From sequence record ON528737: a stretch of 64,000 bases of DNA; one strand, written 5' to 3'. The translations under genes and the position numbers were made by a program. Source of the DNA: Shigella phage ESh27. Within the stretch, counting starts at the first letter, position 1; each line of letters begins with the position of its first letter. Under the pieces are notes generated by a model. The model saw only the letters and a list, made by a program, of their open reading frames with translations. It was not told the origin of the DNA and did no database searches. Shown here piece after piece: positions 1 to 64,000 of the stretch.

Positions 1-9
1 GAAACCTCT

Positions 10-204
10 TTGTTAGATGGCTTTTTAGAAAAAAGGTGGTTCAGACATCCGGATTTTGATTGTGCTAATGAAATCTGTGGGTCAACGTGTACATATTGTG
101 AAAGATATTATAAACGTCAATTATCTAAAAATGGGTTAGCAGAAAACTCTATATCTATTATTGATATAACTAACTCTGATGACGCTTTGAGGTACCCGGA
201 ATGA
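10..204 (+). CDS. hypothetical small Cys-rich protein
   Basis: 64 aa ORF upstream of gene 42 with CxxC-type cysteine pairs; no family recognised. Confidence 0.3.
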   Translation: MLDGFLEKRWFRHPDFDCANEICGSTCTYCERYYKRQLSKNGLAENSISIIDITNSDDALRYPE

Positions 205-440
205 TTTCTAGAAAAACTTTTAACCACCAACTTAATGAAGAGATTTTGACTATAAAACTGAACACTAACGAACAAATTCTTAAAAAGGCCCTGATGGGCC
301 TGTTTGAAACTAAAGCGGCTAAAGTGATTAAAGAACCTGTTCAACTAGAATATTATGCTGATGCATTTCTTCATAGTGTTCTTGGAAGTATCGATGCTGA
401 AGCTTTACGTTATATCAACATTGTCAAGAAATTCAAATAA
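201..440 (+). CDS. hypothetical protein
   Basis: 79 aa ORF, same strand as neighbours, 4-nt overlap with upstream ORF. Confidence 0.4.
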   Translation: MISRKTFNHQLNEEILTIKLNTNEQILKKALMGLFETKAAKVIKEPVQLEYYADAFLHSVLGSIDAEALRYINIVKKFK

Positions 441-482
441 GCTTTACGAATTGAGTATATAATAAATTGTATTGAGGTAAAC

Positions 483-1199
483 ATGGGAAAACATAACACA
501 ATGAAATATATCAAAGCCGCAGATTTTCAAACCGCATTTAAAGCAGTCAATCGTGAAATTTTAGAAAACCCGGAATTCGTAACTGATTCTCGTATTGGAC
601 GTTGTAATGAAATTGGGTCTATGACCGTAGTTGTTGACACTCCATCATCATTCAAAATGACCGACCCACGTATTAATCGCATCTCTTATGAATATGCCGA
701 AGACTTCTGGAAGTTTATGATTTCTGGTGGTACCAACGCAGAAGAAGCGTTTAAGGCATATCCTAATGTCGCTAAATTTATTTCTAAACCAAAATCAGAT
801 GTTTTGCCGGCGAACTTCAACACTTTCTATGGTCCTCGCATTGCGGCCCAATTACCAGCTCTTCTCAAAGAACTTAAAGAGAAGCCTAACTCTCGAAGAG
901 TTGTGTTCCAAATTCTAGAAAGTTCTGATCAGGCTTTGCTTGATTCAGACGAAACACTTGAATATCCATGTACTGACTCAGTGACTTATTATATTCGTGA
1001 TGGTAAGCTTTATACACACTGTCATATGCGTTCTCAGAACTGTGCTGTTGTTATGCAGTTGGATTTTTATCTCCAAGGAAAATTACTTCATTATATCGCT
1101 AACGAATGTGGTGTAGAAGTTGGTGATTATACTCATACCATGGTAAGTGCCCATGTGTTTGAACGTGATTTTGATTATGTTAAAGGATTCCTTGACTAA
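483..1199 (+). CDS. 42: dCMP hydroxymethylase (gp42-like, thymidylate-synthase fold)
   Basis: 238 aa; TS-family core pattern incl. candidate catalytic Cys in EYPCTD and DGKL/RSQN block; syntenic with T4 gene 42; a separate bona fide td is at 49191. Confidence 0.8.
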   Translation: MGKHNTMKYIKAADFQTAFKAVNREILENPEFVTDSRIGRCNEIGSMTVVVDTPSSFKMTDPRINRISYEYAEDFWKFMISGGTNAEEAFKAYPNVAKFISKPKSDVLPANFNTFYGPRIAAQLPALLKELKEKPNSRRVVFQILESSDQALLDSDETLEYPCTDSVTYYIRDGKLYTHCHMRSQNCAVVMQLDFYLQGKLLHYIANECGVEVGDYTHTMVSAHVFERDFDYVKGFLD

Positions 1200-2098
1200 T
1201 GGCTATTTTCCGCGTACCAATCTTGAGTATGCGGTCTTATGAAACTGGACAGTATGCTATCCTTAAGGATGGCAACTTCCAACTTCATTTGCACCGTGCT
1301 AATCCAGGCGATGTGATTACATATCCACGTAATGCATCTGATATTAAAGAATGCGAACGTCTTTTCCCGGAATTTAAGTTTGTTCCATTATGGTATAAAG
1401 ATAACGCGTATAACACTCGTAAATATTTCTGGTCTGAAAACGAATTTGTTGTTGATTCATTAATTGCTTATTATGATTGTGATTTTCTAATCACAGATAT
1501 CACTGGATATGACGGCGCTTTTGATGTAGAATTCAATTTCAATATCACTGCAGACCCTAATAAACCACGTTTTTATATTGACGAATTCTTAAAAACCGAC
1601 ATGTTGTCGGTTAATCGTTCACTTCAAACTACTGTGTTGAATGAACGTCAAAAAGAAGTGCTGGTTAACGCAGGTGCAGACGATAATAAGATTATCGTAA
1701 CGCAGAAAGTTATACGTCCTTCCATCATGCAGCGTCTTGTAGGTGATTTGGCTCCTATTCATGTAGATGGTATTTTTCATCCATTTCGAATTAGTGATCC
1801 GTGTTATCATTTTGAACAAGTGGTTGAATGTGCAATTCAATTAGGTCAACCGCTTTATATAACCGATCCAAATAATAGCTTCGACAGAAATAAGTATCCT
1901 GAAGAAGCGCTGATTCGAATTTTTAAACCAACTAAAACTGAGTACTACCAAATTCTTAAAGGACGTCCGAAGATTCAATATTTCGAAAATCCTGAAGAAG
2001 TATTCCATCCAGGTCTTGGTGAGTTCATCTACTTTAATGCTTTAATTTCTTCGCCGTATAATATACCTAAATACGAAGATGTCGTAATCGAGGAATAA
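1199..2098 (+). CDS. hypothetical protein in the beta-glucosyltransferase slot (candidate DNA-modification enzyme)
   Basis: 299 aa; ATG overlaps gene 42 stop (TAATG) and stop abuts next ATG, so translationally coupled; family not recognisable by eye. Confidence 0.6.
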   Translation: MAIFRVPILSMRSYETGQYAILKDGNFQLHLHRANPGDVITYPRNASDIKECERLFPEFKFVPLWYKDNAYNTRKYFWSENEFVVDSLIAYYDCDFLITDITGYDGAFDVEFNFNITADPNKPRFYIDEFLKTDMLSVNRSLQTTVLNERQKEVLVNAGADDNKIIVTQKVIRPSIMQRLVGDLAPIHVDGIFHPFRISDPCYHFEQVVECAIQLGQPLYITDPNNSFDRNKYPEEALIRIFKPTKTEYYQILKGRPKIQYFENPEEVFHPGLGEFIYFNALISSPYNIPKYEDVVIEE

Positions 2099-2099
2099 A

Positions 2100-2648
2100 A
2101 TGGCTAAAATTATTTTAGTAGATGGCCCGGATAATGCCGGTAAAACAACTTTCATTAATGACATAATGGAAATTAGTGAAAGATATGTAAAGATTGATTT
2201 CCCTAAACGAACAGTTGATGGACGTTTCGATGTTAAGTCTCGAAATGAAGTTGGTTGTTTCGAAACGATGTTGAATTATTTAGACCCTACTAAGATTTAT
2301 CTGTTAGACCGTGGATATATTAGTAACTGGGTTTATGGACGTATTCGACAAGATGCGGACTCGGTTCTTGACGTTTATGAACAGGATTATGTTCGTCTTT
2401 GTCAAAACCATGATGTGTTCACAATTATTTTAACACGTAACGAAATGACTGAAAGTTTTGAAGACGACCTTATTACTTTGTCTTCATTCGGTTTTAATAC
2501 AGTCATTTCACATTTTGAAGAGTTTGCAATTCATAACAAAATCCAAACGTATCAATTACTTAATCATGATGGTGCTAACAAAGTTATAGGATTTAATGCA
2601 AGCGAACGTAATGATTTGATTACAGAAATTATCAAATGGGCTCGTTAA
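2100..2648 (+). CDS. P-loop nucleotide-kinase-like protein
   Basis: 182 aa; Walker A GPDNAGKTT and a DRG motif resembling the thymidylate/dNMP kinase DRY/DRS motif. Confidence 0.6.
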   Translation: MAKIILVDGPDNAGKTTFINDIMEISERYVKIDFPKRTVDGRFDVKSRNEVGCFETMLNYLDPTKIYLLDRGYISNWVYGRIRQDADSVLDVYEQDYVRLCQNHDVFTIILTRNEMTESFEDDLITLSSFGFNTVISHFEEFAIHNKIQTYQLLNHDGANKVIGFNASERNDLITEIIKWAR

Positions 2649-2666
2649 GAGCCTGTTTAAAGTTTT

Positions 2667-2694
2667 AAATGCTGTATAACCCTTAGTATATAAT
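2667..2694 (+). promoter_or_regulatory. candidate MotA-dependent middle promoter for uvsX
   Basis: MotA-box-like TGCTGTA 2670-2676 about 12 bp upstream of -10 TATAAT 2689-2694. Confidence 0.4.
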
Positions 2695-2747
2695 CATCTT
2701 ATCTTTTAAACGTGAGTAAAATATAATGATGCCTATGGAAAAATACA

Positions 2748-3920
2748 ATGTCTGATTTAAAATCTCGTCTGATTAAAGCTTCTACTTCTAAAATGACTGC
2801 AGACTTGACTAAGTCTAAGCTGTTTAATAATCGTGATGAAGTCCCTACTCGTATTCCGATGTTGAATATTGCACTAGGTGGTGCTCTGAATGCAGGATTG
2901 CAATCAGGCTTGACTATTTTTGCTGCACCTTCTAAACATTTTAAAACATTGTTTGGACTAACTATGGTTGCAGCGTATATGAAGAAATATAAAGATGCAA
3001 TCTGTTTGTTCTATGATTCGGAATTTGGTGCTTCGGAATCTTACTTCCGTTCGATGGGTGTTGATTTGGACCGCGTAGTTCATACACCAATTCAGTCTGT
3101 CGAACAACTTAAAGTCGATATGACTAATCAGCTTGATGCTATTGAACGCGGTGATAAAGTTATTATCTTTATCGATTCAATCGGTAATACTGCATCTAAG
3201 AAAGAAACCGAAGATGCATTGAACGAGAAAGTTGTAGGTGATATGTCTCGTGCTAAGGCACTTAAATCTCTGTTCCGCATTGTGACTCCTTATCTGACTA
3301 TTAAAGATATTCCGTGTGTTGCAATCAACCATACAGCAATGGAAATCGGCGGACTATATCCTAAAGAGATTATGGGTGGTGGTACAGGTATTCTTTACTC
3401 TGCTAACACTGTATTCTTTATCTCTAAACGTCAGGTTAAAGAAGGTACAGAATTGACCGGTTATGACTTCACGTTGAAAGCAGAAAAATCTCGTACGGTT
3501 AAAGAGAAATCTACTTTCCCGATCACGGTTAATTTTGATGGCGGTATTGACCCATTCAGCGGCTTGTTAGAAATGGCAACTGAAATTGGTTTTGTGGTTA
3601 AACCTAAAGCCGGTTGGTATGCTCGTGAATTCCTTGACGAAGAAACAGGTGAAATGATTCGTGAAGAGAAATCATGGCGTGCTAAAGCTACTGATTGCGT
3701 AGAATTCTGGGGACCGTTGTTTAAACACAAACCTTTCCGAGATGCAATTGAAACTAAATATAAACTAGGTGCTATCTCTTCTATTAAAGAAGTTGATGAC
3801 GCTGTTAACGATCTTATTAATTGCAAAGCAACAACTAAAGTTCCGGTTAAAACTTCTGATGCTCCATCTGCAGCAGATATAGAAAACGACCTTGACGAAA
3901 TGGAAGATTTCGATGAATAA
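2748..3920 (+). CDS. uvsX: UvsX RecA-like recombinase
   Basis: 390 aa; N-terminus MSDLKSRLIKASTSK and acidic C-tail; RecA core with P-loop-like APSKHFKT; matches T4 UvsX length. Confidence 0.95.
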   Translation: MSDLKSRLIKASTSKMTADLTKSKLFNNRDEVPTRIPMLNIALGGALNAGLQSGLTIFAAPSKHFKTLFGLTMVAAYMKKYKDAICLFYDSEFGASESYFRSMGVDLDRVVHTPIQSVEQLKVDMTNQLDAIERGDKVIIFIDSIGNTASKKETEDALNEKVVGDMSRAKALKSLFRIVTPYLTIKDIPCVAINHTAMEIGGLYPKEIMGGGTGILYSANTVFFISKRQVKEGTELTGYDFTLKAEKSRTVKEKSTFPITVNFDGGIDPFSGLLEMATEIGFVVKPKAGWYAREFLDEETGEMIREEKSWRAKATDCVEFWGPLFKHKPFRDAIETKYKLGAISSIKEVDDAVNDLINCKATTKVPVKTSDAPSAADIENDLDEMEDFDE

Positions 3921-4254
3921 TCTCGATGATTTGAATCTAGAAATCGTTGATGAATCCCCTTCTTCGGAAGGGGAAGACATTCGCAAAGAACGAGTGTTTA
4001 ATGAATCTCTTAAAATTATCCGTTCAGCAATGGAAAATGTCATTCAAGAGATTCTGATTACACTTGAAGACGGTTCTCATCATATAGTCTATATTACAAA
4101 ACTAGACTGGGTTGATGGTAAAATCGTAATGGACTTTGCAGTTCTTGACCAGGACAGAAAAGCAGAACTTGCGCCGCATGTTGAAAAATGTGTTACAATG
4201 CAGGTACAACAAGCTTTTAATGAACGAACCAAGAAAAAATTTAAATTCTTTTAA
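3913..4254 (+). CDS. 40: gp40-like head vertex assembly protein
   Basis: Synteny between uvsX and 41; ATG at 3913 overlaps uvsX stop; ORF-track start 3892 is a TTG. Confidence 0.5.
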   Translation: MNNLDDLNLEIVDESPSSEGEDIRKERVFNESLKIIRSAMENVIQEILITLEDGSHHIVYITKLDWVDGKIVMDFAVLDQDRKAELAPHVEKCVTMQVQQAFNERTKKKFKFF

Positions 4255-4263
4255 GGAGTTATC

Positions 4264-5706
4264 GTGGTAGAAATTATTTTGTCTCATCTCGTATATGACC
4301 AGGCTTATTTTTCTAAGGTCTGGCCTTATATGGATTCTGATTACTTTGAGCGTGGACCGGCAAAAAATGTCTTTAAAATTATAAAGAGCCACGTTAACGA
4401 ATATAATGCAATGCCATCCATCAATGCATTAAAGGTGGCTTTAGATAACAGTTCTTTAACTGAAGCCGAATATAAAGGAACTTCAGACCTAATTGAAAAA
4501 TTGGCTGATACTCCTGAAGACCACGAATGGTTGGTTAAAGAAACTGAGAAATATGTCCAGCAAAAAGCGATGTATAATGCCACGTCCAAAATCATTGAGA
4601 TTCAGACTAATGCCGAACTACCTCCAGAACAACGTAACAAGAAAATGCCTGACGTAGGAGCTATTCCTGATATTATGCGTCAAGCACTTTCAATTTCGTT
4701 TGATAGTTATGTTGGTCACGACTGGATGGAAGACTATGAAGCACGCTGGCTTTCTTATCTAAATAAAGCACGTAAGGTCCCGTTCAAATTAAACATTCTG
4801 AATAAAATCACCAAAGGTGGTGCAGAAACAGGTACACTGAACGTTTTAATGGCTGGTGTTAACGTTGGTAAATCTTTAGGCCTTTGTTCACTTGCCGCAG
4901 ATTATCTTCAAACAGGACATAATGTTCTTTATATTTCCATGGAAATGGCTGAAGAAGTTTGTGCTAAGCGTATAGATGCAAACATGCTTGACGTATCACT
5001 CGATGATATCGATGATGGTAACGTATCTTATGCTGAATATAAAGCCAAGATGGAAAAATGGCGTTCAAAATCCACATTAGGACGTTTAGTAGTCAAACAG
5101 TATCCTACTGGTGGAGCTAATGCTAATACATTCCGTGCATTGCTTAATGAATTGAAACTCAAGAAGAACTTTGTGCCGTCTGTAATTATAGTCGATTACT
5201 TAGGTATTTGTGGGTCTTGTCGTATCAGAGTTTACACCGAAAATAGTTACACATTAGTTAAAGCTATCGCAGAAGAACTTCGTGCATTAGCAGTAGAATC
5301 TGAAACAGTTCTATGGACTGCAGCTCAAGTAGGACGTGCAGCATGGGATGCTTCAGACATGAACATGAGTGATATCGCAGAATCAGCAGGTTTACCAGCA
5401 ACGGCAGATTTCATGTTGGCCGTAATTGAAACTGAAGAACTTGCACAAGCTGAACAACAACTTATCAAACAAATCAAATCACGATACGGTGATAAGAATA
5501 AGTGGAACAAGTTCTTGATGGGTGTACGTAAAGGCAATCAGAAATGGGTTGAGATTGAGCAAGAAGGCATGAACACACCTAACACAGTAAATGAAAACGC
5601 AGGTGCTCAGATGCGTCAGGCAGAGGTGAATCGTACGGAACGCGTAGGTAAAGCCAAAGCAACACGTGCTGACCTAGATAGCTTAGCCAATGAGTTAAAA
5701 TTTTAA
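4264..5706 (+). CDS. 41: gp41 replicative DNA helicase (DnaB-like)
   Basis: 480 aa; Walker A GVNVGKS; N-terminus MVEIILSHL; GTG start; T4 synteny. Confidence 0.9.
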   Translation: MVEIILSHLVYDQAYFSKVWPYMDSDYFERGPAKNVFKIIKSHVNEYNAMPSINALKVALDNSSLTEAEYKGTSDLIEKLADTPEDHEWLVKETEKYVQQKAMYNATSKIIEIQTNAELPPEQRNKKMPDVGAIPDIMRQALSISFDSYVGHDWMEDYEARWLSYLNKARKVPFKLNILNKITKGGAETGTLNVLMAGVNVGKSLGLCSLAADYLQTGHNVLYISMEMAEEVCAKRIDANMLDVSLDDIDDGNVSYAEYKAKMEKWRSKSTLGRLVVKQYPTGGANANTFRALLNELKLKKNFVPSVIIVDYLGICGSCRIRVYTENSYTLVKAIAEELRALAVESETVLWTAAQVGRAAWDASDMNMSDIAESAGLPATADFMLAVIETEELAQAEQQLIKQIKSRYGDKNKWNKFLMGVRKGNQKWVEIEQEGMNTPNTVNENAGAQMRQAEVNRTERVGKAKATRADLDSLANELKF

Positions 5707-5710
5707 TAAA

Positions 5711-5734
5711 AAGGAGACTTCGGTCTCCTTTCGG
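5711..5734 (+). terminator. intrinsic terminator after gene 41
   Basis: GGAGAC-TTCG-GTCTCC hairpin 5713-5728 followed by TTT. Confidence 0.6.
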
Positions 5735-5735
5735 G

Positions 5736-5772
5736 GTTTACATCTTCCTCTAGTCATGATATGATGTACTTA
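5736..5772 (+). promoter_or_regulatory. early (sigma70-type) promoter
   Basis: -35 GTTTAC 5736-5741, 18 bp spacer, -10 TATGAT 5760-5765; directly after gene 41 terminator. Confidence 0.5.
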
Positions 5773-5794
5773 CACCAACCAAGAGGAAAACATT

Positions 5795-6169
5795 ATGAAT
5801 ATGTCTCAAGCAATTTTTACTGCAATCACCGAAAACACAACTGTTGAAGTAGTTTCTCCGCTGGCAACCTACGTTATTCTTGCTCCTAAAACTATTGTAT
5901 CTCGTATGGAAAACATGGGCAAACGTATCGTACAAATCGTTGGAGCCGGAAATCAAAAACTTGATTATCTGCGAACCATCAAAGCTTATGAACATTTCCA
6001 ACTAGAAAAAGGTTCTCCCATCCAGGTAGAACTCGTAAATGGTGATATCGTTCGAGCGATGTTCCATCATTTCTACGCATTGAATGACCCATCTAAAGCT
6101 GTTCGTTTAATTGCATACGACGCAAACCAAAACGAAATCAACGCAGATATATCTAAATTACGTTTTTAA
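5795..6169 (+). CDS. hypothetical protein
   Basis: 124 aa ORF with SD (AAGAGGAAAA) after early promoter. Confidence 0.5.
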   Translation: MNMSQAIFTAITENTTVEVVSPLATYVILAPKTIVSRMENMGKRIVQIVGAGNQKLDYLRTIKAYEHFQLEKGSPIQVELVNGDIVRAMFHHFYALNDPSKAVRLIAYDANQNEINADISKLRF

Positions 6170-6205
6170 GTTTACTTCTCCGGTAGTTGTGTTATTATAG
6201 ACCTA
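6170..6205 (+). promoter_or_regulatory. early promoter
   Basis: -35 GTTTAC 6170-6175, 17 bp, -10 TATTAT 6193-6198; followed by AGACCTATCAA. Confidence 0.5.
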
Positions 6206-6224
6206 TCAACTACTGGAGAACAAA

Positions 6225-6542
6225 ATGAAAACCATCGATTGTAAAGCAGAATTTAAGATTTTTTATCACGGTTCAAGTAGTTCAGCTAACATCGAAAACA
6301 TGCTTTGTCCTCCTGAAGAAACAGGAGTTCTGTCTGAAACTGGACGTAAGAAAAACTTGGATCGTGTATTCTTTACTGAAGATATCGGTTTAGCAAAGAT
6401 TTATGCAGGACGAGCAGCACGCTCTTATGGAGGTGAACCACGTCTCTATCGAGTAATTTCTCCGGTAGACGTAGTTCAAATGAATGATACTAAAGGTGCT
6501 ACAGTTTATCACGCTGAATGGGCATTTTGCGAGGAAATATGA
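6225..6542 (+). CDS. hypothetical protein
   Basis: 105 aa ORF with SD GGAG upstream. Confidence 0.5.
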   Translation: MKTIDCKAEFKIFYHGSSSSANIENMLCPPEETGVLSETGRKKNLDRVFFTEDIGLAKIYAGRAARSYGGEPRLYRVISPVDVVQMNDTKGATVYHAEWAFCEEI

Positions 6543-6730
6543 GCAAATTAACTAAAATTACTTTTATTGGCTGGTTTAAAAGCGGTGAGATGTTCACTAA
6601 AGATATCATGTTATCAGGTGATCGTGAAGAAATCGAGTGGGTTACGGTACAACTTGCTGAAGTGAACAACGCATTAGTTAAAGCATTTGTTAATGACGAG
6701 AAAGTTTTTGAAGCAGACTTCAGAGGTTAA
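6539..6730 (+). CDS. hypothetical protein
   Basis: 63 aa; ATG at 6539 overlaps upstream stop (ATGA). Confidence 0.4.
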   Translation: MSKLTKITFIGWFKSGEMFTKDIMLSGDREEIEWVTVQLAEVNNALVKAFVNDEKVFEADFRG

Positions 6731-6731
6731 T

Positions 6732-6944
6732 ATGTATTCAACTGTGTTTAAACCATCAACATACGAATTTGCATCAACTACACAATGGAAAGCTCTTATT
6801 CTGGAAGGATGGGAACTAATGATGGACTGTGAAGCATCTGAAAAGTTTCCACACGGCAAAGTGGACTTCGTTAAATTTGCTGTACGTCCGACTAAACGTC
6901 AGATTCGTCAAGAAAAACGCAAATTTCGCAAAAGTTTAAAATAG
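6732..6944 (+). CDS. hypothetical protein
   Basis: 70 aa; ATG directly after upstream stop. Confidence 0.4.
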   Translation: MYSTVFKPSTYEFASTTQWKALILEGWELMMDCEASEKFPHGKVDFVKFAVRPTKRQIRQEKRKFRKSLK

Positions 6945-6946
6945 CT

Positions 6947-6985
6947 GTTTACAAGCACCACATACTGTGTTACTATCTTTCTATC
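6947..6985 (+). promoter_or_regulatory. early promoter
   Basis: -35 GTTTAC 6947-6952, 18 bp, -10 TACTAT 6971-6976. Confidence 0.5.
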
Positions 6986-7004
6986 AACTACAGAGGAAAT
7001 TGAA

Positions 7005-7373
7005 ATGAAAAAATTAATCGCTTTAGCAATGGTATTTGGATTAACCGGATGTGGTGCTCATGGCTTTATCCCTAATAATGTCGGCCAATTGATTTATAAC
7101 CCGAATGTTAAACAGTACAACCAACCTAAAGTTGAAGTGGAAGACCCGGTTACTGTAGGTAATCGAATGATTCAAGCTGATGCCCATGCTCAACGTTATC
7201 GTGATTCTGATACTGTAGCATTGACAAAAGAACAACGCGTTAAAGAACATTGCTTACAGGCTACCGAAATCGCATTCATTCGCTATGTTGAAACAACTGG
7301 TAAAGAGCCTACCCAGAAACAAATCGCGAATAACTACGTCCAGTGTATTGAACGTTTAAACAAATTTAATTAA
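7005..7373 (+). CDS. putative lipoprotein
   Basis: 122 aa; signal peptide with lipobox LTGC. Confidence 0.55.
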   Translation: MKKLIALAMVFGLTGCGAHGFIPNNVGQLIYNPNVKQYNQPKVEVEDPVTVGNRMIQADAHAQRYRDSDTVALTKEQRVKEHCLQATEIAFIRYVETTGKEPTQKQIANNYVQCIERLNKFN

Positions 7374-7377
7374 TTGG

Positions 7378-7415
7378 TTTACGCCAAAGTTAAAACAAGA
7401 TACTATAAACATAAC
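7378..7415 (+). promoter_or_regulatory. early promoter
   Basis: -35 GTTTAC 7378-7383, 18 bp, -10 TACTAT 7402-7407. Confidence 0.45.
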
Positions 7416-7434
7416 AAATCAAGAGGAAATTAAC

Positions 7435-7683
7435 ATGGAATTATTCGTAGCTAGTTCAGTAGCAGTTTTAATCGCAGGTATTGGTTCAATCATCATTTAC
7501 ATGTTGCCTTGGGTAATCGCACTTATTCGTGGCACAAAAAGCACAACAGCAATCTTCTTTGTATCTTTGCTCTTTAACTGGACGATGGTTGGTTGGATTG
7601 GAACTTTAATTTGGTCTATCGTTGCCGAAAAGAAATCTGCTCAGCAGCCTCAACAAGTAATTATTATTCGCGAAAAAGAATAA
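7435..7683 (+). CDS. small membrane protein
   Basis: 82 aa with two hydrophobic helices. Confidence 0.5.
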   Translation: MELFVASSVAVLIAGIGSIIIYMLPWVIALIRGTKSTTAIFFVSLLFNWTMVGWIGTLIWSIVAEKKSAQQPQQVIIIREKE

Positions 7684-7687
7684 ACTT

Positions 7688-7725
7688 GTTTACATTATAG
7701 ATGGACTATAGTATAGTAGTCCTAT
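7688..7725 (+). promoter_or_regulatory. early promoter within inverted repeat (PeSL-like)
   Basis: -35 GTTTAC 7688-7693, -10 TATAGT 7712-7717 embedded in GGACTAT...TAGTCC palindrome, then TATCAAA. Confidence 0.5.
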
Positions 7726-7746
7726 CAAATCAACTAAGGAGTTAAA

Positions 7747-8040
7747 ATGAAAAAGTTATCATTGGCAGCAATCTTACTTGCAGTATCGTGTGCACCGGCT
7801 CCAGTTACAGCAGGTTATGATAAAGACCTCTGTGAGTGGTCAATGACTGCAAATCAAGAAGATGTTGAACAACAAATCTTCTCTGATATCATGAACATCA
7901 CTAAACGAGACCGTCCTAATATGGTTAATAAAGTTGTTGAACAACTTAAGTCTGGCGGTATCATGCAGTACAACTATGTTTTGTATTGTGACCCTAATTT
8001 CGATAACAAAGATATCATAACCGAAATCACAGGTGAATAA
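7747..8040 (+). CDS. sp: spackle-like periplasmic protein (Sp)
   Basis: 97 aa with cleavable signal peptide; size and position between 41 and 61 match T4 sp. Confidence 0.55.
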   Translation: MKKLSLAAILLAVSCAPAPVTAGYDKDLCEWSMTANQEDVEQQIFSDIMNITKRDRPNMVNKVVEQLKSGGIMQYNYVLYCDPNFDNKDIITEITGE

Positions 8041-8041
8041 T

Positions 8042-8692
8042 ATGATTTATTATATGCACAAAAACGCGCCATTTAAATATGGTAAATTTCCTAATGCACA
8101 ATGTTATAATATAACGCCGAATGAAAATAATAACGGATACCATATTGGTGTAATTTTTGTAATTGTTAAAGATAACGAAATCGTTGCCTGGGCAGATTTT
8201 AAAGGTACAACGTATGACGTTAATCCGGTTCCGTTCACATATTATAATTTAATGGATTTGGCATACGACTATAATTGGTTTACTCATGATACTCTGGCAC
8301 ATGTTGAAGGCGTAGGATTTGACATCTCTTATTCTAGTTATTCATTATGTCCTATGAGCCGAGCTCACGGTAAAGATGTATCATATCTTTCAATTCGGAA
8401 ACGTGTAAACTTCAAACGTAGTACAGAGTATGTTGGTGGACTCTTTGTTAAAGATAATAAAATAACCCGTATTAGTTATCCTTTAAGTGTAGGTCAAAAA
8501 GATGTTGATGTTGATTTAGACTTAACTGAAAATAACATTAATCACATTGCTTCTGTATATTTTGATATCGATGAAAAAATTGTAGTGTGTGGATACGAAT
8601 TACCACCTGAAGAAAAGGCTGAAGCAATTGAAGTCGAATTAGAAATTTCTGTTGATGACCAAATATTTAATGCATTTATGAATCGAGGTTAA
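8042..8692 (+). CDS. hypothetical protein
   Basis: 216 aa; ATG 8042 immediately after sp stop. Confidence 0.5.
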   Translation: MIYYMHKNAPFKYGKFPNAQCYNITPNENNNGYHIGVIFVIVKDNEIVAWADFKGTTYDVNPVPFTYYNLMDLAYDYNWFTHDTLAHVEGVGFDISYSSYSLCPMSRAHGKDVSYLSIRKRVNFKRSTEYVGGLFVKDNKITRISYPLSVGQKDVDVDLDLTENNINHIASVYFDIDEKIVVCGYELPPEEKAEAIEVELEISVDDQIFNAFMNRG

Positions 8693-8693
8693 A

Positions 8694-8891
8694 ATGACTA
8701 CTGCAATTTGCACTGGTTCTAAAATTAGTGTTTTTACAAGTTTTGAAGATTATGAAGTTGTTTCAAAACACCAATGCCATATTAGCGTAAAAGCTAATGA
8801 TGGTGTAATTTGGAATATTCCACACTATGAAGACACTACATATGAAGTCACAGATGCGAACGGTGATAAAGCGATCTTTGTGATTGATTAA
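8694..8891 (+). CDS. hypothetical protein
   Basis: 65 aa; SD GAGG upstream. Confidence 0.4.
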   Translation: MTTAICTGSKISVFTSFEDYEVVSKHQCHISVKANDGVIWNIPHYEDTTYEVTDANGDKAIFVID

Positions 8892-8910
8892 ATATACTCA
8901 GGAGGTACCT

Positions 8911-9378
8911 ATGGGTATTATTAACACTGCAATAGATTCAGTTTATGCATATAAGTTTATTCGACTAATGCAAAAACCTTTTACAGAATGGAAAGCGTAC
9001 GAAGCCAAAATAATCGACGAACGTGGAAGTGTTCTTAAACGTCCTTCTACTCCCGAAGAGAAAGCGGCTTATACACCTTTTCATGCTTCAGTTCGTTCAA
9101 TGAAGCGAATGATGAGCACTGTTCCAGGACTTAATGGAATGGCCTCAATGATGTCTGCCTGGAGTGCTGTAGCATCCCGCTATAACATTACAGAAGAACA
9201 GCAGAAAGAAATATTTAAAGAACTCCCTTTATTTGAGGATATGGTGGCTGGTGATTCAGGTGGCAGTCCTCAAGCTATTGCATCAGGAACAACTACAGGT
9301 GCAGTCGTAAATAAAGGTCCAGAACAAATTCCTTCCAAGAAAAGAAAGCGAATTAAAGTAAATATCAATAAGTTGTGA
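8911..9378 (+). CDS. hypothetical protein
   Basis: 155 aa from ATG 8911 preceded by AGGAGG. Confidence 0.5.
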   Translation: MGIINTAIDSVYAYKFIRLMQKPFTEWKAYEAKIIDERGSVLKRPSTPEEKAAYTPFHASVRSMKRMMSTVPGLNGMASMMSAWSAVASRYNITEEQQKEIFKELPLFEDMVAGDSGGSPQAIASGTTTGAVVNKGPEQIPSKKRKRIKVNINKL

Positions 9379-9417
9379 TATGATGGCCTTATTAATTTAA
9401 GGCCTCTGGAGAATACT

Positions 9418-10440
9418 ATGGCTGAATGGATAGATAATGAATTTGCTTATCGTGCGTTTTCTCACCTCCCTCGTTTTAGACAAATCAATAATTCAAGCAC
9501 ATTTAAATTAACATTTCGTTGTCCAGTTTGTGGCGACTCTCAGACAGATGCAATGAAAGCTCGCGGATGGTATTATGGCGGTACTCCAGGTAATGTGCAT
9601 TGCTATAACTGCCAATATCATAATACGATTTCCGGATACTTAAAAGAGTATGATGAAGAGCTTTATCGCGAATATCTAATGGAAGTACGTAAAGAAAAAG
9701 CTAGAATGGAACCAAAGATTGAAAAGGTTCCTGAACATAAACCAGAACCGGAGAAAAAGACTATAAATTCTTTGCCGTCTTGTTCTCGTCTGGACAAGTT
9801 GCCTGAAGAGCATCCTATTGTGAAATATGTTAAGTCTCGTTGTATTCCTAAAGAATCGTGGAACAGATTATGGTTCACATTAGAATGGCCTAAATTGGTT
9901 AACAAGATTCAACCTGGTACGTATAAGAAAGAGATTCCTGAACCGCGTTTAGTGATACCTATTTTTAATAAAGACGGGAAGGCTGAGTCATTTCAAGGAC
10001 GTGCACTTCGCAAAGATGCTCCTCAAAAATATATCACTATTAAAGCTTTTGAATCTGCAACAAAAATTTATGGTGTTGAACGTGTTAAGGAAGGAGACGT
10101 CTGGGTAATGGAAGGCCCTATTGATAGTTTATTCATACCCAATGCAATCGCTATTACAGGCGGCTCAATAGATTTAGATGTGGTACCATTTAAAGAACGT
10201 CGGGTATGGGTAATGGATAATGAACCTAGGCATCCGGATACTATAGCTCGTATGAAGCGATTAGTAGATGCAGGCGAACGTGTTATGTTCTGGGATAGAG
10301 CTCCATGGAGATCAAAGGATGTGAATGATATGGTAATGAAAGAAAATGCAACACCACAAGAAATTTTAGAATATATGAAACAGAATATTTCAAGTGGGTT
10401 GCATGCTAAAATGAGATTATCTCGTTATTCGAAGATTTAA
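9418..10440 (+). CDS. 61: gp61 DNA primase
   Basis: 340 aa; N-terminal zinc ribbon CPVCGDS...CYNCQYH, TOPRIM-type core; T4 synteny. Confidence 0.9.
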   Translation: MAEWIDNEFAYRAFSHLPRFRQINNSSTFKLTFRCPVCGDSQTDAMKARGWYYGGTPGNVHCYNCQYHNTISGYLKEYDEELYREYLMEVRKEKARMEPKIEKVPEHKPEPEKKTINSLPSCSRLDKLPEEHPIVKYVKSRCIPKESWNRLWFTLEWPKLVNKIQPGTYKKEIPEPRLVIPIFNKDGKAESFQGRALRKDAPQKYITIKAFESATKIYGVERVKEGDVWVMEGPIDSLFIPNAIAITGGSIDLDVVPFKERRVWVMDNEPRHPDTIARMKRLVDAGERVMFWDRAPWRSKDVNDMVMKENATPQEILEYMKQNISSGLHAKMRLSRYSKI

Positions 10441-10634
10441 ACAAGCCCTATAATAGCAAAGGCCAAATCAACTACAGTATCCAACGGAACAGAAGGAACT
10501 ATAACACCATTAGCAACTAACACCGGTGCAATCCCGAAGTTCCATGAAATAATGCCACCTACAACTATTGCAGCGATAGCAGTTTTCTTTTTATTGCCTT
10601 TAATAGCGTTGATTAACGATGGAAGTTTAAACAT
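10437..10634 (-). CDS. small membrane protein (antisense to early block)
   Basis: 65 aa, hydrophobic; strong SD AAGGAG 7 nt upstream of ATG on minus strand; convergent with gene 61. Confidence 0.5.
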   Translation of the reverse strand: MFKLPSLINAIKGNKKKTAIAAIVVGGIISWNFGIAPVLVANGVIVPSVPLDTVVDLAFAIIGLV

Positions 10635-10723
10635 AATATCTCCTTAGTTACCTTATTATTTATTACGCTTTATAAAATTAATGTTAGAATTAACTCTCTT
10701 ATACTGAATTGAAAGGAAAAATA

Positions 10724-11245
10724 ATGGCACACTTTAACGAATGTTCACAACTTATTTCTGGTGTTGATAAAGCAGAAGAAGCTTATTTTAATGCTCTGAT
10801 TCACGAAGATAAAGACCCACTGCAGGTAATGCTTGATATGCAGAAATCTTTACAGGTTCGTCTGGCGAATGACAAGCCTGAACATAACAAACATCCTGAT
10901 GAATTGGCCACTGCTGGCGATGTTGTTGATTGGCTGCGTAATCAGAAAGATTATATTGATGATGAATTCCGTGAACTGCTGACTTCACTTGGTGGTATGA
11001 GCAATGGTGAAAAAGCTGCCAGCAGTGTATGGAAGCCTTGGAAAGCACAACATGCTGAATTCCGTAATCGTCGTATTGATGAGTTGTCTCCTGAAGACCA
11101 GCTCGAAATTAAATTTGAGATGATTGATATCCTGCACTTTGTTCTGAACATGTTCCATGGCCTTGGACTGACTGCAGAAGAAATCTTTAAACTGTATTAC
11201 CTGAAAAACGCCGAGAACTTTGCTCGTCAGGACCGAGGTTATTAA
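10724..11245 (+). CDS. 56: gp56 dCTPase / dCTP pyrophosphatase (MazG-like)
   Basis: 173 aa from ATG 10724 (track start 10709 is TTG); N-terminus MAHFNEC; T4 synteny. Confidence 0.8.
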   Translation: MAHFNECSQLISGVDKAEEAYFNALIHEDKDPLQVMLDMQKSLQVRLANDKPEHNKHPDELATAGDVVDWLRNQKDYIDDEFRELLTSLGGMSNGEKAASSVWKPWKAQHAEFRNRRIDELSPEDQLEIKFEMIDILHFVLNMFHGLGLTAEEIFKLYYLKNAENFARQDRGY

Positions 11246-11526
11246 TGTCTCGTTTAAATAAACGTCAGCTTAAGAAAGCTCGTAAGAAGCATATTAATGC
11301 TATAATTGAAAACGCTAATGTTGAAATCTTTGTAGAACTCTTAGCCAATCAACTAAAAAATTTATCTAAACAAGAAATTGATATGAATACTGAAAATGCT
11401 AAAAATGTAATCGAAACTCATAATGTTTTTGCTCAAGCTACAGCCGAATACATTGCTAATCCTACTGCTGAAAATCTAGCTAAAATGACTGAAGCCAATA
11501 AAGCAGTCCAAGCTGCTAAATTGTAA
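11245..11526 (+). CDS. hypothetical protein
   Basis: 93 aa; ATG overlaps gene 56 stop. Confidence 0.45.
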   Translation: MSRLNKRQLKKARKKHINAIIENANVEIFVELLANQLKNLSKQEIDMNTENAKNVIETHNVFAQATAEYIANPTAENLAKMTEANKAVQAAKL

Positions 11527-11528
11527 GT

Positions 11529-11536
11529 TATAAATA
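11529..11536 (+). promoter_or_regulatory. late promoter (TATAAATA) for soc
   Basis: Exact TATAAATA about 30 nt upstream of soc ATG. Confidence 0.65.
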
Positions 11537-11567
11537 CACCTGTAATTAAACAACAAAGGAGTTTATT

Positions 11568-11804
11568 ATGGGTGGTTTCGTTAATATCAAAACCTTCACG
11601 CATCCAGCTGGTGAAGGTAAAGAAGTTAAAGGTATGGAAGTTTCTGTTCCGTTTGAGATTTATTCAAACGAACATCGGATTGCAGATTCTCATTACCAAA
11701 TCTTTCCATCAGAAAAGGCAGCTTATTCTGATGTCGTTTCTGATGCAGCAACTTGGAAAACTAAGAACGCCGCAATGTTTACCCCTACACCAGTAAGCGG
11801 TTAA
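11568..11804 (+). CDS. soc: Soc small outer capsid protein
   Basis: 78 aa; GFVNIKTF...HYQIFPSEKAAYS resembles T4 Soc; preceded by TATAAATA late promoter, followed by terminator. Confidence 0.8.
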   Translation: MGGFVNIKTFTHPAGEGKEVKGMEVSVPFEIYSNEHRIADSHYQIFPSEKAAYSDVVSDAATWKTKNAAMFTPTPVSG

Positions 11805-11811
11805 ATAATTT

Positions 11812-11838
11812 AAGGAATCCTTCGGGATTCCTTTTTTC
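11812..11838 (+). terminator. intrinsic terminator after soc
   Basis: AAGGAATCC-TTCG-GGATTCCTT hairpin followed by TTTTTT. Confidence 0.7.
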
Positions 11839-11847
11839 GTTTCTAGA

Positions 11848-11885
11848 GTTTACAACCACTAAAAACTGTGTTAAGATATTCTTAC
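11848..11885 (+). promoter_or_regulatory. early promoter
   Basis: -35 GTTTAC 11848-11853, 18 bp, -10 TAAGAT 11872-11877; after soc terminator. Confidence 0.45.
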
Positions 11886-11905
11886 CTACTCAAGAGGAGA
11901 ACAAT

Positions 11906-12133
11906 ATGTTAAATCGTTGGATTAAACCTAATAACACATTAGGTGCTTTGATTGCTCAAGAAGTTTCGTTGAAATACGGTCTTGGATATTACGATGATGT
12001 AGTCGTACACTCATTCATGATGGATGGTGAAGACGTCAAATTTAATGCCGAAATCCGTTGGGATGATGGTGGTGTTCGTTTTGTTCGAGGAACAATTAAT
12101 GCTTACGATACTGAAGAAGTTATTTGCTGTTAA
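11906..12133 (+). CDS. hypothetical protein
   Basis: 75 aa; SD AAGAGGAGAA; after early promoter. Confidence 0.4.
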   Translation: MLNRWIKPNNTLGALIAQEVSLKYGLGYYDDVVVHSFMMDGEDVKFNAEIRWDDGGVRFVRGTINAYDTEEVICC

Positions 12134-12146
12134 ACCAGGCGAAGGT

Positions 12147-12335
12147 ATGATGCCTATTCCTGATACACACGAAAAAAGTTGGGAATACATTGGTGACGGC
12201 ATGATGGAAGAAGTTATTCGTCCTAAGTCTGCTTCAAGCTCTTCAAGTTATAATCATTCATACGTATCGTCTTGGCCTGGTGATTCTGGGACAAGTTATT
12301 CTGATTGTGGTTCAAGCTCAGGGAGCTGTGAATGA
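12147..12335 (+). CDS. hypothetical Ser-rich small protein
   Basis: 62 aa from ATG 12147. Confidence 0.35.
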   Translation: MMPIPDTHEKSWEYIGDGMMEEVIRPKSASSSSSYNHSYVSSWPGDSGTSYSDCGSSSGSCE

Positions 12336-12511
12336 ACAGAATAGTAAAATGGTTTAAAAGCTTGAATGATGGAGTCGGACCGGAAGATTGGTTAGATGTT
12401 TTTGAAGAGAAAATGGTCAAAGAACTCCAGAAACATGAAGAAAAGCTCGTCGAAGATGAAGGCGAACGTATTGTAAAACTTTATATGGGTGAACCATTGA
12501 GGAAATTATAA
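12332..12511 (+). CDS. hypothetical small protein
   Basis: 59 aa; overlaps both neighbours by stop/start codons. Confidence 0.3.
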   Translation: MNRIVKWFKSLNDGVGPEDWLDVFEEKMVKELQKHEEKLVEDEGERIVKLYMGEPLRKL

Positions 12512-12975
12512 TGGATGCTATGTTATTTAAAATGTATTTGCTTGAAGCCAAGTCATTTAAACATATACCAGTAGAAGATAAGACTCCACTAGAAATAGCT
12601 ATTCTCATTAACAAAAGTCTAAATAATCCGCAATATATCGTAGAAGAATTCTGTAAATTGCAGATTCCTAAAGGTTACAAAATTCGTGTAGAGCGAGTTG
12701 GAGCTATTACTCATTCTAAAAATTCTCCATTTAGTCTTGAAGAAGGCATAAAGGATTTAGGGTACGAATCTACAGAAAATGCTGTTTATGTGAATCCTGA
12801 AAAGCGTTTAGACCTGTTTGAAAAGCGAGACCATAAGTATTTTGCCAAAAAATACTTTATTACATCATTAGCAGATTTAACCCATTTGCAACGAGCTATT
12901 TGGAAATTTTTTAAGACAAAAGGTGTAGCACTAGAAACATTCTCTGAACCTGCTAGTTTTTATCTCGGTGAATAA
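12511..12975 (+). CDS. hypothetical protein
   Basis: 154 aa; SD GAGG. Confidence 0.5.
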   Translation: MDAMLFKMYLLEAKSFKHIPVEDKTPLEIAILINKSLNNPQYIVEEFCKLQIPKGYKIRVERVGAITHSKNSPFSLEEGIKDLGYESTENAVYVNPEKRLDLFEKRDHKYFAKKYFITSLADLTHLQRAIWKFFKTKGVALETFSEPASFYLGE

Positions 12976-12976
12976 T

Positions 12977-13156
12977 ATGGACCTTATGAGTATGTTTGAC
13001 GAGCCTGAAGTTGAGGCTCCTAAAGTGCATCGTAGTGAACTTGTTGATGAACTAGATAGTATTATACAACGTCATGGCTTTAGTTTACCATTAGAAGTCC
13101 TGAAAGACCTAGCCTCTTATTATGACGACCCGCCACCATGGAGTCCTTGGAAATGA
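12977..13156 (+). CDS. hypothetical acidic small protein
   Basis: 59 aa from ATG 12977 (track start 12968 is GTG). Confidence 0.4.
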   Translation: MDLMSMFDEPEVEAPKVHRSELVDELDSIIQRHGFSLPLEVLKDLASYYDDPPPWSPWK

Positions 13157-13304
13157 AAGAGCAATTCTTAGTGGAAACCAAGAAAAAGGACTTTGAGATA
13201 TGGTATCGAATGGTGAAAGGGTTGGCATTGCTTCTTAAAGCATCACCATTCATGTTAGAACAACCTGGTCCTGATGGTCCTTTAGTCGGAAAGCTTAAAA
13301 AGTA

Positions 13305-13345
13305 GTTTACAACCCCTCCTCTTATGTTATGATAGACTTATCTTT
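13305..13345 (+). promoter_or_regulatory. early promoter
   Basis: -35 GTTTAC 13305-13310, 17 bp, -10 TATGAT 13328-13333, then AGACTTATC. Confidence 0.45.
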
Positions 13346-13552
13346 AAACGGAGGTCTATCATGACATGTCAATCTGAACAAGAGTACATGGTCTCGGGTA
13401 TCTCTAAATTTGAGATTGTGGAAATTGAAGACTTAGAATATATCCCTTTATCTCGATTATACAAAATCATTCATTTGAAAATGTTGAATTTTTAGTGTAC
13501 AAACTCTTCCGATGATGATACTATACCTTTATCAACCATAGGAGAAACCTAA

Positions 13553-14161
13553 ATGTTTATGCCGTATAACGAGTGTGAAATTGAAGAAATGGTTCGTCGT
13601 GCTCAAAACCCCGAATATCAAGATGTATTGCAGTACGAAATTGATAGTCAATTCAGCGACATTGAACAAAGTATACTGTGGCAGTGTATGGAAAACAAGC
13701 CAGACTGTATTCAACAGGAGTTAAGTTCAATCGTTCGTAGAAATTGGTCGTCTTCTGTTCCTGAGACAATGTATCGTGGAATCTCTAAGAAAACTATGGC
13801 CACACTCGATGATAAAGGCATTGGTAGTATTATTAAATTTGACAGAGTAATGAGCTTCAGCCCAGTGTTTGGTGTAGCACGTAACTTCGCTTCGTATAAT
13901 TTTTATGGAACATTTAATATGTTCTGTATCAAAGATGCACCATTTGCTTTCAACTTCCGTGAACATATGCTTAATATGATTCTGGCTGCGCCATCTTGTG
14001 AGTTCAATGGAGCTTTCCCTGAAGCGACAAGACGGTCTAATGCTAGACTTATATCTGACGAATGTGAATTTATGCTCCCTATAGGGACTACACTGCGTGT
14101 AGATTCTATTATTCAAGATGGAAATTATACAATCTGGAATCTGATTATTGTCAGTTACTGA
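13553..14161 (+). CDS. Mod-type ADP-ribosyltransferase (ModA/ModB-like)
   Basis: 202 aa; R-S-E triad candidates (YRG, SFSP, ECEF); T4 modA/modB position. Confidence 0.6.
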   Translation: MFMPYNECEIEEMVRRAQNPEYQDVLQYEIDSQFSDIEQSILWQCMENKPDCIQQELSSIVRRNWSSSVPETMYRGISKKTMATLDDKGIGSIIKFDRVMSFSPVFGVARNFASYNFYGTFNMFCIKDAPFAFNFREHMLNMILAAPSCEFNGAFPEATRRSNARLISDECEFMLPIGTTLRVDSIIQDGNYTIWNLIIVSY

Positions 14162-14313
14162 CTGGATTGGAATAACCGGATGGAACTCAGAACCATTATA
14201 ACACATAAAAAATTAAAGCATTTTACGAAAAAAGAGTGTACACTACCTGAGGGCATGATATTATAAGCTTATCAGCTAAATGACCTAACGTCCGTAAGAC
14301 AGAGGAAAATATT

Positions 14314-15060
14314 ATGTTATCAAATAATAAAATTAACAAAATCAATCGTCGTCTTGACCACACCAGAGCTTCTGCGAAGAGACGCTCTAAGGATTTTAAC
14401 TTAGACTTTAATTACCTTAAAAACATTCTTGATCAAAAGGTCTGCGCTTACTCAGGTGAATCTTTCAATAACTCTGTTGAAGGTGAGAAATTATCCTTAG
14501 AACGTTTTAATAACGATATCGGCTACATTAAAGGTAATGTTATCCCTGTTAAGAAAAAATATAATACGGCTCGTTCTGATTTAACATTAGAAGAACTTAT
14601 TGAGAAACGTGACGCTATTGCAAGACGTATCGCTAATCCTTCTGTCCGTAAAGTAGAGAAACTTAATCTTGATGAGAAGAAATGGGCCCAAATTAAAAAG
14701 GTTTATGGTACTATTTTAAAAATCCGAGCAAAACGTGAAAATCGTGTTAAGCATATGGCTAACATGATGAAAAATCAACCTTTATCTAACGAATCTAAAC
14801 TTAGAATTGTTGCTTTGAAGGCACGCATTAATGGCTCACATCAAGCGGAAGGCCATGAACTTACTAAACTCAACGTTCTTCTTAAAGGCTCTGACTGGAA
14901 AACTAAAACTAAATTAACTGACGCTGAATCGCTTTTCGATACATATGATAAAGTTATCCAAGGTTTGCAACGTTTTGAAAAGATTGGTTTCATTGGTAAA
15001 TTAAAATTGAAACGTGGCTTACCACTTAGCGCATCATTATTCCAACTGATTAAAGGTTAA
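14314..15060 (+). CDS. hypothetical basic protein (srd position)
   Basis: 248 aa, Lys/Arg-rich; synteny slot of T4 srd; sequence-level assignment not possible. Confidence 0.5.
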   Translation: MLSNNKINKINRRLDHTRASAKRRSKDFNLDFNYLKNILDQKVCAYSGESFNNSVEGEKLSLERFNNDIGYIKGNVIPVKKKYNTARSDLTLEELIEKRDAIARRIANPSVRKVEKLNLDEKKWAQIKKVYGTILKIRAKRENRVKHMANMMKNQPLSNESKLRIVALKARINGSHQAEGHELTKLNVLLKGSDWKTKTKLTDAESLFDTYDKVIQGLQRFEKIGFIGKLKLKRGLPLSASLFQLIKG

Positions 15061-15062
15061 TT

Positions 15063-15374
15063 ATGGTTTATGTATATGCAATAGTTTATCGAGATATGGA
15101 AGGATTTACTGTCCCGGTTCCTCTTGATGAATATCGTCCTGCAGTATTTTTTAGAAAGGATATTGCAGATAAAGTTTTCGATACTTTGAAAACACAGTAT
15201 AAAACAGATTTAAAAATGGGAGTTCTAAGAATGGTTGAAACTCCGCGTAAGTTCTGGTTTAATAAGCTTGAAATGAAACACGTTAAACTAGATGCGGAGA
15301 CGCAAAGATTGTATCAACGAATTCTAGATACCGGCCGTATTGTTAGTATTCCAATTGCAGGGACTTTACGATGA
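15063..15374 (+). CDS. hypothetical protein
   Basis: 103 aa; stop overlaps dda start. Confidence 0.5.
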   Translation: MVYVYAIVYRDMEGFTVPVPLDEYRPAVFFRKDIADKVFDTLKTQYKTDLKMGVLRMVETPRKFWFNKLEMKHVKLDAETQRLYQRILDTGRIVSIPIAGTLR

Positions 15375-16684
15375 CATTTGATGATTTGACTGAAGGCCAG
15401 AAAAACGCCTTCAACGTTGTTATGAAAGCTATTAAAGAAAAGAAACATCACGTAACTATTAATGGACCTGCAGGTACAGGTAAAACAACCCTTACTAGAT
15501 TCATCGTTGAAGCCCTTATTTCTTCTGGAGAATCAGGTATTATTTTAGCAGCACCAACACACGCTGCTAAAAAGGTTCTAAGCAAACTTGCTGGACAAGA
15601 AGCATCGACTATTCATAGCATTCTTAAAATCAACCCAACTACATACGAAGAAAACGTATTATTTGAACAGAAAAAGGTTCCCGACTTAGCCTTGTGTCGT
15701 GTACTGTTATTTGATGAAGCGTCAATGTGCGACCGTTCTCTGTTTAAAATAATGTTAGCTAGTATCCCTAAATGGTGTACAGTAATTGGAATTGGTGACC
15801 GATGTCAGATTCGTCCTGTAGACCCAGGCGAATCAACTGCGTATCTAAGTCCTTTCTTCACTCACAAAGACTTCGTGCAATGCAACCTTACAGAAGTTAA
15901 ACGTAGCAATGCACCAATTATTGATGTTGCGACCGATATTCGTAATGGCAAATGGATTTATGATAAAGTAGTTGACGGGCATGGTGTTCATGGATATACA
16001 GACCTTAAATCGTATATGATGAACTATTTTAATGTCGTTAAAACTCCTGAAGACCTTTTCGAAAATCGAATGATGGCATTCACAAATAAGTCGGTGGACA
16101 AGTTAAATTCAATTATTCGCCGAAAACTTCTTGAAACAGAAAAACCATTTATTAAAGATGAAGTCATTGTTCTACAAGAGCCATTTACTAAGACATATAA
16201 GCTAGATGGTAAAAATATGACCGAAATGCTTTTCAATAACGGGCAATTCGTTCGTATTCGAGATGCTGTAGAAACGTCTACATTCGTTAAAGCACGTGGT
16301 GTTTCTGGCGAATATATGATACGATACTGGAATCTTACAGTAGAAACATATGGGGATGATGAAGAATACGTCCGCGAAGATATAAAGGTTATTTCTTCCG
16401 AAGAAGAGCTTTATAAATTCAATTTGTTTTTGGCTAAGACTGCAGAAACATACAAATTCTGGAATAAAGGTGGTAAAGCTCCGTGGAGTGAATTCTGGGA
16501 TGCTAAACGTATGTTCACTAAGGTGAAGGCACTACCAGTATCAACCTTCCATAAGGCTCAGGGTATGTCTGTTGACACGGCCTTTGTTTATACACCGTGT
16601 ATCCATTATGCCGATTCAGAATTAGCTAAACAGTTATTGTATGTCGGCACAACTCGTGGCCGTTTTGACGTCCATTTTATTTGA
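15371..16684 (+). CDS. dda: Dda SF1B DNA helicase
   Basis: 437 aa; N-terminus MTFDDLTEGQKNAF; Walker A GPAGTGKT. Confidence 0.9.
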   Translation: MTFDDLTEGQKNAFNVVMKAIKEKKHHVTINGPAGTGKTTLTRFIVEALISSGESGIILAAPTHAAKKVLSKLAGQEASTIHSILKINPTTYEENVLFEQKKVPDLALCRVLLFDEASMCDRSLFKIMLASIPKWCTVIGIGDRCQIRPVDPGESTAYLSPFFTHKDFVQCNLTEVKRSNAPIIDVATDIRNGKWIYDKVVDGHGVHGYTDLKSYMMNYFNVVKTPEDLFENRMMAFTNKSVDKLNSIIRRKLLETEKPFIKDEVIVLQEPFTKTYKLDGKNMTEMLFNNGQFVRIRDAVETSTFVKARGVSGEYMIRYWNLTVETYGDDEEYVREDIKVISSEEELYKFNLFLAKTAETYKFWNKGGKAPWSEFWDAKRMFTKVKALPVSTFHKAQGMSVDTAFVYTPCIHYADSELAKQLLYVGTTRGRFDVHFI

Positions 16685-16693
16685 GAGAAAATT

Positions 16694-17371
16694 ATGAGCA
16701 CTGATGTTATTATAGATTTTGAAACATTCGGCAATACATCAAAAGCTGCTGTTATTGACCTTGCGGTTATTGCATATAATTCCGACCCTGAAGTTGTTGA
16801 AACATTTGAAGAACTTGTTCAACGAGGTAAGCGAATTAAATTTAATTTAGCTTCTCAGAAAGGGAAGCGAGTTTTCGCTAAATCCACTATGAAATGGTGG
16901 AAAGAACAATCAGCAGAAGCACGTAAAAACCTGGCTCCGTCTGAAGACGATGTCACTACGCTTGAAGGCATTAAAATCTTTTTAGATTATTGTCGAGCTA
17001 ATAAAGTTGACCAATGGAAATCACAGATGTGGTGCCGTGGTATGAGCTTTGACTTCCCGATATTGGTCGATTTGATTCGTGATCTCTATCGTGATGAAGG
17101 TGTTCTTGAACCAGATATTGATACTGATAAATTAGAACCGGTTAAATTCTGGGCTCAACGCGATATTCGTACGGCAATCGAAGCTTACTCGTTGACACGA
17201 GGATTAAGTATGTGTCCATTACCGATGGGTACGCTAAAAGGATTCGTTGCCCATGATAGTATTCATGATTGTGCTAAAGATATTTTGATGTTAAAATATG
17301 CTCAGCGTTATGCGCTTGGTCTTGAAGATGTCCCTGAGAATCCTGACCCGTTAAGTGTAAAACAGCGATAA
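16694..17371 (+). CDS. dexA: DexA 3'-5' exonuclease A
   Basis: 225 aa; DEDD-type IIDFETFG motif; size and synteny with T4 dexA. Confidence 0.8.
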   Translation: MSTDVIIDFETFGNTSKAAVIDLAVIAYNSDPEVVETFEELVQRGKRIKFNLASQKGKRVFAKSTMKWWKEQSAEARKNLAPSEDDVTTLEGIKIFLDYCRANKVDQWKSQMWCRGMSFDFPILVDLIRDLYRDEGVLEPDIDTDKLEPVKFWAQRDIRTAIEAYSLTRGLSMCPLPMGTLKGFVAHDSIHDCAKDILMLKYAQRYALGLEDVPENPDPLSVKQR

Positions 17372-17376
17372 AATCA

Positions 17377-17415
17377 GTTTACAACCAAGGATGGTTGGAG
17401 TATAATCTTTCTATC
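17377..17415 (+). promoter_or_regulatory. early promoter
   Basis: -35 GTTTAC 17377-17382, 18 bp, -10 TATAAT 17401-17406; spacer carries CCAAGGATGGTTGG palindrome. Confidence 0.5.
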
Positions 17416-17437
17416 TTAACCAAACAGGAAAAACATT

Positions 17438-17932
17438 ATGAATATCAATACTACGGCTACTTACATCCTGAAAGACGAAAAACAAATTAACTGGTATGGT
17501 GCTTCAGTGCGAGCTTACGAAAAGTTTTGTGAAATTTTAGGCACCACTCAAGGTAATAGTTTCACTATTGTTAACTTCATCAAACAAGCTGAAGGCCCTT
17601 GGTTATTCTTAGAAATTAAAAATTCATATGGTACAATTTCCACTACCGCCCTTCCAAGCACAGACTTTGAACTGTTGATTGAAGAAGTAGAACCCGTTAA
17701 AGACATCTGTATTGATATGGATATCGCTTGTATGTACGGTACTCTGATTAAGCCTATTGAGCCTACTGATTTGCTGTGTAAATATGTTTCAATTCGACGC
17801 CCGTTCGCAGGTCCAGTAAATGGATGGGTAACTGACCAGTGGATTGAAGACGGTGTTGAACTTCTGAACGTTGTTCATGCAGGTGATTTTAGTGTAGTTC
17901 CACGTAGTGCTGTGGTTAATATCCTTAATTAA
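17438..17932 (+). CDS. hypothetical protein, tandem paralog 1
   Basis: 164 aa; C-terminal NGWVTDQWIEDGVELLNVVHAGDFSVV block shared with the next two ORFs. Confidence 0.5.
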   Translation: MNINTTATYILKDEKQINWYGASVRAYEKFCEILGTTQGNSFTIVNFIKQAEGPWLFLEIKNSYGTISTTALPSTDFELLIEEVEPVKDICIDMDIACMYGTLIKPIEPTDLLCKYVSIRRPFAGPVNGWVTDQWIEDGVELLNVVHAGDFSVVPRSAVVNILN

Positions 17933-17934
17933 TG

Positions 17935-17972
17935 TTGTACATCCAAGGATGGATGGAGTATAATGAATTCAA
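17935..17972 (+). promoter_or_regulatory. early promoter
   Basis: -35 TTGTAC 17935-17940, 18 bp, -10 TATAAT 17959-17964; near-duplicate of the 17377 promoter. Confidence 0.5.
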
Positions 17973-17994
17973 TTTAAACAAAGAGAGAGAAATT

Positions 17995-18480
17995 ATGAAT
18001 CTTGGTATTATTGGTGAAATCGTTCGCGTATCTAACAAATCTCGTTCTAAAGCCGCAGGAAAATTGGTCGAAGTTGTAAGTATTCAACTTAAAGAAGGCG
18101 TTAAAGATGAAGATTCTGAGGTAAAAGTTCGTATTATTCCTAGTTTTGGGACACAGGAAACCAAATTTGCTTATGTTCGTGCAAAGTTCTTGGAAACGCC
18201 TGTGAGTAGTGCTTTTGCTTCAAGAGAAAAAGTTGAATCCACAGAGCATAATGCACAGTTCAAATGGGCCTTGTGTAAAGGTGTTGAATTCCAGACCGAT
18301 AAAGAATTTGACTTCATCGATGAATATGGTTATCCAAGCAAAACTGATACTATGTGTGGCTTCATTAGTGACCAATGGGTTGAAGATGGTGAAAAGTTAT
18401 ACAATATCGTATTCTTAGGTGACTTCCGAGTTGTTAAAGAATCTGAAATCACTCGCTATGTGTCTCCTCGTAAAGCTTAA
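17995..18480 (+). CDS. hypothetical protein, tandem paralog 2
   Basis: 161 aa from ATG 17995; shares SRSKAAGKLVEV and GFISDQWVEDGEKLYNIVF blocks. Confidence 0.5.
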   Translation: MNLGIIGEIVRVSNKSRSKAAGKLVEVVSIQLKEGVKDEDSEVKVRIIPSFGTQETKFAYVRAKFLETPVSSAFASREKVESTEHNAQFKWALCKGVEFQTDKEFDFIDEYGYPSKTDTMCGFISDQWVEDGEKLYNIVFLGDFRVVKESEITRYVSPRKA

Positions 18481-18489
18481 GGAATTATT

Positions 18490-18909
18490 ATGAATATTGC
18501 AAATCTCTCTATTGGTGATTATGTACACGTATCAGATGCTTCTCGCTCTAAAGTTGCCGGGAAGTTGGTTGAAGTTCTTTCTGTAAGTTGTGGACTCTTT
18601 AGTCCACATCAAGTTAAAGTTCGTGATGCTGATGGCAACATTGGCTACGTCTCAAGCCAATTCATTGAACCAGAAGAAAAAGCGTTCAAATGGGGACTAT
18701 GCAGATCAGTTTCTGTTGAAAAAGACCACGAATTCACTATTGCTGCGGCAACCGATGGAACGCCATGGAAAACTAAGCAAATCGCCGGATTTATTAGCGA
18801 CCGTTGGGTAGAAGATGGTGTTAAGCTTTATAACATCGTTTTCGCTGGTCAGTTCATGGTAGTTCCTGAATTCCAAATTAAAAAATATAGCCCGGCTGCT
18901 TTCGCATAA
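18490..18909 (+). CDS. hypothetical protein, tandem paralog 3
   Basis: 139 aa; shares SRSKVAGKLVEV and GFISDRWVEDGVKLYNIVF blocks. Confidence 0.5.
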   Translation: MNIANLSIGDYVHVSDASRSKVAGKLVEVLSVSCGLFSPHQVKVRDADGNIGYVSSQFIEPEEKAFKWGLCRSVSVEKDHEFTIAAATDGTPWKTKQIAGFISDRWVEDGVKLYNIVFAGQFMVVPEFQIKKYSPAAFA

Positions 18910-18913
18910 AGTT

Positions 18914-18965
18914 GTTTACTTCTCCTCTGGTTTTGATATTATAACCATATCAACCAGAGGAGAAT
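18914..18965 (+). promoter_or_regulatory. early promoter inside 12-bp perfect inverted repeat (PeSL-like)
   Basis: -35 GTTTAC 18914-18919, -10 TATTAT 18937-18942; arms TCTCCTCTGGTT 18921-18932 and AACCAGAGGAGA 18952-18963. Confidence 0.5.
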
Positions 18966-18968
18966 AAT

Positions 18969-19217
18969 ATGTTAGTTTACCGCGTAGAACGTAGTTTTTG
19001 TACTCAACGTGAATCATTACCAGGAATTGCTATTGAAGACGGTAAAGCCGTCAGAATTTGGGAAACCTCTTGGAATAAAGAACCTCGTTCGCCATACGGT
19101 TGGTCGGGCACCGACAACTCTGAAGAAACATGGGAGTTCCTTGATAAACATGGAATACTCTCAGGTAATTTCTACCATCACGGCGACAACTATAATGTCC
19201 CTAATCGTCGAAGATAA
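18969..19217 (+). CDS. hypothetical protein
   Basis: 82 aa; SD GAGGAG. Confidence 0.4.
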   Translation: MLVYRVERSFCTQRESLPGIAIEDGKAVRIWETSWNKEPRSPYGWSGTDNSEETWEFLDKHGILSGNFYHHGDNYNVPNRRR

Positions 19218-19482
19218 ACTCCTTGAACAAAATATCTTAAGATACTATAGAATTGAGCACACATTTGAATTGAGTGAAGATTGGGCTCAAGGGTTCTATT
19301 TTGGATTTGAAAGTGTTGACGCGGTTTATGCATGGTTTGATGACCAGGTAGATGTTGAACTCTTGAAAGCTAAAGGATACTACATCGCGGTCTATGAAGC
19401 ACCTGATTTCATCCTCGGAAGTTGTCAATTAGTGTTCAGACGTTCATTGGCAGAACAAGTTGATTTTATTTTGCTAAAATGA
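19195..19482 (+). CDS. hypothetical protein
   Basis: 95 aa from internal ATG of the 19009 ORF; start uncertain. Confidence 0.3.
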   Translation: MSLIVEDKLLEQNILRYYRIEHTFELSEDWAQGFYFGFESVDAVYAWFDDQVDVELLKAKGYYIAVYEAPDFILGSCQLVFRRSLAEQVDFILLK

Positions 19483-19539
19483 TGTACAACAACTATGGTC
19501 TATGATACTATAGACCTATCAAAACAAGAGGAGAATATT

Positions 19540-19767
19540 ATGAAACGTCAAATCATTAAAAACGTAACTACTGATTCAAACATCGATGAGTTTGAAGATG
19601 TTCTGTTTAATCCTGATTTAGTTGTTGTACAGAAAAACTGGACTGAATTTTTATGCTACACTGAAGTGGTTTACGTTTACGAAAAACTCGGTGATGAAAT
19701 GCCTATCTATGGTATCTTCCGTGAAATCACTGAAAATGGTACAACTTATTGGAAGGAAACTTACTAA
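19540..19767 (+). CDS. hypothetical protein
   Basis: 75 aa from ATG 19540 with SD AAGAGGAGAA. Confidence 0.45.
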
Positions 19768-20177
19768 TGGCTAATAAATTCCGCGTTAACTCATGGTACC
19801 AATTTAAAGATAAACGTGCCCAAGAAGAGTTTATTAAAAACCACACTGATAATGGGATTTATGCACGACGTCTTGGCATGGAACCATTTAAAGTATTAGA
19901 TGTTGACCATCTTGGACGACCTACTAAAATTGTGACATCTACTGGCATGGTTGGATACGCAACTGGTGGTGATATTCTTGATGAAAACTTTATCTGGCTC
20001 TCTACTAGTGAAGCAGAGTTTTTTGATGAAGTTGGAAATCCATATCAAGCGTCTGAAGAGCAAGACTCTGGAGAACTTGATGAATTGTCCGAATTTCCGG
20101 TGATGACGATTACTATCGAAAATAACGACCAGGCATGGTCTTTGTATCAAATGTTGAAAACACATTTTAAGGAATAA
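19767..20177 (+). CDS. hypothetical acidic protein
   Basis: 136 aa from ATG 19767. Confidence 0.5.
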
Positions 20178-20179
20178 TA

Positions 20180-20359
20180 ATGCCGTTATACGACTATAAA
20201 TGTCAATCTGAAGATTGTGGTCATGAATATGAAAAAATTAAAAGGATTTCTGAACGAGAAAACGATGTTTGCCCTGAATGTCATCGTCTGTCTACTCGTC
20301 GGGTTTCTGCTCCTAAACATGTGAACGGTGGTTTTTACGACTTACTTAAGAAGGGATAA
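20180..20359 (+). CDS. zinc-ribbon small protein
   Basis: 59 aa, below the ORF-track cutoff; two CxxC pairs (CQSEDC...CPEC). Confidence 0.5.
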   Translation: MPLYDYKCQSEDCGHEYEKIKRISERENDVCPECHRLSTRRVSAPKHVNGGFYDLLKKG

Positions 20360-20361
20360 TT

Positions 20362-20787
20362 ATGGCTTTTAAAGGTTTTGAAATTGGCAAGAAATACCGT
20401 ATTATCAAAGGTCAAGAAGATAATTTCTTGAGAATTCTTAATACGACTGGTAAACGTCTTAATACTAATCTGCATACTACTTTATTGTCCAAAGATTTTA
20501 TTGTGGAAGAGATGATTGGTTACGGCGTTTCGGTTATTGCTGTAGAAGCCGTAGGCGATTATGGCCGAACTATTCATAGTATGCAAGGTGATATTCTGCT
20601 TTATGGTGCAGAATTTAAATTCTTTGAAGAAGTTTCGGAACCAGATACAGCTGTCGATTTCAAAAAAGGCTCTATAGAATTTGTTGATGGTTCGGTGATC
20701 GTATCAGGCGATGTGGTCATTACAGTTAAAAGTGAACAAGGGCGTTTGGCTGCAATTGATGCACTTCAGAAAATTAAATTTAAATAA
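20362..20787 (+). CDS. hypothetical protein
   Basis: 141 aa; followed by GC hairpin + T-run terminator. Confidence 0.5.
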   Translation: MAFKGFEIGKKYRIIKGQEDNFLRILNTTGKRLNTNLHTTLLSKDFIVEEMIGYGVSVIAVEAVGDYGRTIHSMQGDILLYGAEFKFFEEVSEPDTAVDFKKGSIEFVDGSVIVSGDVVITVKSEQGRLAAIDALQKIKFK

Positions 20788-20805
20788 GGGCTTCGGCCCT
20801 TTTTG
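20788..20805 (+). terminator. intrinsic terminator
   Basis: GGGC-TTCG-GCCC hairpin + TTTTTG. Confidence 0.6.
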
Positions 20806-20850
20806 CTTTAGATTTCGGATGATAGAATACCTTCATAACGAGGAGACAAC

Positions 20851-22668
20851 ATGATTAAAAATGAAATTAAGGTACTGTCAGATGTAGAACATATTAAGAA
20901 ACGTAGTGGTATGTATATTGGTTCTTCTGCTAAAGAAGCACATGAACGTTTTTTGTTTGGTAAATATCAACAAGTTGAATATGTTCCTGGTCTGGTTAAA
21001 TTAATCGATGAGATTATTGACAACTCGGTTGATGAAGCTATTCGTACATCATTTAAGTTTGCAAATAAAATTGATGTGCAAATTAAAAATAATCAAGTTT
21101 CGGTGGAAGATAACGGACGTGGTATTCCTCAAGGTTTAGTTACCGACCAAACGGGTGAACAAATTCCTGGGCCTGTTGCAGCCTGGACTATTCCAAAAGC
21201 CGGTGGTAACTTTGGTGATGACTCTGAACGTAAGACTGGTGGTATGAACGGCGTCGGGAGTAGTTTAACTAATATCTTCTCTACGTTGTTTACAGGCATA
21301 ACGTCAGATGGCGAAAATGAAATCACTGTTAACTGTTCAAACGGGATGGAAAACAAATCATGGTCTTCTAAGAAATCTAAAGGTAAAGGCACTAAAGTAA
21401 TCTTCACTCCTGATTTCACTTCATTTGAAGAGCATAATTTATCTCAAATTTATTTAGATATTACTTTAGACCGACTTCAAACATTGGCAGTCGTTTATCC
21501 TGATATCAAGTTCACATTTAACGGTAAAAAGGTTGATGGTAATTTTAAACGATTTGCTAAACAATTTGGCGAAGATAATATCATTCAAGAAAATGATAAA
21601 GTCTCTATAGCATTCACAACATCACCAGATGGCTTCCGTCATTTAACTTATGTGAATAACATCCATACTAAAAATGGTGGACATCATGTTGAATGTGTAA
21701 TGGACGATATCTGCGAACATCTTTTGCCAGGTATTAAAAAGAAATATAAGGGTATTGAAGTCACTAAAGCTCGTGTTAAAGAATGCCTCACAATGTTGAT
21801 GTTTATTAGAGACATGAGTAACATGCGTTTTGATTCTCAGACTAAAGAACGTTTAACGTCAACATATGGTGATATTCGTAATCATATCCAATTAGATGCT
21901 AAGAAAATTGCTCAGGCACTTCTTAAAAACGAAGCCTTGATTATGCCTATTGTTGAAGCAGCATTAGCTCGTAAATTGGCAGCAGAAAAGGCTGCAGAAA
22001 CTAAAGCAGCTAAAAAGGCCACTAAAGCTAAGGTTCATAAGCATATTAAAGCTAACCAATGCGGTAAAGATGCAGATACGACATTGTTTTTAACAGAAGG
22101 TGATTCGGCAATTGGATATCTCATTGATGTTCGTGACCGTGAACTACATGGCGGATTCCCATTACGTGGTAAGGTGATGAATAGCTGGGGTATGTCATAT
22201 GCTGATATGATGAAGAACAAAGAGCTCTTTGATATCTGTGCTATCACAGGTCTTATTCTTGGTGAAAAAGCAGAGAATACGAACTATCGTAATATTGCAA
22301 TTATGACCGATGCCGATCATGACGGTCTTGGAAGTATCTATCCGGCTTTGCTTGCTTTCTTTAGTAATTGGCCTGAATTGTTTGAACAAGGACGTATTCG
22401 CTTTGTTAAAACGCCTGTAATTATTGCACAAATTGGCAAAACACAAAAATGGTTTTATACTGTAGCTGAGTATGAAGAAGCTAAAGATACACTGCCTAAG
22501 CATAGTATTCGATACATCAAGGGATTAGGCTCCCTTGAAAAGTCAGAATATCGTGAAATGATTCAGAACCCTGTGTACGACGTAGTTAAACTTCCTGAAA
22601 ATTGGAAAGAACTCTTTGAAATGTTGATGGGTGATGATTCAGAACTTCGTAAAGAATGGATGTCCTAA
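20851..22668 (+). CDS. 39: DNA topoisomerase II large subunit (gp39 with gp60 fused)
   Basis: 605 aa continuous; GHKL ATPase motif EDNGRGIP, TOPRIM LTEGDSA; covers both 39 and 60 of T4 in one frame. Confidence 0.9.
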   Translation: MIKNEIKVLSDVEHIKKRSGMYIGSSAKEAHERFLFGKYQQVEYVPGLVKLIDEIIDNSVDEAIRTSFKFANKIDVQIKNNQVSVEDNGRGIPQGLVTDQTGEQIPGPVAAWTIPKAGGNFGDDSERKTGGMNGVGSSLTNIFSTLFTGITSDGENEITVNCSNGMENKSWSSKKSKGKGTKVIFTPDFTSFEEHNLSQIYLDITLDRLQTLAVVYPDIKFTFNGKKVDGNFKRFAKQFGEDNIIQENDKVSIAFTTSPDGFRHLTYVNNIHTKNGGHHVECVMDDICEHLLPGIKKKYKGIEVTKARVKECLTMLMFIRDMSNMRFDSQTKERLTSTYGDIRNHIQLDAKKIAQALLKNEALIMPIVEAALARKLAAEKAAETKAAKKATKAKVHKHIKANQCGKDADTTLFLTEGDSAIGYLIDVRDRELHGGFPLRGKVMNSWGMSYADMMKNKELFDICAITGLILGEKAENTNYRNIAIMTDADHDGLGSIYPALLAFFSNWPELFEQGRIRFVKTPVIIAQIGKTQKWFYTVAEYEEAKDTLPKHSIRYIKGLGSLEKSEYREMIQNPVYDVVKLPENWKELFEMLMGDDSELRKEWMS

Positions 22669-22690
22669 GCTCCTTCGGGAGCTTCATTTT
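22668..22690 (+). terminator. terminator-like hairpin after gene 39
   Basis: AGCTCC-TTCG-GGAGCT hairpin followed by CATTTTAATTTT. Confidence 0.5.
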
Positions 22691-22710
22691 AATTTTAATA
22701 AGGCTTAATT

Positions 22711-23811
22711 ATGAAAGTTATGTTTATCCCATCTCGCGCAGTCCCGTTTAACCCAGAACGTGTACAAGGTGGTCTTGAAGCAGTACATTTAAATGTGTTG
22801 AAATATCTTGTGTCCATCGGTGCTGATATTGATTATATCGGCTTTGATAATGACACGTTTGGTGACTGGAAAGTTACACACCATCCTGTTGGTCATCTGA
22901 CTAAATTCAGTCTAGGTATGAGTTATACTATGGCTCGTAAGATTGTTGAACTAGCCGGCATTAATGAGTACGATTTCGTTGTTACAATGGAACCGACCAA
23001 ACTAACCGTTCAGGCAATTAAAGACGCAGGTCTCTCTAAAGTTCATAAGAATTTTATGGCAACACCATTTGAACCGGTATCTCGTGGCATTGTTCAAATT
23101 TGGGACCAGACTATTCAAATTCATAAGAATGGTGGTAAGAGTTATGCTCCTACTAAAGCCTTCCGTGAATTTGAACGCAAATATTGTTATATGACTTCAG
23201 GACTGACTGACAAAATTGATTATGATTATTGGCGAGCAAATCCGTTGTTTGAAGCCGAAGATTATCCGGTTATTTGTTTGACTGAAAAACCGGAAGTTCT
23301 CCCAGCAACTGATTTGATTATTAGTGCTCAACGTTATGACACTAAGATGCGTCGTACTGATGTTGCTCTTGAAGCGATTAAAGCATTAGGCGAAAATGGT
23401 ATTGGTTATTGTCCAAGCAAATGGGCACCACCAGCTAAGTATCCTGTTATTATTGATGCTCCACACAGTGAAATCATGGAACGTCTTAAAACAGCTAAAG
23501 CACTTATTAATACGTGTCCTGACACGGGTACGGTAGAGAATAGTTCTATTGAAGCCATCTCTAAAGGTGTCCCTGTAATTCAGTTAGTTTTTAAGGATTA
23601 TCCGCATGCGACATTCGAATATGACCCAGATACTGTGCGTGTAGAAATTGATTCCTCTACTCCTAAGAAAGAAGTAGTTGCGCTTTACACAAAAGCTGTA
23701 TTAGAATTCACTGACACGTACGAAGCTCGAGTTAAACGTGCTGAAGCAGTATGGAAGAAGTATAACCGAGATGCAGTTGTTGCAATGTGGGATAAAATCT
23801 TCACAGCGTAA
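22711..23811 (+). CDS. putative GT-B fold glycosyltransferase (candidate DNA sugar transferase)
   Basis: 366 aa; C-terminal TGTVENSSIEAISKGVPVI resembles the GT1/GT4 E-x7-E donor-binding region; sits between 39 and rIIA. Confidence 0.55.
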   Translation: MKVMFIPSRAVPFNPERVQGGLEAVHLNVLKYLVSIGADIDYIGFDNDTFGDWKVTHHPVGHLTKFSLGMSYTMARKIVELAGINEYDFVVTMEPTKLTVQAIKDAGLSKVHKNFMATPFEPVSRGIVQIWDQTIQIHKNGGKSYAPTKAFREFERKYCYMTSGLTDKIDYDYWRANPLFEAEDYPVICLTEKPEVLPATDLIISAQRYDTKMRRTDVALEAIKALGENGIGYCPSKWAPPAKYPVIIDAPHSEIMERLKTAKALINTCPDTGTVENSSIEAISKGVPVIQLVFKDYPHATFEYDPDTVRVEIDSSTPKKEVVALYTKAVLEFTDTYEARVKRAEAVWKKYNRDAVVAMWDKIFTA

Positions 23812-23903
23812 ATCCTGAATCGCCTGAGGCACTATTACACATAAGATGATAGATTATATGGTCTTTAGTAATAGTGCCCTAGGAATCTACTGAAGAGAAT
23901 ATT

Positions 23904-24104
23904 ATGAGAACATATAACGTGGACTTGGAACTTTTTGATAAAGCAGTGCTCCGGGAATTCCGGCTTATCCAAAGATTTTTTGATATCGAGTCAGCAGAGT
24001 TCTTTAAAGAACGCTTTAAAGAAATTCGATATAAAATACAAACCGATACAGCTACTAAAGAAGAACTTCTTGAAGTAGCAGAAATTTTTAAACGTAACTT
24101 GTGA
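23904..24104 (+). CDS. hypothetical protein
   Basis: 66 aa; overlapped by a longer antisense ORF, plus-strand copy preferred by operon direction. Confidence 0.35.
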   Translation: MRTYNVDLELFDKAVLREFRLIQRFFDIESAEFFKERFKEIRYKIQTDTATKEELLEVAEIFKRNL

Positions 24105-24116
24105 TGAGAGAAAAAT

Positions 24117-26330
24117 ATGATTATTGAAACGGCTAAAGAAACGATTATTGGTTCAGGCGGTAAGAGCACAGCATTCACTATTCAAGGCAATAGCAAAGTT
24201 TATAAGATTTTGTCTAATGACCTTTATACAAACAAAGAATTGGCTTGTGTACGTGAATTAATTACAAACTGTATCGATGGACAAATTCTTAATGGTTGCA
24301 CTGATAAGTTTATTGTTCAGGCTCCAGGTCGTTTAGACCCACGCTTTGTAGTTCGAGACTTTGGTCCTGGTATGAGCGATTTCACTATTCGAGGTAATGA
24401 CGAAGAGCCAGGAATCTATAACTCATATTTTGCTTCAACTAAAACATCGAGCAACGATTTCATTGGTGGATTCGGGCTCGGCTCTAAAGCTCCGCTAGCA
24501 TATACCGATACGTTTAACCTTACGTCTTATCACAACGGTGAAGTTCGTGGTTACGTAATCTACCAAGATGACACAGGTCCACAAATTAAGCCGACCTTTG
24601 TAGATAAAATGGGTCCTGATGACCGTACGGGTGTAGAAGTAGTTGTACCGGTTAACCCGGAAGATTTTGAAAAATTCGCATCCGAAATTGCATATGTTAT
24701 GCGTCCTCTAGGTGATATTGCAGAAGTTCGTGGTGTTAAAGATATTAAATACTTCCCAGAATTTGATGATGTATATTTGGCCAAGGAAGCTCCATGGGGT
24801 GAACGTGGTAACATCATGGCTGTTTACGGTGGTATTGTATATCCAATCGGAAGTGTTATTAAAGAACAAACATGGATGATGACGCGATGCACTACAGCTT
24901 ATATTAAATTCCCTATGGGTGAACTAGATGTAGCCCCGTCTCGTGAAGCATTGTCATTTGATAAACGTACAGTAGCAAATATCCATAAACGTGTTGCAGA
25001 AATCGATGCTAAATTGTTCGCTGAAGATTCTAAGAAATGGATTGATTGTAAATACCCACGTCATGTGTTCCGTGAAATTGATTCTCTTGGTTATACCGCT
25101 CGTAAATACATGGAAAAGGCCGGGTCTAATATTGAATCACTGAAATACTCTAAAGAACAACTAACTTATTCTGAGTTGTACAAACGTTTTAAAATGGGAC
25201 CTGAGTGGTGTAATCTTGGTGTCGTATACGATATCGTTGAATCCCCTCGTCTTCGTCGTATTCGTGAAAGTGGTAGCTCATCATCAACCATTTCAATTAA
25301 CAGCCTGATTGGCATTAACATTAAAAACGTTGAAATTGTTATTGACGACGTTAAGGGACGCGTTCCATTAATGCGAGCTCTTAATTCAATTGAAATGTCT
25401 AAAGACGAGGTTAAATTATCCGGTAAAGTTCCACGCGGTTTTGGTAAAAGCGTACTATTCGTTGACCCTACAGACGAAGATGCAATGAAACTTCTGGAAC
25501 GCCTTAAAGTTATCTTTGATGGCGATAGCATTAACATGTACAAGACTTCAGAGCTTTTACAAATCGTTAAGCCATGGATTGAAGTCAGGAAACGGACTAA
25601 TGAGCCTCGTCCTAAATCCCCAAGTGCTCATCGATTCTTTAAGAATGAAAACGATGTTTGGGTATCAGAAGACCTCTTTATTCCGGCAAGTGAAGCAGAT
25701 GAAATCCAAGGTTATGCTATAGTTCGTAATCGTTCTAATGCTGAATGTCTTGACGCAGATAAAGGTTGGTTGAACTATGACTCCAATTTCTTGACCCGTA
25801 TTGCTGATTTGTCAGGTATTAAAGAGTTCACTGTAGTTCGTCCACAGATTGCTAAGAAAGTTCGTAAACTTGGTGAAGTAGAATGTTTGTTTGAAAAATC
25901 AATTAATGACTATATTATGCTAATCGATAAAGTAGATTATGATGAGTATGTATCACCAAGTCGTAGAGCACAGCCTTATTTGAATCATATTACTCGTAAC
26001 GAAGAGCTTAATTTCCTTAGTAAGTATTTTAGCTCTAAGAACAAAGAAATCAGTAAAGACTTTGCAAAACTCTCAACAGTAAATAATCGTTGGGGATGGA
26101 ATCGATTCGCAGGTGCTACTAATACAGACCTGAACAGGAAGTTAGAATTGTGTGCTAAAATTTTCGATAAGCTTAAAGATAATGCTTACGATAATGATGA
26201 TAAAATGGTTATTGAATTCGAAACCAATTATCATATTGTGTCAGAATACATGGGACGACGTGGTACTCTTTCTAAAGAACAAGTCGCTCAAATCGTTAAA
26301 TTCATGAAGGCCGTGGAAGCGGCCAAATAA
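24117..26330 (+). CDS. rIIA: rIIA lysis-inhibition / membrane protector protein
   Basis: 737 aa; N-terminal GHKL-like region (ELITNCIDG, GGFGLGSK); size and position next to rIIB. Confidence 0.8.
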   Translation: MIIETAKETIIGSGGKSTAFTIQGNSKVYKILSNDLYTNKELACVRELITNCIDGQILNGCTDKFIVQAPGRLDPRFVVRDFGPGMSDFTIRGNDEEPGIYNSYFASTKTSSNDFIGGFGLGSKAPLAYTDTFNLTSYHNGEVRGYVIYQDDTGPQIKPTFVDKMGPDDRTGVEVVVPVNPEDFEKFASEIAYVMRPLGDIAEVRGVKDIKYFPEFDDVYLAKEAPWGERGNIMAVYGGIVYPIGSVIKEQTWMMTRCTTAYIKFPMGELDVAPSREALSFDKRTVANIHKRVAEIDAKLFAEDSKKWIDCKYPRHVFREIDSLGYTARKYMEKAGSNIESLKYSKEQLTYSELYKRFKMGPEWCNLGVVYDIVESPRLRRIRESGSSSSTISINSLIGINIKNVEIVIDDVKGRVPLMRALNSIEMSKDEVKLSGKVPRGFGKSVLFVDPTDEDAMKLLERLKVIFDGDSINMYKTSELLQIVKPWIEVRKRTNEPRPKSPSAHRFFKNENDVWVSEDLFIPASEADEIQGYAIVRNRSNAECLDADKGWLNYDSNFLTRIADLSGIKEFTVVRPQIAKKVRKLGEVECLFEKSINDYIMLIDKVDYDEYVSPSRRAQPYLNHITRNEELNFLSKYFSSKNKEISKDFAKLSTVNNRWGWNRFAGATNTDLNRKLELCAKIFDKLKDNAYDNDDKMVIEFETNYHIVSEYMGRRGTLSKEQVAQIVKFMKAVEAAK

Positions 26331-26339
26331 GGAAACATT

Positions 26340-27275
26340 ATGTACAATATCAAATGCTTGTCCCAAGAAGAACAGTTAGAAGCTTACGGCCTGGTTGAAT
26401 CAGGCAAATGGACTCGTAAAGAAATTGCCGATTACTTCGACATTTCAACAGATACTCTTCGTAAGATTGTTAAGAATTTTAAAGCTGAAGAGAAAGCAGC
26501 TGAATTTGAAGACGAAGAACAGATCCCAGAAAATGATGAACCTATTATCGGCGGACATCGTCCAGAAATCGTATGGAACGCGTCATCTAAATTTATTTCA
26601 ATCATTGAAGGACGCGTAGCATACAATGCGACCCCATCAAGTCATGCAAATTTTGAAGAAATTAAAACTAATCTGGTCGCAGGAAACCTTAGTAAAGCTG
26701 TTGAACTTATTAACGTCAAGAAAGCTATTACTAAGTTTGTTGACGGTAATGTTACTATTGAAGGTGGTAGTTTATTTTATCAAGGTATAGAAATTCGTTC
26801 AGGTCTGGTTAATCGTATTATTGATTCCATGGAAAAAGGCGAAGACTTTAAATTCTATCTGCCGTTCCTTGAAAACCTGTTAGAAAACCCGAGCGAAAAA
26901 GCTGTACAACGTTTATTCGACTTCTTGGTTGCAAATGATATTGAAATCACTGAAGATGGGCATTTCTACGCGTGGAAAGTAGTTCGTAAAGATTATTTAG
27001 ATTGCTATAGCGGTACATTTGATAACTCCCCAGGTAAAGTTGTTTCAATGCCTCGTACTCGTGTTAACGATGATGATACACAAACCTGCTCCCGTGGTCT
27101 ACATGTTTGCGCTAAATCATATATTCGTTACTTTGGTTCTAGCTCAGATAAAGTTGTTAAGGTTAAAGTTCATCCGCGCGATGTTGTATCTATCCCGGTT
27201 GACTACGGTGATGCTAAGATGCGTACTTGTCGTTATGAAGTAATTTCAGACGTTACTGAATTATTTGCAGAATAA
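26340..27275 (+). CDS. rIIB: rIIB protein
   Basis: 311 aa; N-terminus MYNIKCL and block GGSLFYQ...LENLLENPS...HVCAKSY; terminator follows. Confidence 0.85.
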   Translation: MYNIKCLSQEEQLEAYGLVESGKWTRKEIADYFDISTDTLRKIVKNFKAEEKAAEFEDEEQIPENDEPIIGGHRPEIVWNASSKFISIIEGRVAYNATPSSHANFEEIKTNLVAGNLSKAVELINVKKAITKFVDGNVTIEGGSLFYQGIEIRSGLVNRIIDSMEKGEDFKFYLPFLENLLENPSEKAVQRLFDFLVANDIEITEDGHFYAWKVVRKDYLDCYSGTFDNSPGKVVSMPRTRVNDDDTQTCSRGLHVCAKSYIRYFGSSSDKVVKVKVHPRDVVSIPVDYGDAKMRTCRYEVISDVTELFAE

Positions 27276-27280
27276 TAATT

Positions 27281-27302
27281 GGGGACTTCGGTCCCCTTTT
27301 TC
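27281..27302 (+). terminator. intrinsic terminator after rIIB
   Basis: GGGGAC-TTCG-GTCCCC hairpin + TTTTT. Confidence 0.7.
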
Positions 27303-27315
27303 TTTAGGGGTAATT

Positions 27316-27603
27316 ATGATTCATCCATTTGACGTATCAGAATCCAAAATTGCTAATCTTCGTGGTCATCATAAGTGTAAATCAGTTTATTGTGCTAAAT
27401 TGGTAAAACATCCTGGTGATGCACACTATGGCTGGTTAGAATGCGACGAAGTTGTTATTGAAATCCCACCGGTAGATGCTAACTATCTTGAAGAAGGAGA
27501 CCGCATTTATTTTGGCGAACTACACATCAGAGGTATCTATGGTAAAGACGAACTTGGGACTGTTGAGACTGAAGAATCTTCCGACATTTATCCTGTCGAA
27601 TGA
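27316..27603 (+). CDS. hypothetical protein
   Basis: 95 aa from ATG 27316, downstream of the rIIB terminator. Confidence 0.4.
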   Translation: MIHPFDVSESKIANLRGHHKCKSVYCAKLVKHPGDAHYGWLECDEVVIEIPPVDANYLEEGDRIYFGELHIRGIYGKDELGTVETEESSDIYPVE

Positions 27604-28096
27604 GTTTTTGACTAGTGAAATGAAAGTGAAGATTGCTGACACTGCTCGGTATTCATTGAGCCAAAATCCAGACCAAAACAAAGAAGATGTAGTTCGACGT
27701 TGTAAGGTTGCAGTCTTTGCAGAGTATGTAGTAGCAAATTGGCTAGACGGATATGTTAATAAAGGTAATGAAGACGTAGAAGACCCGTACACATATGCAT
27801 GGGACGTGTTAGCCCATCCTAAATATTGTGGAATTCGTGTAGAAGTCAAGACACATCAGATGGATTCTAAATGGATTTCTGTTACCACAGGATACAGTGG
27901 TGATTATCCGGGTGGCAACGGAATCAACATAGGGCCATTCCTGAATCATCGAGTTGCAGACTGTATTATTATATTGAATGTCAAAGAAACCTCACCTGAC
28001 GTCTTCTCTTATTCTATAAAGTTCGTGGGAGACCATGAAGACCTAAAGAAAATCGTTCGTAAGAGCAACTACAACGGGTGGTATCTTCAACTTTAA
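27539..28096 (+). CDS. hypothetical protein (DenB-sized; alternative start 27620)
   Basis: 185 aa if started at ATG 27539 (SD AGAGG); overlaps previous ORF by 65 nt; function unassigned. Confidence 0.4.
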   Translation: MVKTNLGLLRLKNLPTFILSNEFLTSEMKVKIADTARYSLSQNPDQNKEDVVRRCKVAVFAEYVVANWLDGYVNKGNEDVEDPYTYAWDVLAHPKYCGIRVEVKTHQMDSKWISVTTGYSGDYPGGNGINIGPFLNHRVADCIIILNVKETSPDVFSYSIKFVGDHEDLKKIVRKSNYNGWYLQL

Positions 28097-28108
28097 TTTC
28101 ATAAAAGT

Positions 28109-28145
28109 GTTTACAACTAAGTAGGACTATGATACAGTAGTCCTA
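28109..28145 (+). promoter_or_regulatory. early promoter within inverted repeat
   Basis: -35 GTTTAC 28109-28114; -10 region inside TAGGACTA...TAGTCCTA palindrome. Confidence 0.45.
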
Positions 28146-28164
28146 TCTAAAAGAGGATAACATC

Positions 28165-28428
28165 ATGAAATTTAAATTTTTCTACGCAAAACATAAAGTG
28201 ACAGGTGAGTTTGTTTCAATGTACAACACCGCAGACGACGAAGGGATGATTTATACCCATTTAGGCCTATCTCGTTGGGACTCGGACGTGCCTTATATGT
28301 CATCTGAAGCCGAAATAACTCGTCTGGTTAATGGACATATGAACGACCATTTTGGTGTTATTCTTTCTAAAGACCTTAAAGAGGTTATCAACAAAGGATA
28401 TATGGAACTCGCGGAAGTTGAGATATGA
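28165..28428 (+). CDS. hypothetical protein
   Basis: 87 aa after early promoter. Confidence 0.45.
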   Translation: MKFKFFYAKHKVTGEFVSMYNTADDEGMIYTHLGLSRWDSDVPYMSSEAEITRLVNGHMNDHFGVILSKDLKEVINKGYMELAEVEI

Positions 28429-28620
28429 GCTCTAAAATGTGGATCGGAATATGGTTGCTTAGTATCCCTATGATTTGTATAATATTTTCAATTGCATTGA
28501 GGTACTTATGAAAAATGCACTTCTTATTGTACTAAAAACAATTTGTGATACGGTTTTTTACATTGCATGTTCTTTCACTGGAACATGGTTGGCTTTAACA
28601 TATTTTAATGTAATTTAATT

Positions 28621-28660
28621 GTTTACATCACGGTACGATTATGGTATAGTAGTCTTATCA
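28621..28660 (+). promoter_or_regulatory. early promoter
   Basis: -35 GTTTAC 28621-28626, 18 bp, -10 TATAGT 28645-28650, then TCTTATCAAAA. Confidence 0.5.
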
Positions 28661-28678
28661 AAACACGAGGAATACAAA

Positions 28679-28879
28679 ATGGCTAAGCTTTTTAAAGATG
28701 TTGAAATTGGTGAAAAATTTGTCCTGAATAATGGTCAGCAGCTTATTCGTGTAGCTTCTATCGCCGGACAAACTCATAACTGTATCGCCCCAACGTGTTG
28801 GACTCGATTCTTTATTGAAGATGACACTGAATGTTTAACTGTTGAAGAGCTTTTTGAACGTTCTGATATGACCGAATAA
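28679..28879 (+). CDS. hypothetical protein
   Basis: 66 aa from ATG 28679 (track start lies inside promoter). Confidence 0.4.
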   Translation: MAKLFKDVEIGEKFVLNNGQQLIRVASIAGQTHNCIAPTCWTRFFIEDDTECLTVEELFERSDMTE

Positions 28880-28881
28880 AA

Positions 28882-28920
28882 TTGTACAAACTCTTGAGAG
28901 CAGAGTATAATGCTCTCATG
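28882..28920 (+). promoter_or_regulatory. early promoter within inverted repeat
   Basis: -35 TTGTAC 28882-28887, 18 bp, -10 TATAAT 28906-28911 flanked by GAGAGCA/TGCTCTC. Confidence 0.5.
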
Positions 28921-28955
28921 GATTACAAAAACATTAATCAATTGAGGAAATTAGC

Positions 28956-29402
28956 ATGACCAAATATTTAACTCGTAAAGACCTTCTGGCCGTTGGCGGT
29001 GAAGTTGTTGCAGTAGTTCGTAATGGTGAATACGGTTCCGAAGTTTCTAAAGAGTTTCGTTCTCGTGAAGGTTTTTACTTCTTTGTTAAAGGTTCATCTG
29101 ACTGGCGACAAGTAGCAGCACGATTCTTTGTAGGACGCCAACGTTCTAAACAAGGGTTAGATGCAATTCTTTCTCACATTCGTCAAGGCCGTTCGCAACT
29201 GGCTCGTACCATGGGCACTAATAATATTGAATATGATGTAATCTTTGTTTCAGCCAAGAACATGAAACCTCTGACTACCGGTTATGGTAAAGGTCAATTG
29301 GCTCTGGCATTCACTCGCAATCATTCATCAGAATATCAAACACTCACTGAAATGAACCGTCTTCTGGCTGATAATTTCAAATTCATTCTGCAGAGTTACT
29401 AA
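28956..29402 (+). CDS. hypothetical protein (Ndd-sized, ndd slot)
   Basis: 148 aa between rIIB and 52; followed by hairpin GGCCTA-TTAAGT-TAGGCC + T-run. Confidence 0.5.
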
Positions 29403-29410
29403 TTTATATA

Positions 29411-29446
29411 GGCCTATTAAGTTAGGCCTTTAATTTATTTTTTGAG
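29411..29446 (+). terminator. terminator-like hairpin
   Basis: GGCCTA-TTAAGT-TAGGCC followed by T-rich run. Confidence 0.45.
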
Positions 29447-29455
29447 GTAATTAAA

Positions 29456-29602
29456 ATGGTAGCATGGATTATTGCATTGCTGTGTTGGTCGTTTTTATTC
29501 GTTAACACTTTAGTTACGGGCGAAACAACAGTATTTCAACAGGCCGTATCACAAGGTACCTTAGCAGTCTTAGCTCTTATTAACGTGTTAAAAGGCGAGT
29601 AA
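29456..29602 (+). CDS. small hydrophobic protein (ac-like position)
   Basis: 48 aa, one TM helix; found by hand-translation. Confidence 0.35.
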   Translation: MVAWIIALLCWSFLFVNTLVTGETTVFQQAVSQGTLAVLALINVLKGE

Positions 29603-29742
29603 TGATTAAGAAAATCTTAACAGGAGCCTTCGGGCTCTTGTTGTTGCTTACGGTTCTGTACTACGGTGTGATGTTTGGACTAATCCAAGTAGTGCTTTTC
29701 ATTTCAGATGTTATAATGGTTATTCGTTCATTAATATGGTGA
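29602..29742 (+). CDS. small hydrophobic protein
   Basis: 46 aa, hydrophobic; ATG overlaps upstream stop. Confidence 0.35.
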   Translation: MIKKILTGAFGLLLLLTVLYYGVMFGLIQVVLFISDVIMVIRSLIW

Positions 29743-29746
29743 AAAT

Positions 29747-31072
29747 ATGCAATTGAATTCTCGTAATCTAAAAAGTATTATTGATAACGAAGCCTTAGCA
29801 TATGCGATGTACACCGTTGAAAACCGTGCAATCCCAAACATGATTGATGGATTCAAGCCGGTTCAACGTTTTGTGATTCATCGTGCGTTAGATTTGGCTC
29901 GTGGTAATAAAGAAAAATTTCATAAACTTGCGTCAATTGCGGGTGGTGTTGCAGATTTAGGTTATCACCATGGTGAATCTTCTGCACAAGATGCAGGTGC
30001 ATTAATGGCTAACACATGGAACAACAACTATCCACTGTTAGATGGTCAAGGCAACTTTGGTTCTAGAACAGTCCAAAAAGCTGCAGCATCTCGTTATATT
30101 TTTGCTCGTGTAAGTAAAAATTTCTATAATGTCTATAAAGATACTGAATATGCTCCAGCTCATGAAGATAAAGAACACGTTCCACCAAAATTCTATCTTC
30201 CTATTATTCCGACAGTTCTTTTGAATGGTGTCTCTGGTATTGCAACCGGTTACGCAACAAATATTCTGCCTCATAGTTTTAAATCAGTCAAAAAGGCCGT
30301 ATTACAAGCTCTTCAAGGTAAAAATGTCACTAAGCCAAAAGTTGAATTCCCGGAATTCCGTGGTGAAGTGCATGAAGTTGATGGGCGATATGAGATTCAT
30401 GGAACATATAAGTTCACATCTCGCACTCAAATGCAGATAACTGAAATCCCATATAAATTCGATCGTGAAACGTATGTGAGTAAGGTTCTTGACCCGTTGG
30501 AAGACAAAGGTCTAATCTCGTGGGAAGACGATTGTGGTGAACACGGCTTTGGGTTTAAGGTGAAGTTCCGTAAAGAGTACTCGCTTCCTGATGATGAAGA
30601 GCTACGTCATGAAAAAATCATGAAAGATTTTAGTCTCATCGAACGTCGTTCACAAAACATCACAGTGATTAATGAAAAGGGTAAATTAGCGGTCTATGAT
30701 AACGTAGTGGACTTAATCAAAGATTTTGTTGAAGTCCGTAAGACTTACGTTCAGAAACGTATTGACAACAAAATCCTTGAATCTGAAAAAGCATTTAAAC
30801 TTGCTTTTGCTAAGGCACACTTCATCAAAAAAGTTATCAGTGGTGAAATTGTGATTCAGGGCAAGACTCGTAAAGCTTTGACTGAAGAGCTAGCACAAAT
30901 CGAAATGTATAAAGAACATGTTGATAAACTGGTAGGTCTTAACATCTTCCATATCACTTCCGACGAAGCACGTAAACTAGCAGAAGAAGCTAAAGCTAAG
31001 AAAGAAGAAAACGAGTATTGGAAGTCTACTGATGTTGTGACAGAGTACACTAAAGACTTGGAGGCACTTTGA
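29747..31072 (+). CDS. 52: DNA topoisomerase II medium subunit (gp52)
   Basis: 441 aa; GyrA-like N-terminal region; T4 synteny. Confidence 0.9.
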   Translation: MQLNSRNLKSIIDNEALAYAMYTVENRAIPNMIDGFKPVQRFVIHRALDLARGNKEKFHKLASIAGGVADLGYHHGESSAQDAGALMANTWNNNYPLLDGQGNFGSRTVQKAAASRYIFARVSKNFYNVYKDTEYAPAHEDKEHVPPKFYLPIIPTVLLNGVSGIATGYATNILPHSFKSVKKAVLQALQGKNVTKPKVEFPEFRGEVHEVDGRYEIHGTYKFTSRTQMQITEIPYKFDRETYVSKVLDPLEDKGLISWEDDCGEHGFGFKVKFRKEYSLPDDEELRHEKIMKDFSLIERRSQNITVINEKGKLAVYDNVVDLIKDFVEVRKTYVQKRIDNKILESEKAFKLAFAKAHFIKKVISGEIVIQGKTRKALTEELAQIEMYKEHVDKLVGLNIFHITSDEARKLAEEAKAKKEENEYWKSTDVVTEYTKDLEAL

Positions 31073-31148
31073 GTGCCCTAGCCTTAGGATTTCTCGGTGC
31101 AATAGCTGCACTAGTGATTTGGCTGTATTGGTTGGACAATCACGATTA

Positions 31149-31180
31149 GGGAGCTTCGGCTCCCTTTGTGCATTTTTTTC
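31149..31180 (+). terminator. intrinsic terminator after gene 52
   Basis: GGGAGC-TTCG-GCTCCC hairpin 31149-31164 then TTTGTGCATTTTTTT. Confidence 0.6.
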
Positions 31181-31190
31181 TCACAAAACA

Positions 31191-31228
31191 GTTTACATGT
31201 GCTTCAAACGTGATATTATAGACCTATC
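31191..31228 (+). promoter_or_regulatory. early promoter upstream of motA
   Basis: -35 GTTTAC 31191-31196, 17 bp, -10 TATTAT 31214-31219, then AGACCTATCAA. Confidence 0.5.
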
Positions 31229-31258
31229 AAAACAAAACAACCAAATTGGAGAAATAAA

Positions 31259-31891
31259 ATGTCTAAAGTTACTTACATCATCAAAGCTTCTGAAAACGCT
31301 CTGAATGAAAAAACTGCGGCAATAATGGTTTATATCATTAAGAACAACTTCACCACTGCTGCCAATGTCCGTGAAGCTCTGGAAGCAGAATACAATGCAT
31401 CAGTTGTTAACTCTAACATTGGTGTATTGATTAAGAAAGGTTTAGTCGAAAAATCCGGTGATGGACTTGTGGCAACCGGCGAAGCAATGGATATTATCCA
31501 AAAAGCTGCAGACCTATTTGCTCAAGAAAATGCTCCAGAACTTCTTCAGAAACGTAACACTAGAAAAGCACGTGGAGTTACTCCTGAAATGCATGAATTA
31601 GCAAACTTTGTTTTTGAAAATATTAAAGATAAAGTTGAAGTTAAAGAAATTGGTGAAAACCGTAGTAACTTGGAAGTTCGATTTGCAAAACGAGTTCTAG
31701 GTATTCGCCAAATTGAAATTCGACGAGATGGCGCTCTTAGAATCTTTGCATACAACATGTCAGAAGCTGAATCAAAGCTGTTTACTTCTCTTGAAAATGA
31801 TGTTAAGATTAAGATCGGTGGTAAATATACTTACATTGACTTCCCTAATGTGTCCAAAGAAATCATTACCCTTGTAACTAACGTACTGTGA
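31259..31891 (+). CDS. motA: MotA middle-transcription activator
   Basis: 210 aa; N-terminus MSKVTYIIKAS and NSNIGVLIKKGLVEKSGDGL block. Confidence 0.8.
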   Translation: MSKVTYIIKASENALNEKTAAIMVYIIKNNFTTAANVREALEAEYNASVVNSNIGVLIKKGLVEKSGDGLVATGEAMDIIQKAADLFAQENAPELLQKRNTRKARGVTPEMHELANFVFENIKDKVEVKEIGENRSNLEVRFAKRVLGIRQIEIRRDGALRIFAYNMSEAESKLFTSLENDVKIKIGGKYTYIDFPNVSKEIITLVTNVL

Positions 31892-31901
31892 GGAATACAT
31901 A

Positions 31902-32246
31902 ATGAATAAGCTGAATATTATTAACGAACTTCGTAAATGTGCAGAACCTACTCAGGAAGGATGGGATATTTGGTACCATGGAGCTTATCTTGGAACTATC
32001 GTTAAAGTTAGAGCTGGGTTATATTTAATTATTCGCGAAAATTCTGAATTCCCTAATGGAGTAGCTCCAGGCGGTGTACGTAAAAACTACATGGCAGCGA
32101 TCAGTTCATTTGTTGATGCAGCTTACGAAATCTATAAAGAAGATTATAAAGAATATCAGCAGTCACAACCGGTTATTCGTTCGATTGGTGTAAATAAACA
32201 AGCACAAAAATCTATTTGGCAACGTATTAAGGAATGGTTTAAATGA
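31902..32246 (+). CDS. hypothetical protein
   Basis: 114 aa. Confidence 0.5.
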
Positions 32247-32704
32247 AATCATTTAAAGAACGCTTAGAGCTATTAGATTTAGCCTTGTCTCGTGAGACTC
32301 CTGAAAGTCTAGCAGAAAAATTCCAGTCCTACGGTTATAATTATTCTGCTGATGATATAATGAATGAAGTTCCTGAAATCTGTTGGCAAACGTGCTATTG
32401 GAACAATGACCAAAAAGTTCAACGTGTTATAGTATGTGCAGCTAATAGGTTTAAATTGAAGAGTGGTGGAACTCTGGTTATTCCTGGAGTTCGTCATTAC
32501 TCTAAAGATATGGCTGAAGTACTTGATATAGTTGGTCCTCAATTAGTCTCGCAACAAGTTTGTGGTGACGACCAAGGCTTTATTGACCAATACTCTAATT
32601 ACTGGACACGTGAAGAAGCAATGATTATTGCAACGTATGCTGGACAGGTATGTATTGAACGTGGCGGAAGTGAGAAAGAACTTTATTCAGAGGACCTTTA
32701 CTAA
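32243..32704 (+). CDS. hypothetical protein
   Basis: 153 aa; overlaps upstream stop. Confidence 0.5.
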
Positions 32705-32985
32705 TGAACCTTAAACAACTCCAGAAAGATGCTATTGAATCACGTATCCAAGATATCAAACGTCTTAATCATATGATGGAAGAAAACTATGGCATGTATG
32801 CTAATCAGCCAGGTTGGGATGCTTTAGATCATCCTTATTTGGTCAATCTATGTAAAGGTGATACATTAGCAATTATTCGTGAAGGGTTAAAACCTTTCTT
32901 GCGTGACATGTATATTAAAATGAACGAAGAAATTATTAGCTCGTTGCAATATCAATTAAGGAAATTAGATGATGAGAATAATTGA
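32704..32985 (+). CDS. hypothetical protein
   Basis: 93 aa. Confidence 0.45.
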   Translation: MNLKQLQKDAIESRIQDIKRLNHMMEENYGMYANQPGWDALDHPYLVNLCKGDTLAIIREGLKPFLRDMYIKMNEEIISSLQYQLRKLDDENN

Positions 32986-33196
32986 TTCTAAAGCAGATTA
33001 TTTTAATTCTGTTAATGATAAGAATAAAGCTTTAATTCGCCACTTTATTACTGAGATGGGTTATACTGACTCTAAAGATTTGAAAGAACACATTATCGAA
33101 TGTTCTGTGGCTAAAAAGTTTTCTTTTACCGATAAATGTTTAAATGAGGTTATAAATCATTATGAACAATCTTGTAGCAAAACACGATTTCAATAA
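32969..33196 (+). CDS. hypothetical protein
   Basis: 75 aa; overlaps upstream ORF by 17 nt. Confidence 0.35.
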   Translation: MMRIIDSKADYFNSVNDKNKALIRHFITEMGYTDSKDLKEHIIECSVAKKFSFTDKCLNEVINHYEQSCSKTRFQ

Positions 33197-33270
33197 GGCT
33201 TCCGTCCATAAGGACAAGAAGAAATCGGAACTTCAATCTAAACGTAAACAAAAACATAAGGGTAAAGACT

Positions 33271-33558
33271 ATGCTTACTAAAATCAAAGAAAATCCTGCC
33301 ACTGAACTTGTTATTCGATGTGAAGAACTTGCAGAGCTTTATCAGGTTAACCGAGAAGTATATCGTAGTGTTGTTGCCGATATGGCAGACGAAGTATGTT
33401 CTCGTATTCCTTTTAGTGTCGATTTCAATCATATGAAGCCTGGTGAAATCACTATCGTATTTGGTTCTGACTATACTGAAGAACGGGCTTTTAATGTCCT
33501 AGAATATGAAATGTCATTCTTTGACATACAGGACTACATTGATAGTTATAAGGAATGA
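33271..33558 (+). CDS. hypothetical acidic protein
   Basis: 95 aa, strongly acidic; lies in the arn/asiA neighbourhood. Confidence 0.45.
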   Translation: MLTKIKENPATELVIRCEELAELYQVNREVYRSVVADMADEVCSRIPFSVDFNHMKPGEITIVFGSDYTEERAFNVLEYEMSFFDIQDYIDSYKE

Positions 33559-33559
33559 T

Positions 33560-33721
33560 ATGAGCCATAATCTTCAGAACGTAGTAGAGGCAGAACGTGA
33601 GCGTGAGGCTTTAGTCTATAATGAACTATTAGCCACGTTCTTGGCCTTACACTCGTATGAACAAGAAGACTACACTGATTACGTTAAAAGTGTAGAAAAA
33701 GCTGTTTACAATCAACACTGA
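33560..33721 (+). CDS. hypothetical small protein
   Basis: 53 aa from ATG 33560. Confidence 0.3.
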   Translation: MSHNLQNVVEAEREREALVYNELLATFLALHSYEQEDYTDYVKSVEKAVYNQH

Positions 33722-33767
33722 TAATGGTACTATAATCGTATCAACCAAATGGAATGAATAAAACGTT

Positions 33768-34040
33768 ATGAATAAAGATATTGAAATTGTACGTGAAATT
33801 ATTACTGTTGCTTCTATTTTGATTAAATTCTCGAGGGAAGATATTGTTGAAGACCGAGCAAATTTCATCGGATTCTTGAATGAGATTGGAATTAAAAAAG
33901 ATGGTCGACAGCTAAATCAGAGTTCGTTCAGAAAACTAATTACAAATTTAACTGCCGAAGAAAAGAAAACACTGATTAGTGAATTCAATGAAGGTTTTGA
34001 AAATATTTATCGCCATTTGACGATGTATTCTAACAACTAA
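33768..34040 (+). CDS. asiA: AsiA anti-sigma70 factor
   Basis: 90 aa; REIITVASILIKFSREDIVE...EFNEGFE block characteristic of AsiA. Confidence 0.85.
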   Translation: MNKDIEIVREIITVASILIKFSREDIVEDRANFIGFLNEIGIKKDGRQLNQSSFRKLITNLTAEEKKTLISEFNEGFENIYRHLTMYSNN

Positions 34041-34700
34041 TTATTTAGCCCGCCCTAATATCCTTGCTGCTTGGTTGCATATTGCAGCCAAGCGTTCTTC
34101 ATTTAACACATCCGACCCCTTATACCAATACATAGAAACAGTTCCAGCATATATGTTATCCAAATTGAAGTAAGGACAACTATACATATATGCCAGTTCC
34201 GGAGTTTTTGATTTGGTAGGTAAGAAAGCAAAATCTGTTTTAGAAGTAAAGTGAAGTCCACTTAAATGGACCGAATACTCTGCTGTCGTTTTATCGACAG
34301 GAAATCCTCCCATAGATTTTTCAGTTACTGTGCTAGGTAACTTACCTTCATACGCAATAAGGTCGACGAAATAATTTAGATTTTTAGGTCTGAAAGAATA
34401 CACCGAACTAAAATCCGCCCTTGATGTGACGTGGACTATTTGTAGTTGTTCTAAAGCCGCAGATTCAAATCGTGTATTTCTTTCTTTTTGAATTACTTCT
34501 GTGTAAGTATCATATTTCGACCTCACGTAATAATCCATAAAAATATTCCCCTTGTACCATATTAGTGCCATTAGGAACAAAAGAACTACAACAGCAACTC
34601 TGGAAATAAGAATATTTCCAGAGGCGTTATCTTTGAAAATGCGGTCTAGCAACCCAAATAAAATATCACTAAGCGAAAATGATATTCTAGGTGCTGCCAT
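34041..34700 (-). CDS. t: holin T
   Basis: 219 aa; N-terminus MAAPRISFS, one TM then large periplasmic domain; C-terminus ARILGRAK; late promoter upstream. Confidence 0.9.
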   Translation of the reverse strand: MAAPRISFSLSDILFGLLDRIFKDNASGNILISRVAVVVLLFLMALIWYKGNIFMDYYVRSKYDTYTEVIQKERNTRFESAALEQLQIVHVTSRADFSSVYSFRPKNLNYFVDLIAYEGKLPSTVTEKSMGGFPVDKTTAEYSVHLSGLHFTSKTDFAFLPTKSKTPELAYMYSCPYFNLDNIYAGTVSMYWYKGSDVLNEERLAAICNQAARILGRAK

Positions 34701-34718
34701 AGACCCTCCTTTTAAGGA

Positions 34719-34726
34719 TATTTATA
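34719..34726 (-). promoter_or_regulatory. late promoter for holin t
   Basis: TATAAATA on minus strand (plus TATTTATA), 19 nt upstream of t ATG; SD AAGGAGGG between. Confidence 0.6.
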
Positions 34727-34745
34727 TGCTGAGAGGTATTACCAT

Positions 34746-35525
34746 TTAAATCCAGGAACCATAGATCGTGCCTGTTGCACCCCATGACGGTGAACTTCCG
34801 AATACTGCTCTGCCAGGAGCACCGCCACCAGATCTAGATAAGTGATTACCCCATCCATCTCCGCCCCGACCTCCAGCATCGCCGCCATTGCCTCCGCCGA
34901 ATTGGGAAGTGTAACCGGCGCCGCCCGGGGCGTCATAACTAGCATTACCACCCGGCCAATTAACACCACCGCCACCGAGACCAAATGGTCTGCCACCGCC
35001 ACCACCAGCTGTAGCATTTGGCGCCCAGCTATTCTGTAATGACACTGCACCACCACCGCCACCGCCTGATGCAATAACGCCATAGTTCCAAATACGAAGT
35101 CTTCCGCCGATATCATTTTGGATTACATCGCCGCCATTTGTGCCTGGGTTTCCGTTTACAGTACCGTTACCACCTCGTCCCCACATATGAACACCGCCGT
35201 GAATATTCAAAGTGACATATTCGTTAGGAGTATCACCATACATGAAGAATAAAGGAACGTCTTTAGAATATGATACCAAATTTCCGGTGATATTAAACAC
35301 TATAGGCGCACTACCTGCCTCAAAACATCTATCTCGGAACCATTGACCATTGAAGTTATGGTCTGCTCCAAGTGTGTGAATAATTTCTCTTGAGCGACCT
35401 GCAAATTGACTCATCCAGCAAGGAACACCCAATCTTAATTGACCAGCTGCTTGACTCATCCAGCGCTGACCCGTTTCATTTACGGCTGAACTTCCAATCC
35501 AGCCAGGAACTCCAACTACTGCCAT
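34746..35525 (-). CDS. 38: gp38 tail-fibre tip adhesin (T2-type, glycine-rich motifs)
   Basis: 259 aa; conserved N-terminus [13 protein letters not shown]; C-terminal half with poly-Gly runs separated by short variable segments. Confidence 0.85.
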
Positions 35526-35561
35526 AATTTATACTCCAAAGGGGGCATTTCCCCCTTGTTG

Positions 35562-38500
35562 TTAGAATTTAAAATATTTACTAATTTTGCGAGCAATTTT
35601 AGTAAAGAGAGGCGTTTTCAATTCTTTAATTTCTTCGCTCATTTCCTGAATGGCCTTAATTAAAAGCGCGTTCACTGCGGAGTTTGAAATTGTTAAAATT
35701 TCTTCTGGGTTATCCTGAGATCCGACACTAGAAGTGCTAACAGCTTCCGGTAATACTTCTTGCAAATCCTGTGCGATAATACCAATCTCATGGCCGATAA
35801 CTTCGCGGTCAGAAAGAGATTTAACTTTATCATAGGTTTTAACTTTGAGTTTATTTACCTTATCCACCGCATTCTCTTCGTAGTCTTCGACATTAATTTT
35901 CAGACGACGGTCAGAACGAATATAAACGTCGTTACAATATACAGCAGCACCAGCAGTAAAATCACCGTTAGATGCAAATGCATAATCACTCCCACCCACA
36001 TGCAATACAACATGAGGATTACCACCGCCAGCATGAACACCCATCGCCGCAAGGTGCTGTTCGCCCCAATGAGTAGCTTTCCAAATGTTATATGCTTGAT
36101 TTCGTGAGTCCTGACAGTCTACCAACAATCCAGCCGGACGGTCTCGCCAGTCTACCCATGCACCACCGGAAATATTACCACGGATAAGAGCGTATTCACT
36201 ATTATATGGAACACGCTCTCCCGCTAGAATCATTGCACCCTGGAAGTGATGACTAAATGAACCACCATGATTATTGTGAATATGTAAAATACCCTCATCT
36301 GTAGCCCAGATAACAGCCTTTTCTGCATCGCTATCATCTCTAAACCAGATATGTCGTGCACCAGTTGAGTTTTTGATGGTTATTCCGTTAGGTCCATGCA
36401 CGGTCAAAGCACCAGCAACATCAAACATCAAACTGTTATCTGTCCTGCGTTCAGCATAGAAGTGATAACCTTTTGAATCGCCGACTTCCAATACTGCCGC
36501 GCGACCAACTTCTGAATTTCCCCAATTGTTGATAGAGAATCGTTCAGAGCTATTATTCATCTGATTTAGGTATAATGTACCATCAGTGAATGTTTCGCCA
36601 AAGAAACGAGTTTTAATTGCACCTGTCGCTAAAGTACGTTCAGTGGAAAAATGAGCGCCTTGACTATCTTCTAACTGGATGATGTTATCACGACCATTAT
36701 TACTATCACCCCAATGGTTAAATTTAAAATAATCTCGTGATCCTAAACGTCCCGGGTCAAAAGTCATCACGCCTTTCATGTTAATATCACCGCTGACCAG
36801 AACGTTATCTGGGAAGTTAACAGTACCGTCTTGATTAAAACGAGACGCATGGCCTTGTGAACCATCTTCTTTCAGATGATGAATAACGAATGTACCTGAT
36901 TCAATTTCGGTACCTAAAGACCAAACGGATTTACCGTTTAAAAACTTCTGTTTAACAATAGGATAATATTTGCTTACAGCGTCATCATCGATTTCCTGGA
37001 AAATAGGAGCCGCTTGAACATATTGAATGTCATAACCGCCGGCACCCGCTCCATGACCAACAAATTTAATATAGCCATTCGCAGCAAACGTATTGTAACT
37101 TGATTGTAAATCTGGAATAGTAACTTTACCGGTATCTAAAGCCATACTAAACGGGCGAAGTGGACCGATATCACCATGTTTACCTTCACCATAAGCAGTT
37201 GGAATAATATGAAGACTGCCTTCTGAACGTCTAAAAATGGCTCCATAATCTGCGTTCCAAATACGAAGAGCATTCACTGCTCCAGATGAAATTTCACCTG
37301 TTGTGTGAACTCCTCTATCTCCAGCAGTAACACCAGATGATTCAAATGAACCATTAACGTTCATTTCTACTTCGCCAGTAGTAAGTCTTTGAATATAGCT
37401 CATCCAGCTAGTTGCATCAGAAATTTCCATAATGTTTTTACGGATACCTCCGCTTGGATCAACAAACGTATTACCCCAAACTTTAATATCCATATTATCA
37501 ACCGAGCTGTATCCTGTTGTGTTGCCTCTAAACATTAGTGTAGAAGAATTATTTCTACCATCTATATTAACAGAACCACCAATAACGTCAATATTACCAG
37601 GAGTAACTAACAAACCGCCATGAGTATTAATGTTTGTGGTACCCTTGCCGCGGAAATAATGATGATAGTTACCGCCTTGATAATATCCTAAAAGAGTTTG
37701 ACCATCGCCGTATGCGTTATTATCATGGTAAGTAACAACAGTGGCCAAAGCATAGTTTTCTGTCGGTGGCGTTGTCATAAGAAGCCCATCTGGAGAATAA
37801 CCCATAACCATTTTTCTAAGGCTTTGTGTTTCCGCAGGACCGTAAATGAAAGTTTTTGTTCCGTTGTTTACTGTATGGAAATATCCATCCTGATGCCACT
37901 TAAATCCGGTATCATTATCACCAAGAACAATTGAGGCCGTTCCTAATTCAGAATATCCTTTTGGACCACCTGGAAGACCTACAGCGATAGAATGACCGGC
38001 TTTCAATCCACCGGACCAGGTAAACGACCAAAGATAAGTGTCTAAGCCATCTCCGGAATACCAGGTTATTCCGTCATTAACATTAACTTCGTGGAAAATA
38101 CCTGCTCCTACAGCATTTCGCATAACACGGAGGTGGTTAATAGCCGTTTCGCTTTCTGCCAATGGAGTGTTATTTGATAATGAATAGATGTCATAATCGC
38201 CTGTCTTCTTCCCATTTGTAATAACTTTGTCGGTCAGAATTTGTGGAGACGAAATAGATTTCCATGCTGATACTTCAGGTGAAGTAAATAGTCCACTGCC
38301 CGAAAATGCATAGGTGCTTTCATCACCAGCGGCGTAGTCTTGAACCCTGATATTAAGTACTTGTGTAGTTAAACCATCATTAGCCGGGGCATAAATGATT
38401 CCACGTTCGCGACTATTGTTATCGAAAAAACGAACATGTGCTGTACCTGAACTTTTTGTAATAAGTTCACCGCCTTCAGTCATAATCTGCCCAGCGGCAA

Positions 38501-38795
38501 TAATATCACGAGTTACTCGAGCAATACCAGTTAAATTAAAATTACCTGTCTGAGTGAAGACACCATTTAAAGTATAATCGCCAGTTTGGTTATAATTACC
38601 TGTATGAATAACATTCCCGTCAATACTACCGCCTTTAGCAAAACCCAGATCAATAATATTTCCTTGGTCATCTTTAGTAAAAAGTACACGGTCTTTTAAG
38701 TTTATAGCCAATTCACCTTCGGCTAATACTGAAGCGGCAGGACGTGCTCCTGCAGTTTTGCTTCTTTTAAATTGTATTTGTTTTAAAGTAGCCAT
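35562..38795 (-). CDS. 37: gp37 long tail fibre distal subunit
   Basis: 1077 aa; N-terminus MATLKQIQFKRSK; C-terminal chaperone-like tail. Confidence 0.9.
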   Translation of the reverse strand: MATLKQIQFKRSKTAGARPAASVLAEGELAINLKDRVLFTKDDQGNIIDLGFAKGGSIDGNVIHTGNYNQTGDYTLNGVFTQTGNFNLTGIARVTRDIIAAGQIMTEGGELITKSSGTAHVRFFDNNSRERGIIYAPANDGLTTQVLNIRVQDYAAGDESTYAFSGSGLFTSPEVSAWKSISSPQILTDKVITNGKKTGDYDIYSLSNNTPLAESETAINHLRVMRNAVGAGIFHEVNVNDGITWYSGDGLDTYLWSFTWSGGLKAGHSIAVGLPGGPKGYSELGTASIVLGDNDTGFKWHQDGYFHTVNNGTKTFIYGPAETQSLRKMVMGYSPDGLLMTTPPTENYALATVVTYHDNNAYGDGQTLLGYYQGGNYHHYFRGKGTTNINTHGGLLVTPGNIDVIGGSVNIDGRNNSSTLMFRGNTTGYSSVDNMDIKVWGNTFVDPSGGIRKNIMEISDATSWMSYIQRLTTGEVEMNVNGSFESSGVTAGDRGVHTTGEISSGAVNALRIWNADYGAIFRRSEGSLHIIPTAYGEGKHGDIGPLRPFSMALDTGKVTIPDLQSSYNTFAANGYIKFVGHGAGAGGYDIQYVQAAPIFQEIDDDAVSKYYPIVKQKFLNGKSVWSLGTEIESGTFVIHHLKEDGSQGHASRFNQDGTVNFPDNVLVSGDINMKGVMTFDPGRLGSRDYFKFNHWGDSNNGRDNIIQLEDSQGAHFSTERTLATGAIKTRFFGETFTDGTLYLNQMNNSSERFSINNWGNSEVGRAAVLEVGDSKGYHFYAERRTDNSLMFDVAGALTVHGPNGITIKNSTGARHIWFRDDSDAEKAVIWATDEGILHIHNNHGGSFSHHFQGAMILAGERVPYNSEYALIRGNISGGAWVDWRDRPAGLLVDCQDSRNQAYNIWKATHWGEQHLAAMGVHAGGGNPHVVLHVGGSDYAFASNGDFTAGAAVYCNDVYIRSDRRLKINVEDYEENAVDKVNKLKVKTYDKVKSLSDREVIGHEIGIIAQDLQEVLPEAVSTSSVGSQDNPEEILTISNSAVNALLIKAIQEMSEEIKELKTPLFTKIARKISKYFKF

Positions 38796-38803
38796 AAGTC
38801 CTC

Positions 38804-39460
38804 TTAATAATAGCCGAAATCTTGAACAGAATCCTTAATAACAATTTGGTCAAATCGTGGAACATGCGAGGGTTGAGATGCAGGATTCTGTGAGAAAAAG
38901 TTTGGGGCTGTTAGAGCGCCGGTCATCGTATCTCCTGAACGGAGTACGCGACTGTTTGCATTAGCATTAACTGTATTTATTTGACTATCAACATAATCTT
39001 TGCGAGTAAGGTCGTAATTATTTAAAGGTGCTAACGTTGTGGCTCTGAATTGAGATGCTTCAATAACGCCTTTAGAACTTATATTACCGGTGCGAGTATC
39101 AATTACAACAGTTCTTTCACCGGTACCTTGAGATGATTTAAACCCAATACCATACCACGAAACAATATCCATGTTTGTTTGGTCGAATGTCGCGGCGTCA
39201 CCACCACCAGAAAAAATACCATTCGTTTGGTCATCTGCTGTTTTGACTGCAACACCTTCGTTAAAGATTACCTTTTTGAGATATGTCCCGCCGTTTGCTT
39301 TAGATACGAAATCGTTATCAGCCGCTTTTGGCTTGTTATATTCAGTGTATAATTTAAATGTTTTATATAGGATGTCATCGCCAGCTGGCATTAAAGGAAA
39401 ATTGCCTTGATGCCATATGACGGAACCACCAACTGTACTTCCGGCTTTTAAATCGGCCAT
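38804..39460 (-). CDS. 36: gp36 long tail fibre hinge/small distal subunit
   Basis: 218 aa; order 34-35-36-37; late promoter upstream. Confidence 0.75.
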   Translation of the reverse strand: MADLKAGSTVGGSVIWHQGNFPLMPAGDDILYKTFKLYTEYNKPKAADNDFVSKANGGTYLKKVIFNEGVAVKTADDQTNGIFSGGGDAATFDQTNMDIVSWYGIGFKSSQGTGERTVVIDTRTGNISSKGVIEASQFRATTLAPLNNYDLTRKDYVDSQINTVNANANSRVLRSGDTMTGALTAPNFFSQNPASQPSHVPRFDQIVIKDSVQDFGYY

Positions 39461-39487
39461 TTCGTGTCTCCTTATTAATATTAAAAG

Positions 39488-39495
39488 TATTTATA
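39488..39495 (-). promoter_or_regulatory. late promoter for gene 36 (and 37-38)
   Basis: TATAAATA on minus strand between gp35 stop/terminator hairpin and gp36 ATG. Confidence 0.6.
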
Positions 39496-39503
39496 CGCGA
39501 AAA

Positions 39504-39519
39504 GGAGACCGAAGTCTCC
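39504..39519 (-). terminator. terminator-like hairpin between genes 35 and 36
   Basis: GGAGAC-TTCG-GTCTCC on minus strand right after gp35 stop, followed by TTTTCG and the gene 36 late promoter. Confidence 0.5.
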
Positions 39520-39520
39520 T

Positions 39521-40645
39521 TTATTCTGTGTACTCTTTAAATTCCTGCCCAAATACCTTACCCGTGTCGTTAGATAACTGAGTAGGCAAGTCCATTATAT
39601 CATTACCGGTTAATGATTCATCGATGTAATTAGCACGAATACCATTTAGGCCAAACTCGGCAGGTTTTGCTATACTTCCGTTACATGATACTTCAGTGAA
39701 AATAACATTTCTTAGTCCACCTTGACCGACTGGGGCCGTACGGTAACAATATACTGTAAAGCCATCGGCTTCAGCTGGTATTTCAACATATTCTTCATAT
39801 AGCTTCCACACCCCGGCAGTTCCGTCAAAGTTTATATCTTTAGATGATATAGGAGAGCTAGATGGAGACTTAAAGAAACGAATTGAAAGTCTTGTGGTTC
39901 CTTCCTCTAGTAATGCTTCATCAGCCATTAATTGAAATTTCAAATAAAGAAAATCTGTAGGCTTTAATCCATAGTTTGCGATAGGAGTAACAAGGGATGA
40001 TGTAGGCACCCTTTTTATTTCGTTGTTAGTTCCTCCAACAGGAGATAAAAACGTTTCTAGAGCTTCATATGTACGTCTAGGATAGCCGGTAGCACCTATA
40101 TCAGCAATAGAGTCATATACAATATCTAATGGAGTTGAGTAATCCGAAATTGTTTTCTTATTACTGTATTTTATGTGTTCTAATGCAATAGTATTTTTAC
40201 CTGAAACATAAAACGCTGAATATGAAATATCAACAAGACTAGCAACTTCAATTGACGGTATAACTGAACTCCCGGCAGCTTTAAACCATTCAATTATTTC
40301 TGGCGGCAAATTAAATTTGTTATTAGAAATAAATGCGAAAATGAAATTATCTGCGTATGTATTAACAAACGAAATAAATGCAGCCGAAGTTGCATTATTT
40401 GTAGGCGCAAAATTGTATAATTTACTATCAACTATAGTTCCATTTTCCGGATTTATTACCCTAACATTTAGTCCAATACCAAAAGACTGCAACCCTAAAG
40501 GCTCGTTTTGGAACAAAATATACGGATTAGTTGTTGAAAGCGGGCATGAACCCGCTATACTTAGTTTAAATCTAACTGAATTGCTTTCCGATAAAAATGG
40601 CGTTTGGACGTATCCCTGTCCAAACCTTGCCATAAATTTTTCCAT
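39521..40645 (-). CDS. 35: gp35 long tail fibre hinge connector
   Basis: 374 aa; position between 34 and 36. Confidence 0.75.
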   Translation of the reverse strand: MEKFMARFGQGYVQTPFLSESNSVRFKLSIAGSCPLSTTNPYILFQNEPLGLQSFGIGLNVRVINPENGTIVDSKLYNFAPTNNATSAAFISFVNTYADNFIFAFISNNKFNLPPEIIEWFKAAGSSVIPSIEVASLVDISYSAFYVSGKNTIALEHIKYSNKKTISDYSTPLDIVYDSIADIGATGYPRRTYEALETFLSPVGGTNNEIKRVPTSSLVTPIANYGLKPTDFLYLKFQLMADEALLEEGTTRLSIRFFKSPSSSPISSKDINFDGTAGVWKLYEEYVEIPAEADGFTVYCYRTAPVGQGGLRNVIFTEVSCNGSIAKPAEFGLNGIRANYIDESLTGNDIMDLPTQLSNDTGKVFGQEFKEYTE

Positions 40646-40653
40646 ATAACCTC

Positions 40654-43600
40654 TTATTCAACCCATATAAATTTAACGGTTTTGTTAACCGGGTCTGGAA
40701 CAATTCTCACATTTCCTAATTGTAAGAAGTCTCGAACAGTAAGGTTTCCAATAACAGCATTATCAGATGGGATAGCACCGACATCGCTAGGTGAAGGCGG
40801 GTTGCCACTATCAAATACCATTGCAAATGAAGTCCAAGCATCTTTATTTTTCTGCCAGGTACGAGTATAACGAATACTACCACCATTTGCACCTGTAGGA
40901 TAACAAATCCAATCCTGATAAAGCGAATCTAAGCTATTACCAAATTGAGTCAAAGTACCAGGATATTTAATTTCTTGGTCACGGTTACCTTTGTTATCAC
41001 GCGTCCAATATCCAGGGAATTGGCTATATACGGCAGAATCGTTAATGTCAATAGACCAAAAACCTACAGTAGAAGCTGTTGGTTTATCGGTATAAACCGT
41101 AGCAGTTTTAACGCCGTTAGAAATAATCCTGTTATTTACAGTTAACCCACCAGTAGTTATTGTTGCACCACTTGTGATTTGAACACCATTGTCAAGACGA
41201 ACTAATCCTGTGGCATTGTTAATCGTGATCGGGCGTAAGTTATTAAACGTCCCGGTCTGGTCACCTGAGTTAGTTAATGCAATATAAGAACTGTTACCGG
41301 CATTATAAAGCATAACACCATAGTTACCGTTAATAGCTCTGAATGCAATAGGAGAACTAGAAACAATTTCGCCTGTAGCACTAATAGGCCCGGTAAAGGT
41401 AGAAACACCTGTAACATTTAATCCATTTGTAGAAACAATGCCTGTTGAATAAAGTGTTCCATTAATATTAAACGATACTTTATTATCAGAAGCGCGCTGA
41501 GAATAGAAATGGTATCCTGTTTCGTCACCAGCTTCAAATATTGTATCACGGGCACCATCTGTAGCGCTATTACCCCATGCTCTAACAACGAAATTCTCTT
41601 TATTACTAAGAGATTGGGTTCCTTTAGTGAAAACTATTTCAGAACCGCTAGAGTCATTAAGAGTTAATCTACGAGTAACAGATGCTTCGGACCCAAAAGA
41701 AGCAGTGCTTGTAGATACTAAAGGAGCACTCAGGTTGGTCTGTTTAGTAAGACTTAAAGAACCATTAACCGTCTGGTCGATGTCTCTACGGATGAACTGA
41801 AGAGAATCTAGACCATCTAACAGATTACTATCTACGGCTTTAGCTTTCAATGGCAAATAGTTAGCAAGTACACGGTTTAATTCATATGGAGATATAGCAT
41901 AGCTATTTTTTTCATATGATTCTAAAGGTTGTGTTGAACCAACTGTATCATTACCAACGAATGTAATTGAACCAGATGAAGTTTTAACAAAACCTCTTAT
42001 TGCAGTAGTAGCAGCCCATGTTGGTTCATTCTGGACAATCCATTTTAAATTCTTAGGAGATACAGCAGTATTAGCAGAAGTTCCTGTTACAGTTTCAGCC
42101 TGAGTAGCAACCTTAATCACGCCTTCAGAAGTTTCAGTGGACTTAGTCCCTAAAAGCTTTTTAGGAGTAATAAGAACATCATCTAAAGTTCCTGCATTAG
42201 ATTCAGCTTGGGTCGCTACACGAAGTGTACCACGTTGTGTTTCATTTGCTTTAGAAATATCAAGAGTATAATGGTTCCACAAGGTTCCTTCTTCAATAAG
42301 TCCGGAATCAGAATTAACACTGGTACGGTCAGAAGAATCAAAATGAGTTTTAATTTTCAGTGGAGACGAGATACGAGTATCGTCAGTTCCAGTATCAAAT
42401 TCAACTTGCGTAGCAATTTCGGCTATGCCGGATAATCCTTCCGTAGCTTTCCTATCATTTAACGTCTTAGGCGTTACTGCTCTAGTATAATCAGTTCCAG
42501 TGTTAGTTTCTGCTTGCGTAGCAATTTCAATTAAACCAATACGCCCATCAGTAGAAGTTTTCTTATGCAGAGTTTCAGGAGTCACTACAGCATTAGCCCA
42601 ACCGGCTTGTGATTCGCCAGCGATAACTTCACTTTCAATAGCAAGAATTACTGCGCCCTGTTGAGTAGGGGTAGCTTTATACTGGTCAAGAGCCTTTGGA
42701 GAAATAGTTAAATTATCTACGGCTTTGTTATAAACGTTAGTCCCAGCATTACCACGAATAGTAGCAGCTGTAGTACCAGACGTAGATGTGTATTTTACAA
42801 TACCAGATAAAACTTCAGAACCTTGACGGGCATCCAATTTCTTAGGAGTAATAATAGTGGTATCATCTGTGCCAGCATTAGTTTCAGCCTGAGTTGCAAC
42901 TTCAGCAACACCTCTACGGGTTTCAGTTGCTGTACGTTCGTTCAATTTCTTAGGAGAAATAATCAAGTCGTCTTGGAATGCAAAATCAGTATTCTGGTTA
43001 ACTTGTGCAGTTGTTGCAATACGAGCAATACCACGACGAGTTTCAGTTGCTGTACGATTTGCTAATGTTTCCGGAGTAATAGCCAGTTCTTTACCAGGAG
43101 CATTTTCTAAATCAACATTTGCTTGCGCTTGAGAAGCAAGAGCAATAACACCTAAACGAGCTCGAGTGGTATTGCTCGATGCATCGACTCGTTCGACGGT
43201 TACGGTGTTTTGTTGAACTACCCAATATTTTGTTTCAGATGAATAATCTTCTATATAAGCTAACTCAAGTACAGGTACATACGAAGTATCACCATTAAAT
43301 TCCAACTCACTAACAGAAACCCATTGTGCATCAGGTGGATACTCCGAACGTTTTGGGAACTGTAATAAAGAAATACTGCTAGCAATTGTATCGCCTTCAG
43401 CAGCTTTAATTTTTACAGTTTGCCCTTTACGCATATAATTCAACGATATTTTAACAGTATCGCCAGACAAAATATCTGTAGGCAAAGTAAGATTTACCGT
43501 CGAGATTGTATCATTATTAGTTCCAAAAACAAGAACTTCTTCATTAGGGTGTAAATCAGTATCATTACGAACTATACGTAAACGAGATTTCTGGTCACCT

Positions 43601-44487
43601 TCCCAAACACGCCATAAGCTATTAGCAGAATCATAAACAAAGAATGCTTCCGCAGTATTACGTCCTTCTGCTACATGAACACCAGCTTCTCGTATAGAAG
43701 TTGTATCATCGTAAGTTTTGACAATTGTGTGATATAATGGGTTTAATTTGTCTAAATCAACTAAATTAATAATATCGCCATTATTAGCATTACGAGGCAA
43801 TGTAATATTAATAGGAGCGGCTGATGTAAAACGTCGAATGATAAAATCATTAGGTTGCGCCTGATATGGCTTAGCAGGAGTTACTGTGACTGCATTACGT
43901 TCGTAATCAGAAACATACATTTGCCATAGGCGGTTGCTAAAAATGAAGACCATTTTAGATTTTGGGTGCGTCATTAAAACTGAACGAACCTGTTGTCCTC
44001 TAAAGTTTACAATACTTTGAGCCTCTGCAGTAATTTGAACTTTTACATAGCCTACTCTACCGCCAATATCAGACAAAATAACTGTATCGCCATCTAAAGG
44101 ATTTTGAGGCAAAGTGAAATTAATATCAGTGCCAGCTGAAGTATCAACCGCGATAGAGTTACCTACTGATAATTGGAAATCTCCGCCTTGAACTGTAATC
44201 CATTCTGCATCTGTACGAGTTGCCTTCCATTTAGCCAAAGAGAAAGGGCCCGCCGGAGCTGGAATATCGTTTAAAGCTTGATAAAAACGATTATCATAAA
44301 GAACAATAAAATCTTTTGTATACGCGCGCGTCTCGTCATAATTCTGTACGGTGTTTTCTTGCACCAAAAAGTCAACGTTCACGCCATCGGTGCCAACTGT
44401 GCGGTCAGCAAGCGCAACGTTAACTATCTTATCACCGCCTGCGTCAAGACCATCTTCGGCCCTGAACTTACGTTTGATGTCAACCAT
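40654..44487 (-). CDS. 34: gp34 long tail fibre proximal subunit
   Basis: 1277 aa; N-terminus KRKFRAEDGLDAGGDKI; internal repeats (ATETRRG..., IATQAE...TPKTL); C-terminus KFIWVE. Confidence 0.9.
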   Translation of the reverse strand: MVDIKRKFRAEDGLDAGGDKIVNVALADRTVGTDGVNVDFLVQENTVQNYDETRAYTKDFIVLYDNRFYQALNDIPAPAGPFSLAKWKATRTDAEWITVQGGDFQLSVGNSIAVDTSAGTDINFTLPQNPLDGDTVILSDIGGRVGYVKVQITAEAQSIVNFRGQQVRSVLMTHPKSKMVFIFSNRLWQMYVSDYERNAVTVTPAKPYQAQPNDFIIRRFTSAAPINITLPRNANNGDIINLVDLDKLNPLYHTIVKTYDDTTSIREAGVHVAEGRNTAEAFFVYDSANSLWRVWEGDQKSRLRIVRNDTDLHPNEEVLVFGTNNDTISTVNLTLPTDILSGDTVKISLNYMRKGQTVKIKAAEGDTIASSISLLQFPKRSEYPPDAQWVSVSELEFNGDTSYVPVLELAYIEDYSSETKYWVVQQNTVTVERVDASSNTTRARLGVIALASQAQANVDLENAPGKELAITPETLANRTATETRRGIARIATTAQVNQNTDFAFQDDLIISPKKLNERTATETRRGVAEVATQAETNAGTDDTTIITPKKLDARQGSEVLSGIVKYTSTSGTTAATIRGNAGTNVYNKAVDNLTISPKALDQYKATPTQQGAVILAIESEVIAGESQAGWANAVVTPETLHKKTSTDGRIGLIEIATQAETNTGTDYTRAVTPKTLNDRKATEGLSGIAEIATQVEFDTGTDDTRISSPLKIKTHFDSSDRTSVNSDSGLIEEGTLWNHYTLDISKANETQRGTLRVATQAESNAGTLDDVLITPKKLLGTKSTETSEGVIKVATQAETVTGTSANTAVSPKNLKWIVQNEPTWAATTAIRGFVKTSSGSITFVGNDTVGSTQPLESYEKNSYAISPYELNRVLANYLPLKAKAVDSNLLDGLDSLQFIRRDIDQTVNGSLSLTKQTNLSAPLVSTSTASFGSEASVTRRLTLNDSSGSEIVFTKGTQSLSNKENFVVRAWGNSATDGARDTIFEAGDETGYHFYSQRASDNKVSFNINGTLYSTGIVSTNGLNVTGVSTFTGPISATGEIVSSSPIAFRAINGNYGVMLYNAGNSSYIALTNSGDQTGTFNNLRPITINNATGLVRLDNGVQITSGATITTGGLTVNNRIISNGVKTATVYTDKPTASTVGFWSIDINDSAVYSQFPGYWTRDNKGNRDQEIKYPGTLTQFGNSLDSLYQDWICYPTGANGGSIRYTRTWQKNKDAWTSFAMVFDSGNPPSPSDVGAIPSDNAVIGNLTVRDFLQLGNVRIVPDPVNKTVKFIWVE

Positions 44488-44521
44488 GGTAGTCCTCTTA
44501 TCATTATGTGTTCTATTTTAC

Positions 44522-44529
44522 TATTTATA
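44522..44529 (-). promoter_or_regulatory. late promoter for gene 34
   Basis: TATAAATA on minus strand about 35 nt upstream of gp34 ATG. Confidence 0.6.
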
Positions 44530-44607
44530 AATGAGTAAAAGACTATTTACGCTTTCGAACTAGTATGTTACTATAGTCCAAGTTGACTAACTGAACAAGA
44601 GGTTCAT

Positions 44608-45525
44608 ATGGATTTAGAAATGATGTTGGATGAGGATTACAAAGAAGGTATTGCACTTGCAGACTTTAGTAACATTGCATTAGCAGCTGCATTAAACAAC
44701 TTTGAAGACGGTGATAAAATTACTGTTCCGATGGTTCGCCATGTAATCTTGAATTCAATTCGTAAAAACGTAGTGATGTTCCGTAAGCAAGGTTATACAA
44801 AATTTGTATTGTGCATGGATAACGCTACTTCCGGGTATTGGCGACGCGACTTTGCTTACTATTACAAGAAAAATCGTAAAACTGATCGTGAAGCTTCAAA
44901 GTGGGATTGGGAAGGATATTTTACTGCACTCCATCAAGTCGTTGATGAGATTAAGAAATATATGCCATACGTTGTAATGGATATTGACAAATACGAAGCG
45001 GATGACCATATCGGTGTATTAACTAAATATTTGTCATTAGCTGGTCATAAGGTGTGTATTGTTGCATCAGATGGTGACTTTACACAATTACACAAATACC
45101 CTAACGTTAAACAGTGGTCGCCACCGCAGAAAAAATGGGTTAAAATTAAGAATGGTTCTGCCGAAATTGATTGCATGACTAAAATTCTTAAAGGCGACCG
45201 TAAAGATGGTGTTGCGTCTGTTCGAGTTCGTGGTGATTTCTGGTTTACTCGAGTTGAAGGCGAACGAACTCCGAGTATGAAAACAACGATTATTGAAGCA
45301 ATTGCTAATGACCGTTCTCAAGCTGAAGTATTATTAAGTGCAGAAGAATATAAACGGTATCAAGAAAATTTGGTTCTCATTGATTTTGATTATATCCCTG
45401 ATAATATTGCTTCAACCATTATAGAGTATTATAACTCATATAAACAACAACCTAAAGGCAAGATTTATTCATACTTTGTAAAATCCGGCCTTTCTAAATT
45501 AACAAGTGTAATTAACGAATTCTGA
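44608..45525 (+). CDS. rnh: RNase H (5'-3' exonuclease, FEN family)
   Basis: 305 aa; size and position divergent from gene 34 as in T4. Confidence 0.8.
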   Translation: MDLEMMLDEDYKEGIALADFSNIALAAALNNFEDGDKITVPMVRHVILNSIRKNVVMFRKQGYTKFVLCMDNATSGYWRRDFAYYYKKNRKTDREASKWDWEGYFTALHQVVDEIKKYMPYVVMDIDKYEADDHIGVLTKYLSLAGHKVCIVASDGDFTQLHKYPNVKQWSPPQKKWVKIKNGSAEIDCMTKILKGDRKDGVASVRVRGDFWFTRVEGERTPSMKTTIIEAIANDRSQAEVLLSAEEYKRYQENLVLIDFDYIPDNIASTIIEYYNSYKQQPKGKIYSYFVKSGLSKLTSVINEF

Positions 45526-45532
45526 GGTAAAC

Positions 45533-45802
45533 ATGGCTAAGAAAGAAGCAGTTGAATTTAATCAAGATGTGCATGGTGAAGAACTGGCTAAACTAGTCAA
45601 GGAAGCTTCCGATAACAAACTTAAAATTTCTGGTTATAATGAACTGATTAAAGACATTCGTACTCGTGCTAAAGAAGAGCTTGGCGTTGATGGAAAAATG
45701 TTTAATCGTTTGTTAGCTCTTTATCATAAAGATGCTCGTGACCAATTTGAAGCTGAAAACGAAGAGGTAGTCGAGCTTTATGACACAGTTTTCACTAAGT
45801 GA
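45533..45802 (+). CDS. dsbA: DsbA dsDNA-binding protein
   Basis: 89 aa; size and synteny (rnh-dsbA-33-59-32). Confidence 0.55.
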   Translation: MAKKEAVEFNQDVHGEELAKLVKEASDNKLKISGYNELIKDIRTRAKEELGVDGKMFNRLLALYHKDARDQFEAENEEVVELYDTVFTK

Positions 45803-46118
45803 TATTAAACCGGTTGATGAGGCCGGTTTATCTGAACAAGAGTTAGCAGTAAAACACGATAAAGATGATATCGCTAAATTGCTTGACCGTCAAGAAAACG
45901 GATTCATTATCGAATCCATGGTTGAACAATTTGGTATGTCTTATTTAGAAGCAACAACTGCTTTCTTGGAAGAAAATTCTATTCCAGAAACACAATTTGC
46001 TAAATTTATTCCTACAGGAATTGTTGAAAAAATTACAAGTGAAGCAATTGACGAAAACATGCTTCGCCCATCAGTTGCTCGTGGTGAAAAAACTAATACG
46101 TTAGATTTCTTATTATGA
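45780..46118 (+). CDS. 33: gp33 late transcription co-activator
   Basis: 112 aa; size and synteny. Confidence 0.55.
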   Translation: MTQFSLSDIKPVDEAGLSEQELAVKHDKDDIAKLLDRQENGFIIESMVEQFGMSYLEATTAFLEENSIPETQFAKFIPTGIVEKITSEAIDENMLRPSVARGEKTNTLDFLL

Positions 46119-46768
46119 TTAAAATACGCATGCCTCCTGATGGAGAACGTTATATTAATGGAAAATCGGTATACAAACTATACTTGATGTGCAAACAACA
46201 TTTTAATGGTCGGTATGACGTAATCAAATATAACTGGTGCATGCGTGTTTCGGATAATGCGTATCAAAAACGCCGAGATAAATATTTCTTTGAGAAACTA
46301 GCAGAGAAATATAAGTTAAAGGAACTCACTTTGATATTCATCAGTAACTTAGTTGCTAACCAAGATGCATGGATTGGTGAGATATCAGACGCTGATGCAT
46401 TAGTTTTCTATAGGGAATATATTGGACGTCTCAAACAGGCCAAGGAGACATTTGCTGAAGATGTACGTAACATCTACTATTTCAGTAAGAAAGTGGAAGT
46501 TAGTGCGCTTCAAGAGATATTTGATTATAATAATAAAGTTCAGTCGAGCTACATATTTAAATTGCTACAAAGCAATATAATTTCGTTTGAAACCTTCTTG
46601 TTGTTGGATTCATTCTTGAATATTATAGATAAGCATGACGAACTTACTGACAATTTAGTCTGGCAAAATTATTCTACCAAATTAAAGGCATATCGAAAAA
46701 TACTTCAAATCGATGGAAATGCTGCTAAGAAATTGTTCATAGAAACAATCAAATCATGTAAGTATTAA
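46115..46768 (+). CDS. 59: gp59 helicase loader
   Basis: 217 aa; size and position immediately upstream of gene 32. Confidence 0.65.
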   Translation: MIKIRMPPDGERYINGKSVYKLYLMCKQHFNGRYDVIKYNWCMRVSDNAYQKRRDKYFFEKLAEKYKLKELTLIFISNLVANQDAWIGEISDADALVFYREYIGRLKQAKETFAEDVRNIYYFSKKVEVSALQEIFDYNNKVQSSYIFKLLQSNIISFETFLLLDSFLNIIDKHDELTDNLVWQNYSTKLKAYRKILQIDGNAAKKLFIETIKSCKY

Positions 46769-46797
46769 GCTTTATTTCTTGTGTGTTAAAATTACTT

Positions 46798-46805
46798 TAT
46801 AAATA
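46798..46805 (+). promoter_or_regulatory. candidate late promoter upstream of gene 32
   Basis: Exact TATAAATA in the 59-32 intergenic region. Confidence 0.4.
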
Positions 46806-46809
46806 AATC

Positions 46810-46884
46810 ATACCAGCTACGAGGTATAAGTGTCGTAGCAACCAACTGTAAATAAATTAAATAATCTAAATAAAGGTAAATATA
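46810..46884 (+). promoter_or_regulatory. gene 32 translational operator-like leader
   Basis: Hairpin GCTACGA 46816-46822 / TCGTAGC 46833-46839 followed by long A/U-rich unstructured stretch up to the gene 32 ATG. Confidence 0.5.
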
Positions 46885-47787
46885 ATGTTTAAACGTAAAT
46901 CTACTGCTGACCTCGCTGCTCAAATGGCTAAACTGAACGGTAACAAAGGTTTCTCTTCAGAAGATAAAGGCGAATGGAAGCTGAAGCTAGATGCATCAGG
47001 TAATGGTCAAGCGGTAATTCGTTTCTTGCCAGCAAAAACTGATGACGCACTACCATTTGCAATTCTTGTTAACCACGGTTTCAAGAAAAATGGTAAATGG
47101 TATATTGAAAATTGCTCTTCTACACATGGTGATTACGACTCTTGTCCTGTATGTCAGTACATTAGTAAAAATGACCTGTACAATACCAACAAAACTGAAT
47201 ATTCTCAACTGAAACGTAAAACTTCTTATTGGGCTAATATTCTGGTTGTTAAAGACCCTCAAGCTCCAGATAACGAAGGTAAAGTATTTAAATATCGTTT
47301 CGGTAAAAAGATTTGGGACAAAATCAATGCAATGATTGCAGTTGATACCGAAATGGGTGAAACTCCAGTTGATGTTACTTGCCCGTTTGAAGGTGCTAAC
47401 TTCGTTCTGAAAGCTAAGCAGGTTTCTGGTTTTAGCAACTATGATGAATCTAAATTCTTGGGTCAATCTGAAATTCCTCGTATTAATGACGAAGCATTCC
47501 AGAAAGAACTGTATGACCAGATGGTAGACCTTACTACTTTGACGGCTAAAGACCAGTTCAAATCCTTCGAAAAATTAAATGAATCTTTCGCTAAGGTTCT
47601 TGGTACTGCGGCTCTTGGTGGTGCAGCAGCCGCAGCAGCTTCTGTTGCAGATAAAGTTGCTTCTGACCTTGATGATTTTGATAAAGACATGGAAGCCTTT
47701 AGTTCTGCAAAAACTGAAGATGACTTCATGAGCTCTACCTCATCCTCTGATGATGGCGACCTTGATGACCTGTTAGCTGGTCTATAA
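46885..47787 (+). CDS. 32: gp32 single-stranded DNA-binding protein
   Basis: 300 aa; zinc motif [13 protein letters not shown], acidic C-tail; AU-rich operator-like leader; terminator follows. Confidence 0.9.
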
Positions 47788-47793
47788 TAAATC

Positions 47794-47816
47794 GGGAGAC
47801 TTCGGTCTCCCTTTTG
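47794..47816 (+). terminator. intrinsic terminator after gene 32
   Basis: GGGAGAC-TTCG-GTCTCCC hairpin + TTTT. Confidence 0.7.
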
Positions 47817-47842
47817 AGTATCTGTAAATTACCGAAAAGGTT

Positions 47843-47880
47843 GTTTACTTCTTCCCTGGATGTGTTAGTATAGACTTATC
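47843..47880 (+). promoter_or_regulatory. early promoter
   Basis: -35 GTTTAC 47843-47848, 17 bp, -10 TAGTAT 47866-47871; after gene 32 terminator. Confidence 0.45.
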
Positions 47881-47900
47881 AACAACATGAGGAAATCAAA

Positions 47901-48293
47901 ATGGAAATCGGAAAATCTTATATCATTAACCCTTTATTTAAAGACGACTTTGTTCAAGAAGCACCACACAATAACGCTAAGATGTTAAAATTGATTGAAC
48001 TCCATGGGCCTAGTTTTGTTGTAAACGGAATGGAACCTGATTATGATAGCGATACGCCAAACGTAGTAAGTGTAACTATGGAAGATGGTACTGTATGTTC
48101 TGCCGCTGGTGAAATTGAAACTTATTTTGAGATTTATCCTGACGAGTTCAAATACTTTACTGAGGTAGATTTAGTAAAGCCTCAACCTACTAACGAAGGT
48201 ATAACTTTAGGTGTAACAAAAATCCATTGTATCGTAGATGAAACCAACGTCGACGAAATCATCGAACTTTTGCAAAAAACTTTTAAAAAGTAG
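47901..48293 (+). CDS. hypothetical protein
   Basis: 130 aa after early promoter. Confidence 0.5.
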   Translation: MEIGKSYIINPLFKDDFVQEAPHNNAKMLKLIELHGPSFVVNGMEPDYDSDTPNVVSVTMEDGTVCSAAGEIETYFEIYPDEFKYFTEVDLVKPQPTNEGITLGVTKIHCIVDETNVDEIIELLQKTFKK

Positions 48294-48355
48294 TGTATAA
48301 TCAGATAGGGTTATGTTATAGTAGCCCTATCAAATCAAAAGTGAAGGAGAATAAA

Positions 48356-48604
48356 ATGAGATTACAACGTCAGAGCATCAAAGATTCTGAAGTTAAAGGT
48401 AAATGGTATTTCAACATCGTTGGTAAAGACGCTGAACTCCTTGAACAAGCTGAAGAAGCTTTACGTGAAATGGGTTGGAATGAAGAATGTGATGGATGTC
48501 CACTCTACGAAGACGGCGAAAGTGCAGGATTCTGGATTCACCACTCTGACGTTGAATCGTTTAAAGCCGATTGGAAAGTTGTTAAGAAAAATCTGAGGAA
48601 ATAA
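48356..48604 (+). CDS. hypothetical protein
   Basis: 82 aa from ATG 48356 with SD GAAGGAGA. Confidence 0.45.
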   Translation: MRLQRQSIKDSEVKGKWYFNIVGKDAELLEQAEEALREMGWNEECDGCPLYEDGESAGFWIHHSDVESFKADWKVVKKNLRK

Positions 48605-48606
48605 AA

Positions 48607-49194
48607 ATGCTTAAATTAGTATTCGCGTGTGCTCCGACTAAAACAGTTGATGATAAACTGGAATATGCTTTTGGATTAGGTGATGGGCTGCCATGGAAGC
48701 ATATCAAACAAGATATGAGTAACTTTGTTGCTCGCACTAAAAACACTGTAATGGTTATGGGTGCTAAGACTTTTGCATCATTACCTCGTCTACTCCCAGA
48801 TCGTACTCATGTGGTTGTCACTGATATGGCCAGAAAACTGCCTAGGACTAAAACTGATGAACTTGCACGGTTCTATATCACCCAAGCAGAATTTATTACC
48901 TTGGTAATGGGTAGTGAAATTAACTTGTTAAGCCCTTCAACCGACGTACCGTTTAAACTTTCTACTGAACATGTCGATGTCTCGGTTATCGGCGGTCCTG
49001 CTCTACTTAAACAAGCATTGCCTTATGCTGATGAAATTGTTATGACTAAAATCATTAAGAAATGTCGTGTTAATTCAGACGTTCAACTTGATAAAGATTT
49101 CATCCAAGATATTATGCTTCAACGTTCTATGGTAGAATCTCATTACTACAGAATCGATGAACTCACCGAAATTACTGAGAGCGTATATAAATGA
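48607..49194 (+). CDS. frd: dihydrofolate reductase
   Basis: 195 aa; DHFR signature GLGDGLPW; adjacent to td. Confidence 0.8.
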   Translation: MLKLVFACAPTKTVDDKLEYAFGLGDGLPWKHIKQDMSNFVARTKNTVMVMGAKTFASLPRLLPDRTHVVVTDMARKLPRTKTDELARFYITQAEFITLVMGSEINLLSPSTDVPFKLSTEHVDVSVIGGPALLKQALPYADEIVMTKIIKKCRVNSDVQLDKDFIQDIMLQRSMVESHYYRIDELTEITESVYK

Positions 49195-50051
49195 AACAAT
49201 ACCAATACCTGATTAATGATATCCTAGAAAATGGCTACGAAACAGACGACCGTACAGGCACAGGAACAATTGCCCTGTTCGGAACTAAATTACGTTGGGA
49301 TCTGACTAAAGGATTCCCTGCAGTAACAACTAAGAAATTAGCATGGAAAGCTTGTATTGCCGAGTTACTGTGGTTCATGTCAGGTTCTACTAATGTTAAT
49401 GAATTACGTCTTCGTACTCATGGTAGTCTAATTGAAGGTAAAACTATTTGGGACGATAATTACGAAAATCAGGCAAAAGACCTTGGTTATCATAGTGGTG
49501 AACTTGGTCCTATATATGGTAAACAATGGCGTGATTTCGGTGGTGTGGACCAATTAGTTGAAACAATCGACCGTATTAAAAAATTACCAACTGATCGCCG
49601 TCAAATTGTTTCTGCCTGGAATCCGGCCGAAATAAATCAAATGGCTCTTCCTCCTTGCCATATGTTCTATCAGTTCAATGTGCGTAATGGTCATCTTGAT
49701 TTACAATGGTATCAACGCAGTGTAGATGTTTTCTTGGGCCTGCCGTTCAACATTGCCTCGTACGCTGCCTTGACGCATATTGTGGCTAAGATGTGTAATC
49801 TTATCCCGGGTGATTTAGTGTTCTCAGGCGGCAATACGCATATCTACAGCAACCACGTAGAGCAATGCAAAGAAGTTTTACGTCGTGAACCTAAAGAGTT
49901 GTGTTCTCTTGAAATTAATTGGCCTAGTAATTTTGAGAATTGGCCTACAAAAATCCAAATGGACTGGGTTACTGGAACGATGACACATTCTGATTTCGTT
50001 CTTAAAAATTACGAATCACATCCAGCTATCAAAGCTAAAATGGCGGTATAA
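49191..50051 (+). CDS. td: thymidylate synthase (uninterrupted)
   Basis: 286 aa; TS motifs ALPPCH and WYQRSVDVFLGLPFNIASYA; single continuous frame. Confidence 0.9.
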   Translation: MKQYQYLINDILENGYETDDRTGTGTIALFGTKLRWDLTKGFPAVTTKKLAWKACIAELLWFMSGSTNVNELRLRTHGSLIEGKTIWDDNYENQAKDLGYHSGELGPIYGKQWRDFGGVDQLVETIDRIKKLPTDRRQIVSAWNPAEINQMALPPCHMFYQFNVRNGHLDLQWYQRSVDVFLGLPFNIASYAALTHIVAKMCNLIPGDLVFSGGNTHIYSNHVEQCKEVLRREPKELCSLEINWPSNFENWPTKIQMDWVTGTMTHSDFVLKNYESHPAIKAKMAV

Positions 50052-50052
50052 A

Positions 50053-50307
50053 ATGATTTTACGTTTTATTAATTCATATGGCACCACAATTTTTGAAATG
50101 AAAAATCCAAGTGAACTGGATATCCCTTCACCAAATAGTGAAATCACAGTTAAAGGTGAACGATTCGTTTGTTATTCACATGAACGAATTTATGAATATC
50201 GTGAATTTTGTGGTGGATTCGGTATGGAAAAAGAACCATTGGTTTATTTCGATATCACGGTCTTGACTCCTAAAGAATACAAAGAAATTATTGCTAAGAA
50301 TAATTAA
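50053..50307 (+). CDS. hypothetical protein
   Basis: 84 aa between td and nrdA. Confidence 0.45.
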   Translation: MILRFINSYGTTIFEMKNPSELDIPSPNSEITVKGERFVCYSHERIYEYREFCGGFGMEKEPLVYFDITVLTPKEYKEIIAKNN

Positions 50308-50394
50308 CGCTTCAGTTTAAAAGTGTATAATAAATTAACGGGATAAATACTATCCCGTTTGGAGTAATGTCTATCAACCTATACCGAGGAATAT

Positions 50395-52650
50395 ATGCAA
50401 GTAACTAAGAGCAGTGGGGTATCCCAAAATTTTGATGCACAGAAAATTATTCAAGTATTAACTTGGCAATGTGAAGGAACACAAATCGACCCATATGAAT
50501 TGTACGAAGAAATTAAGACCCATCTTGTTGACGGGATGAGCACCAAAGATATTCAGAAGATTTGTATTAAAGTTGCAGCCAACTCGATTTCTGTCGAAGA
50601 ACCTGATTATCAATATGTTGCCGCTAAAGGATTAATGTTTGCACTTCGTAAAGATGTGTACGGACAGTTTGAACCTCCTGCTTTTATCGACCATATCTCG
50701 TATTGTGTTAATGAAGGCAAATACGACCCTGAGTTGTTGTCTAGATATTCTGCAGAAGAAATCATTTATCTCGATTCTCAGATTAAACATGAACGAGATT
50801 TTGATCTGACTTATGCTGGTGCTATGCAGCTTAAAGAAAAATACCTGGTTAAAGATAAAACAACTGGGAAGATTTATGAAACTCCACAGTTTGCTATCAT
50901 GGCTATTGGTATGGCCTTACATCAAGACGAAACTCATGACCGTTTGAAACATATTATTCGTTTTTATGATGCTGTTTCTACTCATCAAGTTTCATTGCCT
51001 ACCCCAATTATGGCAGGTGCTCGTACTCCAACTCGCCAGTTCTCTAGTTGTGTAGTTATTGAAGCCGGTGATTCGTTAAAATCTATTAACAAAACTTCAG
51101 CATCAATTATTGAATATATTTCTAAACGAGCTGGTATTGGTATCAACGTTGGTATGCTTCGTGCAGAAGGTTCTAAGATCGGTACGGGTGAAGTTCGACA
51201 TACGGGTGTTATTCCGTTCTGGAAACATTTCCAAACTGCAGTAAAATCTTGTTCTCAAGGTGGTATTCGTGGTGGTGCTGCTACGGCGTATTATCCGATG
51301 TGGCACTTAGAAGTAGAGAACCTGTTGGTTCTGAAAAATAACAAAGGTGTGGATGAAAACCGTATTCGACATATGGACTACGGAATTCAGATTAATGACC
51401 TTATGATGGAACGCCTTGGTAAAAATGATTATATTACTTTATTTAGCCCTCACGAAATGTCAGGCGAACTATATTACTCATTCTTTGAAGATCAAGATAA
51501 ATTCCGTGAGCTTTATGAGAAAGCTGAAAAAGACCCAACAATCAGAAAGAAAAGAATCAAAGCACTAGAACTCTTTGAATTGTTCATGACTGAACGTTCT
51601 GGTACTGCTCGAATTTATCCACAGTTTGTTGATAACACGAATAACTACACTCCGTTTATTCGTGAAAAAGCTCCAATTCGTCAGAGTAACTTATGCTGTG
51701 AAATCGCTATTCCAACTAATGATGTGAATGGTCCTGATGCTGAAATTGGTTTATGTACGCTGTCTGCATTCGTGCTAGATAACTTTGATTGGCAAGACCA
51801 AGACAAAATTAATGAGCTCGCTGAAGTCCAGGTACGTGCATTGGATAATCTATTAGATTATCAAAGCTATCCTGTTCCTGAAGCTCTGAAGGCTAAGAAA
51901 CGTCGTAACTTGGGTGTCGGTGTGACGAACTATGCTGCATGGTTAGCTTCTAACTTTGCTTCATATGAAGACGCTAACGATTTGACTCATGAATTGTTTG
52001 AGAGATTGCAATATGGCCTTATCAAAGCTTCAATCAAACTCGCCAAAGAAAAAGGACCTTGTGAGTATTATTCAGACACTAAATGGTCTAGAGGCGAATT
52101 ACCTATCGACTGGTACAATAAAAAGATTGACCAAATCGCAGCCCCGAACTACGTCTGTGACTGGGAAGAACTTCGAGCTGAACTCAAAGAACATGGAATT
52201 CGTAACAGTACACTTAGTGCTCTCATGCCATGCGAATCAAGCAGTCAAGTCTCAAATAGCACAAACGGTATAGAACCACCTCGTGGACCTGTAAGTATTA
52301 AAGAATCTAAAGAAGGCAACTTCCGTCAGGTTGTTCCTAATATCGAACATAACATGAGTCTTTACGACTACGCGTGGAAACTTGCTAAGAAAGGTAATAA
52401 ACCTTATTTGACCCAAGTTGCTATCATGTTGAAATGGGTGTGCCAATCTGCTTCTGCTAATACTTACTATGACCCGGCAGTATTTGAGAAAGGTAAAGTG
52501 CCAATGTCAGTAATGCTTGACGATCTGCTTTACTTCTGGTACTTTGGCGGAAAAAATCTCTACTATCATAACACTCGTGATGGGTCAGGTACAGATGACT
52601 ATGAATTAGAAACACCTAAAGCCGAAGATTGCTCTGCTTGTAAGCTTTAA
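50395..52650 (+). CDS. nrdA: ribonucleotide reductase large subunit
   Basis: 751 aa; active-site NLCCEIAIP; C-terminal cysteine pair CSACKL. Confidence 0.9.
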   Translation: MQVTKSSGVSQNFDAQKIIQVLTWQCEGTQIDPYELYEEIKTHLVDGMSTKDIQKICIKVAANSISVEEPDYQYVAAKGLMFALRKDVYGQFEPPAFIDHISYCVNEGKYDPELLSRYSAEEIIYLDSQIKHERDFDLTYAGAMQLKEKYLVKDKTTGKIYETPQFAIMAIGMALHQDETHDRLKHIIRFYDAVSTHQVSLPTPIMAGARTPTRQFSSCVVIEAGDSLKSINKTSASIIEYISKRAGIGINVGMLRAEGSKIGTGEVRHTGVIPFWKHFQTAVKSCSQGGIRGGAATAYYPMWHLEVENLLVLKNNKGVDENRIRHMDYGIQINDLMMERLGKNDYITLFSPHEMSGELYYSFFEDQDKFRELYEKAEKDPTIRKKRIKALELFELFMTERSGTARIYPQFVDNTNNYTPFIREKAPIRQSNLCCEIAIPTNDVNGPDAEIGLCTLSAFVLDNFDWQDQDKINELAEVQVRALDNLLDYQSYPVPEALKAKKRRNLGVGVTNYAAWLASNFASYEDANDLTHELFERLQYGLIKASIKLAKEKGPCEYYSDTKWSRGELPIDWYNKKIDQIAAPNYVCDWEELRAELKEHGIRNSTLSALMPCESSSQVSNSTNGIEPPRGPVSIKESKEGNFRQVVPNIEHNMSLYDYAWKLAKKGNKPYLTQVAIMLKWVCQSASANTYYDPAVFEKGKVPMSVMLDDLLYFWYFGGKNLYYHNTRDGSGTDDYELETPKAEDCSACKL

Positions 52651-52705
52651 GACTTTTGATTATAATTTACTCATGGATGAGTTAATAACTAAGTGAGAAA
52701 ATATA

Positions 52706-53881
52706 ATGAGTACAGTTTTTAACACGCAACAAGTCGATGTTTTGAATGAACCGATGTTCTTTGGTTCTGGTCTTGGCCTCGCACGGTATGATATTCAGCG
52801 TCATAAAGTTTTCGAAGAACTTATTGAAAAGCAATTGTCGTTTTTCTGGCGCCCAGAAGAGGTAAACTTGATGTTGGACTCTGCGCAGTTCAATAAGCTT
52901 CCTCAGTTCCAACAGGACATCTTTACAAACAATCTTAAGTATCAATCATTATTAGATTCTATACAAGGCAGGGCCCCATCTGCGGTACTTATGGCACTTA
53001 TTTCTGACCCTTCATTAGATACATGGGTTGCAACATGGACATTCAGTGAAACTATTCACTCTCGTTCATATACTCATATTATGCGAAATCTTTATACCGA
53101 TCCATCTAAGGTATTTGATGAAATTGTATTAGACGAAGCAATCATGAAACGAGCTGAATCAATAGGTAAATATTATGATGATGTTCTAGTCAAGACTCGC
53201 CATTGGGAAAATGCTAAGGAAAATTATGAGTATTCACTAGGCTCATGCCAGCAGAATGATATTGAGATGTACGAAGAAATAATGTTTAACGCCAAGCGTG
53301 AGCTAATGAAATCTCTTTATCTCTGTTTGCACGTTATCAACTCCTTAGAAGCTATTCGTTTTTACGTATCATTTGCATGTACTTTCAACTTCCATAAAAA
53401 TATGGAAATTATGGAAGGCAATGCAAAGATTATGAAGTTCATTGCTCGTGACGAACAACTCCACCTTAAGGGTACTCAGTACATTATCCGTCAACTTCAA
53501 TCTGGTACTGACGGCGATGAGTGGGTTCAAATTGCTAAAGAATGTGAACAAGAAGCAGTTGACATTTTTATGGAAGTAAATAGTCAAGAGAAGGAATGGG
53601 CTGCGCACCTCTTTAAAGACGGTACATGTCCAGGTATAAATACACAGAGTATGTGTGCTTTTGTTGATTACTTGACTGTGTCTCGTATGAAACAGTGTGG
53701 TTTGCCGTGTCCAATTACTGATGCTCCGACCAAACATCCGTATCCTTGGATTCGTGAATATCTGAACTCTGATTTAGTTCAAGCAGCTCCTCAGGAAGTT
53801 GAAATCAGTTCTTATCTTGTTGCACAAATTGATAATGATGTAGACCAAAATGTAATCAATTCATACAAAAAATATTTCTAA
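52706..53881 (+). CDS. nrdB: ribonucleotide reductase small subunit (uninterrupted)
   Basis: 391 aa; di-iron ligand region SETIHSRSYTHI; continuous frame. Confidence 0.9.
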   Translation: MSTVFNTQQVDVLNEPMFFGSGLGLARYDIQRHKVFEELIEKQLSFFWRPEEVNLMLDSAQFNKLPQFQQDIFTNNLKYQSLLDSIQGRAPSAVLMALISDPSLDTWVATWTFSETIHSRSYTHIMRNLYTDPSKVFDEIVLDEAIMKRAESIGKYYDDVLVKTRHWENAKENYEYSLGSCQQNDIEMYEEIMFNAKRELMKSLYLCLHVINSLEAIRFYVSFACTFNFHKNMEIMEGNAKIMKFIARDEQLHLKGTQYIIRQLQSGTDGDEWVQIAKECEQEAVDIFMEVNSQEKEWAAHLFKDGTCPGINTQSMCAFVDYLTVSRMKQCGLPCPITDAPTKHPYPWIREYLNSDLVQAAPQEVEISSYLVAQIDNDVDQNVINSYKKYF

Positions 53882-53883
53882 GG

Positions 53884-53906
53884 ACGGGACTTCGGTCCCA
53901 CTTTAT
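53884..53906 (+). terminator. terminator-like hairpin after nrdB
   Basis: GGGAC-TTCG-GTCCC hairpin, weak T-run. Confidence 0.4.
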
Positions 53907-53907
53907 T

Positions 53908-54318
53908 ATGAAAGATATTGCCGCCGAATATTCCTTTATTAAATATATAGAATTGGAGCTATTAGAAGATGCAACAATTAAAACCATTGATGCCCCTAAT
54001 AAGAAAAATGTCATATACGCTATTGCTATAGATGACGAACTTGTGTATATTGGTAAAACCAAGAATTTAAAGAAACGCATTAACTATTATCGAACAGCCA
54101 TAAATCGAAAAGACCAGACTTCAGATTCAAGAAAATCACTTATGATTTTGGATGCCTTAATGCAAGGCAAAAAGGTTGAATTCTGGGCCCGCCAATGTTT
54201 TGACCTTTCAGTCACTAACGAACTCGGTTCAATGACCATTGCAACAATGGACCTTGAAGAACCGCTTTTTATCAAAAAGTTCAACCCGCCTTGGAATATC
54301 CAACATAAGAAAAAGTAG
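53908..54318 (+). CDS. denA: endonuclease II (GIY-YIG)
   Basis: 136 aa; GIY-YIG-like VIYAIAIDDELVYIGKT; size and position after nrdB. Confidence 0.7.
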   Translation: MKDIAAEYSFIKYIELELLEDATIKTIDAPNKKNVIYAIAIDDELVYIGKTKNLKKRINYYRTAINRKDQTSDSRKSLMILDALMQGKKVEFWARQCFDLSVTNELGSMTIATMDLEEPLFIKKFNPPWNIQHKKK

Positions 54319-54355
54319 TTTACATACCACAAGGATTGTGGTACAATTTAAAAAA
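54318..54355 (+). promoter_or_regulatory. early promoter upstream of rnlA
   Basis: -35 GTTTAC 54318-54323, 18 bp, -10 TACAAT 54342-54347; spacer palindrome CCACAAGGATTGTGG. Confidence 0.45.
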
Positions 54356-54363
54356 CTAACTGA

Positions 54364-55497
<1,134 letters not shown>

Positions 55498-55559
55498 TGG
55501 TTTACAAACACCAAGGAAGGTGTTACTATGGCTTTTATCAACAACACGAGGAGAAAATT

Positions 55560-56060
55560 ATGAATATGCAATTGATTACTAACGATATGGTCGTAACCGC
55601 TTTTGGAGACACAACTGACGGAATCCGAGTCTTTAAGAAAGGACGTCCAGTTGGTTATCTTACTGACCTCCGTGTTACACTGGCCAAAAATCTTAAAAAG
55701 AAAGTAAAACAAAAAGAGTATTCCACCCGATACGCCGAAGAGAAACGCGAAGCGATGCCGGAAGCAGTTAATGCCATGGTAGAATTTCTTCAAAACAATT
55801 TGACTAAATATGACGCTAATGTGTTCATTAATATTAGTCAACCAAACGTACATATCGCAGGTATAAAATTCTACATTATTTGCGACCCTCTTACCGACAA
55901 ATTCAACCGCCTCGGAATTTCAAGCCCGTATCATACAGCAGAAGAGTTGTGTGTATTGTTTGAATCGTACAAAATCCAGTGTGATGGTTTGAAAACCGTT
56001 CTTATCAATGGATTATCCCGAGATGAAATCATTGAGATTATTAAAACATGCTTAAAGTAA
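55560..56060 (+). CDS. alc: hypothetical protein (alc position)
   Basis: 166 aa from ATG 55560 (SD GAGGAGAA); assignment by size/synteny only. Confidence 0.4.
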   Translation: MNMQLITNDMVVTAFGDTTDGIRVFKKGRPVGYLTDLRVTLAKNLKKKVKQKEYSTRYAEEKREAMPEAVNAMVEFLQNNLTKYDANVFINISQPNVHIAGIKFYIICDPLTDKFNRLGISSPYHTAEELCVLFESYKIQCDGLKTVLINGLSRDEIIEIIKTCLK

Positions 56061-56404
56061 ATCCGATTTATGCTATAGTAGCAGCTTTTGCTCTAGCTTC
56101 TACGGTAACAATAGTTGTCTTAAACAACAAAGTTGATTCGTTGAATACTGAATTAGCTTCTGTCAAAGAGACCGCTAAAAACAATGCTAAAGTATTAGAC
56201 GACTTCAAAGTTCAATATCAGTCAATCGAAGAAATGACTTATAAGAACCGTGTTTTAGTTGACCAACTTAAGGCTGAAAATGAAAAGCTCCGTAAGGATT
56301 CGAAGAAGAAGAACGTGGTGGCAAGTAAACCAGGATTGGTTGAAAAACAAATCAACAGGTCCTTCGATTCCTTTGCAGAAGACCTCAGGAAGCTCTCAGA
56401 ATGA
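56048..56404 (+). CDS. putative i-spanin (PseT.3-like)
   Basis: 118 aa; N-terminal TM helix then charged coiled-coil region; overlaps next gene. Confidence 0.55.
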   Translation: MLKVNPIYAIVAAFALASTVTIVVLNNKVDSLNTELASVKETAKNNAKVLDDFKVQYQSIEEMTYKNRVLVDQLKAENEKLRKDSKKKNVVASKPGLVEKQINRSFDSFAEDLRKLSE

Positions 56405-56691
56405 TTAAATTAACCGCAGTTGTATTATCTATTGGCATTTTGGCTGGATGTGCCCAAGATGTGCCCTTAAGCCCTAAAGAAACTTTACATCCGCAATGGC
56501 CTGAATCTATTGTTGAATATAACCAGAAATGGCAGGTAAAGGTTATTGATGGTAATCCATGGGTTGGAATGCCATTTGAAGACTCTCAAGAATTTCGTAT
56601 CTGGTTAAACGACGTAAAAAGATATGTACATGACCAGAAGACTATGTTATGTTATTATCGTAGTGGTTTAAAAGAGGAAAAATGCCAATGA
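56401..56691 (+). CDS. putative o-spanin lipoprotein (PseT.2-like)
   Basis: 96 aa; signal peptide with lipobox LAGC; start overlaps i-spanin stop. Confidence 0.55.
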   Translation: MIKLTAVVLSIGILAGCAQDVPLSPKETLHPQWPESIVEYNQKWQVKVIDGNPWVGMPFEDSQEFRIWLNDVKRYVHDQKTMLCYYRSGLKEEKCQ

Positions 56692-56906
56692 CTAAAGAAC
56701 AGCATGAATACATTAAAGGGCTTATCTATGAATCTGAAATGGCGGCTATGATTTATGGCCGTCTGATTCAACGATTAGAATCTTTGCCTCCGACTAATGA
56801 CCGCTTGTTAGTTCAGTCTCGTGCTAATCTGAAAAATGAATATCAGAACAAGTGGGCAGTAGCGACTAAAGCTCTTCATGAGTATATCGAATCTTTAGTA
56901 AAATAG
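56682..56906 (+). CDS. hypothetical protein
   Basis: 74 aa. Confidence 0.4.
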   Translation: MPMTKEQHEYIKGLIYESEMAAMIYGRLIQRLESLPPTNDRLLVQSRANLKNEYQNKWAVATKALHEYIESLVK

Positions 56907-56945
56907 TTTACAAACTCTCGGGAGCAGAGTATAATGCTCCTATGG
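56906..56945 (+). promoter_or_regulatory. early promoter within inverted repeat
   Basis: -35 GTTTAC 56906-56911, 18 bp, -10 TATAAT 56930-56935 flanked by GGAGCA/TGCTCC; near-copy of the 28882 element. Confidence 0.5.
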
Positions 56946-56963
56946 ATAATTGAGGAAATCTAA

Positions 56964-57262
56964 ATGAAAACATTACTAGAGAATTATATCAAACGGTCAG
57001 ATGAGTATATTGATATCTGCCGTGGAATGTCACTTGTCAATTATGATAAAGATGCAGCAAAGGCCATAGATGAAGCAGGTAAAGCTCTTCGTAAAGCTGC
57101 TAAAGAAAAAGGGTTGGATTTGCAACAACTCAAAAGTCATATGATTAAATTTATTTCTTCAAACGTTAGAAGTACGTCAATTAATAAAAACGTTGCTGAA
57201 ATTAATAAAGACCGGCGCGAACATAACATTCGTATTCTTGAAGCTTTCTTAGGAATAAAATA

Positions 57263-57263
<1 letters not shown>
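56964..57263 (+). CDS. hypothetical protein
   Basis: 99 aa after early promoter. Confidence 0.45.
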
Positions 57264-58349
<1,086 letters not shown>

Positions 58350-58350
<1 letters not shown>

Positions 58351-58541
58351 TGAAACGATTATATGAAGTGATTGAGGCCATCGAACAGCATAAAGAATAT
58401 TTGTTTGTAGCCTGGCCTTTAGTAAATGGACAGTTCGGTATTGATGTGCTGGACTATGAGCATGAAGAACGTTTGGACGGTGGTATATTTGATAACGTCG
58501 ACCAGGCAATTGAATGGTTAAATGAAAATTATGTACGATAA
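58350..58541 (+). CDS. hypothetical protein
   Basis: 63 aa; ATG overlaps pseT stop. Confidence 0.4.
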
Positions 58542-58746
58542 ACATCATGAAATCGAAGATGAAGCATACAAAATGCTTCGTAAACTAGTAGGACTTAATA
58601 TGAGTTCTACATTAATCAACAAGCTTACCGAAATTCGTAACGACCTGAATACTCGTTACAAAGGCGAATATCATGTAGAGTTTGTTCCTGTAGGCGAACC
58701 GACCGAGCAATTTGTTGTTCGAGTTAAAGTAAATACTGTACACTGA
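58522..58746 (+). CDS. hypothetical protein
   Basis: 74 aa (alternative ATG at 58531). Confidence 0.4.
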   Translation: MKIMYDKHHEIEDEAYKMLRKLVGLNMSSTLINKLTEIRNDLNTRYKGEYHVEFVPVGEPTEQFVVRVKVNTVH

Positions 58747-58753
58747 GGTAATT

Positions 58754-59029
58754 ATGTTCCCTAAATATTCTGAAATTGTAAAGGTCGTTTTTAGTCAGAT
58801 TATCGCAAATCATTTCTTTGATAAGCTGGATACTGCTACCGAGCTTAAGGTCCACTCTGAACTACTCTACGTTTTGAATACACTAGTGCCTGACCAAGTG
58901 GATTCTGTGTCTGTTACGTTGTTGCCCAGCTCGGCTCATGTGATTGTTGTGTTTGGTCTTGATGCTGAACTAGTAATTCAGTGTGAAGTTGATTTCGATT
59001 CACAAGAAATTAAATGTTTTGCAATTTAA
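58754..59029 (+). CDS. hypothetical protein
   Basis: 91 aa. Confidence 0.45.
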   Translation: MFPKYSEIVKVVFSQIIANHFFDKLDTATELKVHSELLYVLNTLVPDQVDSVSVTLLPSSAHVIVVFGLDAELVIQCEVDFDSQEIKCFAI

Positions 59030-59068
59030 GTTTACAACACCGTAGAGTTGTGATATGATGACTCTACC
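59030..59068 (+). promoter_or_regulatory. early promoter
   Basis: -35 GTTTAC 59030-59035, 18 bp, -10 TATGAT 59054-59059; flanked by CGTAGAGT/ACTCTAC. Confidence 0.45.
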
Positions 59069-59086
59069 AACAATGAGGAAATTGAA

Positions 59087-59323
59087 ATGCTAAGTGAAAA
59101 TCCAATTACAGTACACGAATTTCAGATTAAAGTAAAAGAATTTGCTCAAGCACTCATCAATAAAGTGTCTGAACGTTTCCAGGATGCAACATTACGAGTT
59201 ATTCAAGAATCTCCACGTTCTTTTCTCATAATCGTTAATCCTAAAGATGGTGACCAAATTACTAATCTTAAATTAGGCAGTGATGGTCTTGTTGAAGCAA
59301 CTCGAGTATATGGAACACTATAA
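59087..59323 (+). CDS. hypothetical protein
   Basis: 78 aa after early promoter. Confidence 0.45.
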   Translation: MLSENPITVHEFQIKVKEFAQALINKVSERFQDATLRVIQESPRSFLIIVNPKDGDQITNLKLGSDGLVEATRVYGTL

Positions 59324-59443
59324 TGAGAGCTATCTCATTACTATCGAGAATGGTCATAAATCTGAGCACTACCAACTTAACCTGTCTAATCCGGTTAAAG
59401 GTATTGTTGAATCAGAATCTGTTTATATCTCCTAAGGATTGTT

Positions 59444-60436
59444 ATGTTACCTGTCGTCGGAAAACTTATTTCTCCAAAAGAACTGGCTGAGATTATTCCT
59501 TTGTCGGAAGCTTACGCATCACAAGTGGCTTCTCATCGCGAACAAGTTAATTCGATTATGAATGGTGAAGACCCACGCAAACTTATTGTTGTAGGTCCTT
59601 GTTCAATTCATGACCCTATTGCTGCTGTTGAATACGGCAAACGTCTGGCTGAACTTCAAACTCGTCTTCCTAATGTTCTGTTAGTGATGCGCGTTTATTT
59701 TGAAAAGCCTCGAACTACCGTAGGTTGGAAAGGTCTTGTAAATGATCCATATCTTGACGGAAGTTTTGATATGAACCACGGTCTTATAGTTGCACGAACA
59801 TTGTGTCGTAAACTTCTACGTATGGGACTTCCATTAGCAACTGAAGTATTAGACCCATTCACGATTAAGTATCTTTCTGGTATTTTCTCATGGGTTGCTA
59901 TTGGCGCCCGTACGACTGAAAGTCAGACACATCGTGAAATTGCTTCAGGTCTACCGATGTGCGTAGGCTTTAAGAACGCAACCAATGGTTCTATTAAAGT
60001 AGCTACAGACGCGATGTATAGTGCCGCCTGGCCTCATCGGTATATGGGTATGGACGTCGATGGTACTGTAGGCATTGTTGAAGCTGAAGGTAATCAGAAT
60101 ACGCATATCGTATTGCGTGGCGGGACCAACGGCCCGAACTATCATTCTTCTGATATTCAAGAAGCTTCTAACAAAGCAAGGGCAGTAGGTCTGAATCATT
60201 ATGTAATGGTTGACTGTAGCCATGCAAACGCTGATGGGCATTATAGCAATCAAATTGGTATTGGTAAAAATTTAGCAGCTAATGATTTGGTCAAAGGAAT
60301 TATGATAGAATCGTTCCTACATGAAGGAAATCAAAAAATTTCTGATAATATGTCCTATGGCGTTTCCGTTACCGATGCGTGCATCAGTTGGGAACAAACT
60401 AAAGAGCTGTTAACTTATATTAATAAGGTTCAATAA
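59444..60436 (+). CDS. 3-deoxy-D-arabino-heptulosonate-7-phosphate (DAHP) synthase, class I
   Basis: 330 aa; long blocks matching bacterial AroG-type DAHP synthase as remembered (GPCSIHDP, MRVYFEKPRTTVGWKGL, GARTTESQ.HRE, GFKN, ESFLHEGNQ). Confidence 0.85.
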   Translation: MLPVVGKLISPKELAEIIPLSEAYASQVASHREQVNSIMNGEDPRKLIVVGPCSIHDPIAAVEYGKRLAELQTRLPNVLLVMRVYFEKPRTTVGWKGLVNDPYLDGSFDMNHGLIVARTLCRKLLRMGLPLATEVLDPFTIKYLSGIFSWVAIGARTTESQTHREIASGLPMCVGFKNATNGSIKVATDAMYSAAWPHRYMGMDVDGTVGIVEAEGNQNTHIVLRGGTNGPNYHSSDIQEASNKARAVGLNHYVMVDCSHANADGHYSNQIGIGKNLAANDLVKGIMIESFLHEGNQKISDNMSYGVSVTDACISWEQTKELLTYINKVQ

Positions 60437-61017
60437 TGAAAGCTAGCACATACCTTCAGATTGCATATCTGATTTCTCAAGAATCAAAATGTTGTTCATG
60501 GAAAGTAGGTGCCGTCATTGAAAAAGATGGACGTATCATTTCTACTGGGTATAACGGTAGCCCGGCAGGTGGTATAAACTGTTGTGACCATGCTACTGAA
60601 CAAGGTTGGTTGAAGAATAAACCAAGCCCGGTCATCGTTGCTGGGCATAAAGAAGGCACTACAGCATTTGGACGGGCCGATAATTTTGTTTTGGCTAAAG
60701 AACATCGGGCTGCTCATAGTGCATGGTCTGCTAATAACGAAATCCATGCGGAACTGAACGCAATTTTGTTTGCAGCTCGTAAAGGTAATTCTATTGAAGG
60801 TGCTACGTTATATACGACGCTTTCTCCGTGTCCTGATTGCACTAAAGCTATTACGCAGTCAGGTATTAAAAAGGTTGTATATGCAGAATTATATGACCGA
60901 TCTCCTGAAAATTGGGCAGACATTCTAAAACAAGCTGGTATTGAAGTAATTCAGTACTCTCGTAATAATCTTCGTTCTCTGAATTGGGAACAAATCCGAA
61001 ACTTTTGTGGTGAATAA
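60436..61017 (+). CDS. cd: dCMP deaminase
   Basis: 193 aa; zinc motifs HAELNAI and PCPDC; T4 synteny. Confidence 0.9.
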   Translation: MKASTYLQIAYLISQESKCCSWKVGAVIEKDGRIISTGYNGSPAGGINCCDHATEQGWLKNKPSPVIVAGHKEGTTAFGRADNFVLAKEHRAAHSAWSANNEIHAELNAILFAARKGNSIEGATLYTTLSPCPDCTKAITQSGIKKVVYAELYDRSPENWADILKQAGIEVIQYSRNNLRSLNWEQIRNFCGE

Positions 61018-61018
61018 T

Positions 61019-61315
61019 ATGATTTTAACTGAACAAGAAACTGTGGTTCTTCGTGAACGTATTAAAACTATTCTGTCTGTAGGCGTTCATTGTGTTGTAT
61101 TTGAAAAGGCTAACGGTGATGTTCGTACGATGTTTGCTTCGCGCGACGAACTTGAAGTCAAATACGAAAATAACAATCCGGCAACAGAAGTTCGTTATGA
61201 ACCTCGTGAATCAGTTCGAGCATTCGATACCAAGTTAGGTCAGTGGCGTTCTTTCCGCCTTGATAAAGTAATTTCGGTTGATGGTACTCCGGTGGAACGT
61301 TTGCTTCTTATGTAA
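61019..61315 (+). CDS. hypothetical protein
   Basis: 98 aa from ATG 61019 directly after cd stop. Confidence 0.4.
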   Translation: MILTEQETVVLRERIKTILSVGVHCVVFEKANGDVRTMFASRDELEVKYENNNPATEVRYEPRESVRAFDTKLGQWRSFRLDKVISVDGTPVERLLLM

Positions 61316-61317
61316 TA

Positions 61318-61342
61318 TGCTTTACGAATAGTATGGTATTAT
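61318..61342 (+). promoter_or_regulatory. candidate MotA-dependent middle promoter for gene 31
   Basis: MotA box TGCTTTA 61318-61324, 12 bp, -10 TATTAT 61337-61342. Confidence 0.5.
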
Positions 61343-61372
61343 TAATCTATCGTCAAACAACAAGGAAATAAG

Positions 61373-61705
61373 ATGTCTGAAGTACAACTCCCAATTCGTG
61401 CTGTTGGTGAATATGTCATTCTGGTTTCTGAACCCGCTCAAGCAGGTGATGAAGAAGTTACCGAATCAGGACTTGTGATTGGTAAACGTGTTCAAGGTGA
61501 AGTTCCTGAACTATGTGTAGTTCATTCTGTAGGTCCTGATGTTCCTGAAGGTTTTGTTGAAGTCGGTGATTTGACTCCACTACCAGTTGGACAAATTCGA
61601 AATGTTCCACATCCATTTGTGGCTTTAGGTCTTAAACAACCTAAAGAAATTAAACAGAAATTCGTAACATGCCACTATAAAGCTATTCCGTGTCTTTATA
61701 AGTGA
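61373..61705 (+). CDS. 31: gp31 GroES-like co-chaperonin
   Basis: 110 aa; block [26 protein letters not shown] and C-terminus [10 protein letters not shown]; middle promoter upstream. Confidence 0.85.
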
Positions 61706-61713
61706 TATAAATA
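61706..61713 (+). promoter_or_regulatory. candidate late promoter upstream of rIII
   Basis: Exact TATAAATA immediately after gene 31 stop. Confidence 0.4.
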
Positions 61714-61829
61714 ACTATATGAAGAGAACACTCTTCTAAGCGGTAGCCTACAACTGAGAGACTTGTCGAAAGAAGGTGAAATTCAGACGAACGTGGCTAC
61801 TAAATATTATCTCGAATTGAGAATTTAAA

Positions 61830-62078
61830 ATGATTAAACAATTACAACACGCTCTTGAACTGCAACGCAACGCATGGAATAATGGCCACGAAAACTACGG
61901 CGCGTCAATTGATGTTGAAGCCGAAGCACTGGAAATCCTGCGATATTTCAAACATCTGAATCCAGCACAGGCCGATCTTCGTGATATCCTGGCTCAGAAA
62001 GATGAATTGAAATATGCTAAGCCTCTGGCTTCAGCAGCTCGTAAAGCAGTTCGTCATTTTGTTATTACCCTGAAGTAA
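61830..62078 (+). CDS. rIII: rIII lysis-inhibition accessory protein
   Basis: 82 aa; size and position downstream of gene 31; TATAAATA upstream. Confidence 0.65.
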   Translation: MIKQLQHALELQRNAWNNGHENYGASIDVEAEALEILRYFKHLNPAQADLRDILAQKDELKYAKPLASAARKAVRHFVITLK

Positions 62079-62448
62079 GTTAAATCGAGGAGCCGTCGAA
62101 TTGTCTGATTATCGATTTGCGAATCGGTATGTTTTAGAAGTACCGCCCCGACAATTTTACGGTGTACCTCTTGAATGTTGTTCTTATAACGGTAAGTGCA
62201 TGCTACCCCGAGGTGATGGCTAATCGGGAGTACGCCTCAAGGCCTATATATCCATCAGTATATATCTTATCCTCGAGAAATCGAACCCGGAACCTTTAAG
62301 CTAACGGTGTGCAACAGATAAGAGTTATAAGGTATGATGACGGGTTTATGGTTATCCTGTCGTTAAATATCCAAAACCTATGTTCCCCTTGAGGGCTTGA
62401 GCAGGCAATGTCAATAAGTCCTGCATTTTCATTTAAAGAGAATTTATA

Positions 62449-62625
62449 ATGGCAAAACAAACTAAAGCAAAGAAAGCAGTTGAAAAGAAAGTCGGTGATT
62501 CTAAACGCGCTGGATACAAGCGTGGGTCGAACTCTCGTATTAATCAAACAGTTGAGAAGATCATGCGCAGAGCACGTGCAGTTCTTCGAGATGATGCTTC
62601 TCGTTTTGGAAAGGTTGTTGCATAA
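62449..62625 (+). CDS. hypothetical small basic protein
   Basis: 58 aa, Lys/Arg-rich; followed by strong terminator; found by hand-translation. Confidence 0.35.
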   Translation: MAKQTKAKKAVEKKVGDSKRAGYKRGSNSRINQTVEKIMRRARAVLRDDASRFGKVVA

Positions 62626-62630
62626 TTTTA

Positions 62631-62654
62631 GGGAGACTTCGGTCTCCCTTTTGT
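62631..62654 (+). terminator. intrinsic terminator
   Basis: GGGAGAC-TTCG-GTCTCCC hairpin + TTTT. Confidence 0.7.
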
Positions 62655-62684
62655 GTGTTTAGGGCAGAAAAAGTTTAAAAAGAT

Positions 62685-62722
62685 GTTTACTCTCCTGTAG
62701 GATGTGTTACTATAGACTTGTA
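62685..62722 (+). promoter_or_regulatory. early promoter
   Basis: -35 GTTTAC 62685-62690, 17 bp, -10 TACTAT 62708-62713. Confidence 0.45.
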
Positions 62723-62755
62723 CCACCTAATCAATAAAACAAACTGGAGAATAAA

Positions 62756-63124
62756 ATGAAAATCAATCTGAACTCATACATCGAATGTAAAGACCACGAC
62801 GGTTATAAAGCTATCGAAATTAAAGAATTCCAGTGGATGTTATACAAAGAGCAATTTGAGATCGTAGGTTGTATGACCCCTGAAGGTCCTTCAAATGATT
62901 TCTCTTGGAAAATTGTGTTAGCAAACTTTTTCACAGGTGACACATACGAATTAAAAACTATTATTACCGGTAAAATTCGTTCAGAAACATATGTTGACGA
63001 AGAAACTGGTTACTCTGAAGATGTTACATGGTATCAAAATGGACGCATTACAGCAGATAACCTTATCGAAAAAATGAAAGCCAAAGGTGTTTTAAATTTA
63101 GACAATTGGATTAAAGTTGCATAA
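62756..63124 (+). CDS. hypothetical protein
   Basis: 122 aa after early promoter. Confidence 0.5.
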   Translation: MKINLNSYIECKDHDGYKAIEIKEFQWMLYKEQFEIVGCMTPEGPSNDFSWKIVLANFFTGDTYELKTIITGKIRSETYVDEETGYSEDVTWYQNGRITADNLIEKMKAKGVLNLDNWIKVA

Positions 63125-63128
63125 AACA

Positions 63129-63165
63129 GTTTACTTTGGTACAGGTTATGTTATTATAGACCTGT
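63129..63165 (+). promoter_or_regulatory. early promoter within inverted repeat
   Basis: -35 GTTTAC 63129-63134, 17 bp, -10 TATTAT 63152-63157 inside GGTACAGG...CCTGTACC. Confidence 0.45.
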
Positions 63166-63198
63166 ACCAACAAACAACTTAAACATCCGGAGAATAAA

Positions 63199-63564
63199 AT
63201 GAACTACATCAACTTCGAACGTAAATATGTTTCTAACGGTATCGCTGGTTCTTCTGAAGTTATTTGCTTATGGAAACACAAAAACGGTACAGTTTGTGAA
63301 ATCGAACAGTGCATGACTCCTAATTACGTTTATATGCGATTTGAAAATGGCATCACGGTTTCAATCACGATGGAAGGTTCTACTTTTAAAATCGCTTTAG
63401 ATGATGATTTCCGTCAACGTGATTTAGGTACTCATCCTTGCTGGAATGGTGTTAATCGTAAACTTCTGGTTAAAACTTGGATTCGTCATATCCTGAGTAA
63501 CCGAGCTAAACCTGAACATCTCGAAGCAATCTTTGATGTAGTTCTTAATGAATTCGATATCTAA
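63199..63564 (+). CDS. hypothetical protein
   Basis: 121 aa after early promoter. Confidence 0.5.
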   Translation: MNYINFERKYVSNGIAGSSEVICLWKHKNGTVCEIEQCMTPNYVYMRFENGITVSITMEGSTFKIALDDDFRQRDLGTHPCWNGVNRKLLVKTWIRHILSNRAKPEHLEAIFDVVLNEFDI

Positions 63565-63571
63565 TTTAACT

Positions 63572-63587
63572 GGGAGCTTCGGCTCCC
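63572..63587 (+). terminator. UUCG-tetraloop hairpin (no T-run)
   Basis: GGGAGC-TTCG-GCTCCC; may be a processing/stability hairpin rather than terminator. Confidence 0.3.
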
Positions 63588-63603
63588 AATTGAGGAAAAT
63601 ATT

Positions 63604-63891
63604 ATGTTTATGACCACTTATTTTGATACCCGCAAAAACTTTTGTGAAGTTGTTTTCTCTAAAGCACCTAAAGACCTTCCGGCCCATTTGCAACCTACTA
63701 GCGAGTCAATTAAACACTATGTCAACGTAGTATGTCCTTTGGAGTTTCGTACAGTAAATGGGCATGATACTTTAGCTATCACTAAACTTAATCGTGAAAT
63801 TGACATCGATCCTTCGATCGCAAGTGAAATTAACATTTCTGATATTGGCGGCGGTAATGTTAAATCACATGGCTTTCAGATGAGGTTCTAA
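63604..63891 (+). CDS. hypothetical protein
   Basis: 95 aa. Confidence 0.45.
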   Translation: MFMTTYFDTRKNFCEVVFSKAPKDLPAHLQPTSESIKHYVNVVCPLEFRTVNGHDTLAITKLNREIDIDPSIASEINISDIGGGNVKSHGFQMRF

Positions 63892-63896
63892 TAAAA

Positions 63897-64000
63897 TGCT
63901 TAAAAAATTAATCAAGAAATTGTTTGGTACGGAAATGATTGAAGTTACTTATCGTGTAACAGACGTTTTTCCATATTATGCAGAAAACCGTTTAGAACCA
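63897..64000 (+). CDS. hypothetical protein, 3'-truncated by window end
   Basis: ATG 63897 opens a frame running off the window. Confidence 0.3.

Follow-up and report, generated by a model that had tools for sequence, protein, structure and literature searches.

What is the inverted repeat that lies in the spacer between a glycosyltransferase gene and the rII genes of Shigella phage ESh27: a promoter element, the trace of a gene insertion, a structure that acts in messenger RNA, or a product of chance? The DNA analyzed here (the window) is a stretch of 64,000 nucleotides from sequence record ON528737. It belongs to an RB69-like T4-type phage of the genus Mosigvirus, and its best matches, Mizar and ATK47, are ~97.8% identical to it. 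The 92-nt spacer (23812-23903) is present in 154 phage records at an identity of at least 95.8% (96 to 99% for the region), and no feature is annotated in it in the four GenBank records that were inspected across the spacer (SA79RD, ATK47, RB69, and ESCO47). The genes and signals around it are as follows.

20851-22668, + strand: gene 39, unsplit, topoisomerase II large subunit
22667-22684, + strand: intrinsic terminator (hairpin and T-run) directly after gene 39, at the upstream border of the arabinosyltransferase gene
22711-23811, + strand: putative arabinosyltransferase gene, 366 codons, homolog of RB69 ORF003c/gp3 (RB69p003)
23904-24104, + strand: rIIA.1 (PF24210 T4_RIIA1, E = 6.7e-30), in the same gene order as in RB69
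24117-26330, + strand: rIIA, after rIIA.1
26340-27275, + strand: rIIB, after rIIA

The upstream gene had been called a glycosyltransferase gene in a preliminary description of this DNA, and this was correct. Its 366-codon product shares 98.4% amino acid identity with RB69 ORF003c (gp3), which has been proposed to be a DNA arabinosyltransferase (PMC6024577) and is now listed under RB69p003 as putative beta-arabinosyltransferase 2 (PMC13326640); we refer to it as a putative DNA beta-arabinosyltransferase with a predicted GT-B fold. The protein had no Pfam match, and no homolog in the phage collection fell in the range of 60 to 95% identity; the other homologs in that collection were confined to Acinetobacter T4-type phages, at ~42%, where they are annotated as DNA glucosyltransferases. 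The same description placed the repeat between this gene and rIIA. It is indeed intergenic, but its direct downstream neighbor is rIIA.1, with rIIA following. The terminator after gene 39 is annotated in SA79RD and ATK47, and TransTerm finds a site at the equivalent position in RB69 (3649-3662).

The repeat itself is present letter for letter where it had been reported, with GGCACTATTAC at 23828-23838 and GTAATAGTGCC at 23868-23878 forming a perfect 11-bp match around a 29-nt loop that does hold the -10-like string TGATAGATTATATGG. The arms widen outward to 16 nt (23823-23838 and 23868-23883), of which 14 of 16 positions are complementary; the remaining two oppose A to C (23827/23879) and G to T (23826/23880). 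The spacer thus contains the following parts.

23823-23838, + strand: 5' arm, CCTGAGGCACTATTAC, pairing with 23868-23883 in the RNA fold and containing the perfect 11-mer 23828-23838
23839-23867, + strand: loop of 29 nt, comprising a 4x2 internal loop, an inner helix, and an apical loop, with the -10-like string TGATAGATT
23868-23883, + strand: 3' arm, GTAATAGTGCCCTAGG, containing the perfect 11-mer 23868-23878
23884-23903, + strand: leader and ribosome-binding region of rIIA.1, AATCTACTGAAGAGAATATT, single-stranded, 3' of the hairpin

From the base inward, the computed fold of the full hairpin (23823-23883) consists of 4 bp, a 1x1 mismatch, 11 bp, an internal loop, 5 + 3 bp, and a 5-nt loop, which amounts to an imperfect structure of ~23 bp in two helices. 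The inner helix pairs 23843-47 with 23861-65 and 23849-51 with 23857-59 and closes an apical loop at 23852-56. The outer helix ends at 23883, leaving a gap of 9 nt to the Shine-Dalgarno-like GAAGAG (23892-97), and the AUG of rIIA.1 (23904) lies 20 nt past the stem. Both are unpaired in the minimum free energy and centroid folds, and the ribosome-binding site of rIIA.1 is therefore open, 9 to 20 nt downstream of the helix. The sequence upstream of the hairpin, aaatcctgaatcgcctgagg, is not A/T-rich, and the 3' flank, CCCTAGGAATCTACTG, has no U-tract. Two other roles for the sequence were considered and rejected. A 15-codon micro-ORF running from an AUG at 23846 to a UGA at 23893 (MIDYMVFSNSALGIY) has no Shine-Dalgarno sequence, and all of the polymorphisms within it but one alter an amino acid when its codons are read by eye. 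As for a replication origin, oriA of T4 is found near soc and not at the location of the hairpin.

Taken alone, the 11-bp repeat is within chance for a 64-kb window, because shuffled windows commonly hold such repeats. The window contains six perfect 11-mer inverted repeats with loops of 3 to 60 nt, dinucleotide shuffles contain 1.98 ± 1.83, and at least one such repeat was found in 77 of 100 dinucleotide-shuffled windows. The stem had been described as unusually long, which did not hold up either: longer stems, of 13 to 14 bp, occur at 18920 (18920-18964, a perfect 13-bp stem in a palindrome of the promoter type) and at 6176. The whole hairpin, by comparison, exceeds chance. For the 92-nt spacer, the folding energy is -28.5 kcal/mol (z = -4.24), a value that none of 200 shuffles equaled; for the 67-nt element, z was -6.39. 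Among the 28 intergenic spacers of at least 40 nt in positions 1 to 34,040 of the window, this one had the most negative folding z, and in the centroid fold of its 161-nt context (23800-23960) the hairpin was the sole structure retained. A covariance search against Rfam 15 returned chance-level matches only (E of 2 or more, 13 to 16 bits against gathering scores of 35 to 86), and no second copy of the arms or the spacer was found in the window, where the element is single-copy.

The strand on which the structure would act can be addressed from the same folds. The + strand folds at -28.5 kcal/mol and the - strand at -23.8 kcal/mol, and the G.U pairs at 23826/23880 and 23847/23861, together with a variant found in ESCO47, allow pairing in + strand RNA only. 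Both the G.U pairs and the better + strand fold speak for a coding-strand RNA rather than for a cruciform in the DNA or an RNA of the - strand.

The element had been likened to promoter palindromes elsewhere in the window. The early promoters of the window consist of GTTTAC, a spacing of 17 to 18 nt, and TG.TAT.AT, followed by agacCTATCAa, and in many of them the -35/-10 spacer contains one arm of an inverted repeat whose second arm lies immediately past the -10. These other palindromes match the published PeSLs, the promoter-early stem-loop cassettes of T4-type phages (Arbiol et al. 2010, PMC2839356; Comeau et al. 2014, PMC4122927), to which the hairpin shows no sequence similarity in the window, and the first reading is corrected accordingly: the hairpin is not a full PeSL. 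The odd trait of the hairpin is its 29-nt loop, the true PeSLs of the window having loops of 13 to 20 nt.

A position-weight matrix was built from 14 early promoters of the window, and it recovers about ten further window promoters at 21 to 42 bits, recognizable promoters overall scoring 21 to 49 bits. Within 23790-23880, the best scores were -5.9 bits on the + strand and -13.4 bits on the - strand, so that the claim of a shared architecture fails: the palindromes in question carry GTTTAC-N17/18-TG.TAT.AT, and the hairpin scores no higher than -5.9. The upstream block of the matrix scored -3.2 at the best + strand site, compared with ~8 to 22 in recognizable promoters, and a GTTTAC -35, an AT-rich upstream element, and a downstream agacCTATCAa motif were all absent at the hairpin. 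The -10-like string in the loop is real, but a credible promoter it is not, given its low matrix score and the frequency of such motifs: TGnTAnnnT occurs 178 times on the + strand of the window, and matches equal in quality to the best loose promoter match, TATTAC-N18-TATGGT, occur ~5 times per kb per strand. A regular-expression search of 22000-24200 found no MotA box, (a/t)(a/t)(a/t)TGCTT(t/c)A, 11 to 13 bp upstream of a TAnnnT; the sequence 12 nt upstream of TAGATT is ACTATTA. The late-promoter motif TATAAATA was not found. A promoter on the - strand was also rejected; the loop holds a perfect TATAAT on that strand, one of 41 in the window, but it lacks a -35 and a TG, and its -10 block score is unremarkable.

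An intrinsic terminator was rejected as well, since the hairpin has no U-tract, its stem is AT-rich, and its loop is far longer than 3 to 8 nt. It was not called by a terminator scan of the window, by TransTerm on RB69, or by the ARNold and WebGeSTer searches of the annotators. The predictions of Nolan et al. for RB69 comprise 58 early promoters, 32 middle promoters, and 31 terminators, and they place nothing in the RB69 equivalent of the spacer (2428-2519); closest to it are Pe:6863, the promoter Pm:5538 upstream of gene 39, and the terminator that follows gene 39. In T4, a canonical early promoter lies upstream of rIIA.1 at the position equivalent to that of the hairpin. It has no predicted counterpart in the RB69-type phages, which have therefore lost it. 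A middle-type promoter for rIIA, annotated in SA79RD, lies inside rIIA.1, and in RB69-type phages the transferase gene and rIIA.1 have no predicted promoter of their own; both would have to rely on transcription that reads through from upstream.

Variation among the Mosigvirus relatives was examined in an alignment of the spacer and ~600 nt of flanking coding sequence, which comprised the window and 16 relatives (17 sequences) and then the window and 21 relatives (22 sequences), the larger set omitting the most divergent phage. The relatives were picked partly for their divergence, and counts of variable sites are small. In the 17 sequences, 59 of 195 third codon positions (30%) and 16 of 392 first and second positions (4%) were variable, as were 4 of 46 paired positions of the hairpin (8.7%; Fisher p = 0.0025 versus third codon positions) and 5 of its 15 unpaired positions (33%; p = 0.033 for paired versus unpaired). 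The corresponding values for the 22 sequences were 42 of 189 third codon positions, 3 of 46 paired positions (p = 0.013), and 4 of 15 unpaired positions. In both sets, the rest of the spacer varied at 1 of 31 positions, the site being 23821, upstream of the hairpin. Third codon positions thus vary three to four times more than paired bases, and at the same rate as unpaired ones. Judged from these alignments, the stems and the rIIA.1 leader are constrained and the loop positions drift at about the rate of third codon positions.

The individual changes agree with this pattern for the most part. The inner helix was invariant among 18 sequences, and the variable loop sites (23840, 23852, and 23867) are all unpaired; at 23852, a G/A polymorphism turns TAGATT into TAAATT in about half of the relatives. 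Position 23827, an A in most phages, is replaced by a G in VIPECOMC06 and in a Logan contig, and this closes the mismatch. In AV109, a change of CT to TC at 23879-80 closes the A.C mismatch from the other arm and converts the G.U to a G-C pair, producing a perfect 16-bp stem of -35.3 kcal/mol. In ESCO47, a C-to-T change at 23877 turns a G-C pair into a G.U pair and an A-to-G change at 23867 adds an inner pair. A T-to-C change at 23875 in RB69 places an A.C mismatch in the 11-bp core, although the fold still reaches -24.6 kcal/mol, and a G-to-C change at 23883 in ST2, ECO111 5-P, and OCHD01 loses the basal pair. The A.C mismatch at 23827/23879 has therefore been closed by two independent changes on opposite arms, with both A-U and G-C variants seen at this pair, and two other changes break pairs. 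At a divergence of only ~2%, a covariation count does not separate the alignment from shuffles: 95% of cells pair, but 407 of 500 shuffles do as well as this. Further relatives were sought in IMG/VR (three loci) and in a metagenome scan (four), all of which were 98 to 99% identical, and an exact-protein look-up gave one contig.

The suggestion that the hairpin marks a cassette junction beside an acquired gene was pursued by comparing the region between gene 39 and rIIA across relatives, as the preliminary description had proposed. The slot between gene 39 and rIIA.1 carries cargo that differs by genus.

T4: mobA, 60.1, and a split gene 60
Dhakavirus phage IME08: ~580 bp without annotation, in which our own reading finds two small ORFs with a canonical PeSL between them
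Karam-, Gelderland-, Jiaoda-, Winkler-, and Kagamiyamavirus phages and phage 212: orfA (~50 codons, conserved) and orfB (~100 codons), the latter overlapping the start of rIIA.1
Klebsiella phage Roth16: orfA without orfB, then a terminator, an 18-bp hairpin of unrelated sequence, and a promoter of the MotA type

Because the content of the slot varies between genera, the transferase gene has replaced other cargo in the Mosigvirus lineage, with the hairpin at its 3' border. The slot is variable, yet no observation connects the hairpin with the insertion event. A comparison of the borders of the transferase gene gave no common repeat or PeSL (local alignment reached 7 nt at best, no better than in shuffles), the 5' border is an ordinary terminator, and tblastn gave no signal of an orfA or orfB remnant in the spacer. 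The transferase gene and the hairpin accompany the Mosigvirus-type rIIA.1 in each of the 154 phage records that have it, so there is no empty site for comparison. A foreign origin by composition was rejected for the transferase gene, whose GC content (39.8%) and GC3 (28.1%) equal those of its neighbors. The preliminary interpretation is right in part, in that the stem-loop lies beside a lineage-specific gene in a variable slot. In Acinetobacter phage Acj61, two tandem homologs of the transferase lie in an arabinosylation cluster beside genes 40 and 41; the first copy is followed by a plain short hairpin, AUAGAGCC-uucg-GGCUCUAU, the second runs straight into gene 40, and neither is followed by a long hairpin like that of the Mosigvirus phages.

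We propose, at roughly even confidence, that the hairpin is a promoter-less intercistronic mRNA stem-loop that acts on the + strand as an attenuator or exonuclease barrier. Gene 39, the transferase gene, rIIA.1, and rIIA are co-directional, and no recognizable promoter lies between the middle promoter upstream of gene 39 and the middle-type promoter within rIIA.1; going by the promoter and terminator predictions, the transferase message must therefore read through the spacer. In the read-through RNA, positions 23823-23883 are computed to fold into the long imperfect hairpin, which probably attenuates transcription, blocks 3'-to-5' exonucleases, or does both. The hairpin would then mark the 3' end of the transferase message and uncouple the level of the transferase from that of the rIIA.1-rIIA-rIIB message, and the translation start of rIIA.1 would be insulated with its ribosome-binding site left open. 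As to its origin, the element resembles one half, the stem-loop, of a PeSL-type cassette without a working promoter. The stem-loops of PeSLs are proposed attenuators, one of which lowered the expression of lacZ to roughly the extent that the rrnB T1 terminator does, and "degraded" PeSLs with the stem-loop intact and the proper promoter missing have been described (PMC2839356; PMC4122927). We found no Mosigvirus transcriptome in the literature, and the one Mosigvirus paper found used T4 data by synteny. A more specific version, in which the hairpin is a Mosigvirus-specific cis-regulatory RNA (a processing signal or protein operator that sets the ratio or timing of the transferase versus rIIA.1, rIIA, and rIIB) and arose when the transferase gene replaced orfA/orfB and the T4-type rIIA.1 early promoter was lost, seems to us quite unlikely.

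It is possible, though unlikely, that the hairpin is a decayed PeSL or a chance palindrome with no present function, which persists through a young genus of ~98% identical phages. A perfect 11-bp repeat is expected about twice per shuffled window, the region is nearly uniform (96 to 99% identity) in the 154 records, shuffles commonly pair as well as the real alignment, and RB69 and three other phages tolerate broken pairs. Degraded PeSLs are documented (PMC4122927), and the loop sequence TGATAGATTAT resembles both the canonical extended -10 TGATATTAT and the -10 region of the gene 39 middle promoter. Against a relic stand the three- to fourfold lower variability of paired positions relative to third codon positions, alongside unpaired positions that vary at the third-codon rate, the changes at stem positions, most of which keep or gain pairing, and the most extreme folding z of 28 spacers. 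The same pattern, a conserved stem with a loop free to vary and a downstream single-stranded leader without variation, would also suit endonuclease processing, a close variant of the attenuator model, in which the ~23-bp helix would be cut by host RNase III or another double-strand-specific RNase, or would direct RNase E to the adjacent AU-rich single strand, splitting the transferase from the rII message. RNase III sites call for a helix of ~20 bp or more with permissive proximal and distal box sequences; the helix, with its internal loops, is of adequate length, and the early-region RNase III sites of T7 resemble it in geometry, with a 16-bp lower stem, an internal loop, and a 9-bp upper stem. 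Processing is nevertheless improbable in our estimation, as RNase III is mentioned 0 times in a review of posttranscriptional control in T4 (PMC3014915) and the hairpin has no Rfam match.

A weak sigma-70 promoter within the loop, either the extended -10 TGaTAGATT (23847-55) or TATTAC-N18-TATGGT (23833-62), would yield an RNA that lacks the 5' arm, following the design of T4 e, soc, 49, and I-TevI. The T4 early promoter at the same place upstream of rIIA.1, the lack of any other predicted promoter for the Mosigvirus rIIA.1, the invariant TG at 23847-48, and the -10 held in the loops of the other PeSLs of the window all speak for such a promoter, but we regard it as very unlikely. It scores -5.9 bits where recognizable promoters of the same genome score at least 21, loose matches as good as this one are common (~5 per kb per strand), and the -35 GTTTAC, AT-rich upstream element, and agacCTATCAa are missing; the -10 candidate moreover carries a common G/A polymorphism at a site evolving at the third-codon rate, and the Shine-Dalgarno sequence is not in the 3' arm, so that there would be nothing to unmask. 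The chances are slimmer still for a cassette junction or PeSL-type recombination substrate acting as DNA at the point of transferase insertion. The cargo of the slot does differ in each lineage examined, the Acinetobacter homologs are located elsewhere, inside an arabinosylation cluster, and PeSLs have been reported beside indels (PMC4122927, PMC2839356). The borders of the gene nonetheless share no repeat or PeSL beyond a 7-nt alignment, no relative has an empty site, GC and GC3 match the neighbors, no orfA/orfB remnant exists, the element is unique in the window, and the G.U-type pairs and strand asymmetry fit RNA. Cruciform extrusion is also unfavorable with a 29-nt spacer, which counts against a DNA junction. 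Finally, conserved arms with a freely varying spacer could represent a protein-binding site, whether a palindrome recognized as DNA or an RNA operator through which a repressor would act on the translation of rIIA.1 and rIIA. RNA operators do occur in T4-type phages, one of them being a hairpin that lies ~40 nt before the start codon of gene 43 (PMC3014915). This reading we consider highly improbable: a DNA operator would not typically have its half-sites 29 bp apart, substitutions in the arms are more apt to restore pairing than to keep the sequence, the window contains no other site like it, and there is no known ligand.

If the attenuator model is true, it would explain unequal expression of the transferase and the rII genes from one read-through message. 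The value of the observation lies mainly in annotation, in that the most structured spacer of the early region examined, with conservation specific to its stems, was previously unmarked; the current understanding of gene regulation in T4-type phages is unchallenged by it.

Among known systems, PeSLs are the closest in setting. Like them, the hairpin is a stable intergenic stem-loop that stands among early genes of one strand, beside a lineage-specific gene of a variable slot, and precedes the Shine-Dalgarno sequence and start codon of the gene downstream; attenuation of upstream transcription has been proposed for PeSLs, which include a "degraded (1/2)" class. It shares the stable stem-loop and the intergenic position beside a variable gene in a hyperplastic region that are expected of a PeSL, but not the sigma-70-like early promoter (-35 GTTTAC/TTTACW, N17(±1), -10 TAYWAT); it also has no A/T-rich upstream element or acceptable -10, its loop is 29 nt rather than 13 to 20, and it is single-copy in the window, belonging to no dispersed family of cassettes able to recombine and having no partner at the other border of the gene. 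The hairpins of T4 genes e, soc, 49, and I-TevI sequester the ribosome-binding site and contain an internal promoter (PMC3014915). The Mosigvirus element resembles them in being formed only on read-through transcripts, just 5' of a gene start, but the rIIA.1 Shine-Dalgarno sequence and AUG lie outside the helix and no internal promoter is detectable; the T4 sequestration mechanism is inapplicable because the hairpin does not cover the ribosome-binding site of rIIA.1. Several of the true PeSLs in the window appear to follow the sequestration design. With intrinsic terminators such as that at 22667-22684, the hairpin shares a stem-loop that closes a cistron on the transcribed strand, and it differs from them in its missing U-tract, AT-rich stem, and long loop.

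In the E. coli REP elements (malE-malF) and the RNase III sites of T7, a long imperfect intercistronic helix could set unequal message levels. By analogy, the hairpin may do the same, although it is single-copy and genus specific; we know of no sequence relationship between it and either REP elements or T7 RNase III sites. The "PmSL"-like element of Klebsiella phage Roth16 occupies the same genomic position, with an 18-bp stem that includes three G.U pairs and a 22-nt loop with an inner helix. Roth16 likewise lacks the orfB that overlaps the start of rIIA.1 in most genera and has a similar rIIA.1 leader, ACTGAgGAaAATATTATG, but its arm sequences are unrelated, and a middle promoter, TGCTTAA-N11-TATAAT, is plainly present there together with an upstream terminator, where the Mosigvirus element has neither. 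Set beside these systems, the element is a new, unannotated example of the familiar intercistronic stem-loop of phages.

The loop of the hairpin before rIIA.1 (an imperfect stem-loop at 23823-23883 on the plus strand) contains the 9-mer GATGATAGA, of which just two copies are found in the window. The copy at 23845 is the one in the loop, and that at 20818 lies in the -10 region of a MotA-type middle promoter (tttTGCTTTAgatttcgGATGATAGAAT) upstream of gene 39. The loop copy may be the vestige of a former promoter, or else its presence there may be due to chance.

A perfect 16-bp version of this hairpin is carried by phage AV109, whose transferase, encoded by a homolog of ORF003c (a putative DNA arabinosyltransferase gene), is the most diverged (95.1%). 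A homing-endonuclease gene (positions 1 to 358 of the AV109 comparison locus, L012) lies directly upstream of the transferase gene in this phage, whereas in the other Mosigvirus phages the end of gene 39 occupies that site. Phage ST2 (L009; GenBank OM982647) is filed as Guernseyvirinae/Kagunavirus; its locus and its 171-kb genome size are both of the Mosigvirus type, and the record has probably been assigned the wrong taxonomy.

In most of the genera examined other than Mosigvirus and that of T4 (loci L016 and L024 to L029), the interval from gene 39 to rIIA.1 retains a conserved pair of small genes: orfA, of ~50 amino acids with a W[IV]TL..G.YGY motif, and orfB, of ~82 to 110 amino acids, the end of which overlaps the start of rIIA.1. 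Neither is present in the window. Klebsiella phage Roth16 has a hairpin of its own at this position, preceded by a terminator:

L017, about 1355-1494: long hairpin upstream of rIIA.1, 18 bp including 3 G.U pairs, with a 22-nt loop that holds an inner helix

It overlaps a middle-type promoter (TGCTTAA-N11-TATAAT) and is unrelated to the hairpin of the window. The rIIA.1 leaders are similar (ACTGAGGAAAATATTATG in Roth16 versus ACTGAAGAGAATATTATG in the window).

Promoter-like elements were also located within rIIA.1 and elsewhere in the window:

24000-24023: perfect 10-bp palindrome TTCTTTAAAG-aacg-CTTTAAAGAA, inside rIIA.1
24013-24037: GCTT-N13-TATAAA, inside rIIA.1 and overlapped by the palindrome
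54318-54347: early promoter GTTTACataCCACAaggatTGTGGTACAAT
5736-5794, 6170-6224, 13496-13552 and 18914-18970: PeSL (promoter-early stem-loop) early promoters with an anti-Shine-Dalgarno-like arm

The GCTT-N13-TATAAA element was annotated in the relative SA79RD as a T4-type middle promoter for rIIA, and it is missing from Nolan's list of RB69 middle promoters. The early promoter at 54318 is nearly identical to the one upstream of rIIA.1 in T4 (GTTTACtttaCCACAaggaTGTGGTATAAT) and, in this phage, stands ahead of a different gene, at 54373.

In several PeSLs of the window, the 5' stem arm lies within the -35/-10 spacer and is anti-Shine-Dalgarno-like (TTCCTC, TTCTCC, or CTCTTCC), its pairing partner in the 3' arm being the Shine-Dalgarno sequence of the downstream gene. 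On read-through RNA the ribosome-binding site would be hidden, while RNA starting at the PeSL's own promoter, inside the loop, would leave it exposed. The logic known from T4 e, soc, 49, and I-TevI apparently recurs at several early promoters of the window.

Follow-up and report, generated by a model that had tools for sequence, protein, structure and literature searches.

The closest described systems are the promoter-early-stem-loop (PeSL) cassettes of T4-type phages. In RB49 and phi1, a stem-loop with a polyG/polyC stem lies between the -35 and -10 elements or overlaps the -10 of a TTGACA/TATAAT promoter, and the cassettes occur in many copies in early, gene-variable regions (Arbiol et al., 2010, PMC2839356). 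The PeSLs of PST/T4 and nt-1/KVP40 use the T4 early consensus TTTACW...N17...TAYWAT with weaker, AT-richer stems, and their promoter is directly preceded by a terminator hairpin (Comeau et al., 2014, PMC4122927). PeSL-like analogs at T-even internal-protein loci (Repoila, 1994, cited in PMC2839356) are grouped with this second type. A different arrangement is found at T4 e, soc, 49 and I-TevI, where the ribosome-binding site is sequestered by a hairpin that has a promoter within it (PMC3014915). The early promoters themselves have been catalogued, with 57 predicted genome-wide in RB69 (Nolan et al., 2006, PMC1524935). The terms hairpin, stem-loop, palindrome and inverted repeat do not occur in that paper, and Hinton (2010, PMC2988021) mentions only 'additional regions of consensus'.

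The window analysed here, 64,000 nucleotides of Shigella phage ESh27 (ON528737), is an early region of a Mosigvirus, an RB69/JS09-like T4-type phage, and is 96-97% identical to JS09 and phiC120. Gene names were transferred from the RB69 and JS09 annotation. The ORF at 13361-13495 was considered as a cassette swapped between two promoters and rejected; it is a modB remnant left by a 438-bp deletion across a 9-bp microhomology. Close relatives compared were RB69, JS09, ST0 and O157 typing phage 13 (KP869111), the last being a scrambled partial genome that was used in part only. Promoter features are absent from the T4 RefSeq record, and T4 promoters were therefore predicted by the rule applied to the window. 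Orthologues were gathered from a phage GenBank collection and by alignment-based queries; the ORF231c protein as sole query in IMG/VR returned a single locus. No Rfam family matches anything within the window.

The first-pass annotation of this DNA had proposed at least 20 recurring GTTTAC-N17/18-TATAAT-like promoters, and counting bears this out. With a perfect GTTTAC, a 17- or 18-nt spacer and TAnnnT at no more than 2 mismatches to TATAAT, there are 21 matches on the + strand and 1 on the - strand, against a chance expectation of 0.58 +/- 0.79 (maximum 4 in 200 dinucleotide shuffles). One of the + strand matches (31780) lies inside motA and is probably a false promoter. Only 2 matches have the strict form GTTTAC...TATAAT, so that the -10 is rightly called 'TATAAT-like', in agreement with that annotation. 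After training on 24 curated sites, a weight matrix with a listing cutoff of 18 bits lists 25 + strand sites, each scoring at least 21 bits, and the best - strand score is 8.7. Two of these sites, 19482 before cef and 48293 before frd.1, were gained through the matrix. Site 28882, whose -35 is degenerate (TTGTAC), falls below the cutoff; curated by hand, it is the 26th early promoter of the window (Table 1). The spacer is 17 nt long in 9 promoters and 18 nt in 17. An upstream TG often precedes the -10, an A-rich UP-like region appears in the alignment at about -40 to -44 (e.g., aaaagtGTTTAC, aaaacaGTTTAC), and a Shine-Dalgarno sequence and start codon follow, with 25-49 nt between the -10 and the ATG. 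The sites lie on the early-gene strand. The consensus is that published for T4/RB69 early promoters (PMC1524935; PMC2988021), and several orthologues of the window promoters are catalogued as such (PMC1524935). These sites are T4-type sigma-70 early promoters. Signal stands out from noise only with the T4-specific consensus: a generic sigma-70 consensus scan of 1-20 kb was uninformative (69 sites vs 68.5 expected). Two details of the earlier description need qualification. Of the proposed downstream stretch (A/T)AGAC(C/T)TATCAA, 17-21 of 24 promoters have the core T-A-T-C, but exact AGAC[CT]TATCAA occurs only 4 times, and with up to 2 mismatches in 8 of 24. The sites are 'intergenic' in a narrow sense, since at 18 of 25 promoters the -35 begins no more than 6 nt from the stop codon of the preceding gene; in 6 of 25 it overlaps that codon.

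Table 1. Palindromes quoted in the first-pass annotation and the early promoters of the window, with the segments that pair at each (5' arm/3' arm)
Feature	Coordinates	Strand	Elements and paired segments	Layout and remarks
Palindrome TAGGACTA/TAGTCCTA	28122-28129 and 28138-28145			
Palindrome GAGAGCA/TGCTCTC	28896-28902 and 28911-28917			
Palindrome GGAGCA/TGCTCC	56921-56926 and 56935-56940			
Palindrome GGTACAGG/CCTGTACC	63138-63145 and 63161-63168			
Promoter upstream of ORF041c	5736..5797	+	TCTTCCTCT/AGAGGAAAA	weak spacer/Shine-Dalgarno helix; preceded by terminator-like hairpin GGAGACTTCGGTCTCC, ~5714-5729
Promoter upstream of ORF040c	6170..6227	+	6176-6189/6207-6220 (TTCTCCGGTAGTTG/CAACTACTGGAGAA)	class c, 14-bp helix; Shine-Dalgarno under 3' arm; G.U pair in window is A-U in JS09, ST0 and RB69
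Promoter upstream of imm.1	6947..7007	+		no significant helix
Promoter upstream of imm	7377..7437	+		no significant helix
Promoter upstream of sp	7688..7749	+	GGACTA 7703-7708/TAGTCC 7717-7722	class b, 6 bp
Intrinsic terminator, then mrh.2 promoter (11848)	11812..11908	+	terminator 11812-11833 + T run	no promoter-spanning helix
Promoter upstream of modB remnant	13305..13366	+	13325-13339/13352-13366	class c; 5' arm takes in -10, 3' arm over Shine-Dalgarno and ATG; layout shared by T4 (ATGATAGCTTCTG/CGGAGGCTATCAT) and dhaeg (ATGACCTCTA/TGGAGGTCAT)
Promoter upstream of modA	13495..13555	+	-35 GTGTAC	only consensus-derived 5-bp TGATA/TATCA pairing
Promoter upstream of srd	14236..14316	+	-35 GTGTAC; CATGATATT 14254-14262/AATATTATG 14308-14316	-10 region can pair with start-codon region
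Promoter upstream of motB.1	17377..17440	+	perfect GTTTAC-N18-TATAAT; AACCA/TGGTT	small in-spacer hairpin
Promoter upstream of motB.2	18914..18971	+	18920-18932 (TTCTCCTCTGGTT)/18952-18964 (AACCAGAGGAGAA)	class c, perfect 13-bp helix; 5' arm immediately after -35, 3' arm is Shine-Dalgarno; MFE -23.9, 0/46 chimeras as low; predicted SD accessibility 0.25 vs 0.46 in chimeras, rank 0 of 25
Promoter upstream of cef	19482..19542	+	-35 ATGTAC; GGTCTAT 19497-19503/ATAGACC 19510-19516	class b; weight-matrix scan only
Promoter upstream of ORF270c	28109..28167	+	-35 28109-28114, -10 28133-28138, ATG 28165; 28118-28129/28138-28149	class b, -10 in loop; -10 TACAGT in window, TATAGT in relatives; MFE -13.4, 2/46 chimeras as low
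Promoter upstream of ndd.1	28621..28681	+	-35 28621, -10 28645-28650	stem has C.T mismatch in window; G-C there in RB69, JS09, ST0 and typing phage 13 gives 11-bp stem GGTAGGATTAT/GTAGTCCTATC
Promoter upstream of ndd	28882..28958	+	-35 TTGTAC, -10 TATAAT 28906-28911; 28895-28902/28911-28918 (TGAGAGCA/TGCTCTCA)	class b; cassette family GTTTACAAACTCTT-stem-AGAGTATAAT-stem
Terminator hairpin, then motA promoter (31191)	31150..31261	+	terminator GGAGCTTCGGCTCC + T run	no promoter-spanning helix
Promoter upstream of asiA	33704..33770	+		no significant helix; overlaps ORF258c 3' end, with the ORF258c stop codon inside the spacer
Early-type promoter upstream of rnh	44545..44610	+	-35 ATTTAC	divergent junction with late gene 34; no significant helix
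Terminator hairpin, then frd.2 promoter (47843)	47800..47903	+	terminator GGGAGACTTCGGTCTCCC	
Promoter upstream of frd.1	48293..48358	+	-35 GTGTAT; 48304-48313/48322-48331 (GATAGGGTTA/TAGCCCTATC)	class b; weight-matrix scan
Promoter upstream of rnlA	54318..54375	+	TACCACAA/TTGTGGTA, 54325-54343	hairpin entirely within spacer
Promoter upstream of alc	55500..55562	+	AACACC/GGTGTT	hairpin within spacer in window; 9-15 bp helix from spacer to Shine-Dalgarno in most other Tevenvirinae
Promoter upstream of ORF231c	56906..56966	+	GGAGCA 56921-56926/TGCTCC 56935-56940	family of 28882
Promoter upstream of cd.2	59030..59089	+	GTAGAGT 59042-59048/ACTCTAC 59061-59067	class b
Terminator hairpin, then 30.8 promoter (62685)	62628..62758	+	terminator AGGGAGACTTCGGTCTCCCT	no strong promoter-spanning helix
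Promoter upstream of 30.7	63129..63201	+	63136-63146/63160-63170 (TTGGTACAGGT/ACCTGTACCAA)	class b; -10 in 13-nt loop, predicted start ~63164 within 3' arm; MFE -19.7, 0/46 chimeras as low

All four palindromes quoted in the first-pass annotation are present in the window, and palindromes are enriched at the promoters. A promoter-spanning helix scoring at least 7 is found at 12 of the 26 window promoters; among 2739 equally long windows taken at random from the genome, the share is 9.3% (binomial p=1e-6), which makes the enrichment about 5-fold. Perfect 6-bp stems occur at 3 more window promoters, and about 40-50% of promoters have no helix. As a null that keeps consensus and composition, chimeras were built by joining the -35 to -10 half of one promoter to the leader of another. 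The mean MFE of the window promoters is -10.96 vs -8.54 +/- 0.48 for chimeras (z=-5.0, 0/20000 permutations). Pairing is likewise lost in chimeras of the automated sets from the window (z=-4.8), T4 (z=-9.8) and dhaeg, a Dhakavirus (z=-7.4), all at 0/10000. A helix score of at least 7 is reached by 51 of 89 promoters vs 379 of 2276 chimeras. In the automated sets, chimeras already have a mean helix score of about 5.7.

There are two recurrent layouts, both with the 5' arm within the -35/-10 spacer. In class b, the 3' arm is at the predicted transcription start and the -10 is in the loop. In class c, the 3' arm lies over the Shine-Dalgarno/AUG of the gene that follows. Together, 5 genomes have 22 distinct class c helices; in the window they are found at 6170, 13305 and 18914, with weaker ones at 5736 and 14236. 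Their 5' arms are always upstream of the predicted +1. The predicted start is thus inside the repeat and the promoter's own transcript would lack the 5' arm, which leaves read-through RNA as the only RNA able to fold. Classes b and c may form one continuum, because short leaders (about 20-40 nt) force a 3' arm of 10-14 nt either near the start or onto the Shine-Dalgarno sequence. Predicted accessibility of the Shine-Dalgarno sequence and AUG in native read-through RNA is low at seven promoters (6170, 13305, 14236, 18914, 31191, 47843 and 55500), being 0.15-0.26 in the native context vs 0.42-0.59 with foreign upstream sequence (rank 0-1 of 25 chimeras). Averaged over all 26 window promoters, the loss is weak (0.449 vs 0.487, z=-1.8); the effect is confined to a subset, and class b promoters trend the opposite way.

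At orthologous promoters, the arms covary between genera: their sequences change and the pairing stays. In the cassette family of 28882 and 56906, with copies at T4 PmotB and in dhaeg, 3 of 7 pairs are compensatory, and the pairs are 97% paired vs 34-51% when the 3' partner is slid. The orthologues of the cd.2 promoter have the arms GGTGGAGTT/AACTCTACC in RB69, GGTAGAGTT/AGCTCTACC in T4 and GGTAGGACT/AGTCCTACC in dhaeg. At the alc promoter, a helix is present in 25 of 28 distinct IMG/VR sequences, with 20 distinct arm pairs. Since MAFFT puts the arms of different lineages 1-2 columns out of register, formal pair counting was done on 8 in-register alc sequences: the 14 pairs are 95.5% paired vs 30-55% when slid, a percentage inflated by the choice of sequences for one common register, and 4 pairs are compensatory. 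The covariation score of these 8 is 0.314 vs 0.168 +/- 0.028 (0/500 shuffles). The 30.7 promoter has a helix in 21 of 24 orthologues, with 14 arm pairs (5 unrelated arm pairs in a separate comparison of orthologues), and some lineages have switched from class b to class c. The main evidence for the helices is per-sequence detection with chimeric nulls. Many of the promoters lie within inverted repeats that are statistically real and maintained in evolution. The divergence of the arms with pairing kept indicates selection for structure, and it reduces the homology between copies.

On balance, we lean towards reading the hairpins as insulators against read-through rather than mainly as recombination hotspots, because the hairpin can form only in RNA arriving from the upstream gene. 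The early promoters are packed directly against the upstream stop codon, with a predicted start about 7 nt after the -10, and in roughly half of them the otherwise unconstrained spacer carries the complement of a stretch downstream of the -10. In the model, the resulting helix would insulate the downstream cistron from RNA that was started at a promoter further upstream and runs into the cassette. In class c, it would occlude the ribosome-binding site in read-through RNA, and efficient translation of the gene would need either its own early-promoter mRNA or a ribosome that terminates a few nt upstream and so opens the helix. In class b, the helix would stand as a hairpin between cistrons, and its role may be attenuation, the protection of RNA ends or structural insulation. 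Both the action of the helix in RNA and its effect there are inferred. More tentatively, and with doubts prevailing, early-promoter spacers throughout the Tevenvirinae (T4, RB69-like phages, Dhakavirus, Kanagawavirus, Jiaodavirus and more in IMG/VR) could encode an anti-Shine-Dalgarno or anti-leader sequence, giving dozens of early genes a switch that depends on the transcript start. Translation would be free from the gene's own early-promoter mRNA, and read-through RNA would be silenced or would depend on translation of the upstream cistron. Such a switch would also add a post-transcriptional share to the rapid shut-off of early protein synthesis.

A terminator hairpin stands just upstream of the promoter at 4-5 window promoters (5736, 11848, 31191, 47843 and 62685). 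A helix score of at least 7 is reached by 47 of 68 promoters without such a terminator-like hairpin vs 4 of 21 with one (OR 9.5, p=8e-5). The embedded helix is an alternative to a canonical terminator upstream of the promoter, an exclusion equally expected if each cassette needs one stem-loop for any purpose. The PeSL authors proposed that the embedded stem-loops are themselves terminators or attenuators of upstream transcription, here replacing the canonical terminator where a promoter abuts the upstream gene, and one RB49 stem-loop cut downstream lacZ about as much as rrnB T1 (PMC2839356). The mutual exclusion fits this reading, and so does one sampled RB49 hairpin (position 3201) that is followed by a T run. 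We consider it unlikely all the same. Of 29 class b hairpins drawn from the window, T4, dhaeg, Kosakonia and Klebsiella phages, not one is followed by 5 or more T within 8 nt of the stem (mean 2.0), the class c loops of 20-35 nt with the -10 inside are unlike those of intrinsic terminators, and genuine terminators in the same genomes are of a recognisably distinct type, with a GC-rich stem, a UUCG loop and a T run. T4 delayed-early expression, moreover, depends on read-through of early transcripts (PMC2988021).

The first-pass annotation had matched the cassettes to PeSLs, which are proposed recombination hotspots in T4-type genomes. The anatomy holds, a stem-loop with a promoter; the association with indels and the conserved copies of about 100 bp are not borne out in this window. 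Of about 9 differences in gene content from RB69, JS09, ST0 and typing phage 13, just 2 fall at cassettes, and breakpoints against these relatives are found at 2 of 23 promoter-bearing junctions vs 7 of 74 others (p = 1). Mapping cassettes against synteny breakpoints thus gave no association in a test of low power with four close relatives only. For promoter-bearing junctions as breakpoints, the odds ratio is 1.08 vs T4 and 0.96 vs Dhakavirus (p = 1). The remaining indels use 9-19 bp of microhomology within or between genes. The hotspot claim is weakly supported. In its strict form, published for RB49/phi1, PST/T4 and nt-1/KVP40 (PMC2839356; PMC4122927), cassettes are mainly dispersed homologous or hairpin-forming DNA sites for insertion, deletion and swap of the ORFs that they flank, including through mini-circles, with stem-loops and promoters as the carriers of this mobility. 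Two loci speak for it. At motA, a segment of about 80 bp, from the -35 through the leader to the 9th nt of the gene, occurs twice in JS09 and ST0, on either side of an additional ORF (JS09_0189). At frd.2, the extra ORF245c of RB69 is joined via a 26-bp repeat of leader and ribosome-binding site (47878-47903). Cassette-to-cassette recombination happens occasionally and looks like a side effect. As the main role it is quite improbable: besides the junction counts, cassette copies share a mean pairwise identity of 45% (maximum 62% over 90 nt) and a longest common exact run of 19 nt, their arms diverge with pairing kept, which lowers homology, and helices are underrepresented at promoters where RNA from upstream is already stopped by a terminator.

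The inverted repeats could also act in DNA, as a cruciform or hairpin at the -10 that tunes promoter opening or early shut-off, or as a target of replication or recombination proteins. The repeat encloses the -10 in every case, and the mechanism of T4 early-promoter shut-off is unexplained in the literature (PMC2988021; PMC3014915). Non-Watson-Crick positions bear on this. In the genome-wide set of five genomes, real helices have 28 G.T vs 5 A.C and chimeras 162 vs 95 (p=0.012), which argues against a DNA-level role. However, the bias was not reproduced in two orthologue sets (7 G.T, 5 A.C and 6 transversions), so that an RNA-level rather than a DNA-level role is only suggested by it. Loops of 8-35 nt are unfavourable to cruciform extrusion, and action in DNA predicts neither the depletion of helices downstream of RNA terminators nor the repeated anchoring of the 3' arm on the Shine-Dalgarno sequence with covarying extensions. 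We regard this explanation as very unlikely. Least credible of all is that the palindromes have no function and come from self-complementarity of the consensus (TGATA...TATCA, with 5-bp pairing at 13495, 31191 and 33704, and a mean helix score of about 5.7 already in chimeras) or from templated mutation of quasi-palindromes by strand switching, a correction process established in T4, since chimeras with the same consensus and composition lose the helices, one orthologous promoter has 20 different arm pairs, and helices are both depleted after terminators and about 5-fold more frequent than in random genomic windows.

If the insulator reading is true, one short sequence is a strong promoter part in DNA and a silencer of the next gene in RNA from upstream. 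This would explain how strong tandem promoters can stand against upstream stop codons without terminators, with each small early gene keeping its own expression programme, and why the spacer is conserved in pairing and not in sequence. It would also explain why early protein synthesis ends despite continuing read-through. In engineering of T4-like phages, or wherever their early promoters are reused, the spacer could then silence a downstream ribosome-binding site in read-through transcripts. The published view of the cassettes as primarily recombination devices is tempered by the lack of detectable enrichment at breakpoints in this lineage.

Compared with the known systems, the window promoters have the same -35, -10, upstream element and C-rich -3 to -1 as the early promoters of Nolan et al. 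(2006, PMC1524935) and Hinton (2010, PMC2988021), and the cassettes are PeSL-like in anatomy. As with the RB49/phi1 PeSLs (PMC2839356), the stem-loop lies between the -35 and -10 or overlaps the -10, and there are many copies in early, gene-variable regions; hairpins of this kind, again with the -10 in the loop, were also found here in the RB49 genome itself. Unlike those PeSLs as described there, the window cassettes have the consensus GTTTAC/TAnnAT, stems that are not polyG/polyC, copies much less alike (45% identity) and no excess of indels. A large subclass pairs with the Shine-Dalgarno/AUG, which the accessible parts of the PeSL papers do not mention; the word 'translation' does not occur in that of PMC2839356. 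The PST/T4 and nt-1/KVP40 cassettes (PMC4122927) share the T4 early consensus and the weaker, AT-richer stems. Their layout with a terminator hairpin just upstream is seen at 5736, 11848, 31191, 47843 and 62685, whereas most window and T4 helices span the -10 and are depleted where such a terminator is present. T4 e, soc, 49 and I-TevI resemble the arrangement predicted for class c: there, the long RNA initiated upstream has its Shine-Dalgarno/AUG occluded, and the shorter RNA of the helix-internal promoter is translatable (PMC3014915). In those genes, the internal promoter is late (or middle) and delays expression, whereas in the switches predicted here it is an early sigma-70 promoter, the anti-Shine-Dalgarno lies in the -35/-10 spacer, and the arrangement is found at dozens of genes. 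The Shine-Dalgarno-occluding subclass may add a new variant to the T4 hairpin-promoter switches. Were early-promoter spacers to encode such switches throughout the Tevenvirinae, the principle of e, soc, 49 and I-TevI, known from a few late-promoter cases, would apply to early gene expression genome-wide.

The first-pass annotation had noted at least 20 early promoters with a GTTTAC -35 and a TATAAT-like -10, many of them with the -10 inside a palindrome, and had likened them to the promoter-early-stem-loop (PeSL) cassettes that have been proposed as recombination hotspots in T4-type genomes. The promoters themselves are borne out. A pattern of perfect GTTTAC, a 17- or 18-nt spacer and a TAnnnT hexamer no more than two mismatches away from TATAAT has 21 matches on the + strand of the window, which is the early-gene direction, and one on the - strand, against 0.58 +/- 0.79 in 200 dinucleotide shuffles. 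The strict form GTTTAC...TATAAT has only two matches, and a generic sigma-70 scan is blind to the signal (69 sites vs 68.5 expected). The match at 31780, within motA, is probably false. Two promoters with weaker -35 elements were added by a weight matrix trained on 24 curated sites; each of its 25 + strand sites reaches 21 bits or more, and the - strand peaks at 8.7. The promoter at 28882 was curated by hand and stands outside this list. The downstream (A/T)AGAC(C/T)TATCAA stretch is looser than claimed: its core TATC occurs in 17-21 of the 24 sites, but the whole is exact in four and within two mismatches in eight. These promoters belong to the known T4/RB69 early class, of which 57 were predicted in RB69 (Nolan et al., PMC1524935). 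The early block on the + strand comprises uvsX, 41, 61, 56, modA, dda, motB, 39, rIIA, rIIB, ndd, 52, motA and asiA; the late tail-fibre block is followed by rnh, 32, frd, td, nrdAB, rnlA, alc, pseT, cd, 31, rIII and 30.9 to 30.6.

The four palindromes quoted in the annotation were all found in place, and their enrichment at promoters is real. As a control, chimeras were built by joining the -35 to -10 half of one promoter to the leader of another, which preserves promoter consensus, position-specific composition and length. The mean MFE of the real promoters in the window is -10.96, compared with -8.54 +/- 0.48 for chimeras (z=-5.0, 0/20000 permutations). In a second test, promoters were picked automatically and helices were scored without gaps, G.T and A.C counting alike. 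For MFE and helix score, respectively, z was -4.8 and 6.0 in the window, -9.8 and 10.1 in T4 (34 promoters), and -7.4 and 9.0 in a Dhakavirus, dhaeg (28 promoters), each with 0/10000. In five genomes (the window, T4, the Dhakavirus, a Kosakonia phage and a Klebsiella phage), a helix score of at least 7 is reached by 51 of 89 promoters and 17% of chimeras; in the window the same score is reached by 12/26 promoters and 9.3% of random genomic windows (p=1e-6). The enrichment is thus general to T-even-type phages and not a peculiarity of the window.

The 5' arm of the helix almost always lies within the spacer, mostly beginning directly after the -35. In one group (class b), the 3' arm runs from the final -10 base to about +14, with the -10 in the loop; in another (class c), it falls on the Shine-Dalgarno (SD) and/or AUG of the downstream gene. 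Because the leaders are short, both classes may be two ends of a single continuum. Transcription is predicted to start about 7 nt past the -10 (A of CCTATCAA), in agreement with the RB69 logo of Nolan et al. (PMC1524935), so that the promoter's own RNA would lack the 5' arm and the helix would be restricted to read-through RNA entering from the upstream gene. With moderate confidence, we read these elements as early promoters that carry, in the spacer, the 5' half of a helix that would form only in read-through RNA. There the helix would shield the gene that follows, for roughly one in three by occlusion of the ribosome-binding site, and recombination between cassettes would be an occasional by-product.

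Early promoters of the window, named by the start of the -35, and other features (T4 and Klebsiella phage positions are marked)
Position	Feature	Helix or sequence	Setting or prediction
6170	Promoter, class c	14 bp; G.U pair is A-U in close relatives	-35 abuts/overlaps upstream stop; occlusion
7688	Promoter, class b		
13305	Promoter, class c	-10 region paired with GGTCTATCATG	-35 abuts/overlaps upstream stop; occlusion
14236	Promoter		Occlusion
17377	Promoter	Small hairpin within spacer	
18914	Promoter, class c	Perfect 13 bp, TTCTCCTCTGGTT/AACCAGAGGAGAA	Occlusion
19482	Promoter, class b		Weaker -35; upstream of cef
28109	Promoter, class b		
28621	Promoter	C.T mismatch is G-C pair in four relatives	
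28882	Promoter, class b	GTTTACAAACTCTT-stem-AGAGTATAAT-stem	Degenerate -35; SD more accessible
31191	Promoter		Occlusion
47843	Promoter		Occlusion
48293	Promoter, class b		Weaker -35; upstream of frd.1; SD more accessible
54318	Promoter	Small hairpin within spacer	-35 abuts/overlaps upstream stop
55500	Promoter	Small hairpin within spacer	Occlusion
56906	Promoter, class b	GTTTACAAACTCTT-stem-AGAGTATAAT-stem	-35 abuts/overlaps upstream stop; SD more accessible
59030	Promoter, class b	Three pair-preserving changes within region of only 85% identity	-35 abuts/overlaps upstream stop
63129	Promoter, class b		
11812-11833	Canonical terminator		
	Canonical terminator	GGGAGACTTCGGTCTCCC	After gene 32
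2633-2753, 50292-50400, 61300-61378	MotA-box-like middle promoters	e.g. ATGCTTTAcgaatagtatggTATTAT (upstream of gene 31), AATGCTGTA...TATATAAT (upstream of uvsX)	Junctions without early promoter
11245-11526	93-aa ORF, window-only		Between gene 56 and soc; no early promoters at its flanks
13361-13495	44-aa ORF, modB remnant		Junction 13371-13379
18969-19482	motB.2, split in two frames		18969-19217 (82 aa) and 19009-19482 (157 aa, GTG start)
~23826-23880	Long, very stable hairpin	GGCACTATTAC...GTAATAGTGCC; junction fold -33 kcal/mol	Upstream of rIIA.1; junction without early promoter
34-44.5 kb	Late tail-fibre gene block, - strand		After asiA
59444-60436	aroF-like gene		Between cd.2 and cd; insertion endpoints ~59338 and ~60433
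62178-62331	Replacement		
T4 133300-133313	14-bp segment, inverted relative to earlier reported sequence	T4 hairpin GGTAGAGTT/AGCTCTACC	Orthologue site of 59030
Klebsiella phage 7068	Promoter	Leader agacctgtaccacccaaacag; no 5' arm	After canonical terminator
Klebsiella phage 8076	Promoter	Leader agacctgtaccacccaaacag; 5' arm TTGGGTGGT	

The position of the promoters relative to upstream genes bears on this reading. In 18 of the 25 window promoters, the -35 starts at most 6 nt from the upstream stop codon (median 2), abutting it as TAA|GTTTAC or, in several cases, overlapping it as TAG|TTTAC. Therefore, upstream transcription must enter the cassettes, and the A-rich UP-like element lies inside the upstream coding sequence. 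A ribosome terminating upstream would sit about 7-12 nt from the 5' arm, and translational coupling could occur. The remaining promoters have a canonical terminator upstream, built of a GC stem, UUCG loop and T run. Among the five genomes, a promoter-spanning helix is found in 4/21 promoters with an upstream terminator hairpin, which is about the chimeric background, and in 47/68 without one (OR 9.5, p=8e-5). The embedded helix thus behaves as an alternative to a terminator, namely as insulation from upstream RNA. It is unlikely that the helices themselves act by attenuation or termination: a T-rich tail is present in 0/29 class b hairpins and class c loops span 20-35 nt, so by sequence the helix does not appear to be an intrinsic terminator. 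The two promoters of Klebsiella phage 15882-3-5 listed in the table lie about 1 kb apart and have a common leader, and only one of them carries the matching arm. The hairpin upstream of rIIA.1 has neither UUCG loop nor T run, unlike the terminators found elsewhere in it.

Occlusion was evaluated as accessibility, the mean unpaired probability of the SD+AUG region in partition-function predictions. It drops from 0.62 for the promoter's own RNA to 0.45 for read-through RNA. The average difference between native and chimeric upstream sequence is weak (0.449 vs 0.487, z=-1.8), and the effect is bimodal among promoters: specific occlusion (rank 0-1 of 25) is predicted at those so marked in the table, and at class b promoters such as the three so marked the SD is predicted to be more accessible than in chimeras.

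With Mosigvirus phages, among them phiC120, JS09, ST0 and further relatives of RB69, the window shares 96-97% identity. When it was aligned to RB69, JS09, ST0 and O157 typing phage 13, about nine differences in gene content emerged, two of which carry the PeSL hallmark: JS09/ST0 have a further ORF, JS09_0189, flanked on each side by a ~80-bp copy of the segment that spans the motA promoter, its leader and the opening 9 nt of the gene, and RB69 ORF245c is joined to frd.2 via a 26-bp leader/ribosome-binding-site repeat just 3' of promoter 47843. The others are away from early promoters: the window-only ORF, a 438-bp deletion inside modB, insertions of JS09_0212 and the aroF-like gene, the replacement, divergence after 30.7 and a 55-bp indel in motB. 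Promoter-bearing junctions are not enriched as synteny breakpoints against T4 (OR 1.08), the Dhakavirus (0.96) or close relatives (2/23 vs 7/74; all p=1) in a test that is crude, with few relatives and some paralogues possibly mis-assigned; restriction to junctions of at least 40 bp changes nothing. Cassette copies are 45% identical over 90 nt and share at most 19 identical nt. A primary role in PeSL-type recombination is thus quite improbable, and the hotspot claim finds no support in the window. Of the original proposal, the observation holds, and its interpretation finds partial support.

Several of these loci have features of their own. The modB deletion, relative to RB69, JS09 and ST0, joins its ends over a 9-bp microhomology, and the phage probably lacks a functional ModB ADP-ribosyltransferase. 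At the site of the 93-aa ORF, which is missing in T4 and the Dhakavirus too, RB69 has 193 bp of other sequence and JS09/ST0 have 0-14 bp. The product of the aroF-like gene is named phospho-2-dehydro-3-deoxyheptonate aldolase in the annotation of relatives; JS09 and phiC120 have the gene, and RB69, T4 and the Dhakavirus lack it. Its insertion endpoints are away from early promoters. The RB69 MotB.2 match is limited to residues 83-174, at window 19204-19479; the split is a frameshift, by pseudogene or sequencing error, and lies directly 3' of the strongest SD-occluding helix (18914).

Close relatives retain the stems, with changes compatible with structure. In the cassette family GTTTACAAACTCTT-stem-AGAGTATAAT-stem, with members at window 28882 and 56906, T4 PmotB and two Dhakavirus copies, the sequence is nearly invariant outside the stem; within it, 3/7 pairs have changed at both positions, and pairing holds in 97% of cells, compared with 34-51% when the 3' partner is slid. 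The alc promoter has a spacer/SD helix in four genera with unrelated extensions, and among 28 distinct IMG/VR sequences 25 have a helix, with arms that form 20 different pairs. In eight same-register sequences, a selection by register that favours the percentage paired, 14 pairs are 95.5% paired (30-55% slid), with compensatory changes at four of them and a covariation score of 0.314, compared with 0.168 +/- 0.028 in shuffles (0/500). At the 30.7 promoter, a helix is present in 21 of the 24 distinct sequences, and its 14 arm pairs include five unrelated class b pairs; one lineage pairs the spacer with the SD (ATCCTCCGTTGTATGT/ACATACAACGGAGAAT). Pairing is kept and sequence is not, which speaks against both a sequence-specific protein site and selection for inter-copy homology. 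The T4 record (NC_000866) notes at 133300-133313 a 14-bp 'inverted complement of previously reported sequence', correcting Pe133295 between cd.2 and cd.3; the flip of this segment, between inverted arms, may reflect an error in sequencing or a genuine inversion polymorphism.

At non-Watson-Crick positions in the five genomes, real helices have 28 G.T and 5 A.C, and chimeras 162 and 95 (p=0.012). An excess of G.T would be the expected mark of sense-strand RNA structure, and it stays suggestive because it is missing from two orthologue sets (G.T 7, A.C 5, transversions 6). That absence fits a DNA-level role, as promoter or cruciform, but long loops, SD anchoring and terminator dependence favour RNA, and we regard a DNA role as very unlikely. 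That the palindromes are without function is scarcely credible, as real promoters fold far better than chimeras (z=-5.0).

Insulation by a spacer-encoded helix can be compared with known systems. PeSLs of RB49/phi1 have the stem-loop between -35 and -10 or overlapping the -10, and one reduced downstream expression; the same authors describe T-even internal-protein loci as 'analogs' that use T4 early promoters and have weaker, AT-rich stems (PMC2839356). In the PeSLs later described from PST/T4 and nt-1/KVP40, the stem-loop immediately precedes the promoter (PMC4122927). RB49 itself has class b hairpins as in the window. Thus, the window elements fit the anatomical definition of PeSLs but lack two of the properties that the shuffling model relies on, conserved copies and indel association. 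In T4 e, soc, 49 and I-TevI, a promoter lies within a hairpin sequestering the ribosome-binding site (PMC3014915), and the predicted layout of class c is alike; in the window, however, the internal promoter is early and the anti-SD is in its spacer. No description of this layout was found in T4 reviews (PMC3014915, PMC2988021), the RB69 genome paper (PMC1524935) or keyword literature searches, a scope that did not extend to older primary literature and the 2003 genome review. The kind of element is already known; the predicted variant with an anti-SD encoded in the spacer, together with its conservation between genera, appears to be new.

Follow-up and report, generated by a model that had tools for sequence, protein, structure and literature searches.

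A probable, strongly diverged Arn homologue in the motA–asiA block of the RB69-like Shigella phage ESh27

In Shigella phage ESh27 (sequence record ON528737) the genes motA and asiA enclose a standard takeover block of the T4 type, in which a small acidic protein of 95 aa is most likely a very diverged Arn acting as a DNA mimic, a reading to which we assign a probability of roughly three in four. By present evidence, this acidic ORF, the counterpart of RB69ORF259c, is the true Arn homologue. In most records, including RefSeq RB69, the gene in the Arn slot is listed as 'hypothetical' and the designation 'anti-restriction nuclease' has been placed on arn.1, arn.3 or arn.4. All positions given below refer to the window, i.e. 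the whole stretch of 64,000 nucleotides that was analysed, and all features described lie on its plus strand.

The block between motA and asiA

The window as a whole belongs to an RB69-like Mosigvirus, DNA identity being 98.4% with phage phiC120 and 96.6% with RB69. The block extends from position 31259, the ATG of a 210-aa MotA, to position 34040, at which the stop codon of asiA (AsiA, 90 aa) ends, and six overlapping or closely spaced ORFs are situated between the two genes in the same (plus) orientation. Each of the six matches one PHROG family (E 1e-31 to 1e-69) and all six carry a CDS annotation in RB69. The orthology of every ORF in the block is backed by BLASTP as well as by PHROG, and four of the intervening ORFs have clear T4 orthologues in arn.4 to arn.1 (40-79% identity). 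Gene by gene, the order motA, arn.4, arn.3, arn.2, arn.1, arn, asiA.1, asiA is identical to that of the T4 cluster asiA–asiA.1–arn–arn.1-4–motA. A first-pass annotation made from the sequence had announced a complete MotA/AsiA pair enclosing five to six small genes and had pointed out that T4 encodes Arn in the corresponding region. This proved correct: both regulators are full-length with Pfam and PDB matches, the small genes number six and T4 arn is located between asiA and motA. The description of the small ORFs as 'unassigned' has to be abandoned, as they were named long ago in RB69 (arn.4, arn.3, arn.2, arn.1, RB69ORF259c and RB69ORF258c) and the same set is present in T4.

The RB69 locus (NC_004928, 159866-162633), arranged motA–arn.4–arn.3–arn.2–arn.1–ORF259c–ORF258c–asiA, has identical genes in identical order and orientation, and its proteins are 86-100% identical to those encoded here. 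The Arn-like ORF comprises 95 aa in ESh27 and 99 aa in RB69, the stop coming four codons sooner in the former, while arn.4 encodes 114 aa here versus 109 in RB69 and its central segment is nearer to that of Gaprivervirus VR25. The annotated T4 versions of arn.4 (68 aa) and arn.1 (43 aa) are shorter than their counterparts in ESh27. A search of positions 30900-34200 against Rfam did not reveal RNA families. The motA-arn-asiA block is an already catalogued host-takeover locus of RB69-like T4-type phages and of low novelty; it carries little weight as a discovery because public phage genomes hold the same locus at 96-98% identity with named genes.

The middle-transcription activator MotA (31259-31891, 210 aa) was identified by Pfam, PHROG, PDB and BLASTP. 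Its N-terminal activation domain is matched by Pfam MotA_activ (residues 2-96, E 2.4e-39, 133.8 bits versus a cut-off of 26.1) and by PDB entry 1i1s (1.4e-34), its C-terminal double-wing DNA-binding domain by Pfam MotCF (residues 123-207, 2.4e-8, 34.4 bits versus a cut-off of 25) and by PDB entry 5jlt (3.1e-12). The full-length protein matches 6k4y_M (residues 1-207, E 2e-51) and phrog_1345 (5.7e-90) and shares 99.5% identity with MotA from RB69 and 51% with MotA from T4. AsiA (33768-34040, 90 aa), the anti-sigma-70 factor and co-activator, was found by the same four approaches; it is matched over its full length by Pfam AsiA (E 9.3e-33) and phrog_1166 (9.6e-40), hits the PDB entries 1jr5 (8.2e-40) and 6k4y_I (1.7e-39) and is 74% identical to T4 AsiA. 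The polymerase switch brought about by AsiA and MotA is established in T4, and identities of 74% and 51% indicate that it probably operates in ESh27. By homology to the T4 complex 6K4Y, AsiA would bind region 4 of host sigma-70, MotA would dock on the AsiA-remodelled sigma and on MotA boxes, and the host polymerase would be redirected to phage middle promoters. A MotA box combined with a -10 motif (TGCTTNA-N11-13-TANNNT) occurs 14 times in the whole window versus 3.6 ± 1.7 times expected, a number reached in none of 100 shuffles. This excess, as motif evidence, fits a working sigma-appropriation regulon, and together with the complete MotA and AsiA it lends support to the sigma-70 appropriation that had been expected in the first-pass annotation. 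Within the motA-asiA interval a search for MotA-box promoter motifs gave none.

A terminator-like hairpin can be read directly in the sequence 3' of gene 52 (31149-31179; GGGAGC-TTCG-GCTCCC followed by TTTGTGCATTTTTTT). It was passed over by the automatic terminator scan, the T-run rule of which it does not satisfy. An early-type sigma-70 promoter-like site is present 5' of motA (31192-31219; TTTACA-16-TATTAT with extended TG). It is the top site of the scan with 10 of 12 matches and is put forward on account of its position and quality, the count of such sites in the region not being above chance. A weak promoter-like site 5' of asiA (33705-33733; TTTACA-17-TACTAT with TG; 9/12 matches) is listed for its position. 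We infer the route of arn-gene transcription in ESh27; arn and the remaining five small genes are probably expressed together.

The acidic protein in the arn slot

The 95-aa ORF (33271-33558; RB69ORF259c) was assigned as a diverged arn homologue and predicted DNA-mimic anti-restriction protein on the basis of synteny, profiles and AF2 modelling. It is located between arn.1 and asiA.1/asiA, as is arn in T4. The protein had been described beforehand as strongly acidic, and this is borne out by 20 aspartate plus glutamate versus nine lysine plus arginine residues, a net charge of -11 and a pI of 4.37, as compared to -9 and 4.55 for T4 Arn. The Pfam model DM_Arn (PF22134) does not match the ORF even at E 10, leaving it below the gathering threshold; the same model scores T4 Arn with 186.7 bits and a bridging protein, P0009, with 16 bits versus a cut-off of 26. 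Direct BLASTP of the ORF against T4 Arn yields a weak alignment with 21% identity over 38 residues. A profile constructed from the ORF's own relatives, with T4-type Arn excluded, has T4 Arn (3WX4_A) as its sole significant match among PDB sequences (E 6.6e-6), and the alignment is collinear, pairing residues 7-91 with residues 5-92. Comparison of the 95-aa family with Arn by hhalign resulted in a probability of 90.4% (E 1.4e-6, full length); the initial comparison, run without the bridging sequence, gave 25% only. P0009 matches the 95-aa ORF with E 6.2e-6 in a library-wide and 2e-16 in a pairwise comparison and is 33% identical to T4 Arn over the full length (E 7e-11). When used as a tblastn query in phage genomes, it recovers both the family of the 95-aa ORF and the T4-type Arn family.

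The structure prediction for a DNA-mimic fold that had been proposed in the first-pass annotation led to a confident AF2 model (pLDDT 92.9), for which Foldseek returned 3wx4 as the sole match at E ≤ 0.001 (TM 0.80/0.78, rmsd 2.5 Å, 95 columns). Seven of the 16 rows in the modelling alignment were T4-type Arn and 3WX4, judged from its release in 2014, may have been part of the AlphaFold2 training set, so that the fold match is not fully independent. When the two proteins are aligned, acidic residues coincide in eight columns versus 3.4 expected (P 0.005), and the 95-aa ORF and T4 Arn have their length, a C-terminal (D/E)DY(I/F) motif and a flanking asiA.1-like gene in common. On account of the profile match to 3WX4, the profile-profile comparison and the match of the AlphaFold2 model, we regard the 95-aa protein as a diverged Arn. 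It is similar to T4 Arn in length class, predicted fold, negative net charge and acidic patches but differs from it in that the identity amounts to about 15-21% and the DM_Arn threshold is missed.

An exhaustive search with the 95-aa ORF uncovered, apart from P0008, two relatives only and the family is therefore very narrow. P0008 (1468 aa) was rejected as a tandem-repeat artefact, in which one weak match of 48 residues is repeated ten times, and a weak resemblance of the ORF to the PP7-type coat protein in 6n4v, consisting of two stretches of 8.8 bits, was judged to be due to chance. The orthologue is labelled 'anti-restriction nuclease protein' in one GenBank record (H40), and our literature search found RB69ORF259c mentioned in no paper.

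Proposed action and target of the Arn-like protein

The function of T4 Arn is documented (PMC12707154, PMC12871103). Its anti-McrBC phenotype has been demonstrated and it binds H-NS (PMC12707154); several targets are known for it, and the substitution N70S is enough to alter its specificity (PMC12871103). For the 95-aa protein we infer DNA mimicry, dimerisation and the target. It has kept the predicted Arn fold, a negative net charge and two patches of acidic residues, and most likely works as a DNA mimic that fills the site at which a modification-dependent nuclease of the host (McrBC in T4), and possibly H-NS, binds DNA. Replicating phage DNA that is modified yet incompletely glycosylated would thereby be protected. 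T7 Ocr, ArdA and lambda Gam are likewise small, strongly acidic proteins that occupy the sites where host defence enzymes bind DNA (PMC12707154), and the same principle is expected here. They are homologous neither to each other nor to Arn and differ in folds and targets; searches by sequence and by fold detected no likeness to them in the 95-aa ORF.

RB69 DNA contains arabinosylated 5-hydroxycytosine and not hydroxymethylcytosine (PMC13326640). In RB69-type phages cytosine is replaced by this base and not by glucosyl-hydroxymethylcytosine. Their DNA chemistry differs from that of T4, and the target of the 95-aa protein therefore need not be McrBC. It is possible, although we consider it doubtful, that the protein kept the Arn fold but changed its target to another DNA-binding host factor or immune sensor, in which case McrBC would be irrelevant. 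Candidates for such a target are a type IV nuclease or glycosylase sensing 5-hydroxycytosine or arabinosylated DNA, a PUA-Cal-HAD-like system and H-NS. As a tentative proposal, the Mosigvirus Arn-like protein might have diverged such that it neutralises a host sensor or nuclease recognising arabinosylated 5-hydroxycytosine or its unglycosylated precursor, or else another DNA-binding immune complex. Such retargeting would account for the arn slot being by far the most diverged in the block, at about 15-21% identity to T4 as against the 40-79% retained by its neighbours, and it agrees with the unlike DNA chemistry of RB69, with the presence of a separate Arn subtype in each genus (Tequatrovirus, Mosigvirus, Gaprivervirus) and with the multiple targets of T4 Arn, whose specificity shifts upon the N70S exchange alone. 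Fast divergence is, however, equally expected if McrBC, as an unchanged target, varies between hosts, and the conserved acidic patches are compatible with a generic DNA-like surface. Arn falls into three or more genus-specific subtypes that are strongly diverged and outside the reach of Pfam DM_Arn. These track differences in phage DNA modification, and the RB69-type protein could therefore reasonably be used to probe defences that sense 5-hydroxycytosine-based DNA.

We deem it unlikely that the small genes of the motA-asiA interval, the one for the acidic protein among them, encode not counter-defence proteins but accessory takeover factors that assist MotA and AsiA, for instance by modulating the nucleoid, H-NS or transcription. 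They are flanked by and co-oriented with both transcription takeover genes, H-NS is bound by Arn, and Arn.3 is conserved to the same degree as AsiA (76% versus 74% identity to T4), which has the appearance of a housekeeping interaction under constraint and not of an arms race; yet the anti-McrBC phenotype of T4 Arn is a demonstrated one, the core domain of Arn.3 is also present in large polyvalent proteins and nothing connects the small proteins with RNA polymerase. That an unrelated acidic protein occupies the same variable slot and owes its likeness to Arn to composition and to the Arn rows in the model alignment is highly improbable: the lacking DM_Arn match, the low direct identity and the 25% of the first hhalign run would agree with it, but the profile free of T4-type Arn singles out 3WX4 in a full-length collinear match, P0009 significantly matches both families over the full length, and length, position, asiA.1-like flank and C-terminal motif are all shared.

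Neighbouring small genes and control of the arn transcript

The first-pass annotation had considered the small ORFs collectively as candidates for anti-defence functions. This holds for the acidic 95-aa ORF, which is in the arn slot and has profile homology and the predicted fold; for the other five the analysis gave no sign of an anti-defence role. In some records, arn.1, arn.3 and arn.4 are labelled 'anti-restriction nuclease', and most likely this label derives from the positional gene names and not from experiment; a preprint from June 2026 states the functions of these three genes as unknown. Scans of all six small ORFs against Pfam and NCBIfam gave no matches, nor did single-sequence searches of the PDB with arn.4, arn.2 and arn.1.

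The orthologue of arn.4 (31902-32246; 114 aa; phrog_1594, 2e-50) encodes a basic protein (pI 9.2) with 86% identity to RB69, 83% to VR25 and, over the C-terminal 73 residues, 68% to the 68-aa T4 Arn.4. The next gene, arn.3 (32243-32704; 153 aa; phrog_839, 3e-69), belongs to the Pfam T4_Y16D family and its product shares 76% identity with T4 Arn.3 across its full length. PF26092 (= T4_Y16D) is precomputed for 129 clusters of Arn.3 homologues, i.e. for nearly all of them; our Pfam scan of Arn.3 gave no T4_Y16D match, the scanned copy of Pfam apparently being without that model. The AF2 model of Arn.3 (pLDDT 89.6) has no match among PDB folds (best E 0.25) and the Arn.3 profile has none among PDB sequences; in BFVD the model matches uncharacterised phage proteins and polyvalent proteins. 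Polyvalent proteins are conflict effectors. The polar residues R84-H85, Q111, D115, R123 and Q135 of Arn.3 are invariant, and in longer homologues no fused Pfam domains were found. With a confident model, no solved structure that matches it and these residues invariant, Arn.3 (T4_Y16D) may be a counter-defence domain of new fold that is shared with polyvalent proteins. Our literature search found T4_Y16D mentioned in no paper.

The product of arn.2 (32704-32985; 93 aa; phrog_1844, 1.9e-40) shares 99% identity with RB69 Arn.2 and 40% with T4 Arn.2. The arn.1 orthologue (32969-33196; 75 aa; phrog_4452, 3.8e-40) is a long form, 100% identical to RB69 over 72 aa, 79% identical to the annotated 43-aa T4 Arn.1 and 72% identical to a TTG-started T4 frame of 72 aa. 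The asiA.1-like ORF (33560-33721; 53 aa, acidic; phrog_5245, 4.6e-31) is 100% identical to RB69ORF258c; it matches gp175 of VR25 with E 4.7e-8 and T4 AsiA.1 weakly, with the N-terminus MSHNL common to both. A mechanical ORF of 71 aa starting at 33506 was dismissed as an over-extension, as the PHROG 5245 alignment (from residue 19) and the RB69 annotation both begin at 33560.

In T2, the arn transcript has been described to carry a control module involving the host sRNA ArcZ and RNase E (bioRxiv 10.64898/2026.06.19.733364), the elements of which we read in the sequence of the closely related T4. These T2/T4 elements are not conserved in the RB69-like phage studied here, and an RB69-type phage is predicted not to depend on ArcZ. 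At the 3' end of arn.2, the ArcZ pairing site (CCAGGGAAAT) is replaced by TTAAGGAAAT, and the duplex with the ArcZ seed amounts to -14.8 kcal/mol versus -23 in T4, the mean best value of shuffles being -19.7 (mononucleotide shuffles, a rough control). The 70-nt non-coding spacer with the GCAUU RNase E site 5' of arn.1 is absent, arn.2 and arn.1 overlapping by 17 nt. The stretch homologous to the T4 spacer encodes the N-terminal part of the 75-aa Arn.1, with CCACT in place of GCATT. This comparison of sequences suggests that the 'intergenic region' of the T2 sRNA-control model is in fact the coding N-terminus of Arn.1, and a coding status of that region would change how the ArcZ mechanism is to be read.

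The motA-asiA block of an RB69-like phage

Across 31259-34040 (+), DNA identity reaches 98.4% with Escherichia phage phiC120 and 96.6% with RB69, and 147 phage records span at least 80% of this segment. Its flanking genes are typical T4-type, with topoisomerase gene 52 (29747-31072) upstream and, downstream on the opposite strand, holin t, a T2-type gp38 adhesin rich in glycine, and tail-fibre gene 37. DNA identity and flanks together identify the source, on sequence grounds, as an RB69-like Mosigvirus (Tevenvirinae). The gp38 protein (34746-35525, minus strand, 259 aa) features GGGG motifs and is of the glycine-rich T2/T6 adhesin type, not the T4-type assembly chaperone. Between 34 and 38 kb, G+C is raised (0.41-0.42) and the GC skew reversed, consistent with late tail-fibre genes on the other strand. 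An unannotated hydrophobic ORF of 26 codons (LSALALGFLGAIAALVIWLYWLDNHD) resides at 31069-31149 (+), where motA.1, a small membrane gene, is situated in T4. It starts at a TTG that overlaps the stop codon of gene 52 and has GGAGG 5 nt upstream; the ORF is kept in RB69 with one amino-acid and two synonymous changes.

MotA (31259-31891, +, 210 aa) matches Pfam MotA_activ at 2.4e-39 with MotCF above threshold, aligns over its full length with chain M of the T4 sigma-appropriation complex (PDB 6K4Y, 2e-51) and is 51% identical to T4 MotA by BLASTP. AsiA (33768-34040, +, 90 aa; Pfam 9.3e-33; PDB 1jr5, 8e-40) is 74% identical to its T4 counterpart by BLASTP. The complete MotA/AsiA pair recognized in the first-pass annotation is therefore confirmed, and their close relationship to the T4 proteins of structure 6K4Y suggests that sigma appropriation operates here as well. 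The window shows a four-fold enrichment of MotA-box plus -10 motifs; a motif scan found none inside 31259-34040. A good early-type promoter-like site is located upstream of motA (31192-31219), after a terminator-like hairpin, and a weaker promoter-like site precedes asiA (33705-33733). As the interval has no MotA-box motif and the early-type site lies upstream of motA, the arn genes may be transcribed by read-through from the motA promoter. In T2, arn.4-arn.3-arn.2-arn.1-arn are described as a single middle transcript (bioRxiv 10.64898/2026.06.19.733364).

Between motA and asiA, six ORFs are tightly packed or overlapping on the same strand, and all six have strong PHROG family matches and are annotated in RB69. 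BLASTP against the proteins of T4, RB69 and Gaprivervirus VR25 assigns them as Arn.4 (31902-32246, +, 114 aa; 68% to T4 over the C-terminal 73 residues), Arn.3 (32243-32704, +, 153 aa; 76%), Arn.2 (32704-32985, +, 93 aa; 40%), Arn.1 (32969-33196, +, 75 aa; 79% over the 38 residues that align with the 43-aa form annotated in T4), the counterpart of RB69ORF259c in the arn slot (33271-33558, +, 95 aa; about 15-21%) and the counterpart of RB69ORF258c in the asiA.1 slot (33560-33721, +, 53 aa; about 32%, with the N-terminus MSHNL in common). The order in T4 is asiA, asiA.1, arn, arn.1, arn.2, arn.3, arn.4, motA. The small genes had been described as unassigned; given the matches to named T4, RB69 and VR25 proteins this does not hold for their names, but it does for the functions of arn.1 to arn.4, stated as unknown in a June 2026 preprint on phage T2 (bioRxiv 10.64898/2026.06.19.733364). 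For the last ORF, a mechanical 71-aa reading from 33506 was replaced by the 53-aa gene from 33560, the start shared by the PHROG alignment and the annotations of RB69 and AV117. The T4 annotation gives arn.4 only 68 aa, compared with 114 aa here. The central segment of the latter matches Gaprivervirus VR25 and not RB69 (109 aa), pointing to a local patch of recombination. By BLASTP comparison, the arn slot diverges fastest in the block.

The acidic protein in the arn slot

The 95-aa protein (33271-33558, +) had been put forward as an anti-defence candidate on account of its strong acidity (pI 4.37, net charge -11) and of Arn, which T4 indeed encodes in this region, between asiA.1 and arn.1. 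Direct comparison provides weak evidence that it is Arn: identity to T4 Arn is 21% over 38 residues by BLASTP and 15% in the Foldseek alignment, and Pfam DM_Arn does not match even at E 10. Its family is very narrow, with six clusters at 81% identity or above among 5.8 billion proteins. HMMER, run exhaustively against 1.84 billion representatives, returned only two true relatives, a third match being ruled out as a repeat artefact. One of the two, the metagenomic 91-aa protein P0009, matches the 95-aa protein at a pairwise E of 2e-16 and T4 Arn over its full length (33% identity, E 7e-11), and in tblastn it finds both Tequatrovirus arn and Mosigvirus ORF259c genes in phage genomes. In sequence terms P0009 is a bridge between the two families. 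In Gaprivervirus VR25 the slot is filled by a third subtype, with 32% identity to the 95-aa protein. A profile built from the 95-aa protein, its Mosigvirus relatives, VR25 gp174 and P0009, with T4-type Arn left out, retrieved T4 Arn (3WX4) from the PDB as the single significant sequence (E 6.6e-6, residues 7-91 against 5-92), and profile-profile comparison with a T4-type Arn alignment gave 90.4% probability (E 1.4e-6).

The structure prediction proposed as a check on a DNA-mimic fold points the same way. The AlphaFold2 model (pLDDT 92.9) has 3wx4 as its only Foldseek match in the PDB at E ≤ 0.001 (TM 0.80/0.78, rmsd 2.5 Å over 95 columns). The modelling alignment included seven T4-type Arn rows and 3WX4, judged by its 2014 release date, may have been in the training set; the fold match is thus supporting, not independent, evidence, and the claim is carried by the profile results and synteny. 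Acidic residues of the two proteins coincide in 8 alignment columns (3.4 expected, P 0.005), clustered in the long second helix (D37, D40, E41) and a C-terminal (D/E)xxDYxx(D/E) motif. The Arn-based reading thus holds for this protein, a diverged Arn, whereas the other five small genes stay at the level of candidates for anti-defence. The ORF stops (33547-33558) four codons short of the length seen in RB69 and most relatives (95 vs 99 aa), a short form also found in one database cluster, P0004.

T4 Arn inhibits the restriction by McrBC of DNA with unglucosylated hydroxymethylcytosine, is proposed from a structural model to bind McrB as a DNA mimic, and also binds H-NS (PMC12707154). A 2026 preprint adds the PUA-Cal-HAD system as a further target, inhibition of which is abolished by the single substitution N70S (PMC12871103). 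Homology, fold, charge and position make it most likely that the 95-aa protein would work like T4 Arn, serving as an acidic decoy to a defence protein that binds DNA. A serious rival, tentative as it stands, is that it would act on a target other than those of T4 Arn, because RB69 DNA is reported to contain mono- and di-arabinosylated 5-hydroxycytosine, not a hydroxymethylcytosine derivative (PMC13326640), and because no slot in the block diverges faster.

The locus is already catalogued. Arn is listed among RB69-group proteins in a 2021 comparative paper (PMC8056088), and at least one GenBank record, that of BASEL phage ChristianSchoenbein, already labels the orthologue of the 95-aa protein as anti-restriction nuclease protein. 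RefSeq and several GenBank records, as well as PHROG 4452, attach 'anti-restriction nuclease' to arn.1, arn.3 or arn.4, which we read as stemming from positional gene names, not experiment. ORF259c, the Arn homologue, is called 'hypothetical' by RefSeq and several GenBank records (public phage loci L001 and L002), and in AV117 a doubtful 39-aa ORF is annotated across the arn.1 stop in place of arn.1. We add only three things: RB69ORF259c is assigned more firmly as a diverged Arn missed by Pfam, the T2-type ArcZ elements are absent from the window, and arn.1 is re-read.

Arn.3 and the start of arn.1

Arn.3 (32243-32704) is the best conserved small gene of the block, on a par with AsiA, and has 129 homologue clusters. 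It features a core of about 95 residues with invariant R84-H85, Q111-G-F, D115, R123 and Q135 and a conserved C-terminal tail, LYSEDLY. Its homologues carry Pfam PF26092, named T4_Y16D after the UniProt identifier of T4 Arn.3; given this name, and as our literature search found no mention of it, we take PF26092 to be a family with no function assigned. The AlphaFold2 prediction is confident (pLDDT 89.6) and matches no PDB fold (best E 0.25, TM 0.23), nor does the profile match PDB sequences. Among the many uncharacterized phage proteins that it resembles in a viral structure library are some from phages of Acinetobacter, Erwinia, Pseudomonas and Agrobacterium, and domains within 'large polyvalent proteins'. 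Its core is shared by numerous unrelated phages. Arn.3 is a known unknown that deserves dedicated study and is not specific to this window.

In the model of the T2 arn transcript, ArcZ pairs at arn.2 +285 to +294 and an RNase E site, GCAUU, ends a 70-nt spacer before arn.1 (bioRxiv 10.64898/2026.06.19.733364); neither element is conserved in this RB69-like phage. The T4 site, CCAGGGAAAT, is complementary to ArcZ, the sequence of which was confirmed in 5,417 of 5,426 E. coli genomes, and its counterpart in the window (32955-32970) reads TTAAGGAAAT. The predicted duplex with the ArcZ seed comes to -14.8 kcal/mol in the window, which is at chance level; T4 reaches -23, and the best duplexes in mononucleotide shuffles, a rough control, average -19.7. 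GCATT is replaced by CCACT (33040-33050). The spacer itself is absent from the window: arn.2 overlaps arn.1, and the first 29 residues of the 75-aa Arn.1 are encoded in the homologous stretch (32969-33055).

In T4, the 'spacer' (locus L003, 3307-3393, minus strand) can be read in frame into arn.1 without a stop, beginning at a TTG that has the Shine-Dalgarno sequence GAAGGTG 7 nt upstream. The extended T4 Arn.1 is 72% identical to that of the window, and the first 30 codons comprise 13 identical, 8 synonymously and 9 non-synonymously differing ones. Start, Shine-Dalgarno sequence, identity and codon pattern suggest that arn.1 is annotated in N-terminally truncated form in T4 and T2 and that the ArcZ site overlaps its true start region, on codons 2-4 of the longer Arn.1. 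The 'intergenic' RNase E cleavage region of T2/T4 in the 2026 preprint corresponds by homology to sequence that codes for the N-terminus of the 75-aa Arn.1 here.
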